DNA of 64,000 nucleotides from Patescibacteria group bacterium (GTDB taxonomy: Bacteria; Patescibacteriota; Minisyncoccia; Phycocordibacterales; Phycocordibacteraceae). This document shows positions 1 through 64,000 of the stretch, one piece after another (positions within the stretch are counted from its first letter, which is position 1; each line of letters starts with the position of its first letter). A program made the position numbers and the translations under genes. The stretch spans positions 18,897-82,896 of the forward strand of contig JACDGK010000003.1 of the NCBI GenBank assembly GCA_013815345.1, in the 5' to 3' direction. Below the pieces are notes generated by a model. That model did no database searches. It had not been told where the DNA came from and saw only the letters and a list, made by a program, of their open reading frames with translations.

Positions 1-38
1 TACGTCCAGCTTCATCAGAAAGCGCAAGACCGACTCGT

Positions 39-482
39 TTGGTACCGAAATCAATACTGAGGTATCGCATGAAAGTATCCTACCATTGCTCCAGTCTGGC
101 GCTGAAGCGCGCCTATGCTAGTATATTTCCCATGAATCCATACATGAACATCTTCACGAATTCTTTTACGGTGGCGGGAATGAATTCGTTCCCTCCGGCC
201 GTACTCGACGCTTTCTTTATTGTCTTTGTCCTTCTTGCTCTTTGGTCCCTCGTTTGGAAAGGAATTGCACTCTGGCACTCAGCTCGTAATCATCAGAAGG
301 TCTGGTTCGTCGTACTTCTTGTCGTGCACACCGTCGGCATTCTCGATATCCTCTATATTCTTTTCTTTCGCAAGAACAAGAATTCAGTAGTGAGGACAAC
401 TACGACAACGCACACGACGACTGCTTCGACTCCGATGCCAGAGGCAACGGTCCCTTCACCACTACCGCCACCAGTTGTTTAA
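39..482 (+). CDS. Hypothetical membrane protein with a Thr/Pro-rich low-complexity C-terminus
   Basis: ORF of 147 aa. It has a hydrophobic segment (FFIVFVLLALWSLVW..) followed by a TTTTTHTTTASTPMP..PLPPP tail. No family was recognised. Confidence 0.35.
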   Translation: MVPKSILRYRMKVSYHCSSLALKRAYASIFPMNPYMNIFTNSFTVAGMNSFPPAVLDAFFIVFVLLALWSLVWKGIALWHSARNHQKVWFVVLLVVHTVGILDILYILFFRKNKNSVVRTTTTTHTTTASTPMPEATVPSPLPPPVV

Positions 483-490
483 AGAGTTAC

Positions 491-578
491 GGAGGAGTCG
501 CATAGTGGTTTAGTGCACCGGTCTTGAAAACCGGAGTGTCGCAAGGCACCGCGAGTTCGAATCTCGCCTCCTCCGCCA
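491..578 (+). tRNA. tRNA-Ser (anticodon TGA), class II with long variable arm, CCA encoded
   Basis: A manual fold gives acceptor GGAGGAG/CTCCTCC. The anticodon stem is CCGGT/ACCGG with loop CTTGAAA, giving anticodon TGA. The variable arm is long, the T-arm is GCGAGTTCGAATCTCGC, and the 3' end is GCCA. Confidence 0.85.
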
Positions 579-654
579 TATTGAGCGCTAGTGTTTAGCG
601 TCCGTTGCGTTTGGATCTAGGAAAGCTGATATAATTTAGGGATAATTCTCACAT

Positions 655-981
655 ATGAAATCACCAGAAAAATGGGGTTCGAAATCTCCTTCGGGGCATG
701 ACATTGACCTGGGTCAGTGGAGTGAGCAAATTGAAAAAGGCACTAAATACGGTCGCATTCCTGTAGCTGAAGCGTATCAAGTATTGAAAGGCTTTAAGGA
801 ACAACATCTTTCTAATGTTGAGCCATTATCATCACCATCTGCTGATTTAGAGGAGAAAGTCTTGGATCTGATGGATGTTATAAAAGAAGGAGTTAAGGCT
901 GGTGCAATACCAGCAGATGAAGCAGTACGCGTCTTTGAAGAATTAAATCAAAAGTATCCAGTCGAGGAAGAGAACGCCTAG
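655..981 (+). CDS. Hypothetical small acidic protein
   Basis: ORF of 108 aa with no recognisable motif. A GGG-rich stretch precedes the ATG. Confidence 0.35.
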   Translation: MKSPEKWGSKSPSGHDIDLGQWSEQIEKGTKYGRIPVAEAYQVLKGFKEQHLSNVEPLSSPSADLEEKVLDLMDVIKEGVKAGAIPADEAVRVFEELNQKYPVEEENA

Positions 982-1126
982 TGAAATGTGCGCGTCCGAC
1001 CCTCATAGTTTTACCAATTCGCAAATTCGCCGTGAGGCGCAACGAGAGCTTGGTATCGTGAGGTTCTAGTCCGACCCCGCCCGCCTTCAGGTGAGTCAAA
1101 GACCGTAAACAGGATACAATTCGCAC

Positions 1127-1639
1127 ATGACGTTATGGTTTCTCATTATAATTTCCTTGATAGTGCAGGAAGGTCTCTCAGTAACGGTGCTCCTGCTTAA
1201 GGCATACCAGCTGCACTATCCGCTTTTCGCGATACACGCCGTGTGGTTGGTGGTGACGGTATTTCAAATATATACGGGATTTTATCTTGGGAAGTGGATT
1301 CAGAAGAGATTTACCGATTCGAAATTTGAAAGATGGATGAAGAAGGCAGCGCACAAGCTCGAGGGAATTATCGGTGAGCGGGGAGAAGAATTCGCACTTA
1401 TCTTCATGTCAGCGCTCGTATCACCCGCCCTCGCGGCGCTCGGCGCCTCATGGCTCGAGATTTCATTTACAAAAGTGCTTATCTTTGGGCTGCTTGGTGA
1501 TCTGCTTTGGTATATCTCTACGTGGATAACGGTAATCGGAGCTGCGCACCTTCTTTCAGACGTGAAAGGGGACGCGGCGATTGTTATCGGTGCGCTCCTC
1601 GTGCTCTATTTCGTGTTTAAATTTGCGCGAAAGAAGTGA
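1127..1639 (+). CDS. Hypothetical integral membrane protein
   Basis: ORF of 170 aa with several hydrophobic helices. No family was assigned. Confidence 0.45.
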   Translation: MTLWFLIIISLIVQEGLSVTVLLLKAYQLHYPLFAIHAVWLVVTVFQIYTGFYLGKWIQKRFTDSKFERWMKKAAHKLEGIIGERGEEFALIFMSALVSPALAALGASWLEISFTKVLIFGLLGDLLWYISTWITVIGAAHLLSDVKGDAAIVIGALLVLYFVFKFARKK

Positions 1640-1662
1640 TTGCGGTGCTATGATATCTCTAT

Positions 1663-2136
1663 ATGCCCCGACCGCCGATCTTTGAATGGCATGGGAAGGA
1701 ATACACTTCTGAGGAAAAAGGTGCCGATTGGTACTGGGCGCTCGGTATTATTGCCGTCGCGCTTATTATTGTCTGCGTACTTTTCAATAATCTTCTCCTC
1801 GCACTCGTGGTTGCCGCAGCTGCTATAGCTATTGCGCTCCAGGCCGCGAAGCGGCCGCGTATTCATAGGTTTGCGATCATGGAAAACGGTATCATTATCG
1901 ACACTCGTCTCTATCCTTATGAAAACATGCTTCACTTTTCAGTGTTCGAATACATCGATGAAACAATTCCACCCGCGCTTTCAATAAAAACAAATCATGT
2001 TCTCTCATCCCATTTATTAATTCCAATTATTGGGTACGATCCGATTGAGGTGTATGACTATATTTCTTTTCATCTTCCAGAGGGGAAGCATGATGAGTCG
2101 CCGATCGATCGTCTTATTGAACTATTGCAGTTCTAA
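1663..2136 (+). CDS. Hypothetical membrane protein
   Basis: ORF of 157 aa. It has an N-terminal double TM segment (WALGIIAVALIIVCVLF..LALVVAAAAIAIAL). Confidence 0.4.
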   Translation: MPRPPIFEWHGKEYTSEEKGADWYWALGIIAVALIIVCVLFNNLLLALVVAAAAIAIALQAAKRPRIHRFAIMENGIIIDTRLYPYENMLHFSVFEYIDETIPPALSIKTNHVLSSHLLIPIIGYDPIEVYDYISFHLPEGKHDESPIDRLIELLQF

Positions 2137-2178
2137 TGTCCTTGCGAAGGTATTGCAAGAGCGATAGAGTCAATCCAC

Positions 2179-2250
2179 GCTCCCGTCGTTCAATGGATAG
2201 GACGCTAGCTTGCGGAGCTGGTAATGTAGGTTCGATTCCTACCGGGAGCA
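2179..2250 (+). tRNA. tRNA-Arg (anticodon GCG by manual fold)
   Basis: Acceptor GCTCCCG/CGGGAGC. The D-stem is GTTC/GGAC. The anticodon stem is CTAGC/GCTGG (one G-U) with loop TTGCGGA, giving anticodon GCG. The T-arm is GTAGGTTCGATTCCTAC and the discriminator is A. No CCA is encoded. Confidence 0.7.
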
Positions 2251-2286
2251 CAATTCATAACTTGGTCGGAAAATTGTTCCGCGCGC

Positions 2287-2802
2287 TTGCGCGCGGAGCA
2301 TTGGATATCGAAACTTCGGCGTAAGGTATTGAATTGGCCCGAACACCAGAAGTGGATTACGGTGGGTGTAGAAGACCTACTTGACAAGCGGACCTATTTT
2401 AGCTTGCGTTCCGTCTGGTTACTTTATCGCGTAGATAGTAAATTTGCGGAGGATATAAATATAATCGCAGACAAATTCGTATTGAAGCGCGGATGGAATA
2501 CGACGGGCAAGCTAGCCATGGAAATGTCGATCGCCTACCTTATCGAAGAAGTTGCGCTAAACCTGCGCATTCGCGTCGGAGACGCTATCGATGATGAATA
2601 TTACCTTGGAGAAACCTTGAACGTTCTCCCTAGGCTTTATCGCGGCGAGTACATCAAAACACCCGCTGAGTTAATTGGCCGGCGCGCTAAATCGGTGCCC
2701 GAGTATCGGTTTTTCGAGTGGGGCGAGAAGGGTTGGGCCGAATGGGTGGACCGGCCCGTCACGCGATCCGCGAAGTTTCGGCTCATCGACGGTGGCGCTT
2801 AG
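2287..2802 (+). CDS. Hypothetical protein in the GC-elevated islet between tRNA-Arg and tRNA-Val
   Basis: ORF of 171 aa. GC rises toward its 3' end. No family was recognised. Confidence 0.35.
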   Translation: MRAEHWISKLRRKVLNWPEHQKWITVGVEDLLDKRTYFSLRSVWLLYRVDSKFAEDINIIADKFVLKRGWNTTGKLAMEMSIAYLIEEVALNLRIRVGDAIDDEYYLGETLNVLPRLYRGEYIKTPAELIGRRAKSVPEYRFFEWGEKGWAEWVDRPVTRSAKFRLIDGGA

Positions 2803-2952
2803 GGTGGCGCGGGGGGATTCAGCCCGACCCGTCCCAACAGACTACCCTCATGTTCGCATGTCCAACAACGAACCCGCATGCAGTGGGTCGGGGGTCGCGG
2901 AATGAAACTCCTCCTACGACGGAACCAGCGCGCAGCCGTCCTCGGCAGCAAG

Positions 2953-3468
2953 ATGGTGTTCACCCTTGAGGTGCGAGCGGACCTCACGGCGGACGAGAAG
3001 GCGAGCATCGCCCGGTACAAGCTCGGCGACACGGTTCTCTATGAGAAGAAGACGATGACGGACCGTGGGAGCGGGCTCATCGGCCTGGCTTCCCGCGCCG
3101 CGTTTCGCGCCATGAACATCAGCGTGAGCGTGAACGATCTTGCCGGGGGAAAGAAGGTCGAGTGCAAGGATATCGTCGAAATGATCGCGGTGATCGACCA
3201 GATCAAGGAAGCCGCCGAGCTTTTCAAAAAGCTCGAACTTGGAAATACAGCCTACCTTCGGTTCGAATTGCCATCTGTCGATGAAAAACGCGAAGCGCTC
3301 AAATTGATACTGTCGAACTTGGTTGCGGATGGAAAAGAGCTAGCGTTTAGGCTGCAATTCCCCTTCGACGAGATCGCAAAAGAGCGAATTTCTGCCTACG
3401 GTGGGCGATGGAGGGCTCGAACCCCCGACCTTCGCAGTGTAAATGCGCTGCTCTACCAACTGAGCTAA
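2953..3468 (+). CDS. Hypothetical protein with a GC3-rich 5' half; its 3' end overlaps tRNA-Val on the opposite strand
   Basis: The tracked ORF is 2878..3468. The internal Met at 2953 (MVFTLEVRADL..) is the likelier start. The 5' half uses strongly GC3 codons, unlike neighbouring genes. The last ~65 nt run through the tRNA-Val gene on the opposite strand, so the true C-terminus is uncertain. Confidence 0.3.
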   Translation: MVFTLEVRADLTADEKASIARYKLGDTVLYEKKTMTDRGSGLIGLASRAAFRAMNISVSVNDLAGGKKVECKDIVEMIAVIDQIKEAAELFKKLELGNTAYLRFELPSVDEKREALKLILSNLVADGKELAFRLQFPFDEIAKERISAYGGRWRARTPDLRSVNALLYQLS

Positions 3469-3474
3469 TCGCCC
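3402..3474 (-). tRNA. tRNA-Val (anticodon TAC)
   Basis: The minus-strand fold gives acceptor GGGCGAT/ATCGCCC. The D-arm is GCTCAGTTGGTAGAGC. The anticodon loop is TTTACAC (TAC) on a 4-bp stem plus a G:A pair. The T-arm is GGTCGGGGGTTCGAGCCCTCC and the discriminator is A. Confidence 0.8.
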
Positions 3475-3542
3475 GTACAAAGCACCATACCGTATTATAG
3501 TGATTTTTTAAAGTAACCCGCACAGGGTATGCTTGGTTTCTA

Positions 3543-3827
3543 ATGAATATGAGCGAACGTCTTGAAGCAATTATATCCGGAAGGGTGCAAATGGTGATGT
3601 ATCGCGACTTCGTATGCCGAAAGGCGCGAGCGTTAAAACTTACGGGAGAAGTGCAGAATTTAAAAGATGGTACGGTGCGTGTGATTGCCGAGGGTACGCG
3701 CGAGCAGCTTGAAAAGCTGCTCGCGCGGCTCTGTCATGGCTCGCTTCTCGCAAACGTCCGGAATGTGATGCCTGTATGGAAACCAGCTACAAACGAATAC
3801 TCCGCCTTTACGATTAACTATGAGTAA
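3543..3827 (+). CDS. acyP: Acylphosphatase
   Basis: 94 aa. It carries the acylphosphatase signature VQMVMYRDF (V-x-G-V-x-F-R-like) and has the typical ~90 aa length. Confidence 0.7.
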   Translation: MNMSERLEAIISGRVQMVMYRDFVCRKARALKLTGEVQNLKDGTVRVIAEGTREQLEKLLARLCHGSLLANVRNVMPVWKPATNEYSAFTINYE

Positions 3828-4512
3828 CGAAACGAACAAAACAGCAACATCGATCGGTATTATCATAGACGGCAATCGTCGATGGGCGAAAGAACATAAC
3901 CTGCCAAGCCTCGAAGGACACCGTAAGGGATATGAAAAAATCCTCGAGACAATGGAATGGGCACGAGCCGCGAGTGTGAAAGAAGTAATTATTTATGCAT
4001 TCTCGACGGAGAATTGGAATCGGAGTGAAGAAGAAGTCGGATACCTGATGAAACTTTTTGAATATGCTTTCGATACAGGGATGCAGGATCTTATTACGCA
4101 AGACGTGCGCATCAGATTTATCGGAGAACGTGCGCGGTTGCCAGAGAATATTTTGAAAAAAATGGACGAGGTGGCGGAGCAAACAAAAGAAGGTAAAAAT
4201 GGCACAGTTGCGTTCGCTCTTTCCTACGGCGGCCGTGCGGAAATCCTTTCTGCCGTTAATGCCCTACTCGTCAAAGGAAGAGAGGTAGTAACCGAAGAAG
4301 AATTCAGAGAAGTGATGTGGAGCAGTGGGTTGGCTGATCCCGACTTGATAATCCGAACCGGTGGAGAAAAACGGCTTTCGAATTTTCTGACATGGCAATC
4401 GGTATACAGCGAGCTTTTCTTTACCGATACCAAATGGCCTGCATTTACAAAAGAGGAATTTAATTCAATACTCGCCGACTTCGCATTGCGAGAAAGGCGA
4501 TTAGGAAAATAA
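3820..4512 (+). CDS. uppS: Undecaprenyl (isoprenyl) diphosphate synthase, cis-prenyltransferase
   Basis: Has the motifs DGNRRWA, FSTENWNR and RTGGEKRLSNFLTWQSVYSELFF. Length is 230 aa. Confidence 0.9.
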   Translation: MSNETNKTATSIGIIIDGNRRWAKEHNLPSLEGHRKGYEKILETMEWARAASVKEVIIYAFSTENWNRSEEEVGYLMKLFEYAFDTGMQDLITQDVRIRFIGERARLPENILKKMDEVAEQTKEGKNGTVAFALSYGGRAEILSAVNALLVKGREVVTEEEFREVMWSSGLADPDLIIRTGGEKRLSNFLTWQSVYSELFFTDTKWPAFTKEEFNSILADFALRERRLGK

Positions 4513-4546
4513 GCAGCCGATTGTTGTTTGTGCTAGGGTAAGCGCA

Positions 4547-5284
4547 ATGGAGCTCCCTATTTTATTCCAAGATGCAGATATTGTGGTAATTGATAAACCT
4601 TCGGGGGTAATGACTCATCCTGATGGCCATTCGACTGATGAAACAGCGAGCGACTGGTTTGCCGCGCACTATCCCGACTCGAGCGAGGTTGGTGAGATGC
4701 AGCGACTTCAGAATGGCTCTGAAATACGTCGTCCAGGCATAGTCCATCGACTCGACCGAGAAACTTCTGGCGTGTTGGTCTTTGCAAAGACCCCCGCCGC
4801 GCACGAATTTTTAAAAAAAGCATTTCACGATCGCGAAGTGCACAAAACCTATCTCGCGTTTGTGTACGGAGTACCGAAAGAAAGGAAAGGATATATTGAA
4901 TTTTCAATCGGTCGCTCACGAAAAGACTTTCGGCTGCGCTCCGCGCAACCGAAAGCAAAAGGCATTCTGCGCGAAGCGATTACGCGTTATGAAGTCATCA
5001 GTGACATCGGTACGCACTCGCTTCTGAAAGTGAATCCGGAAACCGGTCGCACGCATCAGATCCGCGTACATCTCAAAGCAATCCATCATCCGGTCGTATG
5101 CGACTCTTTATACGCGCCAAAACAAAAATGCGATCTCGGATTCAATCGTCTCGGTCTCCACGCGTATCAGCTCGATCTTCCGCTTCCGCCTGGTGAACGT
5201 ATGACCATCACCGCCACTCCTCCTCCTGACCTGGCTGCTGCTATAACTACGTTCCCAGGGACCGAAGTCTTTCGAGCCTTGTAG
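4547..5284 (+). CDS. RluA-family pseudouridine synthase
   Basis: Has the catalytic motif HRLDRETSGVLVFAKT and HQIRVHL, typical of the RluA/RluD family. Length is 245 aa. Confidence 0.85.
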   Translation: MELPILFQDADIVVIDKPSGVMTHPDGHSTDETASDWFAAHYPDSSEVGEMQRLQNGSEIRRPGIVHRLDRETSGVLVFAKTPAAHEFLKKAFHDREVHKTYLAFVYGVPKERKGYIEFSIGRSRKDFRLRSAQPKAKGILREAITRYEVISDIGTHSLLKVNPETGRTHQIRVHLKAIHHPVVCDSLYAPKQKCDLGFNRLGLHAYQLDLPLPPGERMTITATPPPDLAAAITTFPGTEVFRAL

Positions 5285-5350
5285 CATAAAAGACTGCATA
5301 CTAAGCCTCGTTTTGCTTTTGAATAGGCCGCATGGTACAGTTTCGCCACT

Positions 5351-5956
5351 ATGCAAAACGTTATTACTCCCATAAAAACCGAGGAGCGGACTAAGCTCGG
5401 CATCCGTCCGGGTGACACCGTGCGCGTCCACCAGAAAATCATAGAAAAAGGCAAGACCCGCATTCAGATATTCGAAGGTCTCGTGCTCGCGGTCAAGCAC
5501 GGTACTGAGGCAGGTGCGACCTTCACGGTACGCGCTACGCTTTCAGGCGTCGGTGTCGAGAAGATTTTCCCGCTCTACGCGTCATTTATCGAAAAAATTG
5601 AGATTACCCGCCGTTCGAAAGTTCGCCGCGCAAAGCTTTACTTCATCCGCGAAAAAGTCGCTCGTGAAGTACGTCGCCAGCTTCGCAATATGCGTATGGT
5701 TACTATTTCTTCTGACGATTTTGCTGCAGAAGAAGAAGTTGTAACGACTACTGAAGTCGAAGAGTCTCCTGCCGGAAGCGTTGCAGAAGGAGTCGAACCA
5801 GTAGTAGCGGTTGAAGAGGAACTTGAGACAAAAGACCCAGCTCAGCCAGGTGAACTCGTCGCGGAAGCAGAAGAATCAGCTGCAGAACCCATTTCAGTCG
5901 ATGCGAACCCCGATGTTGAAGCACCTCTCGTCGAGGAACCTCCAAAAGAAGGATAA
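5351..5956 (+). CDS. rplS: Ribosomal protein L19 with an ~85 aa acidic C-terminal extension
   Basis: The N-terminal ~115 aa match L19 ([27 protein letters not shown]...RRAKLYFIR). The C-terminus is an E/V/A-rich tail. Confidence 0.85.
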
Positions 5957-5977
5957 ATACTTTTAAGTAAGTGATAA

Positions 5978-6008
5978 ATTCAGGCCGATTTTAATCGGCC
6001 TTTATTTT
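5978..6008 (+). terminator. Rho-independent terminator after rplS
   Basis: Hairpin CAGGCCGATT-tta-AATCGGCCT followed by TTTATTTTTATTT. Confidence 0.6.
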
Positions 6009-6011
6009 TAT

Positions 6012-6719
6012 TTGAATTTACTTTGTCATACTGGCCGCATGGGAACTCCCGGAAGAAAACCAAGTAGAAAGGAGGAAATACAATGGTCTTCTAATATTGC
6101 ATACGCGGTAGGACTTATTGCGACGGATGGTTGTCTATCTGGAAATGGCAAAAATATTGATTTAACATCTAAGGACCGAGAACAACTTGAGAATTTCCTA
6201 ATATGTATAGAAAAAAATGTTCCAATTAGCACAAAAGCTTCGAGTTTCGCACTAAAACCAATAACACACGTTCAGTTCAGTGACGTCGTCTTGTATCGAT
6301 TTTTTCTGTCAGTTGGACTTACACCTCGCAAATCACTCACTATCGGAGCACTTAAGGTCCCGGATGAATATTTCTTCGATTTTTTACGAGGTTCTTATGA
6401 TGGAGATGGATGTTTCTATAGTTACTTTGACCCGAGATGGAAAAGCAGTTTTATGTTCTATTTAAGTTTTACTTCAGCAAGTCCCAAACATATCTTATGG
6501 CTTCGAGCGACCATTGTTCGACTTTGTTCAGTGAAGGGTCACGTAACACAAGTTGGGAAAAGAACACTCATGACAAATCTTCGGTACGCAAAGAAAGAAG
6601 CAACTATTGTACTATCACATATGTACCCTTCTTCCTCGGTACTCTGCTTAACTCGAAAGAGATTGAAAATAATTCGCGCACTCGGTATAGTTGGAATGTC
6701 GCTAGTACAAACTAGTTAA
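6012..6719 (+). CDS. Free-standing double-motif LAGLIDADG homing endonuclease
   Basis: Has two LAGLIDADG motifs, YAVGLIATDGCL and LRGSYDGDGCF. Length is 235 aa. GC is low (~37%) relative to neighbours. The real start may be at Met 6039. The stop is 2 nt before tRNA-Leu. Confidence 0.8.
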   Translation: MNLLCHTGRMGTPGRKPSRKEEIQWSSNIAYAVGLIATDGCLSGNGKNIDLTSKDREQLENFLICIEKNVPISTKASSFALKPITHVQFSDVVLYRFFLSVGLTPRKSLTIGALKVPDEYFFDFLRGSYDGDGCFYSYFDPRWKSSFMFYLSFTSASPKHILWLRATIVRLCSVKGHVTQVGKRTLMTNLRYAKKEATIVLSHMYPSSSVLCLTRKRLKIIRALGIVGMSLVQTS

Positions 6720-6720
6720 A

Positions 6721-6807
6721 GCCCGGGTGTTGAAATTGGTAGACATTAGTCCTTGAGGTGGACTAGCCCTTATGGGCGTGCAGGTTCGAGTCCTGTCCCG
6801 GGCACCA
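6721..6807 (+). tRNA. tRNA-Leu (anticodon GAG), class II, CCA encoded
   Basis: Acceptor GCCCGGG/CCCGGGC. The anticodon stem is AGTCC/GGACT with loop TTGAGGT, giving GAG. The variable arm is long, the T-arm is GCAGGTTCGAGTCCTGT, and the 3' end is ACCA. Confidence 0.85.
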
Positions 6808-6819
6808 AAAGAAAAGGAA

Positions 6820-6849
6820 CAGCACCGGCCCCTTTAGGGGTCGGTGCTG
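6820..6849 (+). terminator. Stem-loop terminator downstream of tRNA-Leu
   Basis: CAGCACCGGCCCC-ttta-GGGGTCGGTGCTG is a 13-bp stem with one G-U. The trailing U-tract is weak. Confidence 0.5.
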
Positions 6850-6883
6850 TCGTATACTAAAAGAATATTCACTAACATCGTTC

Positions 6884-7306
6884 ATGCCTATGAACTTCGC
6901 TATTAATTACTTCGCCGTGCTTGTATCTGCTATCGGATTCATGATCGTTGGAACTCTTTGGTACGGGCCTCTTTTCGGAAAGCAGTGGAGAAGCCTGATC
7001 GGCGTGACGCCTGAGAAGATGAAGAACACACCAAACGGGGCGATGGTACGCCCAATGATTTTCGTTTTCATAGTGGCACTGGTCACTTCATTTGTTATCG
7101 CGGTGCTCCTTAAGTCTCTCCTTATTACCACTCCTCTCGTCGCACTCGAGCTTGCGTTCGTCGTATGGCTTGGATTTATCGCGACAACGCTGCTCAACCG
7201 TGTTCTTTTCGAGCAAAGTTCCATGAAATTATATTTTATCAACATTTCGCAATCACTGGTCGCATTTCTGTTCTCATCACTCATACTCGTGCTTTGGCCG
7301 TGGTAG
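6884..7306 (+). CDS. Hypothetical integral membrane protein
   Basis: 140 aa with four predicted TM helices. Confidence 0.45.
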   Translation: MPMNFAINYFAVLVSAIGFMIVGTLWYGPLFGKQWRSLIGVTPEKMKNTPNGAMVRPMIFVFIVALVTSFVIAVLLKSLLITTPLVALELAFVVWLGFIATTLLNRVLFEQSSMKLYFINISQSLVAFLFSSLILVLWPW

Positions 7307-7315
7307 GAAATACGT

Positions 7316-7885
7316 ATGCTGTACACAGGCAAAGGTGATGGAGGAACCACTAAGACGTTCGGTCCTGATCAGCAGCGCATCTCAAAGGCATCAGAACTTC
7401 CAGAAGCGCTTGGTACGCTCGATGAATTGAATTCATATGTAGGACTTTGCAAAATTCGTGCAACACACGCTGAAGGCGCTTACGTGATGATCGGTAAGAA
7501 AAAATACACCACGTCGCGCATCCTGCGCGACGTACAAGAAACATTATTTATCGTACAAGCAGAAGTTGCTGGCGCTCCGAAGAAAGTAGGGAAGGCGAAG
7601 GTGACGCAGATCGAATTGATCATCAATACGATCGAAAAGATCATTCCTCCCATCGTTTCGTTCTCGATCGCGGGGGGAACTGAACTGTCAGCACTTTTGG
7701 ATATCGCACGCACGTTGTCTCGACGCGCCGAACGGCGCGTCGTCGGCATACACGAGCATGGTCTGCGCAAGCTCGGAGACAACACCCGCGCGTACCTTAA
7801 CCGTCTCTCTTCGCTTCTTTTTGCGCTCGCACGTCTTGCAAATCATACTTCGGGTATTCAGGAAGAGAATCCAACGTACCGATAG
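7316..7885 (+). CDS. ATP:cob(I)alamin adenosyltransferase, PduO/MMAB type
   Basis: The N-terminal motif YTGKGDGGTT and GTLDELNSYVG are characteristic of PduO-type adenosyltransferases. Confidence 0.8.
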   Translation: MLYTGKGDGGTTKTFGPDQQRISKASELPEALGTLDELNSYVGLCKIRATHAEGAYVMIGKKKYTTSRILRDVQETLFIVQAEVAGAPKKVGKAKVTQIELIINTIEKIIPPIVSFSIAGGTELSALLDIARTLSRRAERRVVGIHEHGLRKLGDNTRAYLNRLSSLLFALARLANHTSGIQEENPTYR

Positions 7886-8023
7886 GCTTTCAGAGCGTTC
7901 TGTAGCATGGTATAAGAATGCGACATGCGCCTCACGGCGCATGCGAACATGGCGGGAAGTGCGTGGCTGCTGATGCCGAGATACTTCCTGAGGTTTTCAG
8001 AGTAGAATGTTCGCAATAAACAT

Positions 8024-8095
8024 GGCGGCTATAGTTTAGTGGTAAAACTCGGGTTTGTGGTACCCGCATCGAGAGTCCGATTCTCTCTAGCCGCC
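8024..8095 (+). tRNA. tRNA-His (anticodon GTG) with genome-encoded G-1
   Basis: An extra 5' G pairs with the discriminator C. Acceptor GCGGCTA/TAGCCGC. The anticodon stem is CGGGT/ACCCG with loop TTGTGGT, giving GTG. The T-arm is GAGAGTCCGATTCTCTC. Confidence 0.8.
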
Positions 8096-8118
8096 CAAAG
8101 TTTAGAAAATATAACCGT

Positions 8119-8688
8119 ATGAAACGAATAATACTTGCCTCCACTTCGCCACGTAGAAAGGAGCTGCTATCAAAAACAGGTCTCAATTTTGAGACACAAG
8201 ATTCTGCGTATGAAGAGGACATGACTCTAAATCTTGAGCCCGGGGAACTTGCTAAGTATCTTTCCAAAGGTAAGGCACAAGCCGTGGCGGATAAGAATAG
8301 GGACGCTGTTGTCATTGGGGCGGATACATTCATAACGTTTGAGGAAAAGGTTTTAGGAAAGCCACACACTCCTGAGAAGGCCAGGGAAACTTTGCAGATG
8401 CTACGTGGTAAAAGTCATACAATTCTGACTGGCTTCACCATTATAGAGAATGAGAAAGTCGTTTCGAATGTTGTTGAAACAAAAGTTCATTTTAGACAAC
8501 TTACTGATAAGGAGATTGATACCTACGTCGCTAGTGGTGAGCCTCTCGATAAAGCCGGTGCCTATGCAATCCAAGGATTAGGAAGCGAACTGGTAGATAG
8601 GATTGAGGGCGACTACTCGAATGTGGTTGGGTTGCCTGTTGACGATGTCATGCGAGTTCTTGAGGAGTTTGGAGTTAGTCCATCATAG
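8119..8688 (+). CDS. maf: Maf-like nucleoside triphosphate pyrophosphatase
   Basis: N-terminal ILASTSPRRKELL, and AYAIQG near the C-terminus. Length is 189 aa. Confidence 0.85.
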   Translation: MKRIILASTSPRRKELLSKTGLNFETQDSAYEEDMTLNLEPGELAKYLSKGKAQAVADKNRDAVVIGADTFITFEEKVLGKPHTPEKARETLQMLRGKSHTILTGFTIIENEKVVSNVVETKVHFRQLTDKEIDTYVASGEPLDKAGAYAIQGLGSELVDRIEGDYSNVVGLPVDDVMRVLEEFGVSPS

Positions 8689-8834
8689 CGCCTATCATTC
8701 TCAGCTTCTCCCTGACACCAGCCATATATTCAGGGTCTGATAATATAGTTAGGTAATCTGTACCCCTCTCGCCCATTGACACTTATACTATTTATGTAGT
8801 ATAGTATTCCAACGTTCTTTGATATTCAACTTGC

Positions 8835-8888
8835 TTTTGCCATAGCAGAAAGCGGCTTATTCCTAGGCCTTTCTCTGCTATGGCAAAG
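8835..8888. repeat. Imperfect inverted repeat at the left edge of a GC-rich islet
   Basis: TTTGCCATAGCAGAAAG ... CTTTCTCTGCTATGGCAAA, two ~18 nt arms separated by 16 nt. Confidence 0.5.
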
Positions 8889-8956
8889 CACTGCTACAGC
8901 TCCTATAACCTCGGGTAGAGGGAAGCTCCCGACTATTAGTCGGTACGGAGACTGAC

Positions 8957-9488
8957 ATGACAATCAAGTACAGCGAACTGACACTTGGCCAAATCGAGGC
9001 CATCATCAACAAGCTCGGCGGCATCGATGCCGCGAAACGCTTCCTTTCGGGGGCGTCCGAAGTGGTCGTGAAAAGCCACGTCATCGATGGCTGGAAGGTG
9101 GAGGAACACCAAACGGCAGGTCCCCGCAACACGGGTCTTGGTCGAATGGAACGCCTCCATGGTCGAGCTTTGGCTCGCCGAAGGCCAGAAGAACGACAAG
9201 GTCATCGAGGACAACAAGCTCCGCACGGAAGTGGTGAAGAAGTCTCCCTTCAACGCCAACGTCCTCGACTACCTGCTCGCGAACCCCGACCTCATTCCCG
9301 AGGAATGGAAGAAAGATGAAAAGAGCAACACCCGCCACATCTTCTTCTGGGGCACCATCTACCGCGACTCGCTCGGCAGCCTGTACGTCCGTTACCTGTG
9401 CTGGGGCGACGGCAGGTGGTACTGGGGCAGCTACTGCCTGGACTACCACTGGAACGGCCGCAGCCCTGCGGCGATGCTGACAAGTTGA
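8957..9488 (+). pseudogene. GC3-rich gene of unknown function disrupted by a +1 frameshift near 9100-9140
   Basis: ORF 8957..9319 reads as a plausible protein up to ..VIDGWKVEEHQ and then decays into Arg-rich junk. ORF 9087..9488 in the +1 frame is protein-like from ..VEWNASMVELWLAEGQKNDKV onward. A CCCC homopolymer lies at the switch point. Local GC is ~60% against ~45% in the flanks. Confidence 0.45.
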
Positions 9489-9628
9489 ACTTGGGCTTCT
9501 GAAACTTAGGACCCTTGGGTTCTTGGAACTTAGCTCCGATTTTTCTTTTGGACCCCGCGTCTTCTACAGATGCGGGATCTTTGCTTTGCTCTTCGGCACT
9601 TCACCCTATATGATTAAATAACAACCAC

Positions 9629-10096
9629 ATGATTCAACCTATTAAAGGGTTTTTCGCAGAATTCCAGAAATTTGCTACTCGTGGCAACTTTATTGATTTA
9701 GCGATTGGTATCGTCATCGGTACCTCTTTCACCGCGGTCACCAACTCCTTGGTGAACAACATTCTAACGCCCCCTATCGGTCTTCTGATCGGGGGCGTGA
9801 ATTTCAACCAACTCGTTATTCCGCTTGGGGGCACAGCGCAAATTCAGTATGGTGTTTTCCTCCAAACACTTCTCAACTTTGTCATTACAGCCCTCGCACT
9901 CTTCGTAATCGTGCGTCTTATTAATCGTGTGGAAGAAATCGCGAAGCGTCGCAAGAAACAAGATGCGGCACAGACAGCACCTGCGGCAGCGGATAGTCCT
10001 GAAGTCGCGGTGCTTAAAGATATTCGTGAGGCACTTAAACACCTCAACATACTGGAGCTAGTACACGCGGCGCCTGAGACTCCTCATATACCCTAA
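9629..10096 (+). CDS. mscL: Large-conductance mechanosensitive channel MscL
   Basis: FAEFQKFATRGNFIDLAIGIVIGTSFTAVTNSLVNNILTPPIG matches the MscL TM1 and N-terminal signature. Length is 155 aa. Confidence 0.85.
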   Translation: MIQPIKGFFAEFQKFATRGNFIDLAIGIVIGTSFTAVTNSLVNNILTPPIGLLIGGVNFNQLVIPLGGTAQIQYGVFLQTLLNFVITALALFVIVRLINRVEEIAKRRKKQDAAQTAPAAADSPEVAVLKDIREALKHLNILELVHAAPETPHIP

Positions 10097-10105
10097 CCAT
10101 ATTTT

Positions 10106-10804
10106 ATGAAACAACTTCTCACCGGCATCATACTCATCCTCGTACTTGGTATCGGTGCGTTCTTTTATCGCAACCAGATCGAACATCCCGGAACGACATT
10201 TCCATCAGTAGTGCCACCTACAAGCAGTACGGGCGCCACCGCCTGTACTGACGAAGCAAAAATTTGTCCTGATGGCACTGCGGTAGGACGAACCGGTTCG
10301 AACTGCGCATTCACTCCTTGTCTTCCTCCCAACGTCGAAGTCAGTTTCGGCTCTACGACGCTCTCTTTTGTGCTTCCTTCGGGATATACAAAAAATACCG
10401 CAGGTGGAGACTCAGCGTTCGTCGCGTCCTATCTGCAATCATCGGTCTCTCCCGATTCAGCGAGTGCCATCACTATTCACCGCTATGCGATTCCAGAGGG
10501 CGGGAGCGCAAGTCAGGTGATGCTTCAGAACACTACGCTTGATCCTTCGGGCATACAGGCGACTTCAACGAGCCAGTTCAAACAGGTCAGCGAAGGACAA
10601 AATACGTTTTCAGCTATACAGATAGGCCGTTTCGAGGGCCAAGTACAGACCGCGTACTACCTTACCCGCATGAACGACGTGCTTCGTTTTGATATTACCG
10701 AGCGGAATGTGCAGAATTGGACCGACCCAAATTTCAACGCTTCAAGCCTTCCGCAGCATCAAGCATTTCTTCAGATGCTCGCAACGCTCCAAGTATCCTC
10801 ATAG
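10106..10804 (+). CDS. Hypothetical secreted protein with a Cys-rich N-terminal region
   Basis: Has a signal anchor LLTGIILILVLGIGAFF followed by four Cys in 35 aa. No family was recognised. Confidence 0.4.
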   Translation: MKQLLTGIILILVLGIGAFFYRNQIEHPGTTFPSVVPPTSSTGATACTDEAKICPDGTAVGRTGSNCAFTPCLPPNVEVSFGSTTLSFVLPSGYTKNTAGGDSAFVASYLQSSVSPDSASAITIHRYAIPEGGSASQVMLQNTTLDPSGIQATSTSQFKQVSEGQNTFSAIQIGRFEGQVQTAYYLTRMNDVLRFDITERNVQNWTDPNFNASSLPQHQAFLQMLATLQVSS

Positions 10805-10851
10805 CTCGTGCGTGCTAAAATGGGGCTGTTATATAGTAACTAGCTTCTACC

Positions 10852-11646
10852 ATGAATACCCAATGGAAAGAGATCGAAAGTAGTGCCGCCGTACGTGTAG
10901 CGGTAATAGGAGTGCTGGCGATCCTCGCGCTCTTTTTGTTTGCTGAAACAATAAGTGTTGTTCAAAACTTTGGCACCTCGGCGAATCCTCCGACAAACAC
11001 CATTACCGTGAGCGGAGATGGAAAAGCAGCTGCCGTTCCCGACACAGCCTCTATTTCATTTGGTGCTACAGCGACCGCAGCGGATGTTGCGACTGCGCAG
11101 AAAAAAATAACCGATATCGTAAACGCAGCGCTCGCTTCGGTGAAGCAAAGCGGCGTAACGGATAAAGACATCACCACGAGTTCCTTTAACGTATCGCCCC
11201 ATTACACCACTCCTTCATGTCCGCCTGGCGTATTCTGTCCGAACACCTCCTCATCGGTTTCTGGATACGATGTTTCAGAAACGATTGAGGTAAAAGTGCA
11301 TGACACAACTAAAGTTGCAACAATTCTCGATGGTCTTGCAAAAGCGAACGTCTCAAATGTGAACGGACCTAACTTTGTGGTTGACGACCCGACCGTCATA
11401 CAAGCGCAGGCGCGTGGGCAGGCTATCGATAAGGCACGGCAGCAAGCGCAGACGCTCGCACAGCAGCTCGGCGTACATCTTGGGAAAGTCGTTAGCTTTT
11501 CGGATAGTACTAATGGCAACCCTGGACCACAGCCGATGTTTAAAGGAGCAGGTATCACCGCAGCAGCAGACTCTGTCGCACCATCAATCCCTACCGGCCA
11601 AAACGAATATACCGACAGCGTGTCGATAACGTACTCGATCTACTAA
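10852..11646 (+). CDS. SIMPL/DUF541-family periplasmic protein (YggE-like)
   Basis: N-terminal TM segment. The motifs ITVSGDGKA.., ..SGYDVSETIEVKVHD.. and ..QARGQAIDKARQQAQTLAQQLGV.. are typical of SIMPL-domain proteins. Confidence 0.6.
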   Translation: MNTQWKEIESSAAVRVAVIGVLAILALFLFAETISVVQNFGTSANPPTNTITVSGDGKAAAVPDTASISFGATATAADVATAQKKITDIVNAALASVKQSGVTDKDITTSSFNVSPHYTTPSCPPGVFCPNTSSSVSGYDVSETIEVKVHDTTKVATILDGLAKANVSNVNGPNFVVDDPTVIQAQARGQAIDKARQQAQTLAQQLGVHLGKVVSFSDSTNGNPGPQPMFKGAGITAAADSVAPSIPTGQNEYTDSVSITYSIY

Positions 11647-11677
11647 CGATTGACAATGTGGCGAATAAAATGATAAA

Positions 11678-11700
11678 GTAAGAAAGTAATACTTTCTTAC
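11678..11700. promoter_or_regulatory. Perfect palindromic operator immediately upstream of the AbrB-family antitoxin gene
   Basis: GTAAGAAAGTA-a-TACTTTCTTAC has 11-bp arms and ends 3 nt before ATG 11704. A TTGACA sits at 11650. Confidence 0.5.
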
Positions 11701-11703
11701 TTT

Positions 11704-11946
11704 ATGCCTACTACCCCTGCACGCCGTATAACCAGCAAAGGTCAGATCACGCTGCCTGCCGCGTGGCGAAAAAAAACAGGAGCAGATGCCGTTGTTATGC
11801 GGGATGTAGGAGGCGTTCTTGAAATTCGTCCGGTCCATACAACAAAACGGGGTGACATGATTATTTTTAATGCGGATCGTGACAACGGTGGGAAGGGAAT
11901 TGAAGTAGGTGAGTTAATTAAAATCCTTCGATCACTTGATAAATAA
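11704..11946 (+). CDS. AbrB/MazE/SpoVT-family type II antitoxin
   Basis: 80 aa. ITSKGQITLPAAWRKK matches the SpoVT_AbrB swapped-hairpin motif. It is followed 4 nt later by a RelE-like ORF. Confidence 0.6.
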   Translation: MPTTPARRITSKGQITLPAAWRKKTGADAVVMRDVGGVLEIRPVHTTKRGDMIIFNADRDNGGKGIEVGELIKILRSLDK

Positions 11947-11949
11947 TTC

Positions 11950-12195
11950 ATGGATCGAATTCGGAAGTTATTCTCACGTATTCCAAAAAAGCATCGACTC
12001 CAATTACTTGAAGCACTTGCGTGTCTACATGATCCCGCATGTGCTCCCACACTTCATATTGACAAGCTTACGGGGAGTAATAAATTACGAATTAGGGCCG
12101 GTAGCTACCGCATCATTTTTCATAAGAATGCAGAGGGTAAGCTTGTTGTTGATCAAATCATGCCGCGGAATGAGCAGACATATCGCGACGTTTGA
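11950..12195 (+). CDS. RelE/ParE-family type II toxin
   Basis: 81 aa. LTGSNKLRIRAGSYRIIFHKNAEGKLVVDQIMPRNE matches the RelE/ParE core (..R.G.YRII.). Confidence 0.55.
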   Translation: MDRIRKLFSRIPKKHRLQLLEALACLHDPACAPTLHIDKLTGSNKLRIRAGSYRIIFHKNAEGKLVVDQIMPRNEQTYRDV

Positions 12196-12230
12196 CACCT
12201 TGTGGGCCTGTAGTATCATGTGTGTATCAG

Positions 12231-12251
12231 AGACCCGCGGGTCTTTTTTAA
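12231..12251 (+). terminator. Rho-independent terminator after the toxin-antitoxin pair
   Basis: GACCCGCGGGTC followed by TTTTTTAATT. Confidence 0.55.
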
Positions 12252-12307
12252 TTGGGAGACCTATTTTGGTATTTCAGTTTTAGCTTTTAGTAACTATCTA
12301 GCCAGAA

Positions 12308-12502
12308 ATGAGTATGCATAAACTCACCGACTATTTCCGAAACGTGCGCGCCGAACTCGCGCATGTCGTGTGGCCCTCTCCTCGCAAAGCGATCACTGAC
12401 GTCATCGCCGTCGTTCTCATTTCTGCTATCACTGCGCTCCTCATCGCTGGTCTCGACTACGTGTTTACCAGTCTCGTAAACTACGTCATTTCTCATCAAT
12501 AA
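12308..12502 (+). CDS. secE: Preprotein translocase subunit SecE
   Basis: 64 aa. ..VRAELAHVVWPSPRKAITDVIAVVLISAI.. matches the SecE pattern. It sits immediately upstream of nusG. Confidence 0.7.
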   Translation: MSMHKLTDYFRNVRAELAHVVWPSPRKAITDVIAVVLISAITALLIAGLDYVFTSLVNYVISHQ

Positions 12503-12531
12503 TTTATTACGGCTTTAACTGCTCTTTATCT

Positions 12532-13101
12532 ATGGAAACTCACAGCACTCCTCAATTTTCTGACGACGCCGCAAACAGCGAACCGCGCTGGTACACCATT
12601 CACACGTACGCCGGCTATGAAAATGCCGTTGAACGTAATTTAAAGCAGCGCATCGAATCACTTGGCATGGAAGGCAAGATTTTTCAGGTTGTCGTACCGA
12701 CAGAAAAGAAAGTTCGGGTCAAAGGAGGGAAGCGTGTGATCGAAGAGGAAAAAATTTACCCGGGATACATTCTCGTGAATATGATCGTGGATGAAGATTC
12801 ATGGTTTGTTGTGCGTAATACGCCGCGTGTGACGGGTTTTGTTGGATCGGGTGTAACTCCGGTACCGATGGAAGAGTCGGAAATCGCGACACTCATGAAG
12901 CGTATGGGCCAGGAAGCCCCGAAGCACCGCATTGATCTTGTAAAAGACGACCCGGTCGTTATCGCCGACGGTCCATTTAAGGATCTCGAAGGCAAGGTGG
13001 GCGAGATAGACGAAGATCGCGGCAAGGTGAAAGTGCTCGTGGCTATGTTTGGTCGTGAGACGCCAGTGGAGCTCGATTTCTTGCAAATAAGGAAACTGTA
13101 A
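12532..13101 (+). CDS. nusG: Transcription termination/antitermination factor NusG
   Basis: Has the NGN domain (WYTIHTYAGYENAV) and a C-terminal KOW (KVLVAMFGRETPVELDF). Confidence 0.9.
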   Translation: METHSTPQFSDDAANSEPRWYTIHTYAGYENAVERNLKQRIESLGMEGKIFQVVVPTEKKVRVKGGKRVIEEEKIYPGYILVNMIVDEDSWFVVRNTPRVTGFVGSGVTPVPMEESEIATLMKRMGQEAPKHRIDLVKDDPVVIADGPFKDLEGKVGEIDEDRGKVKVLVAMFGRETPVELDFLQIRKL

Positions 13102-13119
13102 CGTACAGTCCTACTACCT

Positions 13120-13539
13120 ATGGCTAAAGTCGTAAAGAAAATCAAACTCCAGATTCCTGCAGGGAAAGCAACACCAGCACCACCAATCGGTACGGTACTT
13201 GGCCCTGCTGGCGTAAATATCGGTGATTTCGTGAGCAAATTTAACGAAGCGACCCGTGACCGCATGGGCAGCATCATTCCAGTAGATATGACCGTGTACG
13301 AGGACCGAACCTTTACGTTTGTACTCAAGACCTCACCGACCCCTCGTCTTATTCTCAAGGCAATCAATCAGGAAAAAGGTTCAGGCAAGACCCCCTCAAA
13401 GAAAGTCGGCACGCTTACGAAAGCCCAAGTACAGGCGATCGCAGAAGAGAAAATGCCTGACCTGAACGCTGGTTCGCTTGAAGCGGCTATGCGACTTGTG
13501 GAAGGAACCGCGCGTTCAATGGGTGTGGAAGTGAATTAA
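13120..13539 (+). CDS. rplK: Ribosomal protein L11
   Basis: [34 protein letters not shown] is the canonical L11 N-terminus. Length is 139 aa. Confidence 0.9.
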
Positions 13540-13556
13540 TTTTTAGAACAGTCTCG

Positions 13557-13592
13557 AAAGGACCCGGAAGGCTTTGCCTTCCGGGTCCTTTC
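13557..13592 (+). terminator. Strong rho-independent terminator after rplK
   Basis: AAAGGACCCGGAAGGC-tttg-CCTTCCGGGTCCTTT. Confidence 0.6.
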
Positions 13593-13607
13593 ATATACAG
13601 TCAGCGT

Positions 13608-14624
13608 ATGAAGAAAAGAAAGAAAGAGTCACCCATGTTAGGACGAATACTAAAAAAAATTGCACCACGTCTTGACGCATCTGTGCTCTTAGAGCCTGAA
13701 TGGGGCATCACCGGTCAGATTATCTTCAAAAGCGGACGACATTCTTATTTTAGATATAACACTCTGGACCTTAACCCGGTGGGAAGTTCCGATATTGCGA
13801 AAGATAAGGATTACGCAAACTTTTTCATGAAATCAATGGGATACCCTGTAGTACCCGGAGGCAAGACCTTTTTCTCAGATGAGTGGGCAAAGGCTATTGG
13901 CGCAAAAAAAAGAGATAGTGAGGCCGCGTATCTCTATGCCGAAAGACTTGGTTTCCCCGTAATTGTAAAACCAAATAGTGGCAGTCAGGGATTTGGCGTT
14001 GCTTTGGTCCACACAAAACGTGAATTCTACAAAGCTTTGCGCACTATTTTCACCTCTGACCGCGTCGCACTCGTTCAGCAGCCGGTGTATGGCAAAGATT
14101 ATCGTCTCGTGGTTCTCGACCAGAAGATCATTTCAGCATACGAACGTATTCCACTTAATGTTACGGGCAATGGGAAATCAACTATTGCGCAACTGCTCAA
14201 AAAGAAGCAGCGTACGTTTATTGATTCAGGACGTGATACTCAAGTCGATACTGAAGATCCTCGTATTGTAATGAAATTGAAACATCAAGGAATGGCGCTT
14301 TCATCAGTACCTTCCAGAAACACGAAAGTATTTCTTCTTGATAACGCAAACCTATCTACCGGTGGTGACTCGGTAGATGTAACCGATAGAATTCACGCCG
14401 AATTTAAAAAAATAGCAATTCAATTAACGAAAGACATGGGTCTCCGTCTTTGTGGTGTGGACCTTATGGTTGCGGGCGACATTGCCGAAAAACCCAATAC
14501 ATACTGGATCTTGGAAATTAACGCTGGTCCTGGCCTTGATCATTATGCGAAAATTGGAAAGCAACAAGAGAAAATTGTTGAAAACTTCTATCTTGAAGTA
14601 CTGAAACATCTCGATGTAAAATAA
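13608..14624 (+). CDS. ATP-grasp family ligase (cyanophycin-synthetase N-domain / RimK-like)
   Basis: GFPVIVKPNSGSQGFGVAL.., ..YGKDYRLVVLD.., ..VTGNGKSTIAQL.. and ..YWILEINAGPGL are ATP-grasp motifs. It occupies the position where rplA normally follows rplK. Confidence 0.6.
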   Translation: MKKRKKESPMLGRILKKIAPRLDASVLLEPEWGITGQIIFKSGRHSYFRYNTLDLNPVGSSDIAKDKDYANFFMKSMGYPVVPGGKTFFSDEWAKAIGAKKRDSEAAYLYAERLGFPVIVKPNSGSQGFGVALVHTKREFYKALRTIFTSDRVALVQQPVYGKDYRLVVLDQKIISAYERIPLNVTGNGKSTIAQLLKKKQRTFIDSGRDTQVDTEDPRIVMKLKHQGMALSSVPSRNTKVFLLDNANLSTGGDSVDVTDRIHAEFKKIAIQLTKDMGLRLCGVDLMVAGDIAEKPNTYWILEINAGPGLDHYAKIGKQQEKIVENFYLEVLKHLDVK

Positions 14625-14768
14625 AGAATAACGAACACACATAAGAATGGGAGTAAGAATAAAAGTAAGTAGTTACGCACTCGAAGCCATTGCCGCGTCC
14701 GCAGCAGCGCGCTACGCTCGGTAAGGGAATGCCGCAGGGGCATTCAATAAAAAAAAGGCAGGGACGAA

Positions 14769-15371
14769 ATGCTCCAGTTGAAGACCGATTTCAATGGCGT
14801 ACTCGCGGACATGCGAGAGCCGACAAGGCTTGCTCTCGAAGAGGTGAGTGGGCTGGAGATCCCCAACGACCGTTTTTGTGGCAAAAAGCTTGTGGGAAGC
14901 AACGTACTTTTCTTTCCACAGGGAAACGGCCCGCGTCGCTCGGTAACGAGCAAAGAATGGGAGCAAGCAAAAAGCCTCATTTACGATGGGCATGGTTTTT
15001 CCCATCGAGTAAAACCGATAGAAGGGGTTCGCGAAAGCCTCCATCAACTCTGGGGCATGGGCCTCGATATTGGTATCGTCTCAAGTTGTTGGGGTATTTC
15101 GGTGGAACGGGTGTGGAAATGGATTAATTTCTACGACATGCCCATTTCAGACGTGGTGCTCCATGAAAACCACAAGACGGCGCGTTATGCAGGTGCCGAT
15201 GTGGTGGTCGACGACGAACTTCGCCATCTCATCGGGTTGCTCGACGAACCTCTCGTCACGCCGATCCTCATGCTGATCTCGGAAGTCGTCCTCCCCGAAA
15301 AATACGCACATATTACTCTCGTGACCAATTGGAAAGGCGTGGTCGAGTGTACGCGAGCGCTTCTCAACTGA
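14769..15371 (+). CDS. HAD-superfamily 5'(3')-deoxyribonucleotidase-like protein with motif I variant DFNGVLAD (DxN instead of DxD)
   Basis: TDFNGVLADM resembles the NT5C/YorS motif I. The second Asp is replaced by Asn. GC is moderately elevated. The family call is tentative. Confidence 0.4.
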   Translation: MLQLKTDFNGVLADMREPTRLALEEVSGLEIPNDRFCGKKLVGSNVLFFPQGNGPRRSVTSKEWEQAKSLIYDGHGFSHRVKPIEGVRESLHQLWGMGLDIGIVSSCWGISVERVWKWINFYDMPISDVVLHENHKTARYAGADVVVDDELRHLIGLLDEPLVTPILMLISEVVLPEKYAHITLVTNWKGVVECTRALLN

Positions 15372-15424
15372 TTCTCGTACCCCGCAATCCTTCAAACCAA
15401 CCCGGCGCTTGCGTCGGGTTTTTC

Positions 15425-15928
15425 TTATCTCTCAAGATCTATCCAAGTATAGTGCAGCCCATCAGATTCATGCGGCGCTACGAATATTTTTTTCGTAAAA
15501 ATAGTTTCGTATTCGGGAAAGAAAACATTACCCTCTTTTTCTTCATCAATAAGTGTGAGATAGAGACGAGTCGCGAGTGGGAGTGACTCTCTGAATATTT
15601 CTCCTCCACCGATGATGAATATTTCCGTGCCGCCTTCGGCGGCACGTGCAACAGCAAGTGCATCTTGAAGCGATGAGCAAATTTCCGCACCACTCGCTTC
15701 ATACTGTTCTTGTCGGGTAATGATGATATTCAAACGTCCAGGCAGCGGACGATATTTTTCAGGTAACGATTCCCATGTCTTGCGGCCCATGATCACCGGA
15801 TGACCATCGGTAAGTTTTTTAAACCGTTTCAAATCATCAGGAATGTGCCAGAGAAGTTGGTTGTCTTTTCCAAGAACGCGATTCTTTGCACCGATCGCAG
15901 CAATCAAACTAATACGAGATTCAGTCAT
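15425..15928 (-). CDS. folA: Dihydrofolate reductase
   Basis: ISLIAAIGAKNRVLGKDNQLLWHIPDDLKRFKKLTDGHPVIMGRKTWESL..PLPGRLNIIITR. The start was chosen at MTESR so as to abut the upstream gene. Confidence 0.8.
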   Translation of the reverse strand: MTESRISLIAAIGAKNRVLGKDNQLLWHIPDDLKRFKKLTDGHPVIMGRKTWESLPEKYRPLPGRLNIIITRQEQYEASGAEICSSLQDALAVARAAEGGTEIFIIGGGEIFRESLPLATRLYLTLIDEEKEGNVFFPEYETIFTKKIFVAPHESDGLHYTWIDLER

Positions 15929-15932
15929 AGGT

Positions 15933-16397
15933 TCAGTATAATCCAGAAGTGAGCCGTGCTCGAGTTTCATGAATCTTTACGGCACCCGAAACTTTATCGA
16001 CAATACACACGATATCCATAGGCTCATCCCATGCCTGCCGCACGAGAGGTTTGTCTGAAAATTGTTCAGTGTAACAAAACCCAATACGCAGCCATCCGGG
16101 AGGGACAATGCTTAGAAAACGATCATACCAGCCTGCACCTTTGCCGTGTCTCGTGCCCGTAGCGTCAAAGCGCCGTCCCGGAATCAGCATGAAAGCTCGC
16201 TGCAATTGCGCCGCCAGCTGCGCCGCCGCTGCTTCTTCCTGAGGAATGAGCGACGCGATTGGTTGAATGGTGTAAACGATGAGGCCGGTTACCTGAGGAA
16301 ATAGATCAAAAGGAGAGAGTTCATTTCCGATAGCTTTATACCCAATACCTACAGGATATTTTTCTAAAATTGCTAAAAATTCTGAATTTTCATTCAT
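15933..16397 (-). CDS. 5-formyltetrahydrofolate cyclo-ligase (MTHFS)
   Basis: GKGAGWYDRFL matches the 5-FCL GKGGGYYDR signature. Length is 154 aa. Confidence 0.7.
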   Translation of the reverse strand: MNENSEFLAILEKYPVGIGYKAIGNELSPFDLFPQVTGLIVYTIQPIASLIPQEEAAAAQLAAQLQRAFMLIPGRRFDATGTRHGKGAGWYDRFLSIVPPGWLRIGFCYTEQFSDKPLVRQAWDEPMDIVCIVDKVSGAVKIHETRARLTSGLY

Positions 16398-16415
16398 TTC
16401 ACGTATACTAGCATC

Positions 16416-17111
16416 ATGGCAAAAGGGACAACGCAGGACTACGAAATTGAGATTAAAAGCCTTCTTGGCACCGCAGAAGCTGCGGATAAATTGCGTACTG
16501 ACCTAAAGAAAATCGACCCGACCTCCACACGTATCTCGAGCTATACGCAAATCAATCATTATTTTGAAGGAGGAAATCCGCACACGTTGGCTACTCATCT
16601 AGCTCCACATCTTGCACCCGAGCATGCAGAAAAAATGCACCAGATTGCAAAAGAGGGAAAAAATATTTCAGTCCGTTCGCGAGAAATGAATAGGGAAGTG
16701 CGCATGGTGATGAAAGCGTCCATTGGGGACGACTCCAGCGCTAACGGTGTCATGCGTATGGAAATCGAAGCACCAGTTATAGAATTTACAACACTTGAGC
16801 AGCTTGACGCTGTAGTTCTCGGCGCTGATTACACGTATCAGGCTAAGTGGTCACGTACGCGCGAAGAATATCGCGTGAAAGATGTTACTGTATGTCTTGA
16901 TAAAAATGCGGGATATGGATACCTCGCAGAGTTCGAAAAGGTAATCGATGATGCGACCCAGGCTGAAGAGGCGAAAAAGGAGTTGGTTTCACTCATGGAA
17001 ATGCTGAATGTTTCTGAATTGCCACAAGATCGGCTGGAAAGAATGTTTTCGTTTTATAATGAACACTGGCCGGAGTATTACGGGACGGAAAAAATATTTA
17101 TTGTTGAATAA
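16416..17111 (+). CDS. CYTH-domain (triphosphate tunnel metalloenzyme) protein
   Basis: N-terminal YEIEIKSLL matches the CYTH ExExK motif. Length is 231 aa. Confidence 0.6.
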   Translation: MAKGTTQDYEIEIKSLLGTAEAADKLRTDLKKIDPTSTRISSYTQINHYFEGGNPHTLATHLAPHLAPEHAEKMHQIAKEGKNISVRSREMNREVRMVMKASIGDDSSANGVMRMEIEAPVIEFTTLEQLDAVVLGADYTYQAKWSRTREEYRVKDVTVCLDKNAGYGYLAEFEKVIDDATQAEEAKKELVSLMEMLNVSELPQDRLERMFSFYNEHWPEYYGTEKIFIVE

Positions 17112-17114
17112 TCT

Positions 17115-17678
17115 ATGTTTCTATCTGACATCGACATTAAAAAGGGCATTAAAAGCGGCGCAATCGTCATAGAGCCGTTCTCTCAAAAACGTCTTCAAAT
17201 GGCGAGTTATGACGTGACTCTCGGGAATGAATTTCAGGTAACCGACCGACATAGCACCGGAGTTATTGATCCGTTTAATAACGTGTATCCGAAGACTCGC
17301 ACGATCAAGGTAAAGGATGGCGATCCGTTCATCCTGCATCCAGGAGAAAGTGTACTGGGAAAGCAGAAAGAATTTATCGGTGTCGATCATGAACACCTGA
17401 TTCTCTTGTCAGGAAAGTCGAGTCTGGCCCGTGCAGGACTCGTGGTGCACAATACCGCCATGCTTTTTAACCCTGGCCATCATTTCTATCCCACCTTTGA
17501 ACTCGTTAACACCAATAACGTCCCCATAATTTTGCGTCCTGGCATGGAGATCGCACAGCTTCTCTTTGCAAAGCTCACCAGCATGACTTCAAAAGGGTAC
17601 GATGGTCACGGACGATACGACAAAAAAAATTCAACGCATTTCGTTCCGAAACGTACTGCGGTGCGTAAAAAAATATAA
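17115..17678 (+). CDS. dcd: dCTP deaminase
   Basis: The N-terminus MFLSDIDIKKGIKSGAIVIEPF and the overall dUTPase-superfamily pattern fit. Length is 187 aa. Confidence 0.85.
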   Translation: MFLSDIDIKKGIKSGAIVIEPFSQKRLQMASYDVTLGNEFQVTDRHSTGVIDPFNNVYPKTRTIKVKDGDPFILHPGESVLGKQKEFIGVDHEHLILLSGKSSLARAGLVVHNTAMLFNPGHHFYPTFELVNTNNVPIILRPGMEIAQLLFAKLTSMTSKGYDGHGRYDKKNSTHFVPKRTAVRKKI

Positions 17679-17689
17679 ATAACACTCGT

Positions 17690-18679
17690 ATGCCTGAATC
17701 TCGTCACCCTGAATACGCCTATCTCGATCTCCTCAAAGAAGTTTTGGAGAATGGCGAAGAGCAGGTCGATAGTGACACTGGCGTAAAGACGTACAGTCTT
17801 TTCGGTCGGCAAATACGTTTTGATCTTTCTGAAGGTTTTCCACTTTTGACGACAAAGAGAACCTATTGGAATGGCATTCTTCACGAGCTTTATTGGTTCA
17901 TGTCCGGACAGTCAAACATAAAATATCTCGTCGATCACAACGTACATATATGGGATGACTATCCGTATAAAATATATGGGGAGAAAGTTGCAAAGGGAAT
18001 TGCAACTCAGCTTTCAAAGGACGAGTTTATAGAACGTATTCATACCGATGAAGCGTTCGCAAAAGAGCATGGTGAGCTCCCACATATTTATGGTGAACAG
18101 TGGCGTCGCTGGGAAGCTACTGATGGCCGTACCGTGGATCAGCTCGCATGGGTGATCGATGAGCTTCGCAAAGATTCTGACGCACACAATACGGTGGTGA
18201 CCTCATGGAATCCCGAATATATGTACAGCATGGCAAAACCTGGTGAGGGCGCACGTTTTCCTATTTGCCACAATATGTACCAAGTGAATATTAAGAATGG
18301 CAAAGTGTGTTTACAACTCTATCAACGCTCCGCAGATATTTTCCTGGGAGTTCCTTTTAACATCGGCAGCTACGCATTGCTCACCTGCATCATCGCGAAA
18401 ATTCTCGGAAGGGAACCCGGTGAGTACATTCATACATTTGGTGATGTGCACATTTATGAAAATCATAAGGAGCAAGCTGCCGAGCAGCTCACGCGGGAAC
18501 CAAAGGCTTTTCCGACAATTTCTTTCACCGAACCGTTCAACTCACTCGATACGTTCAAACCTGAATTCGTTACACTCAATGGTTACGAACCTCACGCCAG
18601 CATCAAAGCCGACCTCACGGTTTCAGGCGGATACAACAAGAAGCTACACAGTAAGGAAGCGATGGAAGAAACCAAATAA
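17690..18679 (+). CDS. thyA: Thymidylate synthase ThyA (long form, 329 aa)
   Basis: Has the active-site motif PICHNMYQ plus LQLYQRSADIFLGVPFNIGSYALL. It is longer than E. coli ThyA. Confidence 0.9.
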   Translation: MPESRHPEYAYLDLLKEVLENGEEQVDSDTGVKTYSLFGRQIRFDLSEGFPLLTTKRTYWNGILHELYWFMSGQSNIKYLVDHNVHIWDDYPYKIYGEKVAKGIATQLSKDEFIERIHTDEAFAKEHGELPHIYGEQWRRWEATDGRTVDQLAWVIDELRKDSDAHNTVVTSWNPEYMYSMAKPGEGARFPICHNMYQVNIKNGKVCLQLYQRSADIFLGVPFNIGSYALLTCIIAKILGREPGEYIHTFGDVHIYENHKEQAAEQLTREPKAFPTISFTEPFNSLDTFKPEFVTLNGYEPHASIKADLTVSGGYNKKLHSKEAMEETK

Positions 18680-18728
18680 TTTTATGGTGTAAGTACGTCC
18701 ATAATTTATAAACTTAATTTTAAATCCA

Positions 18729-19994
18729 ATGGACTATTACACTCACATACAAAAAGAAGACCCAGACATCTATGGTTTTATCGAAGGCGAAGAGAAGCGC
18801 CAGATCGAAGGACTTGAATTAATCCCGTCCGAAAATTACGTCTCGCTTGCCGTACGTGAGGCAATGGCGTCAACGCTTACCAATAAATATTCAGAAGGGT
18901 ATCCCGGCAAGCGCTATTACGGCGGACAAGAGTTCACTGACAAGGTCGAGCTTCTGGCGATTGAACGTGCGAAGCAGCTTTTTGGCGCTAAATATGCGAA
19001 CGTGCAGCCACTCGGAGGTGCGAATGCAAACATCGCACTCTACATGGCACTTATGGAACCTGGCGACACGATACTCGGCATGGATCTATCGCACGGCGGT
19101 CACCTCACGCACGGTCATCCGGTGACGTACATCTCAAAGATCTTTAATTTCGTGCGATATAAGATGAAAAATATTGAGACGGGGGAGATCGACTATGACG
19201 CACTTCGTGAAACCGCAAAGAAAGAAAAACCGAAAGTAATTCTTGCTGGATTCTCAGCCTATCCCCGTGAGCTCGAGTGGCAGAAGATCGCTGACATCGC
19301 AAAAGAGGTGGGTGCGTATGCCGTTGCCGACGTCGCGCACATTGCCGGGCTTATTGCCGGCGGAGCCCAGAAGAATCCTTTCGATTATGGATTCGATGTG
19401 ATGACCACCACAACGCACAAGACACTTCGCGGGCCGCGTGGCGGTATGATTGTCACGCGAGAAAACGAAGAGGTCGCAAAAAAAATAGACAAAGCAGTCT
19501 TTCCTGGTCTTCAGGGTGGTCCACATATGCATCAGATAGCAGCAAAAGCGATTTCGTTCCGTGAGGCGCTACAGCCATCTTTTAAAACGTATGCAGCGAA
19601 GGTTGTACAGAATGCATCGGCGATGGCAGAGGTATTCAAGGCGGGTGGTGTACGAATGATCACTGGTGGTACAAGCAACCACCTCATTCTGGCGGATGTA
19701 TTTGGTTCGCTTGGTATTTCGGGTCAGGATGCAGAAAAAATTCTCGATGAAGCCGGCATCACCCTGAACAAGAACACTATTGCGGACGATGTGCGCAAGC
19801 CGATGGACCCGTCCGGCATTCGTTTTGGTACACCGGCAATGACCACTCGTGGATTTGGCGTCGAGGAATCCAAACAAGTAGCAGAACTGATGCTTGATGT
19901 ACTACAGAAACGTGATGCTGCAACTGTTTCGAAAGCGCGCGAAGCAGTGAAAGCATTGGCCGCTTCGCACCCGATTCCCGAATCTTTTGTGTAG
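18729..19994 (+). CDS. glyA: Serine hydroxymethyltransferase
   Basis: SENYVSLAVREAMASTLTNKYSEGYPGKRYYGG and the PLP-lysine region TTTTHKTLRGPRGG. Confidence 0.9.
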   Translation: MDYYTHIQKEDPDIYGFIEGEEKRQIEGLELIPSENYVSLAVREAMASTLTNKYSEGYPGKRYYGGQEFTDKVELLAIERAKQLFGAKYANVQPLGGANANIALYMALMEPGDTILGMDLSHGGHLTHGHPVTYISKIFNFVRYKMKNIETGEIDYDALRETAKKEKPKVILAGFSAYPRELEWQKIADIAKEVGAYAVADVAHIAGLIAGGAQKNPFDYGFDVMTTTTHKTLRGPRGGMIVTRENEEVAKKIDKAVFPGLQGGPHMHQIAAKAISFREALQPSFKTYAAKVVQNASAMAEVFKAGGVRMITGGTSNHLILADVFGSLGISGQDAEKILDEAGITLNKNTIADDVRKPMDPSGIRFGTPAMTTRGFGVEESKQVAELMLDVLQKRDAATVSKAREAVKALAASHPIPESFV

Positions 19995-20037
19995 TTTAAA
20001 AGTCGACTGATTCCACTGGTTTGCTACACTCGCAGTA

Positions 20038-21717
20038 ATGGCAACGGAGGGAACACTGGATATAGAAGGGCAGATACGACAGGCAACTGACGAAGCACTC
20101 GCCGAGCTGGGTGCGCGCGATGTGAATTTTGCCGTTGAATGGCCGGCAGACATATCGCACGGCGACTACGCGGTGAATGCAGCCATGGCTGCCGCAAAAG
20201 TACTGGGCAAGAATCCTCGCGAGCTCGCGGCAGAGCTCGCACCAAAGATCAAAGAAAAACTCGGCACACTCGTGACGGCCGTAGAGTTTGCTGGTCCTGG
20301 CTTCATTAACATTACCCTTGCGCACCGGACTATTTCGGATGAAATTCAGAAAGTAATTCAGTTGCGTAAAGACTGGGGTACGAACAAAACGAAAGAAGGT
20401 AAAAGAATAATCATCGAGTTTTCGAACACGAATGCGTTTAAAGAAATGCATATCGGCCACCTCATGAGCACCATTATCGGTGAGTCACTCGCACGAATTA
20501 TCGAATCATCTGGAGCGAAGGTTGCGCGTGATTCATACGGGGGTGATGTGGGACTTCACGTTGCAAAAGCACTTTGGGGATTGCAGAAAGCTGGAATCAC
20601 GGATCCCGCAACTGCTAAAGAGATCGGCAAGGCGTATACGCATGGCTCCCGTGCGTACGAAGAAAGCGCCGAGGCGAAAATAGAAATCGATACGCTTAAT
20701 GTAGCGATATATAAAGGAGACGATCGCGAGCTTATGGAACTATGGCGTAAAGGCCGAGATGTTTCCATGAGTGCCTTCAAAGAGCTACATCGGTTACTCG
20801 ATACTCATTTTGATTATTATTTTTTCGAGAGTGAGACCGCGCCTATCGGCGCGGAAATAGTGAAAGACCAGCTTACTCGAGGCGTATTTGAGGAAAGCGA
20901 AGGGGCGATTATTTATAAAGGAGAGAAGGTAGGATTACACACGCTGGTCTTTATTACCTCGCGCGGGACGCCCACCTATGAAGGGAAAGATGTTGGACTT
21001 GCCTACCTTAAAGAAGAACGGTGGCCGTCCGATGAGTCCATTATTACGACCGCTACTGAACAAATCGGCCATTTTAAAGTATTTCTCGCAGCTCTTTCTG
21101 AAATTGCGCCGCTTCTGGCCGCTAAGACGCGCCATGTGACCCATGGCTTTTTACGTCTTACGAGCGGCAAAATGTCTTCACGTGAAGGAAATGTCATCAC
21201 GGCCGCATCGCTCATTCACGACGTTATAGAAAAGACGAGTGAACGGAATCCCGATCCATTGATCGCCGAACAGGTAGCAATGGCTGCGATTAAATATTCG
21301 ATACTCAGACAATCAGCAGGTTCGGATATTATTTTCGATTTTGAAAAATCACTTTCTCTCGAAGGTGACTCAGGACCGTATCTTCAATATGCACTTGTGC
21401 GCGCAAGGTCAGTGATCGCGCAAGCGACATCGTCCCCAAAAGAAACATCTGATGATGCGCCGAATGAACCGTATACCCTTGAACGTTTTATCGTTCGTTA
21501 TCCTGGAATTGTTCTACGAGCACAGAAAGATCTCGCGCCGCATCATCTTGCGCAGTACCTCACCCAGCTCGCCAGTGGATGGAACTCATTTTATGCGAAT
21601 GAACGTATCATTGGAGGTTCTCACGAAGAATATAAATTGCAACTCGCGCGAGCGTTCGTAACCACAATGGAAAATGGCCTTCACCTACTGGGTATTCCGG
21701 TACCGGAAAAGATGTAA
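20038..21717 (+). CDS. argS: Arginyl-tRNA synthetase
   Basis: Has the HIGH motif (HIGHLMSTIIGESLAR) and a C-terminal DALR anticodon-binding domain. Confidence 0.9.
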   Translation: MATEGTLDIEGQIRQATDEALAELGARDVNFAVEWPADISHGDYAVNAAMAAAKVLGKNPRELAAELAPKIKEKLGTLVTAVEFAGPGFINITLAHRTISDEIQKVIQLRKDWGTNKTKEGKRIIIEFSNTNAFKEMHIGHLMSTIIGESLARIIESSGAKVARDSYGGDVGLHVAKALWGLQKAGITDPATAKEIGKAYTHGSRAYEESAEAKIEIDTLNVAIYKGDDRELMELWRKGRDVSMSAFKELHRLLDTHFDYYFFESETAPIGAEIVKDQLTRGVFEESEGAIIYKGEKVGLHTLVFITSRGTPTYEGKDVGLAYLKEERWPSDESIITTATEQIGHFKVFLAALSEIAPLLAAKTRHVTHGFLRLTSGKMSSREGNVITAASLIHDVIEKTSERNPDPLIAEQVAMAAIKYSILRQSAGSDIIFDFEKSLSLEGDSGPYLQYALVRARSVIAQATSSPKETSDDAPNEPYTLERFIVRYPGIVLRAQKDLAPHHLAQYLTQLASGWNSFYANERIIGGSHEEYKLQLARAFVTTMENGLHLLGIPVPEKM

Positions 21718-22069
21718 ACAAAAGATGGAGAACGTGTCTTGCACGGGAAAGCAACTCGCGTTATGGTCATACGCGGAACTGGTTATTTTGGTTCTGTTAA
21801 AAACGGGGAACATTCAGGTATGGTGAATAATGGATGGCAGCCTGAGCTCGGGGAATTAAGAAAGTTCAGGAGATCCTCTCTCGAGGAAGACAGGGCAGGA
21901 GCGGAGGTGCCTCGATCAACATCACCAAAGAACGGACAGGAATCCAAAAACCAGAAGACGCATTGTTTTCGGCGACCAATTCAGCTGCGGAAATAGTAAT
22001 CAGGGCATAACAGCCGACGCGCCCGTCGGCTGTTTCTTTTTACCCTCGCAAACGCTAGGATAGATAATA

Positions 22070-25000
22070 ATGTCTCAAACGCCCGATACCCCGGAAAAAT
22101 CAGATGCTGCAAAGCGAGAGGAGCAAATCTTGGCGTTTTGGAAAGAGCACCAGATATTTGAGAAATCCCTTGAAAAAGAAGCACCAAAGGGCGAATTTAT
22201 ATTTTACGATGGACCGCCTTTTGCAACGGGACTGCCCCATTCTGGCTCTCTACTTTCCTCTGTTTCTAAAGATCTCATTCCTCGGTATAAAACAATGCGT
22301 GGCTATAAGGTGCGTCGTCGCTGGGGATGGGATACCCACGGTCTTCCTATCGAATCACTTGTTGAAAAAAAACTCGGACTCAAGAACAAAAAAGAGATTC
22401 TTGCTATCGGTGTAGAAAAGTTTAATGAGACAGCGCGCGAAATGGTTTTGGAATATGTACAGGATTGGAAGCGTTATGTGGAGCGGGTAGGCCGATGGGT
22501 TGATTTTGATAATTCATACAAGACGATGGATACGACTTTTATCGAATCGGTCTGGTGGGGATTAAAACAAATTCACGAAAAAGGGCACCTGTACGAGGGA
22601 AGAAAAGTTTTGATGTATTGTCCTCACTGCGAGACGCCTTTGGCAAAGGCGGAGATTGCCATGGATAACACCTATAAGGATATAACTGAAGAGGCAGTAA
22701 CCGTAAAATTCAAAGTAAAAAATCCAGAGAAACATGGATTACCTGAAAACACCTTTCTGCTCGCCTGGACCACGACGCCGTGGACGCTTCCAGGAAACGT
22801 GGGACTCGCCGTGGGGAAAGAAATTATCTATTCACTGGCGAAGCAAGAAAATGGAGAAACTATCATTCTCGCAAAAGACCTTCTCGCCTCATATAGTCTT
22901 TCTGATGAAGATAAGATTGATTCAAAAGTATTTCCTACACTACAGGGAAACGAATTAGTCGGAATCGAGTACGAACCACTCTATGAAATTCCAAGAGTTG
23001 TCGCGCACGAAGGAAAGAAATGGCAGGTACTTTCCGCGGATTTTGTACATACAGAAGAGGGAACCGGCATTGTGCATACCGCCGTTATTTATGGAGAAGA
23101 CGACTATACCCTCGGTCTGAAAGAAGGGCTACCGATGGTACCGATCCTTAACCCAAATGCGACATATAACGAAGACGCACCGGAGTTTTTGCATGGTAAA
23201 TATATCAAAAAAGCTGAAGCTGATATTAAAGCGGATCTCGAATCACGCGGACTTCTTTTTGAGAAGGCGGTCCATACTCACTCGTATCCACACTGTTACC
23301 GCTGCGGTACGCCCCTTATTTATAATGCTGTTTCGAGTTGGTTTATAAATATTCAAGCAGTAAAAGAAAAACTTCTCGCCGAGAACGAGACTATCAGGTG
23401 GATACCCGAGCATCTGAAGCACGGTCGGTTTCGACACCTTCTTGAGACTGCACCTGATTGGACGATCTCTCGCAATCGTTTTTGGGCGAGCCCACTCCCT
23501 ATATGGAAGGATGTGAAAGGGAAGGTCACGGTCATAGGTTCGCTGGAGGAACTCAAAAGCCATGTCAAAAAAAGTGGCAATACCTATTTCGTCATGCGTC
23601 ATGGAACGACCGATAACAATATCAAGAAACTCTTAAGTTCGGTGCGCGACTCGACGGTCGGGCTTAATGATGAAGGTCGTGACGAAATAAAGGCTGCAGC
23701 AGAAAAGTTGACTTCACACGGCATAACGCAGATATATTCATCTCCTTTTTTACGAACGCGTGAGACGGCAGAAATTGTTGCGAAAGAGATCGGTCTCTCA
23801 ATTGAATCAATAGTAAGTGACGATCGACTCTCCGAATTTAACTTTGGTGAGTTTAACGATGGGCCACTCGATAAATTCTTTGAGTACCGCGATACCCATG
23901 CATATGAGGAAGCATTGCCAGGGGGAGAGAGTGATCAGGAAGCCAAAAACCGTTTTGGCGATTTTCTGTATGAAATAGAACGTACCCATTCCAACGAAAC
24001 GATATTAATTGTGACGCATGGCATTGGCCTTGAAGCATTGGGAGCTATTGCACTCGGTGCTGATAAAAAAGAGTCTAAACGATTACTGAAGACCCTTTTT
24101 GCTGAACGAGGGGAAGTGCGCAGGCTTGATTTTATTCCCATGCCGCACAATCGTAATTATGAACTCGACTACCACCTTCCGTATATTGATGAAATCCAAC
24201 TACTCGATAGTGAAGATGAACCGCTCACTCGAATTCCGGAGGTAGTTGATTGTTGGGTTGAGTCAGGTTCGATGCCATTCGCTGAATACCATTATCCGTT
24301 TGAACATAAAGAAGAATTTGCGAAACGCACACCAGGAGATTTTATCTCGGAATACATAGGACAGACTCGTGCATGGTTTTATTACATGCACGTAATGAGC
24401 ATAGAACTTTTCGGCCACACCGCGTTTCGCAATGTGCTCACAACCGGAACGATACTGGCCGCTACTGGCGAAAAGCTTTCGAAAAGCAAAAAGAATTACA
24501 CCGATCCGTATGTGCTCTTTGATCGTTTTAGTGCCGATGCGTTTCGGTATTATCTTATGTCAGGAGTGGTTATGCAGGCAGAAGATCTTGTTTTTAAAGA
24601 TGAGGAGATAAAAGAATCGCAGAATCGCATTGTAAACATGCTACGAAACGTGCTCGCGTTCTACATTCTTTTTAAAGAAGATCTTACCGAAGGAACGGTG
24701 AAGGATAGCGAAAACATTCTTGATCGGTGGATACGTGCGCGTGTTGCAGAAGTAACTTTTCAAGCAACTGAAAATTTTGATCGATACGATGTCATTCATG
24801 CTACCCGCCCCATGCGTGATTTTATCGACGATCTTTCGACCTGGTACGTTCGTCGCTCACGTGAGCGAATAAAGGGAAGTGATACTGCTGATAAACAGTA
24901 CGCACTTCAGACTCTTCGATCGGTGCTCATTCAATTCGCAAAAGTTATTGCACCGGTGATGCCATTTGTTGCTGAAGAACTCTTTCAAGAATTGCGAAGT

Positions 25001-25516
25001 GAAACCGACTCGGAAAGTGTACATCTGTGCACGTGGCCCGAAGCTGGATTGGTAGATGCGACGCTTATTGAAGATATGGTACATGTTCGCACACTCGCCT
25101 CTGAAGCACTCATGCTCCGACAAAAAATCGGTGTGAAAGTGCGTCAGCCGCTTGCGAAGCTTTCGATACCAGGGGAGCTTTCATCAGAACTCAAGGAGAT
25201 CCTCAAAGAGGAAGTAAATGTAAGGGAGATAGAGACAGGCGCCTCTGCGATGTCGCTCGATGCGGAACTTACGCCAGAACTCATTCGAGAGGGAGATGTG
25301 CGCGAATTCATGCGCACACTGGCCGATGCGCGTAAAGACAAAGGTCTTTCTCCGAAAGATATAGTTTCGCTGACAATGGGTACAGAAGGACAATCGATAC
25401 TGGACGGAGTCCCACTCCCCGGCATTTCTCAGGTACTGTTTGGCGCAGTGTCCGATGCTGCCTATACGGCGAATCTTTCTTTTGGTTCGATTTCATTTTC
25501 GATCGATGCGTCATAA
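22070..25516 (+). CDS. ileS: Isoleucyl-tRNA synthetase (type 2) with an in-frame ~190 aa histidine-phosphatase (PGAM-like) insertion
   Basis: Class I motifs are present: P-x-x-TG-LPHSGS, the editing-domain TTPWT and GTGIVHTA, and KMSKS as KLSKSKKN. Between PIW..VIGSLEELK (~nt 23575) and ..YIDEIQL..VVDCWVESGSMPF (~nt 24150) sits YFVMRHGTTDNN ... RTRETA ... ILIVTHG. These are the RHG and catalytic-His signatures of histidine phosphatase branch 1. Confidence 0.9.
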   Translation: MSQTPDTPEKSDAAKREEQILAFWKEHQIFEKSLEKEAPKGEFIFYDGPPFATGLPHSGSLLSSVSKDLIPRYKTMRGYKVRRRWGWDTHGLPIESLVEKKLGLKNKKEILAIGVEKFNETAREMVLEYVQDWKRYVERVGRWVDFDNSYKTMDTTFIESVWWGLKQIHEKGHLYEGRKVLMYCPHCETPLAKAEIAMDNTYKDITEEAVTVKFKVKNPEKHGLPENTFLLAWTTTPWTLPGNVGLAVGKEIIYSLAKQENGETIILAKDLLASYSLSDEDKIDSKVFPTLQGNELVGIEYEPLYEIPRVVAHEGKKWQVLSADFVHTEEGTGIVHTAVIYGEDDYTLGLKEGLPMVPILNPNATYNEDAPEFLHGKYIKKAEADIKADLESRGLLFEKAVHTHSYPHCYRCGTPLIYNAVSSWFINIQAVKEKLLAENETIRWIPEHLKHGRFRHLLETAPDWTISRNRFWASPLPIWKDVKGKVTVIGSLEELKSHVKKSGNTYFVMRHGTTDNNIKKLLSSVRDSTVGLNDEGRDEIKAAAEKLTSHGITQIYSSPFLRTRETAEIVAKEIGLSIESIVSDDRLSEFNFGEFNDGPLDKFFEYRDTHAYEEALPGGESDQEAKNRFGDFLYEIERTHSNETILIVTHGIGLEALGAIALGADKKESKRLLKTLFAERGEVRRLDFIPMPHNRNYELDYHLPYIDEIQLLDSEDEPLTRIPEVVDCWVESGSMPFAEYHYPFEHKEEFAKRTPGDFISEYIGQTRAWFYYMHVMSIELFGHTAFRNVLTTGTILAATGEKLSKSKKNYTDPYVLFDRFSADAFRYYLMSGVVMQAEDLVFKDEEIKESQNRIVNMLRNVLAFYILFKEDLTEGTVKDSENILDRWIRARVAEVTFQATENFDRYDVIHATRPMRDFIDDLSTWYVRRSRERIKGSDTADKQYALQTLRSVLIQFAKVIAPVMPFVAEELFQELRSETDSESVHLCTWPEAGLVDATLIEDMVHVRTLASEALMLRQKIGVKVRQPLAKLSIPGELSSELKEILKEEVNVREIETGASAMSLDAELTPELIREGDVREFMRTLADARKDKGLSPKDIVSLTMGTEGQSILDGVPLPGISQVLFGAVSDAAYTANLSFGSISFSIDAS

Positions 25517-26078
25517 ATATGCCACTGCCGCGTTTGTTCTCGCTCGGACACCTTTCGGCGAAGCGAGTGCCTTTATTCATCTTTTGACCCCGGATCTAGG
25601 TCTTCTTCGGGCACGCGCGCAAAGTGTGCGAAAACCAGGAGCCAAGCTTGCTTCTGCTCTCCAGACCTTTTCTGAAACAGACGTCATCCTCGTGCGGGGA
25701 AAAGATGGCTGGCGTCTTTCGGGAGCGGTACTCGTACGTTCGTGGTTTCCGGAACTTTCGAAGCCCGCGCGCTTGCGCGCGGGCCGCACTGCGGGCCTCC
25801 TACTGCGTCTTCTGCATGGCGAGTCAGTTGACCCGATATTTTTTGCGATTTTCAGTCAGTTTCTGACGGTATTGCCCCACATACACGATGCCGCGCAAGA
25901 AGACGCGGCGGAATGTTTAGCCGCACTTCGCATACTTCATGCCGCCGGCGTTGATGCAGGTGAAATCCCTGGAGGTTTGGAAGGCGCGTACACACCCGAC
26001 CTTTTGCAGGAACTTACAAACGATCGATCGGAATACATTCTTCGCATCAACCGCAGTATTGTCGCCTCAGGTCTTTAG
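25506..26078 (+). CDS. recO: DNA repair protein RecO
   Basis: YATAAFVLARTPFGEASAFIHLLTPDLGLLRARAQSVRK matches the RecO N-terminal OB-fold. Local GC is higher. The start overlaps the ileS stop by ~10 nt. Confidence 0.65.
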   Translation: MRHKYATAAFVLARTPFGEASAFIHLLTPDLGLLRARAQSVRKPGAKLASALQTFSETDVILVRGKDGWRLSGAVLVRSWFPELSKPARLRAGRTAGLLLRLLHGESVDPIFFAIFSQFLTVLPHIHDAAQEDAAECLAALRILHAAGVDAGEIPGGLEGAYTPDLLQELTNDRSEYILRINRSIVASGL

Positions 26079-26155
26079 GTGTGAGCACCACAAGGGCACT
26101 TCCAAATTACTAATTCGCTATCGCTCATAAGGAATTTTGGTCGTATACTTTCCTT

Positions 26156-28066
26156 ATGCCGCCGAATGAGCAAAATGATGAAGTAAGTTCTCTTGAAAAG
26201 CTGCGCGAGCGTCTCTATACGCCAAATACAAATACTAATTTTCAAGAACCTACTCTTTCGCGTGCTCCCACACCTCCAGCAACCAGCAGCTGGCGACCCC
26301 CGCCTCCGCCACCTCCGAGACCTCGGCGAAAACCAATGTCACGAGTCGTACTTTTTCTTTTTGGTGCGCTTGCCTTTTTCATTCTCGCGGGTCTTGCGTC
26401 ATTCCTATTTCTCTATCTTGGCACGCGGTCCGTTTCAAATGACAATATTACTATTACTGCGGTACCGAATCCGACCAGCATAGCGAGCGGTTCAGTCGTG
26501 CAGCTCGTCATCACGATCAAGAATCATAATCCAACCGCTCTGATCAACACAGACATCTCTCTCGATTTTCCTGACGGGACCCGCACCGCAGAGGACGTAA
26601 CACAGCCACTTGTGCGATATGCGGATACGCTTGGCGCGATTCCTGCGGGTGGCACGGTGACCCGTACAATATCAGCCGTATTATTCGGCAGTGTGAATCA
26701 AACCGTAACGGTTCCGGTTACTTTCCAATACCGCACCACCGGTTCTAATGCGCTTTTCACTAAAGAACAGAAGCTCACGCTCACTATCACCAGCGCTCCT
26801 CTTACTATCACTGCGAACACGGTAAGTACGGTAGCTTCGGGTCAGTCCTTTGCATTTTCAGTTGCGGTTCGCTCGAACGCCAGCACCGTATTGAATAATA
26901 TCGGCGTGGTTGCAACATACCCACCCGGATTTACGGCATCACATACGAGTGATGGTCCTGCAAATACTCAATTTTTCCCTATCGGTACATTGCAGCCCGG
27001 TGAAGAAAAAGATTTCGTGATACAGGGTGCGCTCTCGGGATCAAATAACGATCAACGCGTCTTCCAATTTACCGTGGGTACCGCGAAAGACGATGGATCA
27101 GCGACCTTAGCAGTCGCGTACGCCAGTCAACAAACGCAAGTAGCCATCTCCAAGCCGTTTCTTGCCGTATCTCTCTCAGTCAACAATAGTAATGCGAATC
27201 CTGTTATCGTCTCAGCTGACCAGCCTATTACGAGTGCGGTCTCATGGACAAACTCACTTTCATCTGCGATCACGAATGGGAAAGTGTCGATAAAGTTTTC
27301 AGGAAATGCCCTTGATCCAACCAGTGTAACAACAGCCAATGGCTACTATGACTCAACCAATACGACCCTTCTCTTCGATGGCCAGTCGGAGCTAAGTCTT
27401 CAAAGCCTCAATCCGGGAGACAACGGGAACGGCTCTTTTGGTTTTTCAACGAAGTCAGGCACCGCTCTTATGGCACTTCGCAATCCAACGATACAACTTA
27501 CGGTATCAGTCGCCGGACAGCATAGCGGAATCGGAAATTCAGAAACGATACTAAATACTCTCACGCAGACCATACAGATAGCGACGGATCTAAAACTCAT
27601 TTCAACGGTTGTGCACACAATCGGACCTTTCCCCAATTCAGGACCATGGCCGCCGAAAGCCAATACGCCAACAACGTATACAATTCTCTGGAATATTACG
27701 AACACGGTTAATTCGGTCGGTGGTGCTTCGGTGAGCGCTATCCTCCCTTCGTATGTAACCTTTACCGGCAAAATCAATCCTAGCGATAGTTCCGTTACCT
27801 ATGACGATACGAGCCGCACCGTTACCTGGAAGGTCGGCGATGTGCAGCCAGGAACGGTTTCTAAGCCGCTACAGGCCGCCTTCCAAGTGTCGATCTTGCC
27901 GAGCGTATCTCAGGTAGGAACCGCGCCTATTCTCATTGGCAATCAAACACTTACCGGTACCGATCGCTTTACCGGTACGCAGGTAGGTACTATTTCTCCT
28001 GCACTTTCGACTCAGACTCCAACTGACCCTGCGTACCAAATACAGTTTGGCAACGTCGGAAATTAA
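26156..28066 (+). CDS. Large cell-surface protein (type II membrane anchor, Pro-rich cytoplasmic N-terminus, repeated beta-rich extracellular domains)
   Basis: 636 aa. It has a PPPPPPPRPRR stretch, a single TM, and then T/S/N-rich repetitive Ig-like sequence. Confidence 0.45.
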   Translation: MPPNEQNDEVSSLEKLRERLYTPNTNTNFQEPTLSRAPTPPATSSWRPPPPPPPRPRRKPMSRVVLFLFGALAFFILAGLASFLFLYLGTRSVSNDNITITAVPNPTSIASGSVVQLVITIKNHNPTALINTDISLDFPDGTRTAEDVTQPLVRYADTLGAIPAGGTVTRTISAVLFGSVNQTVTVPVTFQYRTTGSNALFTKEQKLTLTITSAPLTITANTVSTVASGQSFAFSVAVRSNASTVLNNIGVVATYPPGFTASHTSDGPANTQFFPIGTLQPGEEKDFVIQGALSGSNNDQRVFQFTVGTAKDDGSATLAVAYASQQTQVAISKPFLAVSLSVNNSNANPVIVSADQPITSAVSWTNSLSSAITNGKVSIKFSGNALDPTSVTTANGYYDSTNTTLLFDGQSELSLQSLNPGDNGNGSFGFSTKSGTALMALRNPTIQLTVSVAGQHSGIGNSETILNTLTQTIQIATDLKLISTVVHTIGPFPNSGPWPPKANTPTTYTILWNITNTVNSVGGASVSAILPSYVTFTGKINPSDSSVTYDDTSRTVTWKVGDVQPGTVSKPLQAAFQVSILPSVSQVGTAPILIGNQTLTGTDRFTGTQVGTISPALSTQTPTDPAYQIQFGNVGN

Positions 28067-28081
28067 GGGTACAAAGGAACT

Positions 28082-29467
28082 ATGAAAGAACCCGTTACAC
28101 TTGAAGCCATCGTCTCACTTTGTAAAAGACGGGGATTCGTCTTTCCTGGTTCAGAAATATATGGCGGTCTCGCCGGCACTTTTGATTATGGTCCACTCGG
28201 TCTAACACTGAAGAAAAATATCGAGAAGCTGTGGTGGGAGCAATTTGTTGATATACGCGATGATATGTTTGGCATCGATTCTGCGATACTTATGAATCCT
28301 CGCGTATGGGAGGCTTCTGGGCATGCGGCCACTTTTAATGATCCACTTGTCACTGATGTAAAAACAAAAAAGCGGTATCGCGCCGACCACCTTCTCGAGG
28401 AAGCAGGGATCGACCCAGTGGGCATGAGTCTGGAAGAAATAGGAGCTATGCTGAGTGAAAAAGATATCAAGAGTCCTGATGGCAATTCTTTTAGTGAACC
28501 GCAACAATTCAATATGATGTTCAAGACATCAGTCGGCTCGGTCGAAGGGGGCGAGATGCCGCTGTATCTCCGTCCGGAGACCGCGCAGGGCATGTTCGTG
28601 AATTTCAAAAACATTATCGACTCGTTCCATCCAAAACTTCCATTCGGTATCGCGCAGATTGGCAGAGCGTTTCGAAATGAGATTGCTCCACGGGAATTCC
28701 TTTTCCGTGTGCGTGAGCTTGAAATTATGGAATTTGAATATTTCCTACAGGAAAAAGAATGGGAAACGGCATTCGAATATTGGCGGGTTCAAATACACGC
28801 GTGGTTTAAGATGCTGGGTTTCGAAGCCGACGATATAAAAGAAGTAGAAGTATCGGGTACCGATCGCGCGCATTATTCGAAACGTACCCTCGATTTTTAT
28901 TTTAAATATCCGAACGGCTACAAAGAGATCGGTGGACTAGCATACCGCACCGATTTTGACCTTACGAATCATGAGCGCGAGAGTGGTCAAGAGCTTCACT
29001 ATCTCGATCCCGAGACAAATGAAAAATCAGTGCCACACGTCATAGAACCGACCTTCGGTCTGGGTCGACACGTGCTCGCAGTACTCGCAAAGGCATACGA
29101 TGAAGACGAGCTTGGTGGGGAAACGCGCAGCGTGCTTCGTTTCAGTCCGAAACTCGCGCCGATAAAGGCGATGGTATCGCCACTTCTGAAAAATAAACCT
29201 GAACTAGTCGAGAAAGCGAGGGAAGTACGTGCGCAACTTCGAAAGATTCACCCAGCCATTGCGTGGGATGATAACGGCAACATCGGCAAGCGGTATCGTC
29301 GCCAAGATGAAATAGGCACGCCGTGGTGTATTACCATCGACTTCGACACACTTGGGGAAACTCCGGAACTCAAAGACGCCGTAACGCTCCGCGATCGCGA
29401 CACGGGAGAGCAAGAACGTCTCACGGTCGACGAAGTCGCCGAACGCATGCGCATCGCGCTTGCGTAA
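28082..29467 (+). CDS. glyQS: Glycyl-tRNA synthetase, alpha2 (archaeal/eukaryotic-like) type
   Basis: The N-terminus RRGFVFPGSEIYGGLAGTFDYGPLG plus class II motifs fit. Length is 461 aa. Confidence 0.9.
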   Translation: MKEPVTLEAIVSLCKRRGFVFPGSEIYGGLAGTFDYGPLGLTLKKNIEKLWWEQFVDIRDDMFGIDSAILMNPRVWEASGHAATFNDPLVTDVKTKKRYRADHLLEEAGIDPVGMSLEEIGAMLSEKDIKSPDGNSFSEPQQFNMMFKTSVGSVEGGEMPLYLRPETAQGMFVNFKNIIDSFHPKLPFGIAQIGRAFRNEIAPREFLFRVRELEIMEFEYFLQEKEWETAFEYWRVQIHAWFKMLGFEADDIKEVEVSGTDRAHYSKRTLDFYFKYPNGYKEIGGLAYRTDFDLTNHERESGQELHYLDPETNEKSVPHVIEPTFGLGRHVLAVLAKAYDEDELGGETRSVLRFSPKLAPIKAMVSPLLKNKPELVEKAREVRAQLRKIHPAIAWDDNGNIGKRYRRQDEIGTPWCITIDFDTLGETPELKDAVTLRDRDTGEQERLTVDEVAERMRIALA

Positions 29468-29539
29468 GAAAATTTTACGAACGATTGTTTTCTGTATGAA
29501 AAACTCGCCAATCCGAAGACAGCGAGCTTGTTAAGCGTC

Positions 29540-29851
29540 TCAAACTAATACTTCCATTTTTTCAAGTTTAAAATAAATCCAGTCGATTATCGCTCGATGC
29601 ACGGAGGAGGCAGGCGATAGCTCACCCCACTCCCACCGCTCGATCGTGATCCGATTTAGTGCAAATTCATCTCGAAACTCGTCGATGGAGATGCCGGAGA
29701 TACGAGCGAGTCGTATGATCTCTCCGAAATTCAACTGGCTCGTACCTTCTTCTTGAGGAAGGCAACCGTTCGCGAGCAAAAGAAGGAATTTCTTTCTTGT
29801 TTCTGATGCCACTTCAGCAATCAGACGAGCGTAGGGACTAGAGTTCATCAC
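29540..29851 (-). CDS. Hypothetical small protein, possibly HTH
   Basis: 103 aa. LNFGEIIRLARISGISIDEF resembles a helix-turn-helix. Confidence 0.3.
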   Translation of the reverse strand: MMNSSPYARLIAEVASETRKKFLLLLANGCLPQEEGTSQLNFGEIIRLARISGISIDEFRDEFALNRITIERWEWGELSPASSVHRAIIDWIYFKLEKMEVLV

Positions 29852-29960
29852 TCCCTCCGTGACTGTCTGGCTTGAACCATAGCATGAGGAGGTCTATTCG
29901 CCATATCCTAACCCCTAGTGTTGGAAGAAGGTAAAACTGTTTTTATGCTACTATTTTCGT

Positions 29961-31025
29961 ATGAATAAACAGGTGAACGTCACTATTTCGCTTAGCACCA
30001 TTCTCACCATTCTCCTTATAGGTGCGGGTGCGTACGCTCTCTGGATTCTCCGCGGTCTCGTTCTTCTCGTGCTCACCGCCGTAGTCATCGCCTCGGCTAT
30101 CGAGCCGGGTGTCATCGCATTTCGCCGCTTGCGGATTCCCCGTGTGCTCGCGGTGTCGCTTATGTACATACTCGTGTTCGGTACGCTCTTCGGTATTATT
30201 TATTTCTTCTTTCCTCCGATACTAAACGATACCGAGAATTTCCTCTCGATCATTCCGCAATACTTGAACACGCTTAATTTGCCTGGAGGAGTTCTAAACG
30301 GTACACCTTTCGGCACTCCTTCGGGAGCGCATCAGTCACAATCGATCTTCCAAACATTGTTTGCATTCCAATCAGCTTTTTCGGTAGGCACTTCCGCGGG
30401 CGCATTCCGTTTGATCTCGACATTCTTCGGCGGTGTCTTTTCTCTCTTCATCGTCGTAGTCCTTTCATTTTATTTTGCGATACAAGAAACGGGCGTCGAG
30501 GACTTCTTGAGACTTGTCACCCCATCCCGTTTTGAAACGTATGTAATCGATCTCTGGCATCGCGCACAGGTAAAGATCGGTCAATGGATGCAGGGTCAAC
30601 TCCTGCTCTCACTTATTGGTGCGGTGATCATTTACCTCGGGCTTCTTATTATTGGCGTGCCAGACGCACTCCTCTTGGCAGTATTCACGGGTATTGCAGA
30701 ACTCATCCCAATATTTGGCTCATTCATAGCAGGTTTTCCTGCTGTCATTATCGCGTACTCGGCGGGGGGCGTACCACTCGCGCTTATTGTGGCGGGTCTC
30801 TTTATCATCGTGAATCAGTTTGAAGGGAATCTGATCCATCCTCTGGTGGTGAAAAAGGTCGTAGGCGTGCCGCCTCTGCTTGTCCTCCTAGCTATCATCG
30901 CAGGTGGCGACCTGGCAGGGTTCTTGGGTGTCGTACTCGCCGTGCCGCTCGCGGCGGTTGTGCGAGAAGCGCTCGGTGACTATGACCGCCGCAAACGCCG
31001 CCTTGCGAGTCCGGAGAAACCATAA
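29961..31025 (+). CDS. AI-2E family transporter (PerM/YdiK-like, UPF0118)
   Basis: Has eight TM segments. The GIAELIPIFGSFIAGFPAVIIAY region is typical of AI-2E transporters. Confidence 0.75.
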   Translation: MNKQVNVTISLSTILTILLIGAGAYALWILRGLVLLVLTAVVIASAIEPGVIAFRRLRIPRVLAVSLMYILVFGTLFGIIYFFFPPILNDTENFLSIIPQYLNTLNLPGGVLNGTPFGTPSGAHQSQSIFQTLFAFQSAFSVGTSAGAFRLISTFFGGVFSLFIVVVLSFYFAIQETGVEDFLRLVTPSRFETYVIDLWHRAQVKIGQWMQGQLLLSLIGAVIIYLGLLIIGVPDALLLAVFTGIAELIPIFGSFIAGFPAVIIAYSAGGVPLALIVAGLFIIVNQFEGNLIHPLVVKKVVGVPPLLVLLAIIAGGDLAGFLGVVLAVPLAAVVREALGDYDRRKRRLASPEKP

Positions 31026-31031
31026 CCCACA

Positions 31032-32477
31032 ATGAGTCGCTATATTACGACTACGTTGCCCTATGTAAATGGCGATCCACACATCGGCCATTCGCTCGAA
31101 TTCGTGCAAGCGGATACGCTTGCACGCGTATGGCGATCACAAGGCGAAGAGGTGTTTTTCTCCACTGGCACCGATGAACATGGTCAGAAAATATTCGAAG
31201 CGGCTGCAAAAGCTGAGACAGAAGTGCATTCGTATGTAGATCAGTATGCGAAAGAATTTCAAAAACTCATGGGCGCCTTAGATATAAGCAATACATTGTT
31301 TGTGCGTACGACTGATCCTCATCACTATGAAGCAGCACAAGAGATGTGGCGTCGATGTGCCGAAGCCGGGGATGTTTATGAGAAATCATATCGAGGTCTG
31401 TACTGCGTGGGGTGCGAAGCATTTAAGACGGAACATGAACTCGACGCAGAAGGACGCTGTATTTTGCATCTTTCGCTTATGCCCCAGTTTCTCGAAGAAA
31501 AGAATTATTTCTTTCGACTTTCGAATTACGCAAATCAGTTACTTGAATACTTAGGTCATCCGGAAGCCGTTCTTCCGCAGTGGAGAAGGGAAGAGGCTAT
31601 CAATTTCGTGAATCAAGGTCTTGAAGACATCAGTATTTCTCGAGAGAAAAGTAGGCTCGCGTGGGGCGTGCCTGTTCCCCATGACGATACGCAAGTCATG
31701 TACGTGTGGTTTGACGCGCTTACCAGCTACCTCTCAATTCTTGGCTGGCCGAATGATCCAGATGGAAATGTTGAGAAATTTTGGAATCAAGGGGAAACAT
31801 TGCAATTTGCAGGGAAAGATCAGGTCCGTTTTCAATCGATCCTGTGGCAGGCCATGCTCATGTCGGCAAAGATGAAAGTAACCGACCACGTTTTCTATCA
31901 TGGATTTATAAATTCGAATGGCCAAAGAATGAGCAAGAGTTTAGGAAACGTTATCAGCCCGTATGAGCTTATTTCAAAATATGGCACTGACGCGACCCGC
32001 TACATCCTTTTACGGCACATTCATCCAGCGAATGATTCGGACGTGACCTGGGAACGACTCGATGAATGGTATACAGCACATCTGGTAAACGGGCTTGGCA
32101 ATCTCGTAGCACGTGTGATGAAATTGGCCGAAAGTTATCTCTCCTCTCCGGTATCACTCGAACTCAACGACACGAGCATCGACGATACCTTTATCAATAG
32201 AACGGAGGAATTTCGTTTCAACGAAGCGGTAGACTACATATTCGATATGATCGCAGAGTGTGACGCGGTCATGACCGAGCGCGAGCCGTATAAAAAAGTG
32301 AAAAGCGATCTACAAAGTTTGAGCGACGAAGGGAAGGGTGATATTACGCTGCTCGTGCGGCATCTCGCGAAGATCGCCATACAACTTTCAGCGGTTATGC
32401 CACAGACTTCCGAAATAATTCTCTCTGCAGTGAAAAAGAACATCAAACCAGAGAATCTTTTTCCACGACTTACCTAA
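31032..32477 (+). CDS. metG: Methionyl-tRNA synthetase (short form without a C-terminal dimerisation domain)
   Basis: Has HIGH as PHIGHSLEF and KMSKS as RMSKSLGN. Confidence 0.9.
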   Translation: MSRYITTTLPYVNGDPHIGHSLEFVQADTLARVWRSQGEEVFFSTGTDEHGQKIFEAAAKAETEVHSYVDQYAKEFQKLMGALDISNTLFVRTTDPHHYEAAQEMWRRCAEAGDVYEKSYRGLYCVGCEAFKTEHELDAEGRCILHLSLMPQFLEEKNYFFRLSNYANQLLEYLGHPEAVLPQWRREEAINFVNQGLEDISISREKSRLAWGVPVPHDDTQVMYVWFDALTSYLSILGWPNDPDGNVEKFWNQGETLQFAGKDQVRFQSILWQAMLMSAKMKVTDHVFYHGFINSNGQRMSKSLGNVISPYELISKYGTDATRYILLRHIHPANDSDVTWERLDEWYTAHLVNGLGNLVARVMKLAESYLSSPVSLELNDTSIDDTFINRTEEFRFNEAVDYIFDMIAECDAVMTEREPYKKVKSDLQSLSDEGKGDITLLVRHLAKIAIQLSAVMPQTSEIILSAVKKNIKPENLFPRLT

Positions 32478-32484
32478 TTAGTCT

Positions 32485-33276
32485 ATGCAGTATTTTGACG
32501 CGCACTGCCACATTCAGTTTTCGGCGTATGACGACGATAGGGAAGCAGTCGTGAAGAGAATGCAGGAAGCGGAAGTCGGCGGACTCGTCGTCGGCGTGAA
32601 TCTCGCTTCTTCACAGGCGGCGTTTGAATTAGTACAGAGTGCCGAGAATCTTTTTGCATCGGTCGGACTTCATCCGAATGATATGAGTGAAGTATTCGAC
32701 CTGGAGGCATTTGAGGAGTTAGCGCGACAACCGAAGGTTGTCGCGCTCGGCGAATGCGGTCTCGATTACTATCGCCCCGAAGAACCCGCCGCAGTAAAGC
32801 AAAAACAAAAAAAAGTATTCGAGCAACAGATCGAACTTGCCGTGAAATACAATAAGCCGCTCATGATACATTCCCGACCTAGCAAAGGAACCCAGGATGC
32901 GTATCACGATACGATAGACTTACTCACTTCGAAAAAACACAAATATGGGGATCGACTCAAGGGTGATATGCATTTTTTCGTAGGAGGCATTGAGGAAGCA
33001 CGAAAATTTGTCGATCTCGACTTTACTCTTTCATACACTGCAGTGATTACCTTCGCACGCGACTACGATGAGGTCATTCGATACATCCCTCGCACCCATC
33101 TTCTCACCGAGACTGATTCACCGTATGTGGCGCCAGCTCCAAACCGAGGGAAGCGAAACGAGCCGCTCGCCGCCAAAGAAGTAGTGAAAGCATTCGCACA
33201 GATTCGAGGAGAAGAGGAAGAAGATGTGCGACTCGCCGTGCTCCAAAATGCGGCCAAAATCTTCAGTTTTTCTTGA
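32485..33276 (+). CDS. tatD: TatD-family metal-dependent DNase
   Basis: N-terminal FDAHCHIQF, and ECGLDYYR. Length is 263 aa. Confidence 0.85.
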   Translation: MQYFDAHCHIQFSAYDDDREAVVKRMQEAEVGGLVVGVNLASSQAAFELVQSAENLFASVGLHPNDMSEVFDLEAFEELARQPKVVALGECGLDYYRPEEPAAVKQKQKKVFEQQIELAVKYNKPLMIHSRPSKGTQDAYHDTIDLLTSKKHKYGDRLKGDMHFFVGGIEEARKFVDLDFTLSYTAVITFARDYDEVIRYIPRTHLLTETDSPYVAPAPNRGKRNEPLAAKEVVKAFAQIRGEEEEDVRLAVLQNAAKIFSFS

Positions 33277-33336
33277 TTTCCGCTTCATTTTTATTTTCTT
33301 GCGAGTACCAAAATCCCGTGCTACTATCGTCTCATT

Positions 33337-33840
33337 ATGGCTCGCGAAGATGCTGAAGAAAAAAAAGATATGAACGCCGACATAGAGTCGGAGAGTAACC
33401 ACGCGGAACCACGTGTGTATGAACTCAGCTTTCATATTGATGCGGATCTTCCCCAAGAAGAAGCAAAAAAAGCGTATGAGGCACTCAAAGATGCTATTTC
33501 TTCAAATGATGGATCGCTTCTTGCCGAAGGCGAACCTGAAAAGATCCAACTTGCCTATACCATTTCTCGTATGGAGCCAGCGGGTCGTCGCGACTGGGAT
33601 GCCTCTTTTTTCGGCTGGCTTGCCTATGAATCTACCGGAGAAGGGCATAATGCCGTGATACGTACCGCCGGCGCCGATGGACGTATTTTCCGTTTTCTTG
33701 ATGTGCGTACGACAAAAGATGCTGCAAAACATTCGGCAGAAATGCATGAATTTTATCGCAAGGCCCCTGAGGCTCATGCTGAAGAAGAAGCAGCCGATCT
33801 AGAGCTCGACACCGCCCTCAAAGAAGCAGGAGTCGCGTAA
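33337..33840 (+). CDS. rpsF: Ribosomal protein S6 (extended)
   Basis: The RVYELSFHIDADLPQEE..LAEGEPEKIQLAYTI pattern matches S6. It sits in the classic rpsF-ssb-rpsR arrangement. Confidence 0.65.
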   Translation: MAREDAEEKKDMNADIESESNHAEPRVYELSFHIDADLPQEEAKKAYEALKDAISSNDGSLLAEGEPEKIQLAYTISRMEPAGRRDWDASFFGWLAYESTGEGHNAVIRTAGADGRIFRFLDVRTTKDAAKHSAEMHEFYRKAPEAHAEEEAADLELDTALKEAGVA

Positions 33841-33846
33841 ACCACT

Positions 33847-34350
33847 ATGTATTTGAACAAAGTACTTTTGTATGGAAATCTCACTCGCGACCCCGAGGTT
33901 CGTGCGCTCCCTTCAGGTCAACAGGTGGCAAATTTCTCTATTGCAACAAATCGTACCTTCACTGATAAAGAAGGCCGAAAGCAAGACTCCACGGAGTACC
34001 ACAACATAGTGGCCTTCGGGCGACAGGCAGAAGTGATCGGTCAGTATATGAAAAAAGGCCGACCGCTTTTCGTAGAAGGACGTCTCCAGACCCGCTCATG
34101 GGAAGCAGAAGGAAAAAAGAATTACCGCACTGAAATCGTCATTGATAATTTCCAGTTCGGTCCTTCGGCTCCTGGCGCAGGAGGAAGCATGGGCGGAAGT
34201 ACGGGAGGTGCACAGGGAAGTAATCAAAACAGTAGCAGTTCTTCAGCTGGCGCAAGTGGATCAATGCCTGACATGAATTCTGCAGCGCCTTCTTCAGATG
34301 AAATCCAGTACCCTGACGATGAGATCAATCCTGAGGACATACCATTTTAG
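33847..34350 (+). CDS. ssb: Single-stranded DNA-binding protein
   Basis: Has an OB-fold (LYGNLTRDPEVR..TEYHNIVAFGRQAEV), a Gly/Ser-rich linker and the acidic tail ..DDEINPEDIPF. Confidence 0.85.
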   Translation: MYLNKVLLYGNLTRDPEVRALPSGQQVANFSIATNRTFTDKEGRKQDSTEYHNIVAFGRQAEVIGQYMKKGRPLFVEGRLQTRSWEAEGKKNYRTEIVIDNFQFGPSAPGAGGSMGGSTGGAQGSNQNSSSSSAGASGSMPDMNSAAPSSDEIQYPDDEINPEDIPF

Positions 34351-34380
34351 TACGAAATACAATTAGCTAATTATTTACCT

Positions 34381-34587
34381 ATGGCCTATCAAGCTGAACG
34401 AGAAGAAATAGAGCACAAGAAATTTGTCGACTATAAAGATGTCGTCTATTTGAAGCAGTTCACTAATCCTCACGCGAAAATTCTCTCGCGCAAGCGCACC
34501 GGTATCCCTGCCGACAAGCAGCGTGAAATATCTCTCGCAATAAAACGCGCGCGATTCATGGCATTGTTGCCGTATCTCGCAGCATAG
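34381..34587 (+). CDS. rpsR: Ribosomal protein S18
   Basis: FVDYKDVVYLKQFTNPHAKILSRKRTGIPADKQREISLAIKRARFMALLPY. Confidence 0.85.
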   Translation: MAYQAEREEIEHKKFVDYKDVVYLKQFTNPHAKILSRKRTGIPADKQREISLAIKRARFMALLPYLAA

Positions 34588-34597
34588 ATAAGCAAAA

Positions 34598-34650
34598 AAC
34601 AAAAAGACGCGGCCTAAGTGATTAGGCTGCGTCTTTTTGTTTTTTTGCTC
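34598..34650. terminator. Bidirectional terminator between rpsR (+) and efp (-)
   Basis: AAAAAGACGCGGCCTAAGTGATTAGGCTGCGTCTTTTT flanked by A/T runs. The loop contains CCTAAGTG. Confidence 0.6.
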
Positions 34651-34662
34651 TCTTTGAGATAA

Positions 34663-35238
34663 TTACGCTTTTTCCATCCGCTCGACATACTCGCCGAGCT
34701 CTGTGTTGATGCGCAGCACATCGCCTGGATTGATGAAAAGAGGCGTGAGAACGGTTGCTCCTGATTCAAGCGTCACCAGCTTACTGCCGCCAGTCGCGGT
34801 GTCGCCTTTTACCGCAGGAGGCGCATCGGTCACTTTCAGATCGATCTTTACGGGAATACTGATCGTAACCGGTTTGTCATTGTACGTGAGTACGTTCACC
34901 TGTGTATTCTGCACGAGCCACTGCACTTTATCGTGCACCATGCTCTCAGGAAACGAAAAACGGTTTTTTGGATTGCCTACTTCGGCAAACCACGACTCAT
35001 CGCGATTCGTATAGAGATAGAGCGCCTCGATCGTGGCGATGTCCGCTTCGGGCACACTTTCATTCTGGTGGAAGGAGATTTCCGTAACCTTGCCGGACAC
35101 CAGATGCCGCAGTTTCGTTTGATTTACGGGCTTACGTTGCTGCATGCGAAAAACGTGCGACGAGAGTACTTCGTACGGCTCATTGTTGTATTGAATGACC
35201 TTTTTCTGGACGATTTCGTTATAGGAAAGGATAGCCAT
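34663..35238 (-). CDS. efp: Elongation factor P
   Basis: 191 aa with the EF-P three-domain pattern (..RKPVNQTKLRHLVSGKV.., ..ATGGSKLVTLESGATVLTP..). Confidence 0.8.
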   Translation of the reverse strand: MAILSYNEIVQKKVIQYNNEPYEVLSSHVFRMQQRKPVNQTKLRHLVSGKVTEISFHQNESVPEADIATIEALYLYTNRDESWFAEVGNPKNRFSFPESMVHDKVQWLVQNTQVNVLTYNDKPVTISIPVKIDLKVTDAPPAVKGDTATGGSKLVTLESGATVLTPLFINPGDVLRINTELGEYVERMEKA

Positions 35239-35308
35239 AGGATAGGAACTTACTCATAATTTCTTAGATATCTGCAACTCCAGAACCGTTCGAATAGTTA
35301 TAAAAAAT

Positions 35309-35974
35309 GTGGCGCCCGAACTATACCGGGGGACACGTGCTGCGGATAACGGTATGATACAGGACATAATGCGCAAGGCAAACCGGCAGGCCAAAATGAC
35401 CGAGATCTTGAAAGATGCTTCAGACGAAGAGGTTCTTCACGCGTCGCGCCAAGACCCTGACGCCTTTGGTGTTCTGGTGGAGCGGTACGAGGAGGCGTTC
35501 TTGCGAAAGGCTCGAAGTATTCTGCGAACGCACGAAGATGCCGAGGAAGTGGTACAGGACACCTTCACGCGAATCTACCTGTATGCAGACCGATATCAGC
35601 CGCAAGAAGGAGCCGTGTTCACTTCCTGGGCCTACGCGATTCTCATTCGGCTTGCCTTTACTCGCTATCAGAAGATGAAAAAGCAGCGGGGAAGAACGTA
35701 TGATCTTGAGCCAGAAGCGTATGAACGATTACCGGACGAGAGTGAATTTCTGGAAGATCTCACCATTCGCGACGAAGTACTCATGGCATTCTCAAAGATT
35801 CCTGAAACAGCTTCGCGAATTCTCCGATTGCAGTTTATCGAGGGTAAATCACAAGAAGAGATCGCCGCCGTGGAAGGCACAAGCGTATCCGCGGTAAAGA
35901 CTCGAGTGCACCGTGCCAAGAAACTTTTTAAAAAAGCGTTTGTACAGAATATTGCCTATGACGACACAAAATAA
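35309..35974 (+). CDS. ECF-type sigma-70 family RNA polymerase sigma factor
   Basis: Region 2 is EEVVQDTFTRIYLYADRYQ..SWAYAILIR. Region 4 is SQEEIAAVEGTSVSAVKTRVHRAKKLFKK. Confidence 0.7.
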   Translation: MAPELYRGTRAADNGMIQDIMRKANRQAKMTEILKDASDEEVLHASRQDPDAFGVLVERYEEAFLRKARSILRTHEDAEEVVQDTFTRIYLYADRYQPQEGAVFTSWAYAILIRLAFTRYQKMKKQRGRTYDLEPEAYERLPDESEFLEDLTIRDEVLMAFSKIPETASRILRLQFIEGKSQEEIAAVEGTSVSAVKTRVHRAKKLFKKAFVQNIAYDDTK

Positions 35975-36290
35975 CTCTTCTCTTCATACGAATGTTATGC
36001 GACGCGTGTACATTATTCACGTGCTCAATCCGCTATTTACAGCGACCGTCTTTTCTGTTTTCGTCTTCCTGCTAGCCGGGTGGGGAATCGGGAGGGAAGT
36101 TTGGCTAGCGCACATACTCCAAAACATGCCGTCTCCGACTGATATTGGTGCGGTAGCTCGGTTCTATCTTGCCGCTTTTGCAAATACTCGTTTTATCGTT
36201 CAAGCGCTTTCGATCATCGTTGTCGGTGCATTTATCTGGCTTGTGGTCAGTGTCGCCAAGACGTTAAAGACTCTCACGAGATTCGTTTAG
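35958..36290 (+). CDS. Putative membrane anti-sigma factor (by context only)
   Basis: A small two-TM protein overlaps the 3' end of the ECF sigma gene. No sequence motif supports the call. Confidence 0.3.
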   Translation: MTTQNNSSLHTNVMRRVYIIHVLNPLFTATVFSVFVFLLAGWGIGREVWLAHILQNMPSPTDIGAVARFYLAAFANTRFIVQALSIIVVGAFIWLVVSVAKTLKTLTRFV

Positions 36291-36292
36291 TT

Positions 36293-37351
36293 TTACACTT
36301 CAGCTAATTTCTCGCGAATCTTTTTCAAAACCTCTGTTGCGATAGGCTTGTTCTCGCGCAGGAAGGTACGCGTAGCATCATATCCTCGTCCGAGCTTCGT
36401 TTCTCCATAGCTATAGCTCGTGCCGGATTTCTGGATGATGTCGTATTTTTCACCGAGCGCGATAAGCTCGCCTTCACGACTGATGCCCTCATTATACATG
36501 AGGTCAAATTCAGTCGTCTTGAAAGGTGCTGCGACTTTATTTTTCACTACCTTAACCCGCACTCGGCCGCCCACAACCTCCTCACCTTTTTTGATTTGAG
36601 CGATACGGCGGATATCGAGACGTACCGATGTGTAGAATTTTAGTGCTTTACCGCCAGTCGTCGTTTCAGGATTGCCGAACATCACGCCTATCTGCATGCG
36701 GATTTGATTGATAAAAATAATTATAGTTTTGGATTTTGCGGTAATAGCCGTGAGTTTGCGGAGCGCCTGACTCATGAGGCGTGCTTGCTTTCCCATCTGT
36801 GACTGTCCCATATCTCCCTCGATTTCATCTTTCGGGGTGAGCGCTGCTACCGAATCCACGACAATGACATCAACTGAATTAGCACGCACCAGTGACTCAA
36901 CGATCTCGAGTGCCTGCTCACCAGTGTCCGGTTGCGAAATAAGAAGCTCTTCAAGTTTTACGCCAATCTTCCGTGCGTATTCAGGATCGAGGGCGTGCTC
37001 GGCATCGACGAATGCGCAGATGCCGCCTTTCTTTTGCGCCTCAGCAATAGCATGGAGCGCAAGCGTGGTTTTACCGCTTGACTCCGGCCCAAATATTTCG
37101 ACGATGCGACCGCGGGGAAGCCCCCCGATACCGAGTGCGGCATCCAGACCAATTGAACCCGTTGAAATAGAAGCAATAGCGGCTACTTTTCCCGAGCCAT
37201 ACGTCATAATGGCTTCGTCGCCAAATTTTGTTTTAATCTCTTTTATCGCCAGCTCGATAGCCCGGCGCTTCGAGTCGGGATTTGCTTCGTTTTCCTCAGT
37301 TGTCGAGGTTTCGGGTCGAGGAGCTTTCTTTGCGGCTTTTTTTACGGGCAT
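36293..37351 (-). CDS. recA: Recombinase RecA
   Basis: Has Walker A ([13 protein letters not shown]), IVVDSVAAL, and the L2 loop region. Confidence 0.95.
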
Positions 37352-37398
37352 AGGTCGGGTATTTAAAATGTAAATAAATGTCTGAACGGTGCTGTTTT

Positions 37399-37725
37399 TT
37401 ACGGAACAAATATCGTGCGCTCGGCCGTGGTCGTTCTTCCAAAGCGATCAGTGGCGGTTAACGTCAGTATAGCGCCTCCCTGAGGAAGCACGAGCGTCTT
37501 CGAAAATCGCCCCTTTTGGTCAATCAGCAAAGGTCCACCGTCGAGACTCACGCTTTTAGTATGTACTGCCGTTCCTGAGATAGAGATGAAGGCAGTATCA
37601 AATCTTTCTCCATTTCTGGGAGAAGTGATAGCGAGCTCAGGGCCTGCGATCAAGGCCCACGCTTCCTTCACGCCATAGCCCACTACGAGCAATAATATAA
37701 TGACAGTGAGAATGCGAAGCACCAT
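37399..37725 (-). CDS. Hypothetical small secreted/membrane-anchored protein
   Basis: 108 aa with an N-terminal TM. Confidence 0.35.
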
Positions 37726-37731
37726 ATTTTA

Positions 37732-40017
37732 TTAAAACGTATGCTCTGGAGGAGTTTCTACGGCGGTTGCGGCTCCTGAAGGGCGCGAAAGTATGTCGCG
37801 CGGTCGCGCACCGTCTGCAGGACCGATAACCCCCTTTTCTTCGAGGAGGTCCATAAGACGAGCGGCGCGCGAATAGCCGATGCGAAGTTTGCGTTGCAGG
37901 TAGGAGGTAGAGGCACGGCCTGCTTCCTCTACCGCTTCTCTCGCCTGGCTGTAGAGATCGTCATCAATATCATCGTCTTCCCCGGCGAGCGTGATAGCGT
38001 CATTTGCCTCATGGACGCCGGTCCCGCTTGTCCCCGGACCTAAATCAACAGAAACAAGCGTACCCGCATTATGCTGCTTGATGTACTGCACGACCTTTTT
38101 CACCTCTGCTTCTGCAATGTAAGCAGTCTGGATACGTACAGGCTTTTGCATATCTGAGGAGAGGTACAGCATGTCGCCTGCGCCTAAAAGGGACTCAGCG
38201 CCGCCGCCGTCCAGAATAGTGCGAGAATCGATCTGAGAAGCAACCTGGAGGGCCATACGGGTCGGCACGTTCGCCTTTATAAGGCCCGTAATGACATTTA
38301 CGGAAGGTCGTTGTGTCGATAACACTAAGTGAATGCCCACCGCACGTGACATCTGTGCCAGACGGACAATTGCCGCCTCAAGCTCACGGGGATAGGTTTG
38401 CATGATGTCCGCGAGCTCGTCGATGACAATAACTATATACGGAAGCGCTTCCGGAAGGGGAGTGCGACCCTTTTTCTTTGCGGGCTCGACTATAGTGCGA
38501 TGGTACGAATCGATATCACGCACTGCTTCACCTTCGAGAATGTTATAGCGACGATCCATTTCTTTTGCGGCCCATTTGAGGGAGAGAATTGCTTTTCGTG
38601 GATCAGTAATAACAGGCGTGAGAAGGTGGGGGATACCATTATATAGTGTGAGCTCAACGCGTTTTGGATCAACCATAATAAAACGAAGTTGGTTCGGACT
38701 ATTCCGGTACAGAAGAGAAGTAATAACGGCGTGAATCGCTACCGATTTTCCTGAACCCGTCGCCCCTGCAATAAGCGCGTGAGGCATCTTGGAAACATTC
38801 ACGTAGTGAGGCGTTCCAGAAATATCCCGACCAAGAGCTGCGAGGATGGGTTTCGTGCTGCTGCTCCATTCTGGTGCCGACATAATTCCGCCAAGACCCA
38901 CCATTGCTTTCGATGCGTTCGGAACTTCGATGCCCACGAGTGATTTTCCAGGAATCGGTGCCTCAATACGCACAGGGTGAGCAGCAAGTGCGAGCTCCAG
39001 ATTATTCTGAAGGGAAATAATTTTGGAAAGCCGAACGCCTTCGGCTGGCTTGATCGCGTAGCGGGTTACGGTGGGACCAACCGAGACCTCGTCCATCTCG
39101 ACTGATATGCCAAAATTCTGAAACGTTCGTTTTATAATATTCGCATTAGCCTTTATATCTCCCACGCCTGGCTTGCCTTTGTCCTCACCCAAGATTGAAA
39201 GGGGAGGGGGGTTGTACTCTGCATCAAAATTAGGAATACCAGAGGCAGCTATTCCCGCTGCAGCTAGATTAGCAATGGGAGTTTCATTAAATATTGTCAC
39301 CGTGGGCTCATGCTCCGGTGTGGGGCCTTTCTCTACTGGATCTACAACTATGTCTGCAGACTCATCCATATCTGGAAGAGGCTCACCTTTTTTATTGAGA
39401 GTGATCGTAGGTATGCGCACTGAGGCAAGTGACTCGGCACCTTGCTTGGTGCTTTTTTGTAATACTTCAAAAAGGCCGACAATGTCGGTAGCAAGTGCAA
39501 GGCCTATTAAGGAAAGCGCGATGAGGAGCACGACTGCTCCCACAAATCCGAAGAGGAGCGCAAGATGACCGCCTAGTAAGACTCCGAGAGCACCGCCCAG
39601 AAACGACGAGACTGTTCCGAGAAAAGAGAGCACAGCAGCAAGTATAAAGAAAAGTCCTACTCCCGTGCGAGGAGACACGAGTGTGCGTTTAAGCAGAATA
39701 GCGACACCGCAGCTAATTATAAGAAGGGGGAGAAGCAGAGCTTCAATACCAAAAAGACCCAGGGTGAAGTCAAAAGCGCCGCCGCCCGCGCTTCCGGCAA
39801 AGGCTGCTGGATTTGGTATGCCGGAGGTGTCGCGTTCAAACGCGTACCCGGCGGCTCCTAAGGTGAGAATAAGTCCGAGCGCGATGAGCACGAGAGACAC
39901 TGTCCAGCGTATCGCCACCGCGGGAGAAGTTTTCGCACGGCGCTTCTTCTTGCTTGCCATATTTGCGTATTTTATCACTTCTTTGGTCGATTCGTCGTAC
40001 GCTCTCGTTCTTTGCAA
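37732..40017 (-). CDS. ftsK: DNA translocase FtsK/SpoIIIE with a C-terminal gamma domain
   Basis: Has N-terminal TM helices, Walker A (GATGSGKS), LIVIDELADIM, and a gamma winged-helix (..YLQRKLRIGYSRAARLMDLLEEKGVIG). Confidence 0.9.
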   Translation of the reverse strand: MQRTRAYDESTKEVIKYANMASKKKRRAKTSPAVAIRWTVSLVLIALGLILTLGAAGYAFERDTSGIPNPAAFAGSAGGGAFDFTLGLFGIEALLLPLLIISCGVAILLKRTLVSPRTGVGLFFILAAVLSFLGTVSSFLGGALGVLLGGHLALLFGFVGAVVLLIALSLIGLALATDIVGLFEVLQKSTKQGAESLASVRIPTITLNKKGEPLPDMDESADIVVDPVEKGPTPEHEPTVTIFNETPIANLAAAGIAASGIPNFDAEYNPPPLSILGEDKGKPGVGDIKANANIIKRTFQNFGISVEMDEVSVGPTVTRYAIKPAEGVRLSKIISLQNNLELALAAHPVRIEAPIPGKSLVGIEVPNASKAMVGLGGIMSAPEWSSSTKPILAALGRDISGTPHYVNVSKMPHALIAGATGSGKSVAIHAVITSLLYRNSPNQLRFIMVDPKRVELTLYNGIPHLLTPVITDPRKAILSLKWAAKEMDRRYNILEGEAVRDIDSYHRTIVEPAKKKGRTPLPEALPYIVIVIDELADIMQTYPRELEAAIVRLAQMSRAVGIHLVLSTQRPSVNVITGLIKANVPTRMALQVASQIDSRTILDGGGAESLLGAGDMLYLSSDMQKPVRIQTAYIAEAEVKKVVQYIKQHNAGTLVSVDLGPGTSGTGVHEANDAITLAGEDDDIDDDLYSQAREAVEEAGRASTSYLQRKLRIGYSRAARLMDLLEEKGVIGPADGARPRDILSRPSGAATAVETPPEHTF

Positions 40018-40109
40018 TTACACAGCAGAAATCGACAAATCGCGCTTTGCAAAGATTCTAAAGCGCGTATACTTGTCCTTGATAGTCTTATTCAAAATTA
40101 AGGACTTGC

Positions 40110-40904
40110 ATGGCTGAAAAAGGACAAAACAAAAATAGTATTTCATCGCGAGCTCAAGAAAATGCGAGTAACCTTTCTGATTTTGTCTTAGACAAAGTCA
40201 TATTTTCCAACGTATTCGATAAAGACATTCGAAGGATATATATCTATCGAAAGAGTGAGCGACTTGCCAAGGCAATCCAGCTCATCACTCCGGCATTCGG
40301 CTCTGCTCCTGCACTCCGCGATCGTCTCGACAGTATTGCCGTCGGCCTTATTGATGCAGCCATACTACCTCCTTCGCAAGCGCGCACCGGTCTTTCTCAT
40401 GAACTCCTCGCGCTCTCAAGCTTTCTTTCCGTTGCTCGCACAGGAGGACTTCTCTCAGCTATGAATGCTGATCTTATCGCGCGAGAAGCGCATCATTTGC
40501 TTCAGGAAATTGCGAGCTATGAAGAGCCTCGTTTATTCCTCGATGAAGTTCCCTCACTTGCTGAGCTTGCCAAACGAGCGCCAGACGTGCGCGAGTCACC
40601 AGAGCCACGTCCCCTGCGCAGTGCGCGAAGTTTCACCGACGCCTTATTTCAGAGTGCGCCACCTAAAGGACAAGGTAAAAGACATACTTCTATATTCTCG
40701 ATTTCTGAAGGACATACTGAAAGGCAAGAAGCCATCATTGCAATACTTCAAAATAAAGGCCCGTCATATATAAAGGATATTTCTACGGTTATTAGAGAGG
40801 TGAGTGAAAAGACTATACAACGAGAACTCCAGAGTCTCGTCACAAAAGGGGTGGTGGAACGTGAAGGAGAGCGACGCTGGACGCGATATTCTTTTGTAGG
40901 ATAA
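40110..40904 (+). CDS. Hypothetical protein with a C-terminal winged-helix domain
   Basis: The C-terminus IIAILQNKGPSYIKDISTVIREVSEKTIQRELQSLVTKGVVEREGERRWTRY resembles a wHTH. Confidence 0.35.
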   Translation: MAEKGQNKNSISSRAQENASNLSDFVLDKVIFSNVFDKDIRRIYIYRKSERLAKAIQLITPAFGSAPALRDRLDSIAVGLIDAAILPPSQARTGLSHELLALSSFLSVARTGGLLSAMNADLIAREAHHLLQEIASYEEPRLFLDEVPSLAELAKRAPDVRESPEPRPLRSARSFTDALFQSAPPKGQGKRHTSIFSISEGHTERQEAIIAILQNKGPSYIKDISTVIREVSEKTIQRELQSLVTKGVVEREGERRWTRYSFVG

Positions 40905-41002
40905 GTGACCGAAAACCGATATCGCCTTTGAAACGTTGACTTTAAGGCATTTTGAGCATACGCTACGTTAGCGATAATGCTGCGAAGACACAAAGAATCG
41001 GT

Positions 41003-41040
41003 GACGGGTTACTCATGTGAGTAACCCGTCACCGATTCTC
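41003..41040. repeat. Perfect 17-bp palindromic hairpin, possibly a terminator
   Basis: GAATCGGTGACGGGTTACTCA-tg-TGAGTAACCCGTCACCGATTC. Confidence 0.5.
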
Positions 41041-41494
41041 ATACGGTCGCGTAAATGTTATCCACATTCGTTATACACCGTATTGAAGCACCTTGTCGGT
41101 ATACTAAGTCTTGTACCGTACGAGAGGCGTACTCTTGTAACGGGTTCATTGAAATATGAATAGTGCTTCATTAACGCCTCATGGTCATCGATGTAATAAA
41201 TCGCTGACCGGCTCGTCCTTATATACGGATAGGCGAGCCAGACCGTCACGAATGAATGATCAGTCTATGGATGTATTTCAGAACACCACACCACCTTTGC
41301 CAGCTAGCCGATGGGATGCGGGTCGATACTGCACCCCGTCGGGTAGTGTGAAAAGTTTTTCGTTCTCAAGCAAAAAATCGAGCGCGTTTCCTTCAAAAGA
41401 AAACGCTCGACACAATTACTAAGATTCAGAGGGGAGTGAGAGACACCCATTATTATTTGTCGCTCATTCTTCACTAATTAATTAACAACGCAAT

Positions 41495-43564
41495 TTGTTT
41501 ATGCAAAAAGTAAACTCAAATTCGATTGCAAAGCTCGCAGCTATCACTGCAAGCTTCGCTCTCGTTGCAGCGTCGTTGGCTATCGCTCCTGCAGCTCACG
41601 CTCAGTCGACGTCCACGACTACGACCACGACAACAACGTCAGGTAGCGCAGCGTCAGCAGCATCTCTTCAGGCTCAGATCGCCTCACTTCAAGCACAGCT
41701 TGCAGCGTCGCAGGGCACGATGATGATGCACATGACGTTTACCCGCAGCCTTACGATCGGTTCAACCGGTGCTGACGTAACCGCACTTCAGTCTTTGCTT
41801 ATCAGCAAGGGATTTTCAATTCCTGCTGGAGCAACTGGCTACTTCGGTGTTCAGACCCGCGCAGCAGTTGCTGCTTATCAGTCAGCTCATGGTATCTCAC
41901 CAGCAGTTGGTTACTTCGGCCCTATCACTAGGGCTAGCGTAAACAGCCTGGACGTAACCCCTCCAGTGGTAGTAACACCTCCTGGCGTCGGTTGTCTTCC
42001 CGGTGCAGCCTTCAGCTCAACGACTGGTTTGCCTTGCGGTACTACAACGACAATTCCTCCGGGAAGTGTCCACCTTAATGGCGGCGAAGGTACCATCAAC
42101 AACTTCCAAACTATTGGAGCTAGTAATGTTACCCTTGGAACCGGTGCTGACCAGCAGATCTACGGATTCTCATTCATGGCTGGTGGTTCAGACCTTCTTG
42201 TCAATCGCATCTACTACGATGTAGCTAACACGGTCCTTACTGGTACGACTCGTCCTTGGAACATTTTCGGGGCAGCTACTCTTAAGGATGCTAGCGGTGC
42301 TGTAGTAGCTACGGTAGACGGAACAAACCCAGCTAACTGGAGCCAAGACGGAACCCTATCTAACGGCAATCAGGTTTACCGCCTCGCTTTCGAGAACGTA
42401 AATACTGTTGTAAGGATGGGAACAACGCAGACCTATTACTTGAGCCTTGCTACTCAGGGCGCATTCGCTACGGGTAACTCAGGAGGTATCTACAGTGTAG
42501 GTCTCGCTCCTCAGGGTCTTCGTGCTACGGATGCAATGGGCATCCAGCAGTACACTTCGACCGCTGGTCAGGTTTCTCTCGTCACGGTGAACAACAGCTC
42601 AACAGGCAGTGTTACCCTCTCAGTTGGTTCCGATCTTCCTCAGACCACAACGCTGATGGCTAATCAGAACAACACGACTCAGAACGTAGTACTTAACACT
42701 TTCACTCTCAACAACACGGGAAGTGCAAGTCTTCAGCTCTACACGTTGCCGGTAACCCTTCTTACTGCGGCTACTTCTTCGGGTAACACCATTGCTAGTT
42801 CAAGCAATCTCTCAGGTAATCTTGTGCAGAGCCTCAGTCTCTATCAGGGGAGCACACTTCTCGACACCGAGAGTCCTTCATCGACCTTCACTAGTGGAGG
42901 CACGATCATCTTCAAGAACATTGCGAATGTGACGATTCCTTCAGGAACATCGCAGAGCTTTAAAGTTGTTGCGAACATTCAGCCAGTAGGTGGAACAAAT
43001 CCTGCTCCAGCCGGTGCTGCGGTGCAGGTGAATGTTCCTGGAACGGGTACCGACCTTGAAACCTCAAATGGTGCAATAATCACTCCAAACGGTACTTCAA
43101 CGGGTTACCCAATCTCATTCGCTATCAATGGCATTAGCATTGCGAGCGCGCCAACCAGCGCGACAGCAACTGCAGCGCTTGCTTCTGGTGGTGGTGGAAC
43201 GGCTCAGACAGGTACCTTCACGTTTATCTTTAATGTGACGGCATTCGGTCAGAGTGTCTACGTTGGATCAACCACGTCTTCATTCGTGATGAACCTCGTC
43301 GACACGACGACTGGTTCTTCGACTGCAGTAACTAACGCGGCTCTTACTTCTTCGGCTAATCGAAGCCCAGGCGGTAACTTCCTCGTTAACAGTGGACAGA
43401 CCGTGACCTTCACGGTTACAGCTCAGAAGACATCTGGCTCAGGTCACTTCTTCTACGCTACGCTTAACAGTTTGAGCTACGGTACGTCTGATTCGACAAC
43501 CGGATCGACAACTGTTGCATTGCCAAGCTCGTACACAACGAACGCTGTCGCCATCGCAAGCTAA
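41495..43564 (+). CDS. Large secreted surface protein with a signal peptide, Thr-rich linker, coiled-coil, peptidoglycan-binding domain and long beta-rich region
   Basis: Has a signal peptide plus TTTTTTTTS. The coiled-coil is ASLQAQIASLQAQLAAS. The PG_binding_1-like segment is ..GSTGADVTALQSLLISKGF..GYFGVQTRAAVAAYQSAHG... Length is 689 aa. Confidence 0.5.
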   Translation: MFMQKVNSNSIAKLAAITASFALVAASLAIAPAAHAQSTSTTTTTTTTSGSAASAASLQAQIASLQAQLAASQGTMMMHMTFTRSLTIGSTGADVTALQSLLISKGFSIPAGATGYFGVQTRAAVAAYQSAHGISPAVGYFGPITRASVNSLDVTPPVVVTPPGVGCLPGAAFSSTTGLPCGTTTTIPPGSVHLNGGEGTINNFQTIGASNVTLGTGADQQIYGFSFMAGGSDLLVNRIYYDVANTVLTGTTRPWNIFGAATLKDASGAVVATVDGTNPANWSQDGTLSNGNQVYRLAFENVNTVVRMGTTQTYYLSLATQGAFATGNSGGIYSVGLAPQGLRATDAMGIQQYTSTAGQVSLVTVNNSSTGSVTLSVGSDLPQTTTLMANQNNTTQNVVLNTFTLNNTGSASLQLYTLPVTLLTAATSSGNTIASSSNLSGNLVQSLSLYQGSTLLDTESPSSTFTSGGTIIFKNIANVTIPSGTSQSFKVVANIQPVGGTNPAPAGAAVQVNVPGTGTDLETSNGAIITPNGTSTGYPISFAINGISIASAPTSATATAALASGGGGTAQTGTFTFIFNVTAFGQSVYVGSTTSSFVMNLVDTTTGSSTAVTNAALTSSANRSPGGNFLVNSGQTVTFTVTAQKTSGSGHFFYATLNSLSYGTSDSTTGSTTVALPSSYTTNAVAIAS

Positions 43565-43635
43565 TAGCTAAGGCTATTAGCTGAAGAAAGTTACAGTCAA
43601 AATTGTGTAGTAGCTCGTAATGAGCAAAACAAAAA

Positions 43636-43668
43636 CCACCCCTTTGGGGTGGTTTTTGTTTTTATCTA
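43636..43668 (+). terminator. Rho-independent terminator after the surface-protein gene
   Basis: AAAAACCACCCC-tttg-GGGGTGGTTTTTGTTTTT. Confidence 0.6.
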
Positions 43669-43871
43669 CCCGATCTCGAATTGAGTGCGTGGTATTCTAG
43701 GGTACAACTGCCCGTATGATTTATTTCGTCGAATTCCTTAAATTTCTCGCAGGCTTCATCCTTATATTAGGAATCGCTCTCCTCGTGCTCCACTATTTCC
43801 TCGCCAGCTCGGTATAGTCTTTAAGAAAGCCGCAAGTAGATTTCTGAATTCAGACGGTGTATTATAGCAAC

Positions 43872-44120
43872 ATGTCAACCCATTTTGATTTTAAGATTGA
43901 GTATGAAGTAGATGCTGAAAACTCAGAAGTGACCGCTACTATCCCCGAACTCAATCACGTCTCCTCTTTCGGAAATTCCTTTGCTGAAGCTGAAGCCAAT
44001 GTTCGGGAGGCAGCACTCGGATATTTAGAAGTGCTCCTTAAAGAGCAGAAAGAAATTCCAAAGCCAGCATTTCATACCGATGGTACTTATCTCAGACTTT
44101 TCATACCTCAAACAACGTAA
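43872..44120 (+). CDS. hicB: HicB-family antitoxin (short form)
   Basis: MSTHFDFKIEYEVDAENSEVTATIPELNHVSSFGNSFAEAEANVREAALGYLE matches the HicB/UPF0150 N-domain. It is followed 6 nt later by HicA. Confidence 0.55.
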   Translation: MSTHFDFKIEYEVDAENSEVTATIPELNHVSSFGNSFAEAEANVREAALGYLEVLLKEQKEIPKPAFHTDGTYLRLFIPQTT

Positions 44121-44126
44121 CATGCC

Positions 44127-44354
44127 ATGGGGCAACTAAGTCGACTTTCGTCTCGAAAACTCATTCAGAAATTGAAGAAGATTGGATTTATTGAAGCGCA
44201 TCAACGAGGTAGTCACCTTTATATGAAAAGTGCTGATGGAACAAAGATCGTAACAATTCCTGTTCACGGATCTAAAGATATTCCTGTTGGCACTCTTTAT
44301 AACATTGTAGTGAGACAAGCTGGTTTGTCAGTAGATGAATTCAATACTATCTAG
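44127..44354 (+). CDS. hicA: HicA-family mRNA interferase toxin
   Basis: 75 aa. QRGSHLYMKSADGTKIVTIPVHGSKDIPVGTLYNIVVRQAGL matches the HicA/YcfA signature. Confidence 0.6.
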   Translation: MGQLSRLSSRKLIQKLKKIGFIEAHQRGSHLYMKSADGTKIVTIPVHGSKDIPVGTLYNIVVRQAGLSVDEFNTI

Positions 44355-44399
44355 TCATTACAGTTACAAAGCTTTAAAACTTGTGAATTGTATACGAAT

Positions 44400-44612
44400 G
44401 AGGTAAAGTGCCTAAGTACGGACCGAAGACAGCTGGCAGTTCCTGACCATACTTCTCTTGGGAAGTGAGAAAGGAACAGAAGACCCGCCGAGGGAGGATC
44501 CCGTTTATGTGAGCGTGGTGCACTAAGCATGACGCTCGCATAACGGAGGTCGAATGTCTCCACGGTCTCGCTCACGCGAGACTTTGTCTGTTTCGTACTG
44601 AACACAAAAACT
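44400..44612 (+). promoter_or_regulatory. Putative structured 5' leader of the rplJ-rplL operon (L10-leader-like)
   Basis: A ~210 nt untranslated GC-balanced region lies upstream of rplJ. It contains the hairpin TCTCGCTCACGCGAGA. It is called by position and analogy only. Confidence 0.3.
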
Positions 44613-45107
44613 ATGGCAATTACAAAAGCAAAGAAAGGAGAAGTTGTCGCAAAGATCGCTGATGCGATCAAAGACGCGACTTCGGTCGTGTTTGTGCACT
44701 TCAAAGGATTCTCTGTTGAAGACACAAGCGTCATGCGCCGTGCCCTCAGAAATGACGGTGTTGGCTATATGGTGGCAAAAAAGACACTTATACGTCACGC
44801 GCTTGCTGGCAAGGGATACACTGGCGAACTTCCAGAACTTCCAGGCGAAATTGCACTTGCGTGGAATGCTGGTGATCCGACACTTGCTGCACGTGATATC
44901 TACGAACACGGCAAGAAATACAAAGACGCTCTCTCTATCGTGGGAGGAATCTTTGAAGGGGTATACCAGGATGCGGGCGCGATGAATTCAATCGCAACTA
45001 TTCCACCGGTACCCGTACTTCGCGGTATGTTCGTGAACGTAATCAACTCACCGATACAGGGAATTGTCGTCGCACTCGACAAGATTCGAGAGTTGAAAGC
45101 AGCATAG
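44613..45107 (+). CDS. rplJ: Ribosomal protein L10
   Basis: 164 aa. ..VVFVHFKGFSVEDTSVMRRALR..GYMVAKKTL. Confidence 0.85.
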   Translation: MAITKAKKGEVVAKIADAIKDATSVVFVHFKGFSVEDTSVMRRALRNDGVGYMVAKKTLIRHALAGKGYTGELPELPGEIALAWNAGDPTLAARDIYEHGKKYKDALSIVGGIFEGVYQDAGAMNSIATIPPVPVLRGMFVNVINSPIQGIVVALDKIRELKAA

Positions 45108-45151
45108 GCAAAACTTTAATAAAAGACAGTACAAACGTTTAAGAAATATAT

Positions 45152-45664
45152 ATGGCAGATGAAACAAACCAGGAAGCTCCAACCGAAGAAGTTGCAGAAA
45201 CTGCAGCTCCTGAGGTAGAAGCAGCTCCCGAAGAAAAAGCTCCGGCGAAAGCTGAAAAAGCAGCGCCTGCTGAGTCAGAAGAAAAAGAAGTTGAGGTTCC
45301 TGCAAAGTTCAAGAAGCTCGTAACGGAAATCGAAAGCATGACCGTTATCGAACTTTCTGAGCTCGTAAAGGTGCTCGAGAAGAAGTTCGGCGTTTCGGCA
45401 GCAGCAGTCGCTGTTGCAGGTCCTGCGGCTGGCGCTCCGGCTGAAGAAGGAAAGAGCACGATGAATGTCGAGCTCACGGACGCAGGTGCGAACAAAATCT
45501 CGGTTATCAAGGCAGTGAAAGAAGCCCTCGCACTTGGTCTTAAGGAAGCAAAGGATCTCGTTGATGGCGTTCCTTCTGTGCTCAAGGAGAATGCAAACAA
45601 GGATGATGCTGAAGCTCTCAAGAAAAAGATTGAGGACGCCGGTGGCAAGGTCACCTTCAAATAA
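45152..45664 (+). CDS. rplL: Ribosomal protein L7/L12 with a ~45 aa acidic N-terminal extension
   Basis: The C-terminal domain ..[56 protein letters not shown] is canonical. An E/A/P-rich segment precedes the usual N-terminal helix. Confidence 0.9.
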
Positions 45665-45682
45665 AGTAGAGACGCAACAAAA

Positions 45683-45737
45683 AGGCCCCCAATTTTGCAG
45701 CGAAACCACTTAGACTGCAAAATTGGGGGCCTTTTTG
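45683..45737 (+). terminator. Strong rho-independent terminator after rplL
   Basis: AAAAAGGCCCCCAATTTTGCAG-cgaaaccacttagac-TGCAAAATTGGGGGCCTTTTT. Confidence 0.65.
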
Positions 45738-45767
45738 TTGCCCTTGCGTAGGGCTTCTTTATGGGCG

Positions 45768-46373
45768 AAAATGACTCTATTCATGGATCCGATCGCTCGC
45801 CTTTTCAACTCTCCTGCGCGTCTCAAACTTCTGCGCCTTTTCCTCTTTAATGACGACATAGGGCTCACCGTGCCGGACATTGCTTTTCGTACTAACGTAG
45901 TTGCTACGACGGTTCGCAAAGAATTAAAAGTACTTATTGCTGCAGGAATCGTTCGCAAACGTTCGGAAAAAGGAAAGGTTGGATTTGTCGCTAACAAACG
46001 TTTTGCACACTATGACGCGCTGCAACTTTTTCTCCGTACCACTACTCGTGTTGATGATGCGGTCATTCTGACCACGTTGAAAAAAGCAGGAACACTCCGA
46101 CTCGTCGCACTTTCGGGTCTCTTTACTGGCGCCGTTGAGACGAAAGCAGATCTTTTGATAGTAGGAGACAAACTTGAAGACAAGCACTTAGAAAAACTTG
46201 TGCATACGCTCGAAGCAGAGCTGGGTCGCGAGTTACGGTTTGCTGCTTTTTCAACTGAGGATTTTCGTTATCGAGTCGGCGTCTATGACCGTCTCCTGCG
46301 TGATATTTTTGATTACCCCCACCGCACGTTACTCGATAAAATCGGCATTTCGGGGAATCTTTCGCCGAAATAG
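45768..46373 (+). CDS. Hypothetical protein with an N-terminal winged-helix (ArsR/MarR-like) domain
   Basis: ARLKLLRLFLFNDDIGLTVPDIAFRTNVVATTVRKELKVLIAAGIVRK. The start was moved to 45768 because 45723 lies inside the rplL terminator. Confidence 0.35.
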   Translation, partial: KMTLFMDPIARLFNSPARLKLLRLFLFNDDIGLTVPDIAFRTNVVATTVRKELKVLIAAGIVRKRSEKGKVGFVANKRFAHYDALQLFLRTTTRVDDAVILTTLKKAGTLRLVALSGLFTGAVETKADLLIVGDKLEDKHLEKLVHTLEAELGRELRFAAFSTEDFRYRVGVYDRLLRDIFDYPHRTLLDKIGISGNLSPK

Positions 46374-46540
46374 CAGCGGAATAATAAAAGGGCAAAAGGC
46401 ACATTCGCTGTCCACATGCCGTGTCCCGAAGTTGTCGGGTCTTGCTACACTTTCAGGTAAGCGGGTCCCTCAGTGGGGCAGTAGCATTACTCAGTGATTA
46501 TCCTTCTAAATCCTTTCGGTACGCTAACATTCTAAACTCT

Positions 46541-47218
46541 ATGATTCTCACCACGTGGGCAGATGTACTCAACCAATCGTTTCAGAGCCTTCTCTACGGT
46601 CTCGTGCTGTTTATCCCCAATCTCGTCGTCGCGATTATCATCTTCATTATCGGTTGGCTTGTCGGCGCAGGTCTCGGACGCGTCGTGGCACAAGTTGTGA
46701 AAGCAATTCGTGTCGATGAAGCGCTTCGCGCTGCAGGTGTCGACCGTGTTGTCGATCGTGCGGGCTTCAAGCTCGATGCCGGAGCCTTCCTGGGCTTCCT
46801 GGTCAAATGGTTTTTCATCATCGTATTTCTTCTTGCTGCGCTCGATGTGCTCGGCCTCGGAGATGTTACGATCTTCCTTCGTTCCGTTGTGCTTACCTAC
46901 CTGCCGCATGTGATCGTGGCAGTGCTCATCCTTCTTGTCGCGGCGGTTATCGCTGAAGCTGCTCAGCGTGTTGTTGCTGGGTCAGCGGCCGCAGCAAATC
47001 TCAAAGCCGCGAACTTTCTTGGTTCGATCGCGCGTTGGGCAATCTGGGTATTCGCTATCCTTGCCGCGCTCGACCAGCTTGGCGTTACGCCTTTCATCCA
47101 GACACTCTTCACGGGTGTTGTGGTAGCGCTCTCGCTTGCGTTCGGTCTTGCCTTTGGTCTCGGTGGTCAACAAGCTGCATCTTCCTACATCAAGAAAATG
47201 CAGGAGGAAATGAATTAG
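46541..47218 (+). CDS. Conserved-TM-helix repeat membrane protein (mechanosensitive-channel related)
   Basis: Has two internal repeats of a TM helix followed by an amphipathic segment: ..VVKAIRVDEALRAAGVDRVVDRAGFKL.. and ..LKAANFLGSIARWAIWVFAILAALDQLGV... Confidence 0.4.
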   Translation: MILTTWADVLNQSFQSLLYGLVLFIPNLVVAIIIFIIGWLVGAGLGRVVAQVVKAIRVDEALRAAGVDRVVDRAGFKLDAGAFLGFLVKWFFIIVFLLAALDVLGLGDVTIFLRSVVLTYLPHVIVAVLILLVAAVIAEAAQRVVAGSAAAANLKAANFLGSIARWAIWVFAILAALDQLGVTPFIQTLFTGVVVALSLAFGLAFGLGGQQAASSYIKKMQEEMN

Positions 47219-47231
47219 CGGGGCGCTCCTC

Positions 47232-47285
47232 GAAAAGAGGAAATGAAAAAACCACAGCGAAAGCACTTAGGCTGTGGTTTTTTCA
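47232..47285. terminator. Long hairpin (27-bp stem) with the loop motif GAAAGCACTTAG
   Basis: GAAAAGAGGAAATGAAAAAACCACAGC-gaaagcacttag-GCTGTGGTTTTTTCATTTCCTCTTTTC. Confidence 0.55.
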
Positions 47286-47409
47286 TTTCCTCTTTTCAAC
47301 TCGCTGATCGTCTTAAAGAACAAAAGCCCCTCCATTTCTGCAGCCTAAGTGCTTTCGCTCCAAAAACTAAAGGGGTTTTGTGTACCCACCCTAAAGAGCG
47401 AAGTTTTAT

Positions 47410-47438
47410 TTGACAGTGTACCGCCACCCGTCTATACT
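47410..47438 (+). promoter_or_regulatory. Putative sigma-70 promoter for the 23S-5S rRNA transcript
   Basis: TTGACA-N17-TATACT. A small hairpin plus U-tract (GCCCCGCAAGGGGTGTTTTT) lies ~90 nt downstream in the leader. Confidence 0.4.
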
Positions 47439-48303
47439 CTTTCTACGTGTCTACGACCAAAAAACCAACCAAAAAACGGAGCGGATAGGCCGTATGGCCT
47501 CCTGCGCGCAAGCGCCTGAACCGCCCCGCAAGGGGTGTTTTTAATTCGGAGAATTAAAAACCCCAAGGAAGGCGTTTTGCAAAATAAACATTGGAAGAGT
47601 AGACACTGACCTTTGACAGACGAATACGCATAAAAAGGTAAATCAACGCCATGATGTGAAAGCATCGTGGTAATGAAATTGCATAGTTATATGAAAATAT
47701 AACTTGCACATGAAGGTAACACTTTATGTGCTCACAAAAATTGTGGTGTTCAGGTTTCCGCACAGGAAACGTGAAGGGTATACGGTGGATGCCTTGGCTT
47801 ATGCATGCGATGAAGGACGTGACTAATCTGCGAAATTCTTCGGGGAGGCGATTTGTAGCCTTTGATCCGGAGGTGTCCGAATGGGGAAACCCGATCTGTA
47901 TAGATCATCTTTCTGTTTATCAGAAAGAAGCGAACCTGGGGAAGTGAAACATCTCAGTACCCAGAGGAATAGAAAACAACAGCGAGTTGTTTTCTGTCTG
48001 CTCGATGCTTCGAGCGGATGGAAAACAACTCTCGTGATTCCCTAAGTAGCGGCGAGCGAAACGGGAGAAGCCCAAACCAGATACTTCGGTATGTGGGGTT
48101 GTAAGACGGAAGTACCGTACTTGTACGGCAAGAGTTACAAAAGATATATATAACGGAAGCTGCTGGGAAGCAGCGCCCTAGAGGGTAATGGCCCCGTACG
48201 TGAAATGTAGATCTCTCTTGTGCTTCTGTTCTTGAGTAGTTCGAGACATGAATAGCTCGGATGAATCTGCCGGAACTAACCGGTAAGGCTAAATACTGCA
48301 TAA

Positions 48304-48349
<46 letters not shown>

Positions 48350-48920
48350 GAAAGGGGAGTGAAATAGAACTGAAACCGTATACTTACAAAGGGTTATGGG
48401 GGGCGTTCGCGTCCTTTATAGCGTGCCTATTGAAGAATGAGCCTGCGAGTGTATGTATGTTGCTTGGCTAAGTCCGTTATGGGACGAAGCCCTAGGGAAA
48501 CCGAGTGTTAATAGCGCGTCCGTATCATACATACGACCCGAAGCCGGGTGAGCTTACCATGGACAGGTTGAAGTTTGTCGAAAGACAGATGGAGGACCGA
48601 ACCCGTACGTCGTACAACGCGTTGGGATGATCTGTGGTAAGGAGTGAAAAGCTAATCGAACCCGGTAATAGCTGGTTCTCTCTGAAACATCTTTTGGGAT
48701 GGCGTCGTGTGATCCTTCCGGGGGTAGAGCACTGGAAGGGGTAAACAGGGAGAAATCTCGTTACTCCTATCAACCTCCGAATACCGGAAATTACAACACG
48801 GCAGTTAGACCATGGGGGCGAAGCTCCATTGGTCAAAAGGGGAAGAGCCCGGATCGTCAGTTAAGGCCCCTAAATCGACACTGAGTACAACTTAAGGAAG
48901 TGAGGATCCTTCGACAATGA

Positions 48921-48952
<32 letters not shown>

Positions 48953-50610
48953 GATAGCGTAACAGCTCACTCATCGAGGGTCCTTGCGCCGAAGATAATC
49001 GGGGTTAAGTGTCGTGCCGAAGCTACGGGTTTGTGCACTTCATAGAGGAGGATGATTTTTTCATATCTTCTGTGAAGTGCACAAGCGGTAAGAGAGCGTT
49101 CCGTTCTGCGATGAAGGAAAAGGGGTGACCCATTCTGGAGCGTACGGAAGTGAGAATGCAGGTACAAGTAACCACAATGCGGGTGAGAACCCCGCACGTC
49201 GAAAGATCAAGGTTTCCTCAGCTATGGTGATCAACTGAGGGTTAGTCGGGCCTAAGGGGATGGTGAAAACCGCACCCGATGGACACAGGGTTAATATTCC
49301 CTGACCGTTTGCACATGCGATGGAGAGACGGACTGCTGTATGTAGTGCCCATTATTGGATTTGGGTCAGTGCCGTGAGGGGGTGTCTTAGGTAAATCCGG
49401 GACGCATATACTCCGAGCGGAAAAGCAACATCCTTCTACGGAGGGGTGGAGACTACGGAGCGCGGTTCCAAGAAAATCTTCTAAGCTTCAGTGTGTAACG
49501 TCCGTACCGCAAACCGACACAGGTGATCAGCTCGAGTAGAGTAAGACGAACGAGTGAGAGGTCCTCAAGGAACTCGGCAAAATAGCGGCCGTAAGTTAGC
49601 GATAAGGCCTGCCCCTCTCCGGAGGGGCCGCAGCGAAAGATTTTCTGGCAACTGTTTACCAAAAACACAGCTCCCTGCGAACTCGTAAGAGGATGTATAG
49701 GGGGTGACGCCTGACCAATGCCGGAAGGTCAAGCAGGGACGGTACATTGATTTCGATTGATGTGCTAGGCCCTATAAGCCCCGGTGAATGTCGGCGATAA
49801 CTATAATCGTCCTAAGGTTCTGGGTTGGAGCAATCCTGCCCAGAACGGATTGGGACGATTATAGGAGACCGTAAACAGCTCTGAGAAGAGTACGTCATTA
49901 ATAGCTACCTCTTTCTTTGGAAACAAAGATTGAATCCGCGACTCATATGAGAGGCCATACGTCGTGCACCATGCAAATGGTTGAAGATATGGTCCTTCTT
50001 GGAGGAATAGAAGAGCGTAATTCCTTGTCTGGTAAGTTCAGACGTGCACGAATGGCGTAATGACTGGAAAACTGTCTCGAGGACTCGCTCGGTGAAAATG
50101 CAATACCGGTGAAGATGCCGGTTACCTGTAGTTAGACGAAAAGACCCCAGGAGCTTTACTACAGCTTCGTATTGGGGCTGCGTGGTGCCTGCGTAGAATA
50201 GGTGGGAGGCTTTGAAGCATTCCTTTCGGGGAGTGTGGAGCCGCCAGTGAAATACCACTCTTGCATTGTGCAGTCTCTAACCCTCGTAAGAACTACGAGG
50301 GGACCGTGCGTGGCGGGTAGTTTTGGTGGGGCGCTATCCTCCTAAAAAGTAACGGAGGAGTCTATTAAGGTTGGCTAGGCGCGAATGGAAACCGTGCCGA
50401 TAGTGTAATGGCAGAAGCCAGCTTAACTGCAAGACGTACATGTCGAGCAGATGCGAAAGCAGAGCATAGTGATCCGATGGTTCGCCTTAGATGCGGCCAG
50501 AGCTCAACGGATAAAAGTTACCCTGGGGATAACAGGCTAGTTCCGCCCAAGCGTCCATAGCGACGGCGGAGTTCGGCACCTCGATGTCGGCTCACCTTAG
50601 CGCGGGGCTG

Positions 50611-51371
50611 GAGAAAACATACCTTCTCTCCTCATTGGAAACGATGAGGTAATTAAACAAGCTCAAAACGGTGAAGGCTGACTTATGCAAGCGACCTTAT
50701 GTTTCGGAGGTCCCAGGTTTAGTGTTAAACTTGATGTATGAGAGCTAACGCCGTGGGAAAGAAGTGTTCTGAAGTAGAGCGAGCATATATAGCTGGATTT
50801 TTGGATGCCGATGGAGCCATTATGGCTCTTATCGAACCGCATTCAGAAAAACAGTATAAGTTTCGAGTTCGCGTTGCGATTAAAATAACGCAACAGGACA
50901 GGAAAGTCTTAGATTGGATACGTACAGTACTTGCGGTTGGAATCGTTCGTGCAAATCGCGCTGGCACTAGTCGCCAGACGTTTGATCTGCACATTCGTGA
51001 TCAAGCGCACGTACAGAAAATTCTGACAAGTCTCTTACCATTTATCCGTGTCAAAAAACGACAAGCAGAAATGGCTCTTGAGATTGTGAATTCAAAAATC
51101 ATCACGTCAGAAGATCTACTCAAAAATGCCCGTATCGCCGACGCTTTGTCGCAGTTGAACGTTCGGTCCAAGAATCGGCGTAAAAACTTTGTGGCAAAGG
51201 TCGAAGAATATCTCTCCCCTAACGACTGAGCACGATTCTTTTGGGAATCGTGCGAGATATGCCCACTGTAGTGGGGTATAACACGGCTTGCACCTAAAAC
51301 TGTAATGGTGACATTACAAACATGGTGATGGAATAGTCTGATACTTGTCGGAAGGCAAGAACAACAAAGAA
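50611..51371 (+). mobile_element. Group I intron 1 in 23S (domain V, near E. coli ~2500) carrying a LAGLIDADG ORF; boundaries +/-6 nt
   Basis: Exon homology stops after ..GTCGGCTCACCTTAGCGCGGGGCT and resumes at ..GAGGTCCCAAGCGTTTGGCTGTTCGCC. ~760 nt lie between them. Confidence 0.6.
50738..51229 (+). CDS. Intron-encoded single-motif LAGLIDADG homing endonuclease (I-CreI-like homodimer type)
   Basis: 163 aa. The motif is YIAGFLDADGAI. It is embedded in 23S intron 1. Confidence 0.8.
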   Translation: MRANAVGKKCSEVERAYIAGFLDADGAIMALIEPHSEKQYKFRVRVAIKITQQDRKVLDWIRTVLAVGIVRANRAGTSRQTFDLHIRDQAHVQKILTSLLPFIRVKKRQAEMALEIVNSKIITSEDLLKNARIADALSQLNVRSKNRRKNFVAKVEEYLSPND

Positions 51372-51434
51372 TTGAGGTCCCAAGCGTTTGGCTGTTCGCC
51401 AATTAAAAAGGTACGCGAGCTGGGTTCAGACCGT

Positions 51435-51780
51435 GTAGGAATAGAGTCGCAGAATTTATTTTGCGGAATCGATTCTTACACCGTCTGAATCCCTTTGAGA
51501 TATCTGTTTATCAGAACTTAATAAAGTGCGAAGTGAATGTCTTTTCGTCTATGAAATTATGATAGAACCAACAACCATCACGGCGATGTGCTACAGGAAT
51601 GTAGTACGTACCATCAACTAATATCGGTGAAACCCTCCCCATTAATTTGGCGGGCAACACCGAGGGAAGCTGAGAAAATCTCGGTACCCGTAGAGACTAC
51701 ACGTTGATCATCCGACCATTTAATTTATTTGAGGATGAAGATATAGTCCGACCCTCCGAGTAATCGAAGTTAACAAAGTG
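51435..51780 (+). mobile_element. Group I intron 2 in 23S (ORF-less, 346 nt, near the A-loop)
   Basis: The 5' exon ends ..GGGTTCAGACCGT (terminal U). The 3' exon resumes CGTGAGACAGGTTGGTCTCCTATC, and the preceding intron nucleotide is G. The E. coli equivalent is the contiguous GAACGU|CGUGAGACAG. Confidence 0.6.
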
Positions 51781-52148
51781 CGTGAGACAGGTTGGTCTCC
51801 TATCTACTACAGGCGTTGATTCTTGAGGAGGGTTGCCCCTAGTACGAGAGGACCGGGGTGAACTGACCTCTGGTCTACCAGCTGTTTTGCCAAAAGCATC
51901 GCTGGGTAGCTATGTCGGGTCGGGATAACTGCTGAAAGCATATAAGCGGGAAGCCCACTCCAAGATTAGGAATCGTTATGAGACACCTTAAAGATTATGA
52001 GGTTGATAGGCTTTAGATGTACGCACAGTAATGTGTTCAGTCGAGAAGTACTAATATGTCCAGTTTTCTGTGCGGAATTCTGCATGGCACAATTTTTGTG
52101 TTCGCAATCCGTTTTATGCGTATTCGTTTTTGTACAAGGTACGCATGT

Positions 52149-52272
52149 ACCCAGAACGCTGGTGATTTATCGGAAGGGCCACACCCGTTCTCATTCCGAA
52201 CACGGCAGTTAAGCCTTCTTGAGCCGATGGTACTCGTAAGGGGAGAGTAGGTTGTCGCCAGCGTTCTGGGCA
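52149..52272 (+). rRNA. rrf: 5S rRNA
   Basis: The terminal helix is CCCAGAACGC..GCGTTCTGGG. Internal CCGAACACGGCAGTTAAG and GTACTCGTAAGGGGAGAGTAGG match 5S loops. Confidence 0.8.
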
Positions 52273-52282
52273 CATGCAAAAG

Positions 52283-52320
52283 AAAACCGCCGCACTTTCG
52301 TGCGGCGGTTTTCTTGTTTT
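52283..52320 (+). terminator. Terminator after 5S rRNA
   Basis: AAAACCGCCGCAC-tttc-GTGCGGCGGTTTTCTTGTTTTT. Confidence 0.65.
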
Positions 52321-52417
52321 TCGAACACCCCAAAGGTACTTCCGATTTCTAATCGCTGCGCTCAAGAAATCTAGGCCGCGTTTCACTCCTAACGAATTTT
52401 GGGCGTATACTACATAG

Positions 52418-53179
52418 ATGAACTGGGCGGCAAAACGAAGAACCCTCATTGAAATCATACTTCTGGCCTGCGGCGGAGGAATTATCGCGATAGTACTGGT
52501 TGCTACGTTCTACAAGACGCCTTCGTGTATGGATACGAAGCAGAATCAAGGAGAGCTTGGTATCGATTGTGGCGGTCCCTGTGCCTACGCTTGTACCGTA
52601 GACGAAACACCGCCTGCGGCGCGCTTCGTGCGTGCCGTTTCCTCAGAGCCAGGTCGAACTGATGCGATTGCCTACATCGATAATACCAATGCCGACGCAG
52701 GCGCACTGAACGCTTCCTACACGATCGAATTTTACGGACCGACTGAGGCGCTCATTGGTCGTAAGACCGGAACCATAAACGTGCCACCCTCGACTACGGT
52801 GCCGCTATTTTTATCTAATCTATATAGTGGATCTGAACCCGTCTCTCAAGCATTCCTGACATTTGATCAGACGTCATTGAAATGGCTTCGTGCGGCACAA
52901 AAACCTATCGTCCCCGTGCCCGATGCCATACAGATTCAAGATGGACCGACTCCTCGGATAACGGCACGACTCACGAATCCCACTGCTCATATTCTTTATA
53001 ATATCTCCGTGGTCGCTACGGTATTCGATGCATCGGACAATGCTATCGCCGCTTCTCAAACTCTCGTTCCCCAACTTCCTTCACAAGGCAGCGCCCCTCT
53101 TATCTTTACGTGGAATGCACCTTTTGCGGGCACTCCTGCGCGCGTCGAGATACTCCCCGCCGCTCCTTCAACGCTATGA
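52418..53179 (+). CDS. Hypothetical membrane-anchored extracytoplasmic protein
   Basis: Has an N-terminal TM. No family was recognised. It lies upstream of the SEDS gene. Confidence 0.35.
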   Translation: MNWAAKRRTLIEIILLACGGGIIAIVLVATFYKTPSCMDTKQNQGELGIDCGGPCAYACTVDETPPAARFVRAVSSEPGRTDAIAYIDNTNADAGALNASYTIEFYGPTEALIGRKTGTINVPPSTTVPLFLSNLYSGSEPVSQAFLTFDQTSLKWLRAAQKPIVPVPDAIQIQDGPTPRITARLTNPTAHILYNISVVATVFDASDNAIAASQTLVPQLPSQGSAPLIFTWNAPFAGTPARVEILPAAPSTL

Positions 53180-54312
53180 GTGAACTGGTACGCGGGAAGC
53201 CATTTGCGGCTTTGAAAACAGGATGGCCGTTGTATGTGATCGCACTGGCGCTTTCTCTTCTCGGTATTCTCACCATGAACACGTTCGGCGATGGTGCCTC
53301 GCTTGCACCGCGCCAGCTTCTCTGGCTTGGGATTTCCAGTGTCGCATTCGTCGTGTGTGCGTGTATCGACATGCGATTCATTCGACGTACCCCTATTATC
53401 GTAACAGGATATATTATTGCGACGATTCTTCTCGGAGCGCTGCTTTTGGTGGGTCACGTCACTCTTGGGGCAAAAAGCTGGTTTAATTTCGGCCTTTTTT
53501 CATTTCAACCTGCTGATCCTGCGAAGCTCATTCTCATAGCCTTGATGGCAAAGTATTTCTCACGCCGCCATATGGAAATAGGATATTTCTGGCACGTTAT
53601 TGTTTCTGCAGCCTATGCCGGCACACTCATATTGCTTATTCTTGTTGAACCTGACCTCGGCATGGCGGTTATATTTATGTCGATATGGTTTGGCATGATA
53701 CTCGTGTCCGGCATACCGAAAAAGCATCTCGCTATCGTTCTTTCGGTCGGGTTACTTGCTGCTGGCGGGTTGTGGTTCGTTGGTCTGCATGACTATCAAC
53801 GTGCGCGTATCATGGCGTTCGTTAACCCCGCAGCGGATATTCATGGTTCGGGTTATAACGCGTACCAGGCAGTTGTTGCAACTGGTTCAGGACAGCTCTG
53901 GGGAAAAGGTATAGGATATGGCACCCAATCGAAACTCAGCTTCTTGCCGGAATACGAGACCGATTTCATTTTTGCGGCGTTTTCCGAGGAATGGGGATTT
54001 GCAGGCGTCGTACTTGTTTTAGTATTGTATGGACTGTTACTTTTTCAACTGCTCGCACTCGCGCGAAAGATGTCGACAAATTTTGACTCACTTTTTGCCA
54101 TCGGCGTAGTCATACTTTTTCTTGCACATATCACAGTACACATCGGTATTAATCTCGGCCTTTTACCAGTGACTGGCACCACCGTTCCGTTTATGAGTTC
54201 GGGCGGTTCACATTTGCTTATAGAGTTTGCGGCACTCGGCATCGTAACATCACTCGCGCAGCATGGCAGGAGCGTGCCTCGAGAGGCTGCCCTCCAAGAA
54301 TACGAGGGTTGA
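53176..54312 (+). CDS. SEDS-family peptidoglycan polymerase (RodA/FtsW)
   Basis: A multi-TM protein with the C-terminal motif ..ATGSGQLWGKGIGYGTQSKLSFLPEYETDFIFAAFSEEWGF. Confidence 0.8.
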   Translation: MSELVRGKPFAALKTGWPLYVIALALSLLGILTMNTFGDGASLAPRQLLWLGISSVAFVVCACIDMRFIRRTPIIVTGYIIATILLGALLLVGHVTLGAKSWFNFGLFSFQPADPAKLILIALMAKYFSRRHMEIGYFWHVIVSAAYAGTLILLILVEPDLGMAVIFMSIWFGMILVSGIPKKHLAIVLSVGLLAAGGLWFVGLHDYQRARIMAFVNPAADIHGSGYNAYQAVVATGSGQLWGKGIGYGTQSKLSFLPEYETDFIFAAFSEEWGFAGVVLVLVLYGLLLFQLLALARKMSTNFDSLFAIGVVILFLAHITVHIGINLGLLPVTGTTVPFMSSGGSHLLIEFAALGIVTSLAQHGRSVPREAALQEYEG

Positions 54313-54315
54313 TAT

Positions 54316-55476
54316 TTATTTTTGAAGATACACAGAAAGAGTTTCTTCGAACATTCGTTCTTCGGAAAAACTCTTTAGCACGCATGCGTGCAGTGCTTTT
54401 CCAAAATGCTGCGCTTTTTCAGCATCATTCAAAAGTGATTCTATAGCAGCAGCGAGTTCAGAAGTGCTTCCCGGAGCAACAAGTAGGGCGTTTTTTTCGT
54501 CTTCGATGACTTCTGGTATCCCGCCAGTATTGCTGGCGATAACGGGAAGCGAAGCGAAGCCCGCCTCTAGAAGAGCGATAGGAAGACCCTCTTTGTAGGA
54601 GGGCATGAGAAATATGTCGGCTGCGCGCAGATAGGTGCGGGAATCGGTTACGAAACCAATAAGGAACACGTGATCAGAAATACTGAGTGTACTCGCCAGT
54701 TCTTCAAGAGCTGCTCGTTCTTCACCTTCTCCCACAACAACCAAATAAGTATTGGGATGCGTGGAAATAATTTTTTGAAGAGCAGTGATCGCAACCGCGA
54801 TGCCTTTATTAGGATGGAGCTCAGCTTGCGTAATAAGCCATGTTGCCTCGAGAGGAATGGGCGCATTTTTCGTGAGTGCCTCACGCGCCTCTTTTTTTGA
54901 AAGAAGCGGAAAAGGAGCACTGCCATTTCGCACAACCACTAGTTTTTTACGAGAAAATAAAACGGGTGCATCACGATAATCAAGACCAGAGACAACGATT
55001 ACGGTGTGCGAAAGTACAATAGTTATCCACGAAGCGAATCGAACAAATAATTTTTTCAAAGAATTTCGCGATTCGCGGTGAGCCCAGCCGTGTGCCGTGT
55101 AAATTATTTTTTGGACGCCGGTCGTACGTGCTGCAAGTGCACCCAAGCCGCCAGCCTTTGAGCTATTTAAATGAACAATGTCGGGTCGGAGTCTCTGTAT
55201 AACAGCACGCAATTCTTTGAAAGCGCAAAGTTCCTGAGGAAGTGACACGTCTCGAGCGAAAGAAGAAAGCACTTCAATCGCCATCCCTGCTTCGCGTAAT
55301 CGCAGAGCGAGCAGTCCAGTTTCAGCTCCGGGTCTGCCCGTACCGCCAAATGCCACGGTCACCATCGCTCCGTTTTTTTGCAGATGTACGGCAAGGGCAT
55401 ACACATACGCTTGGGCGCCTCCCCAGTTTGATTTCGTTATAACAAAGAGTATTTTCTTGCCCCTCACCATGTCCAT
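54316..55476 (-). CDS. Glycosyltransferase family 1 (GT4-like)
   Basis: Has the C-terminal EGLPIALLEAGFASLPVIASNTGGIPEVI motif (E-x7-E). Confidence 0.8.
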   Translation of the reverse strand: MDMVRGKKILFVITKSNWGGAQAYVYALAVHLQKNGAMVTVAFGGTGRPGAETGLLALRLREAGMAIEVLSSFARDVSLPQELCAFKELRAVIQRLRPDIVHLNSSKAGGLGALAARTTGVQKIIYTAHGWAHRESRNSLKKLFVRFASWITIVLSHTVIVVSGLDYRDAPVLFSRKKLVVVRNGSAPFPLLSKKEAREALTKNAPIPLEATWLITQAELHPNKGIAVAITALQKIISTHPNTYLVVVGEGEERAALEELASTLSISDHVFLIGFVTDSRTYLRAADIFLMPSYKEGLPIALLEAGFASLPVIASNTGGIPEVIEDEKNALLVAPGSTSELAAAIESLLNDAEKAQHFGKALHACVLKSFSEERMFEETLSVYLQK

Positions 55477-55585
55477 ATCTCCCAGTATACGACCAAAATT
55501 CCTTATGAATGATGAACGAATTAGGAATTTGGAAGTACTCCTGTGGTGACTTTACAGCGAGGTATATAGTTATACTATCCAAACA

Positions 55586-56920
55586 ATGGCACTTGTCCGC
55601 CGCGAGACCACGTTTCTACTAGTCGGAGACCTAGCGCTCCTCGTCTTTTCGCTGTGGTTGGCTCTGACTGTTCGTGTTCTTCATGTGCCTACCTACGCTC
55701 ATTTCCTTCAGAATGCCATCGCCTTCATCCCGGTATTCATCGTCTCTATTGTTGTATTTTTTATTGCAGGTCTCTATGAAAAACAGACCCAGCTTGTAAA
55801 GCGCGTTATGGGCTCGCGGATTTTAGGGGCGCAGATAGCAAACACTCTGATCGCTGCCGTTATCTTTTTCCTTTTGCCACTTGTGATCGCTCCGAAAACA
55901 ATTCTGATCCTGTACCTTATAATTTCAGTGCTTCTTATTCAGACATGGCGCTTTTATATCACCCCGCGCCTCTCAGTACGAGGACGTGAGCTGGCCGTGC
56001 TGGTGGGGCAGGGCGAATCAGTCCAGGAAGTATTTGATGAAGTAAATGGGAACAATCGCTACCGTATTCGTTTTATAGAACATATCGATACAAGTCGCAT
56101 CGAAGCAGGGAAGATTTCTGAACGTATCGCACACGCGACGCAAAGCGGTGCTCGCATTATCGTTCTCGATACGCGAGACAATGGAGTGCAGGGCGAGCTC
56201 TCCGCGCTGTACGATGCCATGGTCGCGGGCATTTCTTTCGTAGAATTCGCTTCATTTTATGAAGATCTTTTCGATCGCGTGCCCCTCGCTCACATCGATT
56301 ATGTCTGGCTGCTCGCGTGCCTGCCGAAACGCCACCTCGCCTATGATTTAGGAAAACGTACGTTCGATATTTTTGGTGCTGCGGTAGGAATTATCATTGC
56401 GATGATCTTTATCCTGTTTGCAGCGTTCATCCTTATGGCAAATGGCGGAGAGCCTTTTATTTTTCACGAACGTATCGGACGAGAAGGGAAGATCTTTCGG
56501 ATAGTAAAGTTGCGAACAATGCTTTTCAATGATCACGGAGATCTTGAACTTCAAAAAAAGAATCGAGTCACGTCAATCGGAAAATTTCTTCGTAAATCAC
56601 GGATCGATGAGTTGCCGCAACTTTATAATGTGCTCCGAGGGGAACTTTCTTTCATAGGGCCTCGGCCGGAACTTCCCCCTATCGCCGCGGTGTACCAGCA
56701 GGAGATTCCGTATTATGAGATTCGCCATGTGATCACGCCAGGACTTTCCGGCTGGGCGCAGCTTCGCGACTATGACGCTCCCCGAGGAGCGGCGGATGTG
56801 GGGCGTACTAAACGTAAACTTTCTTTCGACCTCTACTATCTGAAACACCGCTCGTTTACACTCGATCTTGTCATTGCGCTGAAGACGATACGGGCACTCG
56901 CTTCTTTTTCAGGCGTTTAG
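55586..56920 (+). CDS. Polyprenyl glycosylphosphotransferase (bacterial sugar transferase, WbaP/PglB-like)
   Basis: Has N-terminal TM helices and a C-terminal KLRTM..DELPQLYNVLRGELSFIGPRP. Confidence 0.8.
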   Translation: MALVRRETTFLLVGDLALLVFSLWLALTVRVLHVPTYAHFLQNAIAFIPVFIVSIVVFFIAGLYEKQTQLVKRVMGSRILGAQIANTLIAAVIFFLLPLVIAPKTILILYLIISVLLIQTWRFYITPRLSVRGRELAVLVGQGESVQEVFDEVNGNNRYRIRFIEHIDTSRIEAGKISERIAHATQSGARIIVLDTRDNGVQGELSALYDAMVAGISFVEFASFYEDLFDRVPLAHIDYVWLLACLPKRHLAYDLGKRTFDIFGAAVGIIIAMIFILFAAFILMANGGEPFIFHERIGREGKIFRIVKLRTMLFNDHGDLELQKKNRVTSIGKFLRKSRIDELPQLYNVLRGELSFIGPRPELPPIAAVYQQEIPYYEIRHVITPGLSGWAQLRDYDAPRGAADVGRTKRKLSFDLYYLKHRSFTLDLVIALKTIRALASFSGV

Positions 56921-56930
56921 ACTATAGTAT

Positions 56931-57872
56931 TTGAATAAAGAATCTACTATGAATCCATCAACACCAAAAAAAGCAGTGGTAACAGGAGGCGCAGGCTTCA
57001 TAGGCTCGCATCTTACGAGAGATCTTTTAGCGCAGGGGTACGAGGTGCATGTCGTAGATAACTATTCAGGCGGCAGGATTCCCGGACGGGAGTCAGCTGC
57101 CGCTACTTATCACGAAGGTGATATTTGTGACGGCGCGCTTCTCCGAAACGTTTTTGAAGGGGCGCACTACGTTTTTCATACTGCGGCACTTCCGCGGGTT
57201 CAGTACTCCCTCCAATACCCAGAAAAAACAAATCAAGCAAACGTTACTGGAACGCTTTCGGTTTTAAACGCTGCAAAAGATGCCGGAGTAAGGCGTGTTG
57301 TTTATTCTGCTTCGAGCTCGGCGTATGGGGATCAAGATATAATGCCGCTGGTAGAGACGATGGACGCGCATCCGAAAAGTCCGTATGCACTCCAAAAATA
57401 TATCGGCGAATTGTACTGCCGGCTGTACTCGGAAGTATTTGGTCTTGAAACAGTGTGCCTGCGCTATTTCAATGTATATGGAAAAAATGCTGATCCGCAT
57501 GGTGCGTATGCATTGGTCATCGCAAAGTTTATCCAGCAACGCATTGAAGGCAAGGATTTAACAATTGCGGGAGACGGTACGCATACACGCGATTATACGC
57601 ACGTACATGATGTCGTCCGTGCGAATATTCTTTCTGCGGAAAAACCAACCGTAGGGAAAGGGGAGGTTATGAACATCGGCGGGGGCAAAAACCGATCGGT
57701 AAATGAAGTTGCCGAAGCGATTGGTGGTCCTATTACGTATGTCGAAGAACGTCTTGAACCAAAAGACACTCTTGCCAATACCGCTCGAGCAAAAGAGTTA
57801 CTTGGCTGGGAGACGACAATATCTTTTGAAGAAGGCATAGCAGAGCTCAAAAAAGAAGCGAACCTCACATGA
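56931..57872 (+). CDS. NAD-dependent sugar epimerase/dehydratase (UDP-glucose 4-epimerase-like)
   Basis: Rossmann GxxGxxG as VVTGGAGFIGSHL, and catalytic YxxxK as YALQKYIGE. Confidence 0.85.
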   Translation: MNKESTMNPSTPKKAVVTGGAGFIGSHLTRDLLAQGYEVHVVDNYSGGRIPGRESAAATYHEGDICDGALLRNVFEGAHYVFHTAALPRVQYSLQYPEKTNQANVTGTLSVLNAAKDAGVRRVVYSASSSAYGDQDIMPLVETMDAHPKSPYALQKYIGELYCRLYSEVFGLETVCLRYFNVYGKNADPHGAYALVIAKFIQQRIEGKDLTIAGDGTHTRDYTHVHDVVRANILSAEKPTVGKGEVMNIGGGKNRSVNEVAEAIGGPITYVEERLEPKDTLANTARAKELLGWETTISFEEGIAELKKEANLT

Positions 57873-58699
57873 TCATTGATGGTCGGAGCATAGCGTCGGA
57901 TATTTTGAGGACCGTACGTACGCATGCGGCCGTAGTCGGCCGAGAACTTGTCGTGCGTGCGATGGTCATGAACCCGACGGGCGCGACCGAATCATATCTT
58001 CGGGTGAAAGCAGCTCGGGCAACCGATGCGGGCATGCGTATGGAAATCGCGCGGTTGCCTGACAACGCGACGACCGAGGAAGTACTCACTGCAATTGCTG
58101 CACCTGGCGCCGATAGTGTCATCGTGCAGCTTCCGCTCCCAGAAGCAGTAAATAGTACTTTGATACTGGATGAGATTCCTTTGCAAAAAGATGCCGACGT
58201 ACTTTCTGCGGCAGCGTATGAACGGTTCGTCTATCGGAAACCAGGAGCACTCTTGCCGCCAGTTGTTGGTGCTATTAAAGAAGTTTTCCTCCGCACGGGT
58301 GTGAAAGCCGAAGGAAAGAAAAGCGTAATAATAGGAAGTGGTAAGTTAGTTGGTCAGCCCGCAGCCGTGTGGCTTGAATCCGAAGGTGCAGAGGTGCTTG
58401 TGCTCACTCAAGACTCTTTTACCCATGAAGCGATACGGAATGCCGACATCATTATTTCAGGCGCCGGAAGTCCCGGTCTTCTTATGCCGGCAATGCTAAA
58501 ATCAGGAGTCGTGCTTGTCGATGCCGGCACGAGCGAGTTGAATGGCGCTATCGTCGGAGATGCGGACCCTTCGTGCGTTGAAGTCGCGAGCGTCTTCACG
58601 CCGGTTCCCGGCGGCCTGGGCCCTATCGCTGTGGCATGTCTTTTTAAAAACGCCTCGTTATTAGTCGTGAGGAGTCACGAGACAGCAAGCACTGCATAA
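57869..58699 (+). CDS. folD: Bifunctional methylenetetrahydrofolate dehydrogenase/cyclohydrolase
   Basis: N-terminal IIDGRSIASDI. ..IIGSGKLVGQPAA.. and the overall 276 aa FolD pattern fit. Confidence 0.8.
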   Translation: MIIDGRSIASDILRTVRTHAAVVGRELVVRAMVMNPTGATESYLRVKAARATDAGMRMEIARLPDNATTEEVLTAIAAPGADSVIVQLPLPEAVNSTLILDEIPLQKDADVLSAAAYERFVYRKPGALLPPVVGAIKEVFLRTGVKAEGKKSVIIGSGKLVGQPAAVWLESEGAEVLVLTQDSFTHEAIRNADIIISGAGSPGLLMPAMLKSGVVLVDAGTSELNGAIVGDADPSCVEVASVFTPVPGGLGPIAVACLFKNASLLVVRSHETASTA

Positions 58700-58849
58700 A
58701 AGAGAGTAAGACTTGGCCTAGCGGCCCGGGGCGCTCTCTTTTATGCAGTGCTTGCTGTCTCTCCACGACGACGTTGCGAAACGCCAAAAAATCCGTACAC
58801 TACCTCAATATAAGACCATTAGCACCTGGACTCCTCTGAATTCTCACCT

Positions 58850-60220
58850 ATGCCTCGCCGTATCTTCTTTGCGCTCGTTGTCGTTATCCTCGCCAGTCTT
58901 CTCGGTTGGTTTGTTCTGTCATCGAACGCTCCAAAATCACGTTTTGCGGTAAAGCTCGGGCTCGATCTTGCGGGCGGTACCGAGCTTATCTATAAAGCTG
59001 ATACCTCAAAGATTCTTGGCGACAAGACAAGCGCCCTTCAATCGCTTCGTGATGTTATTGATCGTCGAGTAAACCTTTTTGGTGTTGCCGAGCCACTTGT
59101 CCAGCTTGAATATGCGGGAGCCGTTTCTGGTCAGAAAGAAGATCGTCTTTTGGTAGATCTTCCGGGCGTCACGAATGTAAAAGCAGCGGTGGATGCGATC
59201 GGGCAGACGCCCGTGCTTGATTTCGAACTTGAAGGACCGCCAACGTCAAATGGAACAGGATCGAGCACCATCTCATTTACACCGACCGGACTTACAGGCG
59301 GCTATCTTAAAAATGCGCAGCTTCAATTTAGTAGCGGAAATGGTTCTGCGAGTGTGAATGCGCCGATAGTTGTTCTTAATTTTAATGATGCGGGAGCGAA
59401 ACTCTTCGAACAGATCACTAGCCAGAATGTCGGCCGCACGCTCGCCATATTTCTCGATGGGCAGCCGATCTCTGAGCCGGTCATCCAGCAGGCTATACCG
59501 GGCGGCACCGCGCAGATCACTGGACAATTTACGCCAACGCAAGCGCGAAGCCTAGTTCAAAATCTAAACTTCGGCGCGCTCCCTGTGCCTATCGCTCTTG
59601 AGTCGAGTGATACTGTCGGCCCGACGCTCGGTGCACAAGCTTTCCATGCCGGTCTTAAAGCCGCGGTCGTGGGCTTTATTCTCGTCGCACTTTTCATGAT
59701 TCTCTGGTACCGCGTGCCCGGTATTATTTCTGCGGTAGCGCTTATCATTTATCTTTTTATTACTATCGCGGTGATCAAAGTCGTGCCAATCACACTTACC
59801 GCTTCGGGTATTGCCGGATTCATTCTCTCCATTGGTCTCGCAGTAGATGCAAACGTGCTTATTTTTGAACGCTTCAAAGAAGAAGTACGCTCGGGTAAAG
59901 GTACACGCGAGTCAGCGAAGATCGGTTTCGGCCGTGCATGGCCTGCTATTCGCGATGGCCATCTCACGATGCTCATTTCGGCCTCCATTCTTTTCTGGCT
60001 TGGGACTTCGATCGTGCAGGGTTTTGCGCTTGTGTTCGGTTTTGGTGTGATTGCGTCGCTCATCTCAGCAGTCGGTATCTCACGCGTCTTTCTCCTCGCT
60101 GTCCTTCCTGAGCAAACAAAGGGAGCATGGCGCTTTTTGGTCGGCAGCGGATTCATGCAATCGAAAAATATTCCTGAGGTAACCACCGAAACCGCTCCGA
60201 CTAAGGCTAACAAACGCTAA
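58850..60220 (+). CDS. secD: Protein translocase subunit SecD
   Basis: LGLDLAGGTELIY, and the C-terminal TM bundle with ..LSIGLAVDANVLIFERFKEE. Confidence 0.9.
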   Translation: MPRRIFFALVVVILASLLGWFVLSSNAPKSRFAVKLGLDLAGGTELIYKADTSKILGDKTSALQSLRDVIDRRVNLFGVAEPLVQLEYAGAVSGQKEDRLLVDLPGVTNVKAAVDAIGQTPVLDFELEGPPTSNGTGSSTISFTPTGLTGGYLKNAQLQFSSGNGSASVNAPIVVLNFNDAGAKLFEQITSQNVGRTLAIFLDGQPISEPVIQQAIPGGTAQITGQFTPTQARSLVQNLNFGALPVPIALESSDTVGPTLGAQAFHAGLKAAVVGFILVALFMILWYRVPGIISAVALIIYLFITIAVIKVVPITLTASGIAGFILSIGLAVDANVLIFERFKEEVRSGKGTRESAKIGFGRAWPAIRDGHLTMLISASILFWLGTSIVQGFALVFGFGVIASLISAVGISRVFLLAVLPEQTKGAWRFLVGSGFMQSKNIPEVTTETAPTKANKR

Positions 60221-60221
60221 T

Positions 60222-61208
60222 ATGTATATCGTCAATCATCGTGGTCTCTTTTTTGCTATCACCGGCATCATCCTTGCGATTGCTGTCGGCGCAATTCTCT
60301 TTCTACACTTGCCGCTCTCGATCGACTTTACGGGTGGCTCGCTTGTTCAGGTCACGTATACCGCACCGCGTCCTGATACGGTGCTTCTCCAAAAAAATCT
60401 TGCGGCGCTCAATCTCGGCGAAGTATCGCTTTTGCCGAGTGGCACAAACGACGTAACCCTCCGCGCTCGTACCCTCACGCCAGCCGAACACACGCAAGCG
60501 CTCGCCGTACTCTCTGAAAATGGCAAAGCTGCTCTTACCGAGGACCGTTTCACTTCCATTGGTCCGTCGCTCGGCACGCAGCTCGGACAAAAGGCATTGT
60601 GGGCTATTCTCGCGGTTATCGTCGCCATCGTGCTTTACATCGCCTGGGCATTCCGTCGCGTTTCAAAACCAGTTTCATCGTGGATATATGGCGTTACGGT
60701 TGTTGCCATTCTCGTGCATGACATCATCATCCCGGCCGGTTTCTACGCTATTCTCGCTCACTTTACCGGCGCGCAAGTAGACTCGCTTTTTGCGGTTGCA
60801 TTGCTCGCTATCCTCGGGTATTCCGTGAATGATACGATCGTTATCTTTGATCGCGTGCGTGAACACCTCGCGCATAATATACGAGAGCACATCGTAGAAC
60901 CATTCGAAGAGACCGTGGGCAAATCCATCACTGAAACACTTGGGCGTTCCATCAATACCTCCCTTACCGTCGTGCTCGCGTTGCTCGCACTCGCTTTCGT
61001 GGGAAGTGCTGCAACCGTGAACTTTGCTATTGTGTTGCTTGTCGGTGTTGTGGCGGGCACGTATTCCTCGATTCTTCTCGCTGCACCGCTACTCGTGCCA
61101 CTTGCAAAAGCTTTTGCTAAAGACGCGAATATCAGCTTATCTGATAAGAAAGGATCGAAAGAGAAGAAAATGGTAAATAGAACAGAGAAGAAATCGGGAA
61201 AGAAATAA
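60222..61208 (+). CDS. secF: Protein translocase subunit SecF
   Basis: IDFTGGSLVQVTY and ..GYSVNDTIVIFDRVRE.. It sits immediately downstream of secD. Confidence 0.9.
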   Translation: MYIVNHRGLFFAITGIILAIAVGAILFLHLPLSIDFTGGSLVQVTYTAPRPDTVLLQKNLAALNLGEVSLLPSGTNDVTLRARTLTPAEHTQALAVLSENGKAALTEDRFTSIGPSLGTQLGQKALWAILAVIVAIVLYIAWAFRRVSKPVSSWIYGVTVVAILVHDIIIPAGFYAILAHFTGAQVDSLFAVALLAILGYSVNDTIVIFDRVREHLAHNIREHIVEPFEETVGKSITETLGRSINTSLTVVLALLALAFVGSAATVNFAIVLLVGVVAGTYSSILLAAPLLVPLAKAFAKDANISLSDKKGSKEKKMVNRTEKKSGKK

Positions 61209-61213
61209 AAGTC

Positions 61214-61759
61214 ATGATAATCGGTATTACCGGCACCAACGGGGCAGGGAAGGGTACGGTTGTTGAGTATCTTGTCCAGGAAAAAGGTTTTAAACACTAT
61301 TCGGCGCGAGAGTTTATTCTCGAAGAAACTCTTCGTCGCGGGGCGCCGAAAAACCGTGATTCGCTTCGCGATGTTGCAAATGAACTCCGTAAAATGCATG
61401 GTCCAGCGTATGTGGGCGAGCAGCTCCTCGCCCGAGCAAAAGAAGCGGGAGGGGGTGCTCTTATTGAATCAATCCGTACGGTGGGAGAAGCTGACTTTCT
61501 AAAATCTCACGGAGTACTCATTGGAGCGGTAGATGCGGATAGGCAGATACGATATGAACGGGTGGTAATTCGAGGATCAATGACGGACAAGGTTTCATTT
61601 GAAGAATTTTGTACACAAGAAGATCGAGAAATGGCTTCTATCGAACCGTGGGATATGAATATTTTTGGCGTTATGAAAATTGCAGACTTCACTCTTCTCA
61701 ACAACGGCACGATTGAAGAACTTCACGCGCAAATAGACGTGCTTTCCCTTTTTCAATAA
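61214..61759 (+). CDS. P-loop nucleotide kinase-like protein (dephospho-CoA-kinase / dNMP-kinase-like)
   Basis: Walker A IGITGTNGAGKGT. Length is 181 aa. The exact family is uncertain. Confidence 0.4.
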   Translation: MIIGITGTNGAGKGTVVEYLVQEKGFKHYSAREFILEETLRRGAPKNRDSLRDVANELRKMHGPAYVGEQLLARAKEAGGGALIESIRTVGEADFLKSHGVLIGAVDADRQIRYERVVIRGSMTDKVSFEEFCTQEDREMASIEPWDMNIFGVMKIADFTLLNNGTIEELHAQIDVLSLFQ

Positions 61760-62476
61760 TTAAGAAATAATGGTACCGATGAAAGGTTTTGCTGAAAGAT
61801 AATTATTGAATTCGTCGAGCTTGGCGCCATTGATGAGTGCGACTTCAAGACCGAGGGCTTCAGCTTCTTTCGCAGCAACGGGGTCAAAAGGGGAGGAGAG
61901 ACCTGGATCCCAGTGGTCAGGGATGATCGTACGGAACTCAGCCCATTTTATCTTTTCTATCTTTTGCGCGTCAGGAAATTTACGCGGATCTTTATCATAG
62001 ACGTAGTCGATATTGGAAAGATTTACGAGTTTTTTCGCTCCTAAATGTTTTGCTGCAAGAACGGCACAGTAGTCGGTAGACCAGCCAGGTTTCCACCCTG
62101 CACCAATGACGATCGGCGCGCGCGAATTTACGCGACGAGTCGGATTTTTAATGATGCGGGCCTGTGCATGTTCTTGAAAAAGAGTTCGCATGAGATGTGC
62201 GTTGAGGCGGGTGGAGTGAATACCAAGCCAATCCAGATCCTCGCGATTTAAATCGCCGCGAACTTCGTTCGCGGCATCTTGATACCGGCGTGCCGTTTTG
62301 CCGCCGCCGGTAATAATGAAAAAAGAGAGACCCTTTTCGACCTCAGTGAGAATGAAGGAACGAAATGTATTGAGAAACGTCGTATCGATCTCATCAGGAA
62401 CGATGAGTGAACCTCCTACGGACACGACCACATGCTCACGTTTCGTGCCAAAAGGTAATGTCGGTACAGATAACAT
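61760..62476 (-). CDS. pyrH: Uridylate (UMP) kinase, amino-acid-kinase fold
   Basis: VVSVGGSLI, ITGGGKTARRY, IGAGWKPGWSTD, and DYVYDKDP. Confidence 0.7.
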   Translation of the reverse strand: MLSVPTLPFGTKREHVVVSVGGSLIVPDEIDTTFLNTFRSFILTEVEKGLSFFIITGGGKTARRYQDAANEVRGDLNREDLDWLGIHSTRLNAHLMRTLFQEHAQARIIKNPTRRVNSRAPIVIGAGWKPGWSTDYCAVLAAKHLGAKKLVNLSNIDYVYDKDPRKFPDAQKIEKIKWAEFRTIIPDHWDPGLSSPFDPVAAKEAEALGLEVALINGAKLDEFNNYLSAKPFIGTIIS

Positions 62477-62639
62477 CGGCTAAGGTTTGACGGCTCTTCC
62501 TATTCTACTCTTTTGCCTCTTCCTGACAACTTGTGAAAAGTAAAAATCGTTTCGAAAAGATTGTTTGCCATATTACAAACCGAATGCTTAAATCTTCTCA
62601 GAGTTCTGAACTGGAGCACTCTAGCAGAAAGGCGCAGCG

Positions 62640-62918
62640 ATGACAAAGCTCGAGCTTGTACGCCTACACTCGCAGGGCCGGTATCTTTTGGGAACGTCAG
62701 ATACAAGTAAAGTAGATCTTCCGACCGATTCTGAATTGGAAGGGATTTACGAACAAGCAGCCGAAAAATATATCCGAAAAGGAAAACTAGTCATTATGAA
62801 ACGGGTTTTCCATGGATGTACGGTACAGATTCCGGGAGGCCTCCCTGCGTGGGTACTCCGGCATTTTAAGGAAGGGGTTGAAGAAGCGATCGTGTCTTCG
62901 AAAGTAGAAGCAGGCTAG
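62640..62918 (+). CDS. Hypothetical small protein
   Basis: ORF of 92 aa with no motif recognised. Confidence 0.3.
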   Translation: MTKLELVRLHSQGRYLLGTSDTSKVDLPTDSELEGIYEQAAEKYIRKGKLVIMKRVFHGCTVQIPGGLPAWVLRHFKEGVEEAIVSSKVEAG

Positions 62919-62983
62919 GGCGGTCATTCTATGGCCGCTCTCCTTCTTGTCGCCCAAGGCCTTATTCCAAGTCTTTTTAGGGC

Positions 62984-63012
62984 TTGACTCGACTATTCCG
63001 ACCACGTAGTAT
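62984..63012 (+). promoter_or_regulatory. Putative sigma-70 promoter for 16S rRNA
   Basis: TTGACT-N17-TAGTAT. The hairpin GCCCCCAAAAGGGGC plus a U-tract lies ~10 nt downstream, and the 16S 5' end is ~140 nt downstream. Confidence 0.4.
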
Positions 63013-63152
63013 AGGTAATACCGCCCCCAAAAGGGGCTGGGGTTTTGTTTGCTCCGAGGAATAGTTTTGGAGCAAGTTCATTGACAACTACATAGTTCAA
63101 ATTAGACGAGAACCAAGAGAAGTGTTTTCTTGTGTTCCGCCTATTCTTAATG

Positions 63153-64000
<848 letters not shown>

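Follow-up and report, generated by a model that had tools for sequence, protein, structure and literature searches.

The monomeric homing endonucleases I-Tsp061I, I-DmoI, I-SceI, and I-AniI each carry two LAGLIDADG motifs, with an acidic residue in each, in a single chain of about 200 to 250 amino acids, and are intron-encoded in rRNA or mitochondrial genes. The same fold occurs in WhiA and in LAGLIDADG maturases. WhiA is found throughout its clades, no longer has the catalytic residues, and contains an HTH domain; some of the maturases have lost these residues as well. To our knowledge, free-standing LAGLIDADG endonucleases are uncommon in bacterial chromosomes. The free-standing Seg and Mob endonucleases of phage T4, which are GIY-YIG or HNH enzymes, perform intronless homing, spreading by repair of the break with flanking homology (PMC3984707), and SegB is found in the T4 tRNA gene cluster (PMC13096335). 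LAGLIDADG genes also occur, sporadically, in rRNA insertions of CPR bacteria (PMC11270868); in that paper's main text, which concerns rRNA genes, a term search found no mention of tRNA or of free-standing genes.

Here we describe an endonuclease gene located within a window of 64,000 nucleotides from a Patescibacteria genome. Its product resembles the four monomeric enzymes in having two motifs in one chain, a matching predicted fold, and an acidic residue in each motif, with sequence identity of only 10-19%; where those enzymes are intron-encoded, its gene is a free-standing one, beside a tRNA gene of a bacterial chromosome, and its family, unlike them, is extended by a basic N-terminal tail and by a further helix at the C-terminus, the DNA of which also serves as a predicted promoter. 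The family is like T4 Seg and Mob in its intergenic location, its own putative promoter, its presence/absence polymorphism between related genomes, and an expected spread through break repair, but it consists of LAGLIDADG enzymes in cellular Patescibacteria genomes and, unlike the phage enzymes, is attached to a single tRNA species, is accompanied by a tRNA-fragment scar, and has its neighbor's predicted promoter inside the open reading frame (ORF). Phylum, enzyme superfamily, and sporadic distribution are shared with the LAGLIDADG genes in CPR rRNA insertions, one of which is carried by the window's own 23S gene. The family differs from WhiA on all three counts, being sporadic, retaining its catalytic Asp residues, and lacking an HTH domain. 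A literature search found no LAGLIDADG endonuclease described at a tRNA gene and no description of this family, so a large Patescibacteria family dedicated to tRNA-Leu(GAG), marked by a tRNA-fragment scar and by a likely promoter of the tRNA within its ORF, is apparently undescribed.

Organization of the locus

The endonuclease gene, at 6039..6719 on the forward strand, encodes 226 amino acids. The initial annotation, made from the sequence alone, had pointed to a 235-residue ORF with two LAGLIDADG motifs. Both motifs are present, but 235 residues is the length of the maximal ORF, which runs from a TTG at 6012 to 6719; the ATG at 6039 is favored as the start, as it fits both the family N-terminus MGxRGPKPKR and a database protein, P0001, of 226 residues and 100% identity. 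The conserved left neighbor is rplS (5351..5956, forward strand), encoding a ribosomal protein L19 whose C-terminus is extended by an acidic segment (Pfam Ribosomal_L19, E=4.8e-31). A terminator scan places the rplS intrinsic terminator at 5982..6011 on the same strand, with a hairpin at 5982-6001 followed by a T-run. The constant right neighbor is tRNA-Leu(GAG), with its CCA encoded, at 6721..6807 on the forward strand (ARAGORN; Rfam tRNA, 42 bits). The reported position between the rplS terminator and this tRNA gene is thereby borne out, although the endonuclease stop codon ends at 6719 and the gap is 1 nt rather than 2. The gene is free-standing, as had been said, and lies outside any intron or rRNA gene: the tRNA is uninterrupted, and Rfam reports no intron.

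GC content is indeed lower in the endonuclease ORF, 0.389, than in its flanks, 0.489. A second LAGLIDADG gene in the window, the 23S-intron ORF at 50738-51229, encodes a LAGLIDADG_1 protein that has one motif and shows no detectable similarity in sequence to the tRNA-Leu-linked protein. By sequence comparison, then, the window genome is host to two distinct LAGLIDADG lineages, as originally proposed.

Motifs, fold, and active site

Motif 1, GLIATDGCL, spans residues 25-33 (6111..6137, forward strand) and contains the predicted catalytic Asp30; motif 2, LRGSYDGDGCF, spans residues 116-126 (6384..6416, forward strand) and contains Asp123. In a 120-sequence alignment, motif 1 has D30 conserved to at least 90% and an invariant G31; motif 2 has six invariant positions, R117, G118, D121, G122, D123, and G124. 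The acidic residues that close the two motifs, D30 and D123, are both found in the window protein, so that the loss of catalytic residues for which the initial annotation had allowed is not seen. The protein retains 66 of the 68 positions conserved at 90% or better, ranks mid-range within the family, and departs from near-invariant positions only at R38K and H39N, both of which sit in a predicted DNA-contacting hairpin.

Homology searches agree with an endonuclease assignment to varying degrees. Pfam model LAGLIDADG_3, the HMM check suggested for this gene, scores 28.5 bits against a cutoff of 22.5, covering motif 1 only, and domain 2 goes undetected by Pfam. A search of NCBIfam gave no meaningful match; PHROG 4645, "endonuclease", matches with E=4e-21, and a sequence search of the PDB returned I-Tsp061I as best hit with E=0.004. 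An AlphaFold2 model built with 120 homologs (pLDDT 94, pTM 0.90) shows two alpha-beta-beta-alpha-beta-beta-alpha halves with a LAGLIDADG helix at the head of each (residues 18-29 and 109-123), four strands after each of these helices, and one further helix near the C-terminus (residues 205-217). This helix, which is basic, and a basic N-terminal tail are conserved in the family. Foldseek comparison of the model to the PDB ranked I-Tsp061I at the top (E=3.4e-10, TM 0.67/0.73); inteins, I-AniI, I-DmoI, and I-SceI came next, and WhiA was among the matches. The model, together with best matches that are themselves monomeric homing endonucleases, upholds the monomeric double-motif architecture first read from the motifs, and 6039-6719 is an intact gene for a predicted monomeric, two-motif LAGLIDADG homing endonuclease.

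A family linked to tRNA-Leu(GAG)

Protein searches found 3081 homologs at E <=0.001, a number that rules out a chance ORF. Among the matches listed, identities fall between 54% and 66%, and nearly all sequences are unnamed or from Patescibacteria/Paceibacteria records; the nearest homolog of the window protein is 66% identical. At least 537 genomes encode the family according to a scan of species-representative genomes.

Linkage was assessed in 81 loci, the window and the 80 best genome loci, a sample chosen for carrying the gene. ARAGORN identified tRNA-Leu(GAG) as the next gene 3' on the same strand in 75 of these 81 loci. In the 70 that fall within the -20 nt overlap window the median gap is 2 nt (range -21 to +46), and in five more the endonuclease gene overlaps the tRNA by up to 36 nt. 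The remaining loci have a contig end or a mis-called tRNA at this place, and no evaluable locus contradicts the linkage. On the other side, rplS is directly upstream in 72 of the 80 related loci, and a pseudouridine synthase gene precedes rplS in 60. As far as these genomes show, the home of this Patescibacteria-specific family is fixed immediately 5' of tRNA-Leu(GAG), downstream of rplS.

The GC offset is also a property of the family. Nearly all of 73 measurable loci have it, with the ORF on average 6.7 points below its flanks, while flank GC ranges from 30% to 64%. Low GC as a mark of recent transfer was rejected, the offset being common to the family whatever the GC of the host; a family-wide trait is uninformative on recent arrival.

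Presence, absence, and decay among relatives

A bias-free view of the site came from 80 metagenome loci fetched via rplS rather than via the endonuclease. Nine of the informative loci have the gene and a tenth, L103, shows only the family-specific tRNA-fragment scar before its contig runs out, for about 10 occupied sites out of 60; in the other 50, rplS is followed by tRNA-Leu(GAG) without the gene, across a median spacer of 64 nt. Several loci are in intermediate states. The copy in L083 is frameshifted, L129 retains only the last 32 codons, and L088 and L082 have C-terminal remnants that are shorter still, while L137 and L141 keep the scar end CTTGAGGT and the promoter described below, everything between having been deleted. 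Flanking synteny, from rplS to tRNA-His, is identical at occupied and empty loci. The site thus has the makeup by which a mobile element is recognized, with some 10 occupied, 50 empty, at least three remnant-bearing, and one frameshifted example, all at one fixed position.

The comparison of the rplS-endonuclease-tRNA-Leu locus across relatives, which had been recommended as a check, therefore turned up some 10 in 60 with the gene and 50 without, and not the universal carriage that would speak against mobility. Since most relatives sampled through rplS lack the gene, mobility on evolutionary time scales is supported, and the pattern of presence, absence, and remnants, as read from these assemblies, fits what is expected of a homing-endonuclease life cycle. 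The argument that universal synteny implies domestication was rejected, as such synteny is seen only in the 80 gene-selected loci and not in the rplS sampling. Homing is not directly seen, because the search found no pair of occupied and empty alleles from the same species; the best pairs are about 81-92% identical in rplS DNA.

A tRNA fragment upstream of the gene

In most occupied loci, the sequence AATTGGTAGACGCTA-N4-CTTGAGGT is found within 0-45 nt before the ATG. It matches tRNA-Leu(GAG) from about nt 14, in the D-loop, to nt 38, at the end of the anticodon loop, with the anticodon GAG included. Its exact core, GGTAKACGCTA-N4-CTTGAG, is present in 33 loci, a single time in each, on the strand of the gene and always just upstream of it, and was never found in confirmed empty sites. 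This scar differs by a single base from functional tRNAs, the difference being common to many copies, and lies at a constant distance after the rplS terminator; the common difference and the constant distance suggest a single founding event. The scar suggests that a tRNA-Leu(GAG) gene received the founding insertion, at about position 38/39. No scar is found in the window, even with three mismatches allowed, and none is recognizable in the window's host clade (L001, L002, L004, L006, L019, L050, and L051).

No target site for the endonuclease could be derived from the comparisons of loci and tRNAs. The resident tRNA is intact, so an enzyme still recognizing the anticodon-stem region would cut its own genome. 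Resident tRNAs within two edits of the scar are found at 2 of 81 occupied loci and 16 of 50 empty ones (Fisher p=3e-6, raw), but in a paired comparison of occupied loci with their nearest empty relatives (15 vs. 18) this raw contrast is gone, and a position-by-position comparison of occupied and empty loci shows no fixed tRNA differences. Resistance substitutions in resident tRNAs were rejected on these grounds, the contrast being lost once relatedness is controlled and no difference being fixed. Co-conversion, in which the tRNA would travel with the endonuclease, was rejected as well, as similarity among tRNAs and among endonucleases does not co-vary (Mantel correlation 0.03, not significant).

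Expression signals and a likely promoter inside the reading frame

A -10-like hexamer, CATACT, at 6027..6032 on the forward strand, 6 nt before the ATG, is the putative promoter of the endonuclease gene. In 45 of 73 family loci such a hexamer stops at exactly this distance of 6 nt from the ATG, often in the extended form TGATATAAT, and no Shine-Dalgarno sequence occurs at a usable distance from the ATG. This combination, a -10 box 6 nt from the start codon and no Shine-Dalgarno, suggests a leaderless endonuclease mRNA.

At the other end of the gene, the last 25 codons (peptide RKRLKI..LGIVG) contain a sigma-70-like promoter, TTGAAA-17-TATAGT, at 6663..6691 on the forward strand, facing tRNA-Leu. 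The element has 10 of 12 consensus matches and is the sole exact match to its pattern in the window; a corresponding element is found in about 45 of 75 loci, with the -10 box 16-47 nt before the tRNA. Codon choice in the family follows the two hexamers. Where the fourth residue of RKR-L-KI is Leu, its codon is TTG in 82% of cases, compared with 22% elsewhere in the ORF, and the Ile of (R/G)-I-VG is encoded by ATA in 93% of cases, compared with 38% elsewhere; bias at both hexamers indicates constraint at the level of DNA. Empty sites with remnants keep exactly this promoter segment, and naive empty sites have another promoter, TTGAAn-17-GCATAAT.

The interval from the embedded -10 box to the tRNA holds a short hairpin that overlaps the last codons, GCTAGT-ACAA-ACTAGT (6701..6716, forward strand; MFE -5.2 kcal/mol, z = -2.3). 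Other loci have hairpins of differing sequence at the equivalent place, with a mean z of -1.3 in single-sequence folds; their lengths differ, and RNAalifold gave no consensus structure for the tRNA leader. The embedded element is likely the promoter of tRNA-Leu(GAG).

Selection and inheritance

Endonuclease dN/dS values are 0.05-0.15 in the comparisons with measurable synonymous divergence, from which it follows that intact copies are under purifying selection. Bootstrapped neighbor-joining trees were compared for the endonuclease and for its host, represented by rplS plus the pseudouridine synthase. Many endonuclease clades equal host clades. The clearest conflict is the gene of L016, which groups with those of L033 and L077 (92% bootstrap) against host clades supported at 99-100%; there are a few weaker conflicts besides. 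Certain close host pairs show excess divergence in the endonuclease: L002 and L050 have an endonuclease dN of 0.42 with an rplS dS of 0.62, and between L021 and L045 the endonuclease dS is 1.37, versus 0.51 and 0.59 for the neighboring genes. Such excess fits replacement by another endonuclease lineage. Transfer appears to be rare, because most endonuclease clades match host clades, and the trees read as mostly vertical inheritance, with good support for one likely lateral replacement or more.

The overall correlation of endonuclease identity with host identity is weak (Spearman 0.13-0.20). Taken at first as proof of rampant transfer, this was downgraded as evidence, since it is largely an effect of saturation: endonuclease identity reaches saturation near 55%, and in bins it increases along with host identity. 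Within the window's host clade, the endonucleases are mutually 54-60% identical, like random pairs from the family, despite the closeness of the hosts.

Interpretation of the locus

Taken together, the comparisons probably describe, though some way from certainty, a long-lived, free-standing homing endonuclease cassette that is inherited mostly vertically, occasionally replaced laterally, and repeatedly lost. Its history would begin with the founding insertion into the tRNA-Leu(GAG) gene at about position 38/39, and homing, through repair of double-strand breaks, would then have carried it to empty rplS-tRNA-Leu alleles, probably following the uptake of DNA. Vertical inheritance and eventual frameshift or deletion would follow. 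The endonuclease mRNA would be leaderless, and the tRNA would be transcribed from the promoter within the endonuclease ORF. Transcription of this kind would make the insertion harmless to the host, and deletions would keep the 3' end of the gene because the promoter of the tRNA lies there.

The conservation of the gene could alternatively reflect selection for a host role and not for homing, the protein being a domesticated LAGLIDADG protein that, for example, binds the tRNA-Leu(GAG) promoter or acts on the tRNA-Leu precursor. Strict linkage to one tRNA gene, strong purifying selection, the many endonuclease clades that match host clades, the conserved basic N-terminal tail and C-terminal helix, and the promoter embedded in the ORF would all suit such a role. 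About five-sixths of the rplS-sampled relatives do without the gene, however, and several have deleted or frameshifted it yet kept the tRNA. Both catalytic Asp residues have been kept, in contrast to WhiA and some maturases, and neither Pfam, NCBIfam, nor the AlphaFold2 model reveals an additional HTH or RNA-binding domain. A protein so sporadic, with its catalytic residues kept, does not have the appearance of domestication, and we regard a host role as quite unlikely. The initial annotation had seen in the locus either recent mobility or domestication. The latter sits poorly with a gene that is sporadic, decaying, and deleted in relatives. The former, as far as the word "recent" applies to the window copy, sits poorly with a nearest homolog at 66% identity, a GC deficit of about 7 points that is family-wide, and a scar lost from the window's clade.

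Some of these same observations would be accommodated if the window copy were an inactive passenger, immobile, vertically inherited, and slowly decaying, its ORF kept open only through the 3' tRNA promoter. The window's host clade has no tRNA-fragment scar, its endonucleases resemble one another no more than random family pairs do (54-60% identity) though the hosts are close, the nearest homolog is at 66%, and the substitutions R38K and H39N fall in the predicted DNA-contacting hairpin. Set against this, the ORF is full length, with 66 of 68 conserved positions, both catalytic Asp residues, and a mid-range place in its family; omega, where measurable in the family, lies well below 1; and the promoter constrains about 30 of 681 nt, which is insufficient to keep the whole ORF open. 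We judge inactivity of this copy to be unlikely. An origin as the remnant of a group I intron in tRNA-Leu, or of an integrase-type island targeting tRNA, is very improbable. The scar does end at the anticodon loop, the classic position of tRNA introns, and tRNA genes are common integration sites, but the tRNA is uninterrupted and no Rfam intron is found in the window or in five occupied loci, so the gene is not intron-encoded; the insert, at about 750 bp with a single ORF and no integrase, is no integrase island, and the synteny from rplS to tRNA-His is the same with and without it.

The homing endonuclease cassette favored above may, in a more speculative extension that we hold only tentatively and think somewhat doubtful, represent an as yet undescribed way of life for a homing endonuclease in a cellular genome. 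It would have entered an essential tRNA gene at the anticodon loop and, needing no intron for its removal, would have supplied a new promoter, at first together with the tRNA's 5' portion, so that the likely promoter of tRNA-Leu(GAG) came to lie within the last 25 codons of the endonuclease. Were this so, dual coding would make clean loss costly and would act as a retention device, and the basic C-terminal helix and the promoter that encodes it could co-evolve, or even interact.

The family offers a natural system for the study of element persistence in reduced, episymbiotic, DNA-uptaking genomes, with every stage of the life cycle on view: intact, frameshifted, truncated, and empty with or without a scar. 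The likely promoter within the coding sequence is a clear example of dual coding, and its codon signature can be measured. The enzymes themselves could become a new set of compact scaffolds for meganucleases, with a natural target region that is conserved. Most genes of the family are at present annotated as "hypothetical protein".

Predicted promoter sequence at the ends of the endonuclease gene

A predicted sigma-70-like promoter for tRNA-Leu lies at window positions 6663-6691, within the last 25 codons of the free-standing two-motif LAGLIDADG endonuclease gene (6039-6719, forward strand), and about 45 related loci have a matching element at the equivalent position. Where the hexamers fall, codon usage in the endonuclease is biased, with Leu encoded by TTG and Ile by ATA, a skew that would keep the promoter hexamers intact. 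Judged from sequence, the end of the endonuclease gene and the tRNA-Leu promoter appear to form a clear case of dual coding.

A piece of tRNA-Leu(GAG), spanning about nucleotides 14-38 and including the GAG anticodon, adjoins the start of the endonuclease gene on its 5' side at L046 (3977-3998) and L053 (3963-3989), two of the related loci, and in about 55 other loci occupied by the endonuclease. No such fragment is found in window positions 5957-6038. Part of the fragment seems to have been reused as promoter region for the endonuclease gene.

Two oddities occur inside endonuclease reading frames. In L017 (4001-4030), codon 5 is TGA where the family consensus, MGxRGPKPKR, has Gly; a recent nonsense mutation, an error in sequencing or the decoding of TGA as Gly could each account for this. 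At window positions 6071-6094, an AGGAGG within the gene is followed 6 nt on by an out-of-frame ATG that opens an ORF of just three codons, ATG GTC TTC TAA; the arrangement is probably a coincidence arising from KEE codons.

The tRNA-Leu(GAG) gene and its 5' flank

The motif TTGACA-N3-4-TAAT recurs 13 to 8 nt before the first nucleotide of the tRNA in many related loci (L012, L016, L038 and L065, for example). Its reading frame varies by locus, encoding L-T-K-stop in some and including a TGA stop in others, and in some loci it forms the 3' arm of a leader hairpin. Occupied loci usually end in TAAT before the tRNA, whereas in many empty sites, where the tRNA follows rplS without an endonuclease, CACCT abuts it directly (e.g. 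L084, L089, L093, L098, L105, L118, L124, L142); the tRNA carries the complement of this CACCT, AGGTG, at its positions 5-9.

In host pairs such as L046/L088, L008/L124 and L108/L106, which share 86-99% identity in L19, the tRNA-Leu(GAG) sequences show 13-17 differences in their first 45 positions. Such rapid change is unusual for a tRNA gene, and it showed no correlation with endonuclease lineage.

Genomic surroundings

The rRNA gene regions of the window are 47776-52263 and 63146-64000. The 23S rRNA Rfam match comes in pieces (47776-50100 and 50146-50527), an ORF with one LAGLIDADG motif spans 50738-51229, and 5S rRNA follows both, from 52158. Only some 11 kb further downstream does the 16S gene begin, so the gene order differs from the usual 16S-23S-5S.

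L19, encoded by the neighboring rplS (5351-5956), has an acidic, E/A/V-rich C-terminal extension of about 85 aa, outside the Pfam domain, whose length differs among relatives. Contigs carrying the Paceibacteria-type cassette, the endonuclease gene at its fixed place 5' of tRNA-Leu(GAG), include some labelled Gammaproteobacteria, Bdellovibrionales, Peregrinibacteria, Omnitrophica, Burkholderiales or Saccharibacteria (L010, L055, L060, L062, L066 and several labelled Saccharibacteria); these unexpected labels are probably binning or labelling errors.

What the first reader, a model, noticed from the sequence alone, without database searches (positions are those of the whole stretch)
8835..9620. 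GC-rich islet with a +1 frameshifted gene, bounded by an inverted repeat and tandem ACTTAGG-containing repeats
From ~8900 to 9490 GC is ~60% with GC3-rich codons, unlike the flanks. The coding signal switches from frame 2 (8957..~9110, ..VIDGWKVEEHQ) to frame 0 (~9130..9488, ..VEWNASMVELWLAEGQKNDKV..WGTIYRDS..) at a CCCC run. This is a single-base frameshift that either inactivates the gene or is an assembly or programmed event. The islet is preceded by an imperfect inverted repeat (8835-8888). It is followed by two tandem ~22-nt repeats (CTTGGGCTTCTGAAACTTAGG / CTTGGGTTCTTGGAACTTAGC, 9488-9535) and a GC hairpin. Codon style resembles the 2650-3250 islet, hinting at a common donor.
Basis: seen in the sequence. 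Interest (0 to 1): 0.55.

Follow-up and report, generated by a model that had tools for sequence, protein, structure and literature searches.

The report
Broken orphan DGR variable-protein gene
The GC-rich islet is a dead copy of a gene that diversity-generating retroelements (DGRs) hypermutate in Patescibacteria, kept with its regulatory leader and 3' elements but without its reverse transcriptase; this is an ordinary kind of decay, though the family shows some apparently undescribed conserved features.

Summary
Window 8957-9488 is one gene split over two frames, about 10 GC points above the genome.

The repaired 176-aa protein has 564 full-length homologues in Patescibacteria. In relatives the gene sits in a DGR cassette: target, template repeat (TR), bAvd on the opposite strand, then RVT_1. 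The variable region (VR) and TR differ almost only at TR adenines. In the window, 17 variable VR codons are all NNC.

The window copy has no TR, Avd or RT within about 81 kb. It carries two lesions:
- a 1-bp insertion at 9136, not at the CCCC run;
- a 27-bp in-frame deletion of a nearly invariant motif.

Three other assemblies are identical where they overlap it, two of them across both lesions. I read it as an orphan DGR target pseudogene.

The flanking features are conserved parts of the target-gene module, not island borders:
- the upstream inverted repeat is a covarying leader hairpin found in about 54 loci;
- the downstream "tandem repeats" and hairpin are a family-wide post-VR element plus a terminator.

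GC-richness is a trait of the target gene family (78 of 80 loci), not of Avd or RT. The second islet is an unrelated remnant of a mobile element.

A covarying 9-13-nt complementarity between the leader and the VR end appears to be new.

The parts
8776..8805 (+). Sigma-70-like promoter of the target-gene module (TTGACA, 18 nt, TATAGT)
   Evidence: Matches 11 of 12 consensus positions. The same TTGACA-N17/18-TATAMT box sits at the same place in relatives. Activity is inferred, not shown.
8813..8903 (+). Conserved 5' leader element.
   Evidence: Covariance model R1 scores 97.8 bits here, the third-best of all matches. R1 matches on the + strand just upstream of the target gene in about 54 of 82 loci. 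RNAalifold predicts 22 pairs, 8 of them with changes on both sides. The loop varies between 23 and 28 nt. Fold z = -6.8.
8825..8833 (+). 5' half of the long-range complementarity (TTCAACTTG), immediately 5' of the leader hairpin
   Evidence: Complementary to 9481-9489. A perfect complement of at least 8 nt occurs at the same two places in 31 of 53 loci, and the two halves covary.
8904..8956 (+). Rest of the leader: two small hairpins (CCTC..GAGG and CCGAC..GTCGG) and a Shine-Dalgarno GGAG at 8948-8951
   Evidence: The whole leader 8812-8956 folds at -55.3 kcal/mol, z = -4.8. The stems stay complementary with changed sequence in L001 (CTCGC..GCGAG, CGGC..GCCG), seen by eye. This is not a formal test.
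8957..9488 (+). DGR variable (target) protein gene, now a pseudogene. It reads in frame 2 up to 9135 and in frame 0 from 9137.
   Evidence: 564 homologues cover the full length of the repaired protein. Removing T9136 gives one 176-aa ORF. NCBI annotated only the C-terminal 109 aa (P0001).
9088..9089 (+). Junction of a 27-bp in-frame deletion, which removes TNADPFVPE
   Evidence: DNA alignment with L083 and L001. The lost D-x-D-A-D-P-F-x-P motif contains nearly invariant residues.
9136..9136 (+). Extra T that causes the frameshift
   Evidence: The window reads CACGGGTCTTGG and L083 reads CACGGG-CTTGG. Deleting this base restores ..PRNTGLVEWNAS.., which matches P0002.
9361..9483 (+). Variable region (VR), the part homologous to the template repeats of related cassettes; its last ~20 nt are IMH-like
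   Evidence: 17 variable codons are all NNC (TGC, GGC, GAC, TAC, AGC, CAC, AAC, CGC), as expected from AAC codons in a template. Relatives show 0-1 non-A and 7-18 A mismatches between VR and TR. Against the nearest foreign TR (L012) the window VR has 14 A and 6 non-A mismatches. The invariant W is changed to C (TGG to TGC), and the IMH-like end differs from the family consensus at 4 positions.
9481..9489 (+). 3' half of the long-range complementarity (CAAGTTGAA). It spans the VR/TR homology boundary and the stop codon.
9489..9545 (+). Post-VR element: CTT/G-rich short repeats of the type YTTGGNCC. It includes the two ~20-nt 'tandem repeats' at 9490-9509 and 9514-9533.
   Evidence: Repeat family D2. 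The same pattern follows the stop codon in most family members listed, both RT-linked and orphan. Its structure is unresolved.
9554..9592 (+). GC hairpin and T-rich tail (..ATCTTTGCTTTGCT): an intrinsic-terminator-like end of the module. It sits where DGRs carry their GC-rich inverted repeat.
   Evidence: Terminator-like site with 9 pairs. Fold z = -3.8. It is homologous to CCCCGCG-loop-CGCGGGG-TTCTTGCTTTGCT in L012, L035, L053 and L075, and similarity to relatives ends right after it.

Best explanation
Window 8776-9592 is an orphan, decayed copy of the target-gene module of a Patescibacteria diversity-generating retroelement (DGR).

**How intact relatives work.** The roughly 180-aa protein ends in a variable region (VR). 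A template repeat (TR) about 350-490 nt downstream is transcribed and reverse-transcribed by the adjacent RVT_1 enzyme with bAvd. Adenines are copied at random. The cDNA then replaces the VR, rewriting AAC codons to NNC.

**What the window copy keeps.**
- the promoter;
- the structured leader;
- the coding region with a once-diversified VR;
- the post-VR element;
- the terminator hairpin.

**What it lacks.** The TR, avd and the RT are absent nearby.

**How it is broken.** A 1-bp insertion at 9136 and a 27-bp deletion at 9088/9089 interrupt the gene. Non-adenine changes affect an invariant Trp and the IMH-like end.

**Shown.**
- family membership;
- the DGR nature of the family;
- the lesions;
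- the absence of TR, Avd and RT within about 81 kb;
- conservation of the flanking elements.

**Inferred.**
- the gene is non-functional;
- the VR was once diversified, either by a cassette that was lost or by one elsewhere in the genome;
- the roles of the promoter, leader and post-VR elements.
For: **The family is real and the repaired protein belongs to it.**
- 564 homologues of 170-200 aa cover 99-100% of the repaired protein.
- The alignment shows a conserved scaffold with hypervariable C-terminal positions.

**The family is a DGR target.**
- Homologue P0004 lies directly upstream of bAvd (PF22296) and RVT_1 (PF00078).
- Its TR is visible at L001 10918-11010.
- 32-37 of 82 loci have the same target(+)-TR(+)-Avd(-)-RT(+) order.
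- Most RT-linked loci have a TR 350-490 nt after the stop with 0-1 non-A and 7-18 A mismatches over 85 nt.
- The window VR has NNC at 17 variable codons.

**The window copy has no diversification machinery nearby.**
- No TR-like sequence in 64 kb, by a 65%-identity scan and by an adenine-aware scan; the best candidate has 27 non-A mismatches.
- No RT or Avd by tblastn in the window, nor in a further 9.3 kb upstream and 7.7 kb downstream.

**The lesions are real.**
- Both lesions are placed by DNA alignment with relatives.
- The sequence is identical in other assemblies.

**The flanking elements are family features.**

**High GC is a family trait.**

**Orphan copies are common.**
- At least 30 of 82 loci are orphans.
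- Orphans can be true remote targets. The orphan L015 VR matches the TR of L050 from the same MAG with 22 A mismatches and about 1 non-A mismatch.
Against: - No TR, RT or Avd was found for this genome, so DGR membership of this particular copy rests on homology and on the NNC codon pattern, not on a TR/VR pair.
- Only about 81 kb of the genome could be examined, so a DGR elsewhere cannot be excluded. The RT search could not identify one.
- Read-level support for the two lesions was not available. The two assemblies that span the lesions may derive from the same reads.
- The fold could not be assigned to the C-type lectin fold. Foldseek against PDB and BFVD gave nothing significant, only C-type lectin hits at TM 0.3-0.4.
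- Pfam has no model for the family.
Confidence: 0.85

Rival explanations
1. The gene is a live remote DGR target. The frameshift is an assembly or sequencing artefact, or a minority haplotype. A DGR elsewhere in the genome still diversifies it.
For: - Orphan copies are common and mostly intact.
- One orphan (L015) fits the TR of a cassette in the same MAG.
- GC excess is the same in orphan and RT-linked copies.
- All flanking elements are retained, and the leader scores third-best with model R1.
Against: - The sequence is identical in GCA_020064125.1 and in the Logan assembly across both lesions.
- The insertion is not in a homopolymer.
- The 27-bp deletion removes a nearly invariant motif.
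- An invariant Trp in the VR scaffold is changed by a non-adenine substitution.
- The VR is identical in a different run, SRR35365629, so there is no sign of ongoing variation.
Confidence: 0.08
2. The split is a programmed +1/-1 ribosomal frameshift, or a regulated recoding event, that yields the full-length protein.
For: The two frames overlap over about 245 nt that are open in both, so read-through by frameshifting is geometrically possible.
Against: - There is no slippery heptamer or homopolymer at 9136.
- None of the 564 homologues is split.
- The nearest relative has the same sequence minus one base.
- A second, independent lesion is present.
Confidence: 0.02
3. The islet is a recently imported foreign fragment from a GC-rich donor shared with the 2650-3250 islet. 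The inverted repeat and tandem repeats are its insertion borders.
For: - These are the two most GC-rich spots in the 64 kb.
- GC3 is similar in the two (0.72-0.87 and 0.83).
- The module sits at a different place than the cassette in L001, although the MscL-SIMPL-NusG neighbourhood is shared.
Against: - High GC is a property of this gene family in 78 of 80 Patescibacteria loci. RT and Avd of the same cassettes are below host GC.
- The inverted repeat and the repeats lie inside the conserved module, downstream of its promoter and upstream of its terminator.
- The second islet belongs to an unrelated family tied to TrwB-like, recombinase and T4SS genes in 59-64% GC contigs.
Confidence: 0.05

Closest known systems
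Diversity-generating retroelements, prototype Bordetella phage BPP-1 (mtd VR, avd, TR, brt, IMH and downstream GC-rich inverted repeat)
   Same: In relatives of the window gene:
- a C-terminal VR;
- a TR with adenine-only differences;
- AAC-to-NNC codon rewriting;
- Avd and RVT_1 genes next to it;
- VR/TR homology that ends in an IMH-like GC-rich stretch followed by an inverted repeat.

The component descriptions are from PMC5758913 and PMC3240598.
   Different: - The window copy has only the target module.
- In this lineage avd is on the opposite strand, between TR and RT.
- A roughly 55-nt CTT/G-rich repeat element lies between the IMH-like end and the GC hairpin.
- The hairpin looks like an intrinsic terminator.
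- The target gene has a conserved structured leader that is complementary to the VR end.

I found none of these last features described in the papers I read.
CPR/Patescibacteria DGRs ('clade 2' of Roux et al. 2021, PMC8144416; the 'CPR set' with unknown VR classes UVR1-6 of Wu et al. 2018, PMC5758913)
   Same: - Cell-encoded and restricted to Patescibacteria.
- Small target proteins with no recognisable domain or transmembrane segment. This agrees with the absence of Pfam hits and with the organisms named.
   Different: - I could not check whether this VR class equals one of UVR1-6, because the logos are in supplements I did not read.
- The window copy is a pseudogene without RT.
Non-adjacent or remote DGR targets (Treponema denticola and others; PMC5758913, PMC4891356)
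   Same: A target gene with a VR lies far from any RT. In this family the orphan L015 fits the TR of L050 in the same MAG.
   Different: - Wu et al. found remote targets (>100 kb away) only outside the CPR set.
- The window copy cannot be paired with any TR, and it is broken.
C-type lectin-fold DGR variable proteins (Mtd, TvpA, AvpA, TaqVP)
   Same: - C-terminal VR on a beta-rich domain with a Trp/Gly-rich scaffold.
- The only recurring Foldseek hits are C-type lectins (MCL, BDCA2, EMS16).
   Different: - The hits are not significant (E > 0.6, TM 0.26-0.41).
- None of the solved DGR variable proteins was hit.
- No sequence match to any PDB chain.

Membership tests
DGR target (variable-protein) gene | VR paired with a TR that differs from it (almost) only at TR adenines | tested here: not met
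   For the window copy, no TR was found in 64 kb or in the extensions. For the family it is met: 0-1 non-A and 7-18 A mismatches in most RT-linked loci.
DGR target (variable-protein) gene | DGR-type reverse transcriptase (RVT_1), usually with Avd, in the cassette or genome | tested here: not met
   For the window copy, tblastn with the RT and Avd of L001 finds nothing within about 81 kb. The rest of the genome is not testable. For the family, 32-37 of 82 loci have Avd and RT directly downstream.
DGR target (variable-protein) gene | Variable codons of the form NNC/NNT at positions that are AAC/AAT in the template | tested here: met
   17 variable codons in 9399-9464 are all NNC. They sit at the positions that are AAC in the TRs of L012, L014, L053 and L001.
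DGR target (variable-protein) gene | Homology of the whole protein to proven members of a DGR target family | tested here: met
   53-68% identity over the full length to proteins that sit in complete cassettes, for example P0004.
DGR target (variable-protein) gene | IMH-like end of the VR followed by a GC-rich inverted repeat | tested here: inconclusive
   A hairpin at 9554-9576 is present and homologous to that of relatives. It lies about 65 nt after the VR end and looks like a terminator. The IMH-like stretch differs from the family consensus at 4 positions. Function cannot be tested here.
DGR target (variable-protein) gene | Intact reading frame (a functional target) | tested here: not met
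   A 1-bp insertion at 9136 and a 27-bp deletion at 9088/9089.
C-type lectin-fold variable proteins | CLec fold of the VR-bearing domain | tested here: inconclusive
Programmed ribosomal frameshift site | Slippery sequence at the shift and conservation of the shift in homologues | tested here: not met
   The shift is at GGG-T-CTT, with no slippery motif. All homologues are single ORFs.
Known RNA families (Rfam 15) for the leader hairpin and post-VR element | Match at or above the gathering score | tested here: not met
   Only sub-threshold chance hits, such as mir-72 at 21.9 bits against a gathering score of 60.

The most novel reading that the evidence does not exclude
In this Patescibacteria DGR lineage the target gene carries its own cis element that marks the recipient VR. 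This element is a structured 5' leader. The 9-13 nt just before its hairpin are complementary to the exact point where VR and TR stop being homologous (..GCAA|GTTGAAC, including the stop codon).

The pairing covaries across loci:
- TGA-A tails go with T-TCA leaders.
- TAG tails go with CTA leaders.
- GAC goes with GTC in L053, while its close relative L074 has GAA with TTC.

If this pairing, as RNA-RNA, RNA-DNA or within single-stranded DNA, tells the retrohoming machinery which copy is the recipient, it would be a new kind of DGR target-recognition determinant. It could also explain why portable 'orphan' target modules with fixed borders are so common. The target-specific GC and GC3 enrichment may belong to the same story.
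Probability: 0.25. Interest if true: 0.7.

Novelty: new member of a known kind. Interest (0 to 1): 0.38.

Why it matters
**For this window.** It explains four odd features at once: the GC islet, the split gene, the inverted repeat and the tandem repeats. It corrects the annotation, since NCBI calls only a 109-aa fragment. It also shows that the 'foreign island' reading is wrong. It is a routine case of DGR decay.

**Beyond the window.** The comparison brought out family-wide features that bear on an open question, namely how DGR cDNA finds and replaces the recipient VR:
- a covarying leader hairpin;
- a covarying long-range complement between the leader and the VR/TR boundary;
- a repeat element after the VR;
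- many orphan modules with identical borders;
- a 13-14 point GC gap between target genes and their own RT and Avd genes.

These are testable in reconstituted systems such as the one in PMC12875486.

Tried and rejected
**Searches that found nothing**
- Pfam, PHROGs and PDB sequence searches of the repaired protein and of the family profile gave nothing meaningful. The ScsC_N hits are a 14-residue sub-threshold motif.
- TR search in the window, by plain similarity and by an adenine-aware scan, found nothing.
- tblastn with RT and Avd against the window and against the extensions L084 and L086 found nothing.
- Rfam found nothing above threshold, at gathering scores for the whole window and at relaxed E-values for 8690-9640.

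**Look-ups that failed or were uninformative**
- The look-up of the annotated fragment P0001 was not on record.
- The RT homologue search, meant to spot an RT from the same MAG, returned more than 8000 relatives. None was recognisable as coming from this genome.

**Structure tests of the post-VR element**
- RNAalifold predicted no consensus structure.
- A per-locus hairpin count was only weakly above shuffles: stems of 5 or more pairs in 84% against 59%. I therefore do not claim a structure there.

**Ideas considered and dropped**
- Adenine depletion as the cause of high GC. The coding strand is T-poor, not A-poor.
- Integron-like core sites. GTTGAAC fits GTTRRRY, but the TAG-type variants do not, so I treat the fit as coincidence.
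- The inverted repeat as a fixed-spacing operator. The spacing varies between 23 and 28 nt.

Full report
**1. What is in the sequence**

The window comes from a Patescibacteria (CPR) contig. It carries Maf, MscL, tRNAs and rRNA genes interrupted by LAGLIDADG ORFs. NCBI names the C-terminal fragment of the gene H0X32_02330, "Patescibacteria group bacterium".

Between maf (ends 8688) and mscL (starts 9629) lies a stretch of 55-59% GC in a 48% GC background. It is the second most GC-rich spot of the 64 kb, z = 2.9.

Two overlapping ORFs, 8957..9319 and 9087..9488, each carry coding signal for part of their length.
- the upstream inverted repeat, 8836-8859 / 8864-8887, 83% complementary;
- the two 20-nt direct repeats, 9490-9509 / 9514-9533, 80% identical;
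- a GC hairpin, 9554-9576.

**2. One gene, two lesions**

Joining the two frames gives a 176-aa protein with 564 homologues of 170-200 aa that span both halves. No Pfam, PHROG or PDB relative exists.

Both frames are open from about 9072 to 9316, so the sequence alone cannot place the shift. DNA alignment with the nearest relative (L083, protein P0002, 68% identical) and with L001 settles it.
- The window has one extra T at 9136 (CACGGG-T-CTTGG). This is 10 nt downstream of the CCCC run and not in a homopolymer.
- The window also lacks 27 bp between 9088 and 9089. The missing stretch encodes TNADPFVPE, part of a nearly invariant D-x-D-A-D-P-F-x-P motif.

Removing T9136 restores a single ORF.

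The same sequence is found, 100% identical over 2 kb, in a different NCBI assembly (GCA_020064125.1) and in a Logan assembly of SRR11719862. The C-terminal part is identical in a third run, SRR35365629. An assembler artefact is therefore unlikely. The first two assemblies may share reads, however, and I could not look at pileups.

**3. What the gene is**

In the protein alignment the last ~30 residues alternate between a fixed scaffold and hypervariable positions: R-x-L-x-W-x-x-x-x-W-x-W-x-x-x-W-L-x-x-x-W-x-x-x-x-P-A-A.

In the window, 17 variable codons are all NNC. This is the signature expected when AAC codons of a DGR template are copied with random bases opposite adenine.

Genomic context confirms it.
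- Homologue P0004 lies directly upstream of a bAvd gene (opposite strand) and an RVT_1 reverse transcriptase.
- The TR is readable at L001 10918-11010. It differs from the VR only where it has A.
- Among 82 loci (80 from species-representative genomes), 32-37 have the same order: target(+), TR(+), Avd(-), RT(+).
- In most RT-linked loci an 85-nt VR core finds a TR 350-490 nt after the stop codon, with 0-1 non-adenine and 7-18 adenine mismatches.

The family is thus a DGR variable protein of the Patescibacteria-restricted DGR lineage described by Roux et al. (PMC8144416, "clade 2") and in the "CPR set" of Wu et al. (PMC5758913). According to those papers its targets have no recognisable domains.

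An AlphaFold2 model of P0004 is confident (pLDDT 93.4). Foldseek finds no significant neighbour. The only recurring weak hits are C-type lectins at TM 0.26-0.41. The fold assignment stays open.

**4. The window copy is an orphan and is decaying**

- There is no TR-like sequence in the 64 kb. The best adenine-aware candidate has 27 non-A mismatches.
- There is no RT or Avd in the window, nor in 9.3 kb further upstream or 7.7 kb further downstream recovered from other assemblies.
- Similarity to cassette-bearing relatives stops right after the terminator tail (..TTGCTTTGCT, about 9592). mscL starts 37 nt later.

Besides the two lesions there are non-adenine changes in the VR.
- The invariant Trp of the W-L pair is Cys (TGG to TGC).
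- The IMH-like end (ATGCTGACAAGT) differs at four positions from the common GTGCGTGCAAGT.
- The nearly invariant Ala is Thr.

Orphan copies as such are common. At least 30 of the 82 loci lack RT, Avd and TR within 6 kb, and most of those are intact. They can be real remote targets. The VR of orphan L015 fits the TR of L050 from the same MAG with 22 adenine mismatches and about one other.

The window copy therefore either lost its cassette or was a remote target. Which one cannot be decided without the rest of the genome. An RT search returned more than 8000 relatives and none recognisable from this MAG. Either way it now looks like a pseudogene.

**5. The flanking features are parts of the module**

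*Upstream.*
- A TTGACA-18-TATAGT box at 8776-8805 (11 of 12) is conserved in relatives.
- It is followed by a conserved leader. The inverted repeat at 8836-8887 is a hairpin whose loop length varies from 23 to 28 nt.
- RNAalifold predicts 22 pairs, 8 with changes on both sides, for example U-A 11 / C-G 5 at one pair.
- A covariance model built from 21 loci finds the element on the + strand just upstream of the gene in about 54 of 82 loci. The window ranks third at 97.8 bits. Reverse-strand scores are about half as high.
- Rfam has no such family.

*Downstream.*
- The "tandem repeats" belong to a ~55-nt CTT/G-rich element that follows the stop codon in most family members listed. It consists of units such as YTTGGNCC.
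- I could not establish a structure for it.
- The GC hairpin is homologous to CCCCGCG-loop-CGCGGGG-TTCTTGCTTTGCT in relatives and looks like an intrinsic terminator.
- It also sits where DGRs have the GC-rich inverted repeat that promotes homing (PMC3240598, PMC5758913, PMC12875486).

**6. GC content**

- The target gene is GC-richer than its flanks in 78 of 80 loci, mean 57.1% against 46.5%.
- In 26 complete cassettes the target is 57.9% GC, while Avd is 43.7%, RT 44.2% and the flanks 47.6%.
- The excess is the same in RT-linked and orphan copies, 0.109 and 0.105. In the window it is 0.102.

High GC is therefore a trait of this gene family, not a mark of recent import. I have no explanation for it. 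The coding strand is T-poor rather than A-poor.

**7. The second islet**

Window 2700-3235 encodes the first ~110 residues of a ~126-aa family with 934 hits at 65-85% identity. In intact form this gene sits directly upstream of a ~890-aa TrwB-like ATPase, with serine recombinase, ArdC or T4SS genes nearby, in contigs of 59-64% GC.

In the window it is truncated. It runs into native sequence and into tRNA-Val, and it lies between tRNA-Arg and tRNA-Val. It looks like the remnant of an integrative mobile element and is unrelated to the DGR target. The two islets share GC3-rich codons (0.83 against 0.72-0.87) but nothing else.

**8. An unexpected regularity**

The 9-13 nt just 5' of the leader hairpin (window 8825-8833, TTCAACTTG) are the reverse complement of the very end of the ORF (9481-9489, CAAGTTGAA). 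This 3' site spans the point where VR (..GCAA|GTTGAAC) and TR (..GCAA|CTCTCTTC) diverge, plus the stop codon.

- A perfect complement of at least 8 nt at these two fixed places occurs in 31 of 53 loci. Shuffled tails give a mean of about 5.3 nt.
- The two halves covary:
  - tails GCAAGTTGA go with leaders TCAACTTG (14 of 19, none with TAACTTG);
  - tails GCAAGTTAG go with TAACTTG (8 of 19, one with TCAACTTG);
  - GCAAGTAG goes with TACTTG (2 of 2);
  - L053 has GTTGAC with GTCAAC, while its close relative L074 has GTTGAA with TTCAAC.
- The mean complement with a locus's own tail is 7.75 nt. With permuted tails it is 6.42 ± 0.17, and none of 20,000 permutations reaches the observed value. This test does not correct for relatedness of the loci.

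I found no mention of such an element in the DGR papers I read. It may be mRNA 5'-3' pairing, or a device that marks the recipient VR. This is a lead, not a result.

**9. Verdict**

The finding is real, and it is explained as a decayed orphan DGR target module. That makes it a new member of a known kind, of modest interest in itself.

Noticed in passing
window 8825-8833 and 9481-9489; same places in L001, L003, L004, L011, L012, L053, L057, L074, L080 and others: A covarying 9-13-nt complementarity links the target gene's 5' leader to the VR/TR homology boundary plus the stop codon. It is at least 8 nt perfect in 31 of 53 loci. TGA-type tails pair with TCA-type leaders and TAG-type tails with CTA-type leaders.
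   Followed up: partly
window 2700-3235 (ORF 2878..3468), between tRNA-Arg 2179-2251 and tRNA-Val 3400-3474 (-): The second GC islet (60% GC, GC3 0.83) is a truncated copy (aa 1-110 of ~126) of a 934-member family. In intact form that gene precedes a ~890-aa TrwB-like ATPase, with serine recombinase or T4SS genes nearby, in 59-64% GC contigs. It is probably the remnant of an integrative mobile element at a tRNA site.
   Followed up: partly
26 complete cassettes among L001-L082: Within one and the same DGR cassette the target gene is 13-14 GC points richer (57.9%) than Avd (43.7%) and RT (44.2%). The flanks are 47.6%. The excess is equal in orphan and RT-linked copies. This is unexplained.
   Followed up: partly
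L001 10650-10720 and the equivalent place in most RT-linked loci, and in some loci where no RT was seen (L003, L009, L025, L047, L048, L051, L054, L058, L067): A strongly conserved motif, GGYAGTAGGTGAATAYGCGGGNGATTACGGTTTCCYGCTACCGAA, lies between the target's terminator and the TR. It contains a small hairpin. It may be the 5' part of the DGR RNA. It is absent from the window.
   Followed up: no
L003-L083: orphan loci such as L004, L011, L018, L035, L075, L083: At least 30 of 82 family loci are orphan target modules without RT, Avd or TR within 6 kb. Most are intact. Their conserved borders appear the same: the -35 box on the left and the end of the terminator T-tract on the right. One of them (L015) fits the TR of L050 in the same MAG. 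How such modules spread is unknown.
   Followed up: partly
L089 (Logan SRR35365629 contig), equal to window 9387-10499: An independent short contig from another run starts inside the VR, about 26 nt after its start, and is identical to the window through the VR. The break may be chance or may reflect heterogeneity upstream. Reads were not available.
   Followed up: no
window 47776-52263 and 63146-64000; ORFs 50738..51229 and 6012..6719: The 23S rRNA match is split (model 15-2044, then 2090-2472) and stops at model position 2472 of 2925. A LAGLIDADG_1 ORF lies between it and the 5S gene. The 16S gene lies about 11 kb downstream of the 5S gene, an unusual order. Another LAGLIDADG_3 ORF sits just upstream of tRNA-Leu. 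These are typical CPR rRNA insertions, and I did not examine them.
   Followed up: no
L012 5725-7355: One cassette carries two tandem target genes, each with its own copy of the leader element (R1 matches at 5725-5821 and 6592-6685), ahead of Avd and RT.
   Followed up: no

Follow-up and report, generated by a model that had tools for sequence, protein, structure and literature searches.

Extra catalytic domains are rare in bacterial aminoacyl-tRNA synthetases. The closest described case is the isoleucyl-tRNA synthetase (IleRS) of SR1/ACD80, which is split by two phosphoglycerate-mutase (PGM) domains and a Nudix domain (Kantor et al. 2013, mBio, PMC3812714). That account is one sentence long and comes without insertion sites, conservation analysis or locus comparison (PMC3812714). 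When the literature was searched for IleRS or tRNA synthetases paired with histidine phosphatases or phosphoglycerate mutases, only this 2013 sentence on SR1 was found. The subdomain of IleRS that is relevant here, CP3, is peripheral, and its topology is different in every solved IleRS (PMC7191050).

Here we analyze an ileS gene with an embedded phosphatase module in a stretch of 64,000 nt from a Patescibacterium, hence termed the window. The original prediction described a branch-1 histidine-phosphatase block inserted in frame at 23575-24150 into the catalytic core of the synthetase, and proposed a Pfam search, a structure model, an alignment of related IleRS and the exclusion of a chimeric assembly as checks. 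The architecture has barely been described before but is not unprecedented. The new elements are the secondary loss of the CP3 cysteines, the additional sites in IleRS, ValRS and ArgRS, and the free module located between argS and an insert-less ileS.

Synthetase and insertion site

The host protein is a type-2 IleRS with a housekeeping role, from a Paceibacteria-type Patescibacterium with a tiny genome. Its score against the ileS equivalog model TIGR00392 is 799 bits (cut-off 621), its closest PDB entries by sequence are 1ILE and 8C8V, and by fold it is closest to IleRS2 of P. megaterium and to the yeast enzyme. The Pfam layout includes tRNA-synt_1 (aa 19-501 and a later stretch), His_Phos_1, Anticodon_1 and DUF5915, and the class Ia domain set is present (Rossmann fold, CP1 editing domain, anticodon-binding domain and DUF5915 C-terminal domain). 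Judged from the sequence, the synthetase part keeps its domains and the KMSKS loop. The HxGS variant occupies the position of the HIGH signature in approximately 108 of the 120 closest homologues. A link between this variant and the insert was considered and rejected, since distant fused IleRS carry HYGH. An identical protein is already present in NCBI nr under the name 'class I tRNA ligase family protein'.

Table 1. Coordinates of the ileS gene, its neighbours and the parts of its product, numbered within the window.
Feature	Position	Strand	Basis
argS, conserved upstream neighbour	20038..21717	+	Pfam, synteny
ileS, type-2 isoleucyl-tRNA synthetase with embedded phosphatase, single ORF of 1148 aa	22070..25516	+	TIGR00392, sequence matches to 1ILE/8C8V
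HIGH signature position, reads H57-S58-G59-S60 (fourth His replaced by Ser)	22238..22249	+	aligns to HVGH of 1ILE
N-terminal half of CP3 (aa 473-501, ..PLPIWKDVKGKVTVIGSLEELKSHVKK), zinc-ligand positions non-Cys	23486..23572	+	alignment to 1ILE 453-482; CP3 definition from PMC7191050
Inserted segment aa 502-698, His_Phos_1 module and short C-terminal linker FIPMPHNRNYE	23573..24163	+	absent from 1ILE and 8C8V
Core histidine-phosphatase fold, aa 503-690	23576..24139	+	domain-only AF2 model, Foldseek
R510-H511-G512 (RHG in YFVMRHG), phosphate-binding Arg and predicted nucleophilic His	23597..23605	+	homologue alignment
R562, second phosphate-binding Arg (SPxxRTxET motif; FLRTRETAEIV)	23753..23755	+	120/120 homologues, invariant in A2
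E589, putative general acid/base (proton donor)	23834..23836	+	116 Glu and 4 Asp of 120 homologues
H650, second catalytic His (THG motif; ILIVTHGIG)	24017..24019	+	120/120 homologues, invariant in A2
C-terminal half of CP3 (aa 699-724, LDYHLPYIDEIQLLDSEDEPLTRIPE), then VVDCW(729)VESG amino-acid-pocket strand	24164..24241	+	aligns to 1ILE 488-513
KMSKS-type loop K802-L-S-K-S806	24473..24487	+	sequence, position confirmed
recO, conserved downstream neighbour	25440..26078	+	Pfam RecO_N

In the alignment with the Thermus thermophilus enzyme (1ILE), residues 14-501 of the ileS product correspond to chain residues 11-482, and residues 699-1021 correspond to 488-820. The extra segment, aa 502-698, therefore amounts to approximately 197 aa versus about five residues in Thermus IleRS. 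The segment lies in the loop at the tip of the CP3 zinc-knuckle, a peripheral element, and the beta-hairpins of the knuckle are kept. The zinc ligands C461, C464, C502 and C504 of the Thermus enzyme are replaced by a gap, K483, D713 and E715, respectively, and CP3 of the ileS product has no Cys4 zinc site; the zinc site of the CP core (C184/C187/C409/C412) is kept. The CxxC...CxC pattern is retained around the insert in many distant fused IleRS, hence the loss of the CP3 cysteines is a secondary, later event in this subclade.

These results bear out much of the original prediction: ileS is the single ORF that it described, and its coordinates are true to within a few codons of the insert. It was also right that the CP3 cysteines are absent. 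However, the knuckle has not been replaced by the phosphatase: the hairpins remain and the cysteines are present in distant fused members. Its location of the block in the catalytic core was likewise overstated, the actual site being the peripheral CP3 subdomain.

Embedded phosphatase domain

The inserted segment matches the Pfam family PF00300 (His_Phos_1) at aa 507-671 of the whole protein with E=1.1e-31 (110.5 bits, cut-off 21.7), and the excised segment alone gives E=3.8e-33 (115.2 bits). All catalytic residues are found, including those within the predicted RHG, RTRETAEIV and ILIVTHGIG motifs. The block is a complete branch-1 histidine-phosphatase domain with the full catalytic set, and the phosphatase is apparently active. 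R510 and H511 are kept in all 120 homologues and G512 in 118 of them, and the RHG motif is invariant in a deep alignment of 20 sequences (A2). The catalytic residues stay unchanged down to 31% identity. Sequence change is faster in the insert than in the core of the synthetase (mean column identity 0.55 vs 0.83). The pattern of conservation indicates purifying selection on R510, H511, R562, E589 and H650 across the deep clade.

The domain is predicted to fold independently. The AF2 model of the domain alone is confident (pLDDT 89.8, pTM 0.88), and pLDDT ranges from 86 to 96 across the inserted segment in the full-length model. The Foldseek matches, all with probability 1.00 and TM 0.77-0.83, include iPSP1 (4IJ6), PhoE (1H2E), HFP (9MMH) and CobC (6E4B). 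These structural neighbours are phosphatases of small metabolites; the original prediction had named a nucleotide, a tRNA end or an adenylate-related species as possible substrates. The scores stay below every NCBIfam equivalog cut-off, namely cofactor-dependent phosphoglycerate mutase (TIGR01258, 31 bits vs 81.7), archaeal short-form phosphoglycerate mutase (NF038349, 71-76 vs 225), alpha-ribazole phosphatase CobC (TIGR03162, 74-79 vs 162.9) and phosphoserine phosphatase PspA (NF045917, 53-57 vs 350), so no substrate specificity can be transferred from PhoE, iPSP1 or CobC. The embedded domain is acidic, as are the free enzymes (median pI 5.8). No second copy of His_Phos_1 was found within the window. 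Membership in a defence system was rejected, as the PADLOC defence-system profiles gave no match.

Distribution of the module

All 120 nearest IleRS, which come from many Patescibacteria assemblies, carry PF00300. Together with the SR1 precedent of 2013, this widespread occurrence contradicts the original suggestion that the fusion is new. Among the best 150 cluster representatives, 86 matches are flanked by IleRS, two by ValRS and one by ArgRS. The taxa with the fusion include Paceibacteria, Yanofskybacteria, Spechtbacterales and Peregrinibacteria; the insert is absent from non-CPR type-2 IleRS.

Related domains were found at at least four other sites of IleRS, in ValRS (one to four copies) and at the C-terminus of ArgRS. 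All captured modules, including up to four tandem copies, keep the RHG motif, and among them is a second subfamily of the RHGETDWN type. The ArgRS-fused copies are basic (pI 9.5). One relative, P0222, combines His_Phos_1 and a GNAT domain in a single IleRS. The CP1 region of this protein also contains, in frame, an IS200-like Y1 transposase domain. The search for a Nudix partner comparable to that of SR1 was negative: the ileS product has no Nudix domain, a regular-expression search for the Nudix box found none in 270 relatives, and a Pfam scan found no Nudix domain in the Peribacteria variants of 1484-1489 aa.

The argS-ileS-recO locus

The gene order with recO is common to the loci L001, L004, L081, L084, L086, L088 and L091. 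In six of the six genomes examined for it, a free gene for the module (189-195 aa) lies between argS and an insert-less ileS. At 11 insert-bearing loci, argS adjoins ileS and the free copy is absent from that place. Two IleRS that belong to the same lineage (45-47% identity) but have no insert are likewise accompanied by the free gene. The N- and C-terminal boundaries of the module are the same in the free, ArgRS-fused and embedded forms. Relatives thus have a stand-alone gene for the same phosphatase next to that of the synthetase, and therefore the two products probably work together.

Each of the two ArgRS fusions is closest to a different free-standing protein, which points to their independent origin. 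In the fusion, ArgRS has its usual C-terminus ...PEHM, immediately followed by the module. We looked for IleRS-derived junction sequence in the ArgRS-His_Phos fusions and found none, and rejected on this ground the possibility that they are deletion remnants of an argS-ileS::His_Phos locus; simple joining of argS with the downstream free gene seems the better explanation. At L081 the ArgRS-fused module is present with no ileS at the locus, so any link would not be strictly to IleRS.

Possible roles of the embedded phosphatase

The reading that we consider probable is that an active phosphatase of the metabolite type has been spliced into the CP3 tip loop and serves the ArgRS/IleRS locus as a dedicated partner. 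The module of about 190 aa, similar to PhoE, iPSP1 and CobC, is present in the tip loop here, and sister lineages have the same module as a separate gene between argS and an insert-less ileS or as a C-terminal fusion to ArgRS. Further surface positions of IleRS and ValRS have also acquired related modules. Embedding would fix the co-expression of phosphatase and synthetase at 1:1, as well as their co-localisation. Most likely, the phosphatase would hydrolyse, by way of a phospho-His511 intermediate, a small metabolite or nucleotide that has a link to aminoacylation and carries a phosphomonoester or a terminal phosphate, and would not bind the tRNA body.

Alternatively, the module could be an uncoupled passenger, i.e. 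an ordinary metabolic phosphatase (phosphoserine-, sugar-phosphate- or ribazole-type, or a short PGM) that was joined to argS or ileS by local rearrangement in streamlined genomes and works independently of the synthetase. Conserved synteny in one small-genome clade can persist without a functional link. The closest structures and sequences are metabolite phosphatases, the module exists as a free protein in some lineages, the domain is acidic, and the CP3 site is peripheral and structurally variable. Joining to the adjacent argS is mechanistically easy, requiring the loss of a stop codon alone. Rv2228c-type proteins offer a precedent in their fusion of His_Phos_1 and RNase H, for which we know of no obvious coupling. 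Against this reading stand the repeated and independent captures at a minimum of five IleRS/ValRS sites, which include the RHGETDWN subfamily and up to four tandem copies, and the long retention of the module in a deep clade without any change of the catalytic residues. At one locus, moreover, the three states (free, embedded and fused) complement each other, and the adjacency of argS and ileS cannot explain the ValRS fusions. We regard an independent passenger as possible but somewhat unlikely.

A stronger form of the partnership appears distinctly less plausible. The phosphatase would be an obligate accessory activity of class Ia synthetases in Patescibacteria, whether free, fused at a C-terminus or inserted internally, and would act directly on a synthetase-bound species. 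It could, for example, take a blocking phosphate off the 3' end of the tRNA, or destroy a by-product or inhibitor of phosphorylated-nucleotide type at the active site.

A role in healing of tRNA ends is very unlikely. In this case the phosphatase would strip a 2'/3'-phosphate (or a pyrophosphate, with a Nudix partner as in SR1) from the CCA end, so that damaged or toxin-modified tRNA could be recharged by the same enzyme. The module is associated with three class Ia synthetases, all of which handle the tRNA 3' end, and the basic character of the ArgRS-fused copies would also agree with such a role. The PGM and Nudix domains of the SR1 IleRS recall the chemistry of mycobacterial MutT1, where Nudix and His_Phos reactions are sequential. 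Against it, the domain is acidic both when embedded in IleRS and when free, its close structural neighbours all have small molecules as substrates, and a Nudix box is found neither in the 270 related proteins nor in the Peribacteria variants. To our knowledge, no histidine phosphatase acts on RNA 3' ends.

An inactive pseudo-enzyme with a structural or regulatory role, merely stabilising CP3 in place of the lost zinc site, is highly improbable. The loss of the zinc ligands in this subclade and the faster evolution of the insert would fit such a role, but none of the catalytic residues varies, many fused IleRS have the zinc cysteines as well as the phosphatase, and free-standing orthologues exist.

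An assembly chimera or a selfish mobile insertion (intein-like or IS-derived) is effectively refuted: although the transposase domain in CP1 of P0222 shows these genes to be open to the insertion of foreign DNA, the same architecture occurs in more than 120 clusters from independent NCBI, JGI, ENA and Logan assemblies, on contigs of up to 721 kb, the insert, with a GC content of 0.44-0.47, is like the rest of ileS and shows no compositional break, Pfam gives no match to intein/Hint or homing endonuclease domains in the ileS product, in agreement with the predicted absence of intein signatures, and no direct or inverted repeats flank the insert.

Implications

An intact phosphatase is kept inside or beside IleRS across a large part of Patescibacteria. 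Gene neighbourhood, Rosetta-stone fusions and complementary distribution together are the classical signature of a functional partnership. The natural occurrence of the module as a free protein, a terminal fusion and an internal insertion makes it a testable system. Working out its function could bring to light a phosphate-dependent step, so far overlooked, that is tied to the charging of tRNA in organisms whose metabolism is minimal. If direct action on synthetase-bound species were true, aminoacylation would include a repair or quality-control step not known before. The case also matters for annotation, as essential enzymes are named merely 'class I tRNA ligase family protein' at NCBI, and metabolic reconstructions of CPR bacteria may wrongly count the embedded domain as a phosphoglycerate mutase.

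Comparison with known systems

Like the IleRS of SR1/ACD80, the ileS product is a CPR IleRS interrupted in frame by a His_Phos_1/PGM-type domain. In contrast to the SR1 protein with its two PGM domains and one Nudix domain, it has one His_Phos_1 domain, located in CP3, and no Nudix. Compared with type-2 IleRS that have a zinc-binding CP3 (1ILE; 8C8V), the domain order, the zinc site of the CP core and the DUF5915-type C-terminal domains are alike; the differences are the approximately 197 aa in place of about five, the loss of the CP3 cysteines, and HSGS instead of HIGH.

IleRS with an N-acetyltransferase domain (NF040702) similarly combine the synthetase with an extra enzymatic domain, but the guest is GNAT. 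The ileS product has no GNAT domain and is not a member of this family (324 bits vs 1999). His_Phos_1 is joined to a nucleic-acid or nucleotide enzyme in the Rv2228c-type RNase H/acid phosphatase (NF005567) and in MutT1 (NF052459). Both models are in the NCBIfam match list of the ileS product with scores far below their cut-offs, and both represent terminal fusions with other partners, whereas the ileS product has an internal insertion.

The insert resembles PhoE (B. stearothermophilus YhfR, 1H2E/1EBB), iPSP1 (4IJ5/4IJ6) and CobC (6E4B, 3HJG) in being a compact branch-1 enzyme of about 200 aa with the same RHG/R/E/H set, and the sequence E-values range from 1e-11 to 3e-7. The identity is only 19-27%, and none of the three is embedded in another enzyme. 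The P0242 family comprises free His_Phos_1 proteins of Patescibacteria (189-195 aa), annotated either as 'broad specificity phosphatase PhoE' or as 'histidine phosphatase family protein'. They agree with the embedded domain in fold, catalytic residues, the termini N-x-Y-F/Y-x-x-RHG ... G-E-V-x-x-L and the argS...ileS...recO neighbourhood. Unlike the embedded domain, they are separate polypeptides, and they are only approximately 30-36% identical to it.

The phosphatase domain of IleRS

The ileS product of the window is divided by Pfam into tRNA-synt_1 (residues 19-501 and a later stretch), His_Phos_1, Anticodon_1 and DUF5915. The in-frame histidine phosphatase block of the original prediction was recovered as PF00300 at residues 507-671 (E=1.1e-31), and with E=3.8e-33 when the excised insert was searched alone; the predicted motifs correspond to R510-H511-G512, R562 and H650, accompanied by the acid/base residue E589. 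The protein passes the NCBIfam IleRS equivalog (799 bits, cut-off 621), and the NCBIfam matches of the insert (CobC, RNase H/acid phosphatase, archaeal dPGM and PspA models) are all far below cut-off. In the alignment with T. thermophilus IleRS (1ILE), query residues 14-501 correspond to residues 11-482 and 699-1021 to residues 488-820, and the insert has the same position relative to P. megaterium IleRS2 (8C8V); residues 502-698 thus take the place of a loop of about five residues. No intein domains (Pfam), as predicted, no flanking repeats, no GC break at the insert and no second copy of it within the window were found.

The insertion point lies in the CP3 subdomain, not in the catalytic core as first proposed: CP3 is peripheral, binds zinc in Thermus only and differs in topology among all solved IleRS (PMC7191050). 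The Thermus zinc ligands C461/C464 (PIWVCQACGK) and C502/C504 (VELACACGG) lie on either side of this point, and their query counterparts are a gap, K483, D713 and E715. The cysteines are indeed absent, but the zinc knuckle was not replaced: its hairpins, KVTVIGSLEELK and LDYHLPYIDEIQLL...LTRIPE, are kept, so the phosphatase occupies their tip loop. In many distant fused IleRS (e.g. P0128, P0166, P0204, P0217) CxxC...CxC/CxxC still flank the phosphatase; the zinc knuckle was therefore intact when the domain entered it, and the loss of the cysteines came later, within the subclade of the window.

The insert folds independently, with pLDDT 86-96 over residues 500-700 of the full-length AlphaFold2 model, and pLDDT 89.8 and pTM 0.88 for the domain alone. 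R510, H511, R562 and H650 are present in all 120 homologues, G512 in 118 and E589 in 116 (Asp in the other four); S558/P559, G619/E620 and G651 vary hardly at all. Taken as a whole, the insert has evolved faster than the core of the synthetase (mean column identity 0.55 versus 0.83), and its catalytic residues remain invariant in a 20-sequence alignment down to 31% identity. It is a histidine phosphatase with an intact active site, set in the CP3 of a type-2 IleRS that is complete in all other respects; the phosphatase is ancient and under selection.

The class I HIGH signature of this IleRS has Ser for the fourth His. About 108 of the 120 closest IleRS have HxGS, and HYGH is kept in more distant fused ones; HxGS is a derived, clade-wide change of the catalytic signature.

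Features of the window and of compared loci (nucleotide positions)
Feature	Position	Strand	Remarks
CYTH (triphosphate-tunnel) protein	16416-17108		3 kb 5' of argS
dCTP deaminase, thymidylate synthase, serine hydroxymethyltransferase	17115-19994		dTMP synthesis; directly 5' of argS
aaRS gene cluster	20038-32477		dense; argS, ileS, class II aaRS, MetRS-like gene
argS-ileS intergenic gap	21718-22069		352 bp
ileS	22070-25516	+	single ORF, 1148 aa
HIGH signature of ileS	22238-22249		aa 57-60, HSGS
Inserted segment	23573-24163	+	aa 502-698
Overlap of listed recO ORF and ileS 3' end	25440-25516		77 nt; TTG start 25440
Surface protein, proline-rich, DUF11-like	26156-28066		636 aa; among aaRS genes
Class II aaRS	28082-29467		HGTP anticodon domain
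Short MetRS-like enzyme	31032-32477
23S rRNA	47776-52062		interrupted
Smaller 23S gap	50100-50146
LAGLIDADG endonuclease ORF	50738-51229		in 23S interruption; Pfam E=4e-7
Group-I-intron-like element	51509-51770		in 23S interruption; RF00028, 47.3 bits, just below gathering score 50
5S rRNA	52158-52263
16S rRNA	from 63146
CYTH gene, locus L089	5570-6160		exactly between free phosphatase gene and ileS
GxHH-type IleRS, locus L084	7573-10491
GxHH-type IleRS, locus L086	7669-10641
GxHH-type IleRS, locus L088	7576-10539

Distribution of phosphatase-bearing synthetases

PF00300 is present in each of the 120 best IleRS homologues (62-100% identity). They are encoded on contigs of up to 721 kb in assemblies from NCBI, JGI, ENA and Logan, under the labels Patescibacteria, Paceibacterota or Parcubacteria. 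When 1.84 billion cluster representatives were searched exhaustively with the insert, 892 matched at E<=1e-10; 86 of the best 150 have IleRS flanks, with synthetase parts 35-70% identical to the query. Among the GTDB species genomes listed, insert-bearing ileS occurs in Paceibacteria/Minisyncoccia, Yanofskybacteria, Spechtbacterales and Peregrinibacteria, and type-2 IleRS of Chitinophagales, Clostridia, Actinomycetes and Saccharimonadales have no insert.

Unusual matches were scanned with Pfam and NCBIfam for His_Phos_1 copy number. Two copies were found in IleRS P0153, P0169, P0219 and P0244 and in the Peribacteria loci L018 and L021, and three in IleRS P0250; ValRS P0207 has one and P0136 four, and ArgRS P0265 has a C-terminal domain. 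RHG is kept throughout the tandem copies, except that one copy reads RHA. Mapping against the query assigned the insertions to site A (the CP3 tip, as in the window), A' (behind the second CxxC), B (behind the ESGSMPFA/WFSSG motif; IleRS P0169, P0244, P0268, P0153 and ValRS P0207), C (ahead of the anticodon-binding domain) and a CP2 site (ValRS P0136). In site-A tandems the second copies fall into another His_Phos_1 subfamily, of RHGETDWN type, with free tandem proteins as relatives. Equivalent modules recur as neighbours, fusion partners or internal insertions of class Ia synthetases.

P0222, a metagenomic representative of 1066 residues, is an IleRS with three foreign in-frame domains: an IS200-like Y1 transposase within CP1 (340-461), His_Phos_1 in CP3 (680-854) and GNAT near site B (935-1063). 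This architecture could be genuine, or it may stem from an oddity of gene calling or assembly; IleRS with a GNAT domain are already covered by an NCBIfam model.

The argS-ileS locus

The gene order of the window is argS, ileS with the embedded phosphatase, recO, the surface protein gene, class II aaRS, AI-2E transporter and metS. The ArgRS fusion is rare (three of 120 Patescibacteria ArgRS clusters: P0265, P0271 and the 49%-identical P0272), and its contexts match this order: recO follows the fused argS without ileS between them in L081, and ileS follows directly in L082. The module begins immediately after a normal ArgRS C-terminus, with no IleRS remnant found at the junction. The two ArgRS fusions compared are independent, as their domains are closest to different free-standing proteins.

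The free-standing phosphatases are a conserved family of 189-195 residues in Staskawiczbacteria/Parcubacteria. In all six genomes examined their gene lies just 3' of argS and 5' of ileS, with recO next; the gaps are 1-130 bp, at times with one small gene between, once CYTH. The adjacent ileS is insert-less. In L084, L086 and L088 it belongs to another type-2 lineage (34-35% identity to the window IleRS) with an intact Cys knuckle, and in L089 and L090 to the same lineage (45-47%). In place of HIGH, the insert-less IleRS of L084, L086 and L088 have a GxHH-type variant (...NNPMGVHHAWG...). By contrast, in the 11 insert-bearing loci whose upstream sequence is long enough, argS is directly 5' of ileS, with no free phosphatase gene between. 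The free proteins start with M-(K/I)-L-N-N-K-Y-Y-x-L-R-H-G and end with G-(Q/E)-V-(K/R)-E-L-N-stop, and the embedded module (S-G-N-x-Y-F-x-M-R-H-G ... G-E-V-R-R-L-D-F) has the same boundaries. At the loci compared, one module thus occurs in three mutually exclusive states: free, ArgRS-fused and IleRS-embedded.

The aaRS cluster order recurs in distant Patescibacteria loci. The argS-ileS gap is 352 bp versus 7-100 bp in L003-L005, and matched no Rfam family at the gathering threshold. The RecO_N match starts at residue 23 of the listed recO, and the true start is therefore likely to lie further 3'. Elsewhere in the window, a stretch of roughly 1.2-1.5 kb interrupts the 23S rRNA after approximately model position 2472; the order is 23S-5S, and since 16S lies about 11 kb 3', the rRNA operon is unlinked.

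Possible function

The nearest solved structures of the insert (TM 0.77-0.83) are compact metabolite phosphatases: iPSP1 phosphoserine phosphatase, PhoE, a riboflavin-pathway histidine phosphatase, mycobacterial hydrolases, CobC and glucosyl-3-phosphoglycerate phosphatase. With a pI of 5.2 and a net charge of -10 the embedded domain is acidic, which also holds for the family's embedded and free members in general (median pI 5.8). From these neighbours, the charge and the module's ability to function unattached, we infer that the phosphatase acts on a small phosphorylated metabolite or nucleotide and not on the body of the tRNA. It would serve the ArgRS/IleRS locus as a functional partner, whose stoichiometry and location would be set by embedding. 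A serine-supply role was considered by analogy with phosphoserine phosphatase, the nearest solved relative. The CYTH protein is possibly a further phosphate-handling member of the neighbourhood.

The main alternative, an unrelated metabolic phosphatase fused to its neighbours, easily accounts for the ArgRS fusions; we consider it rather unlikely, and it leaves the multi-site IleRS and ValRS insertions and the tandem arrays unexplained. Healing of tRNA 3' ends, attractive by likeness to the Nudix-containing IleRS of SR1, seems improbable. A pseudo-enzyme, an assembly artefact and a mobile element are effectively excluded by the invariant catalytic residues, by the insert shared across four assembly sources together with the lack of a GC break, and by the lack of repeats and intein domains, respectively.

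The original prediction regarded the fusion as new. However, nr already contains an identical sequence, annotated 'class I tRNA ligase family protein', and Kantor et al. 2013 described an SR1 IleRS interrupted by two phosphoglycerate-mutase domains and a Nudix domain (PMC3812714), the sole precedent found in the literature, where we found no functional study of a phosphatase-bearing IleRS. The architecture is therefore not new, yet essentially undescribed. With three states at a single locus, several capture sites and three synthetases involved, the functional question becomes directly testable, and the window IleRS joins a barely described kind, the CPR IleRS carrying PGM-type domains.
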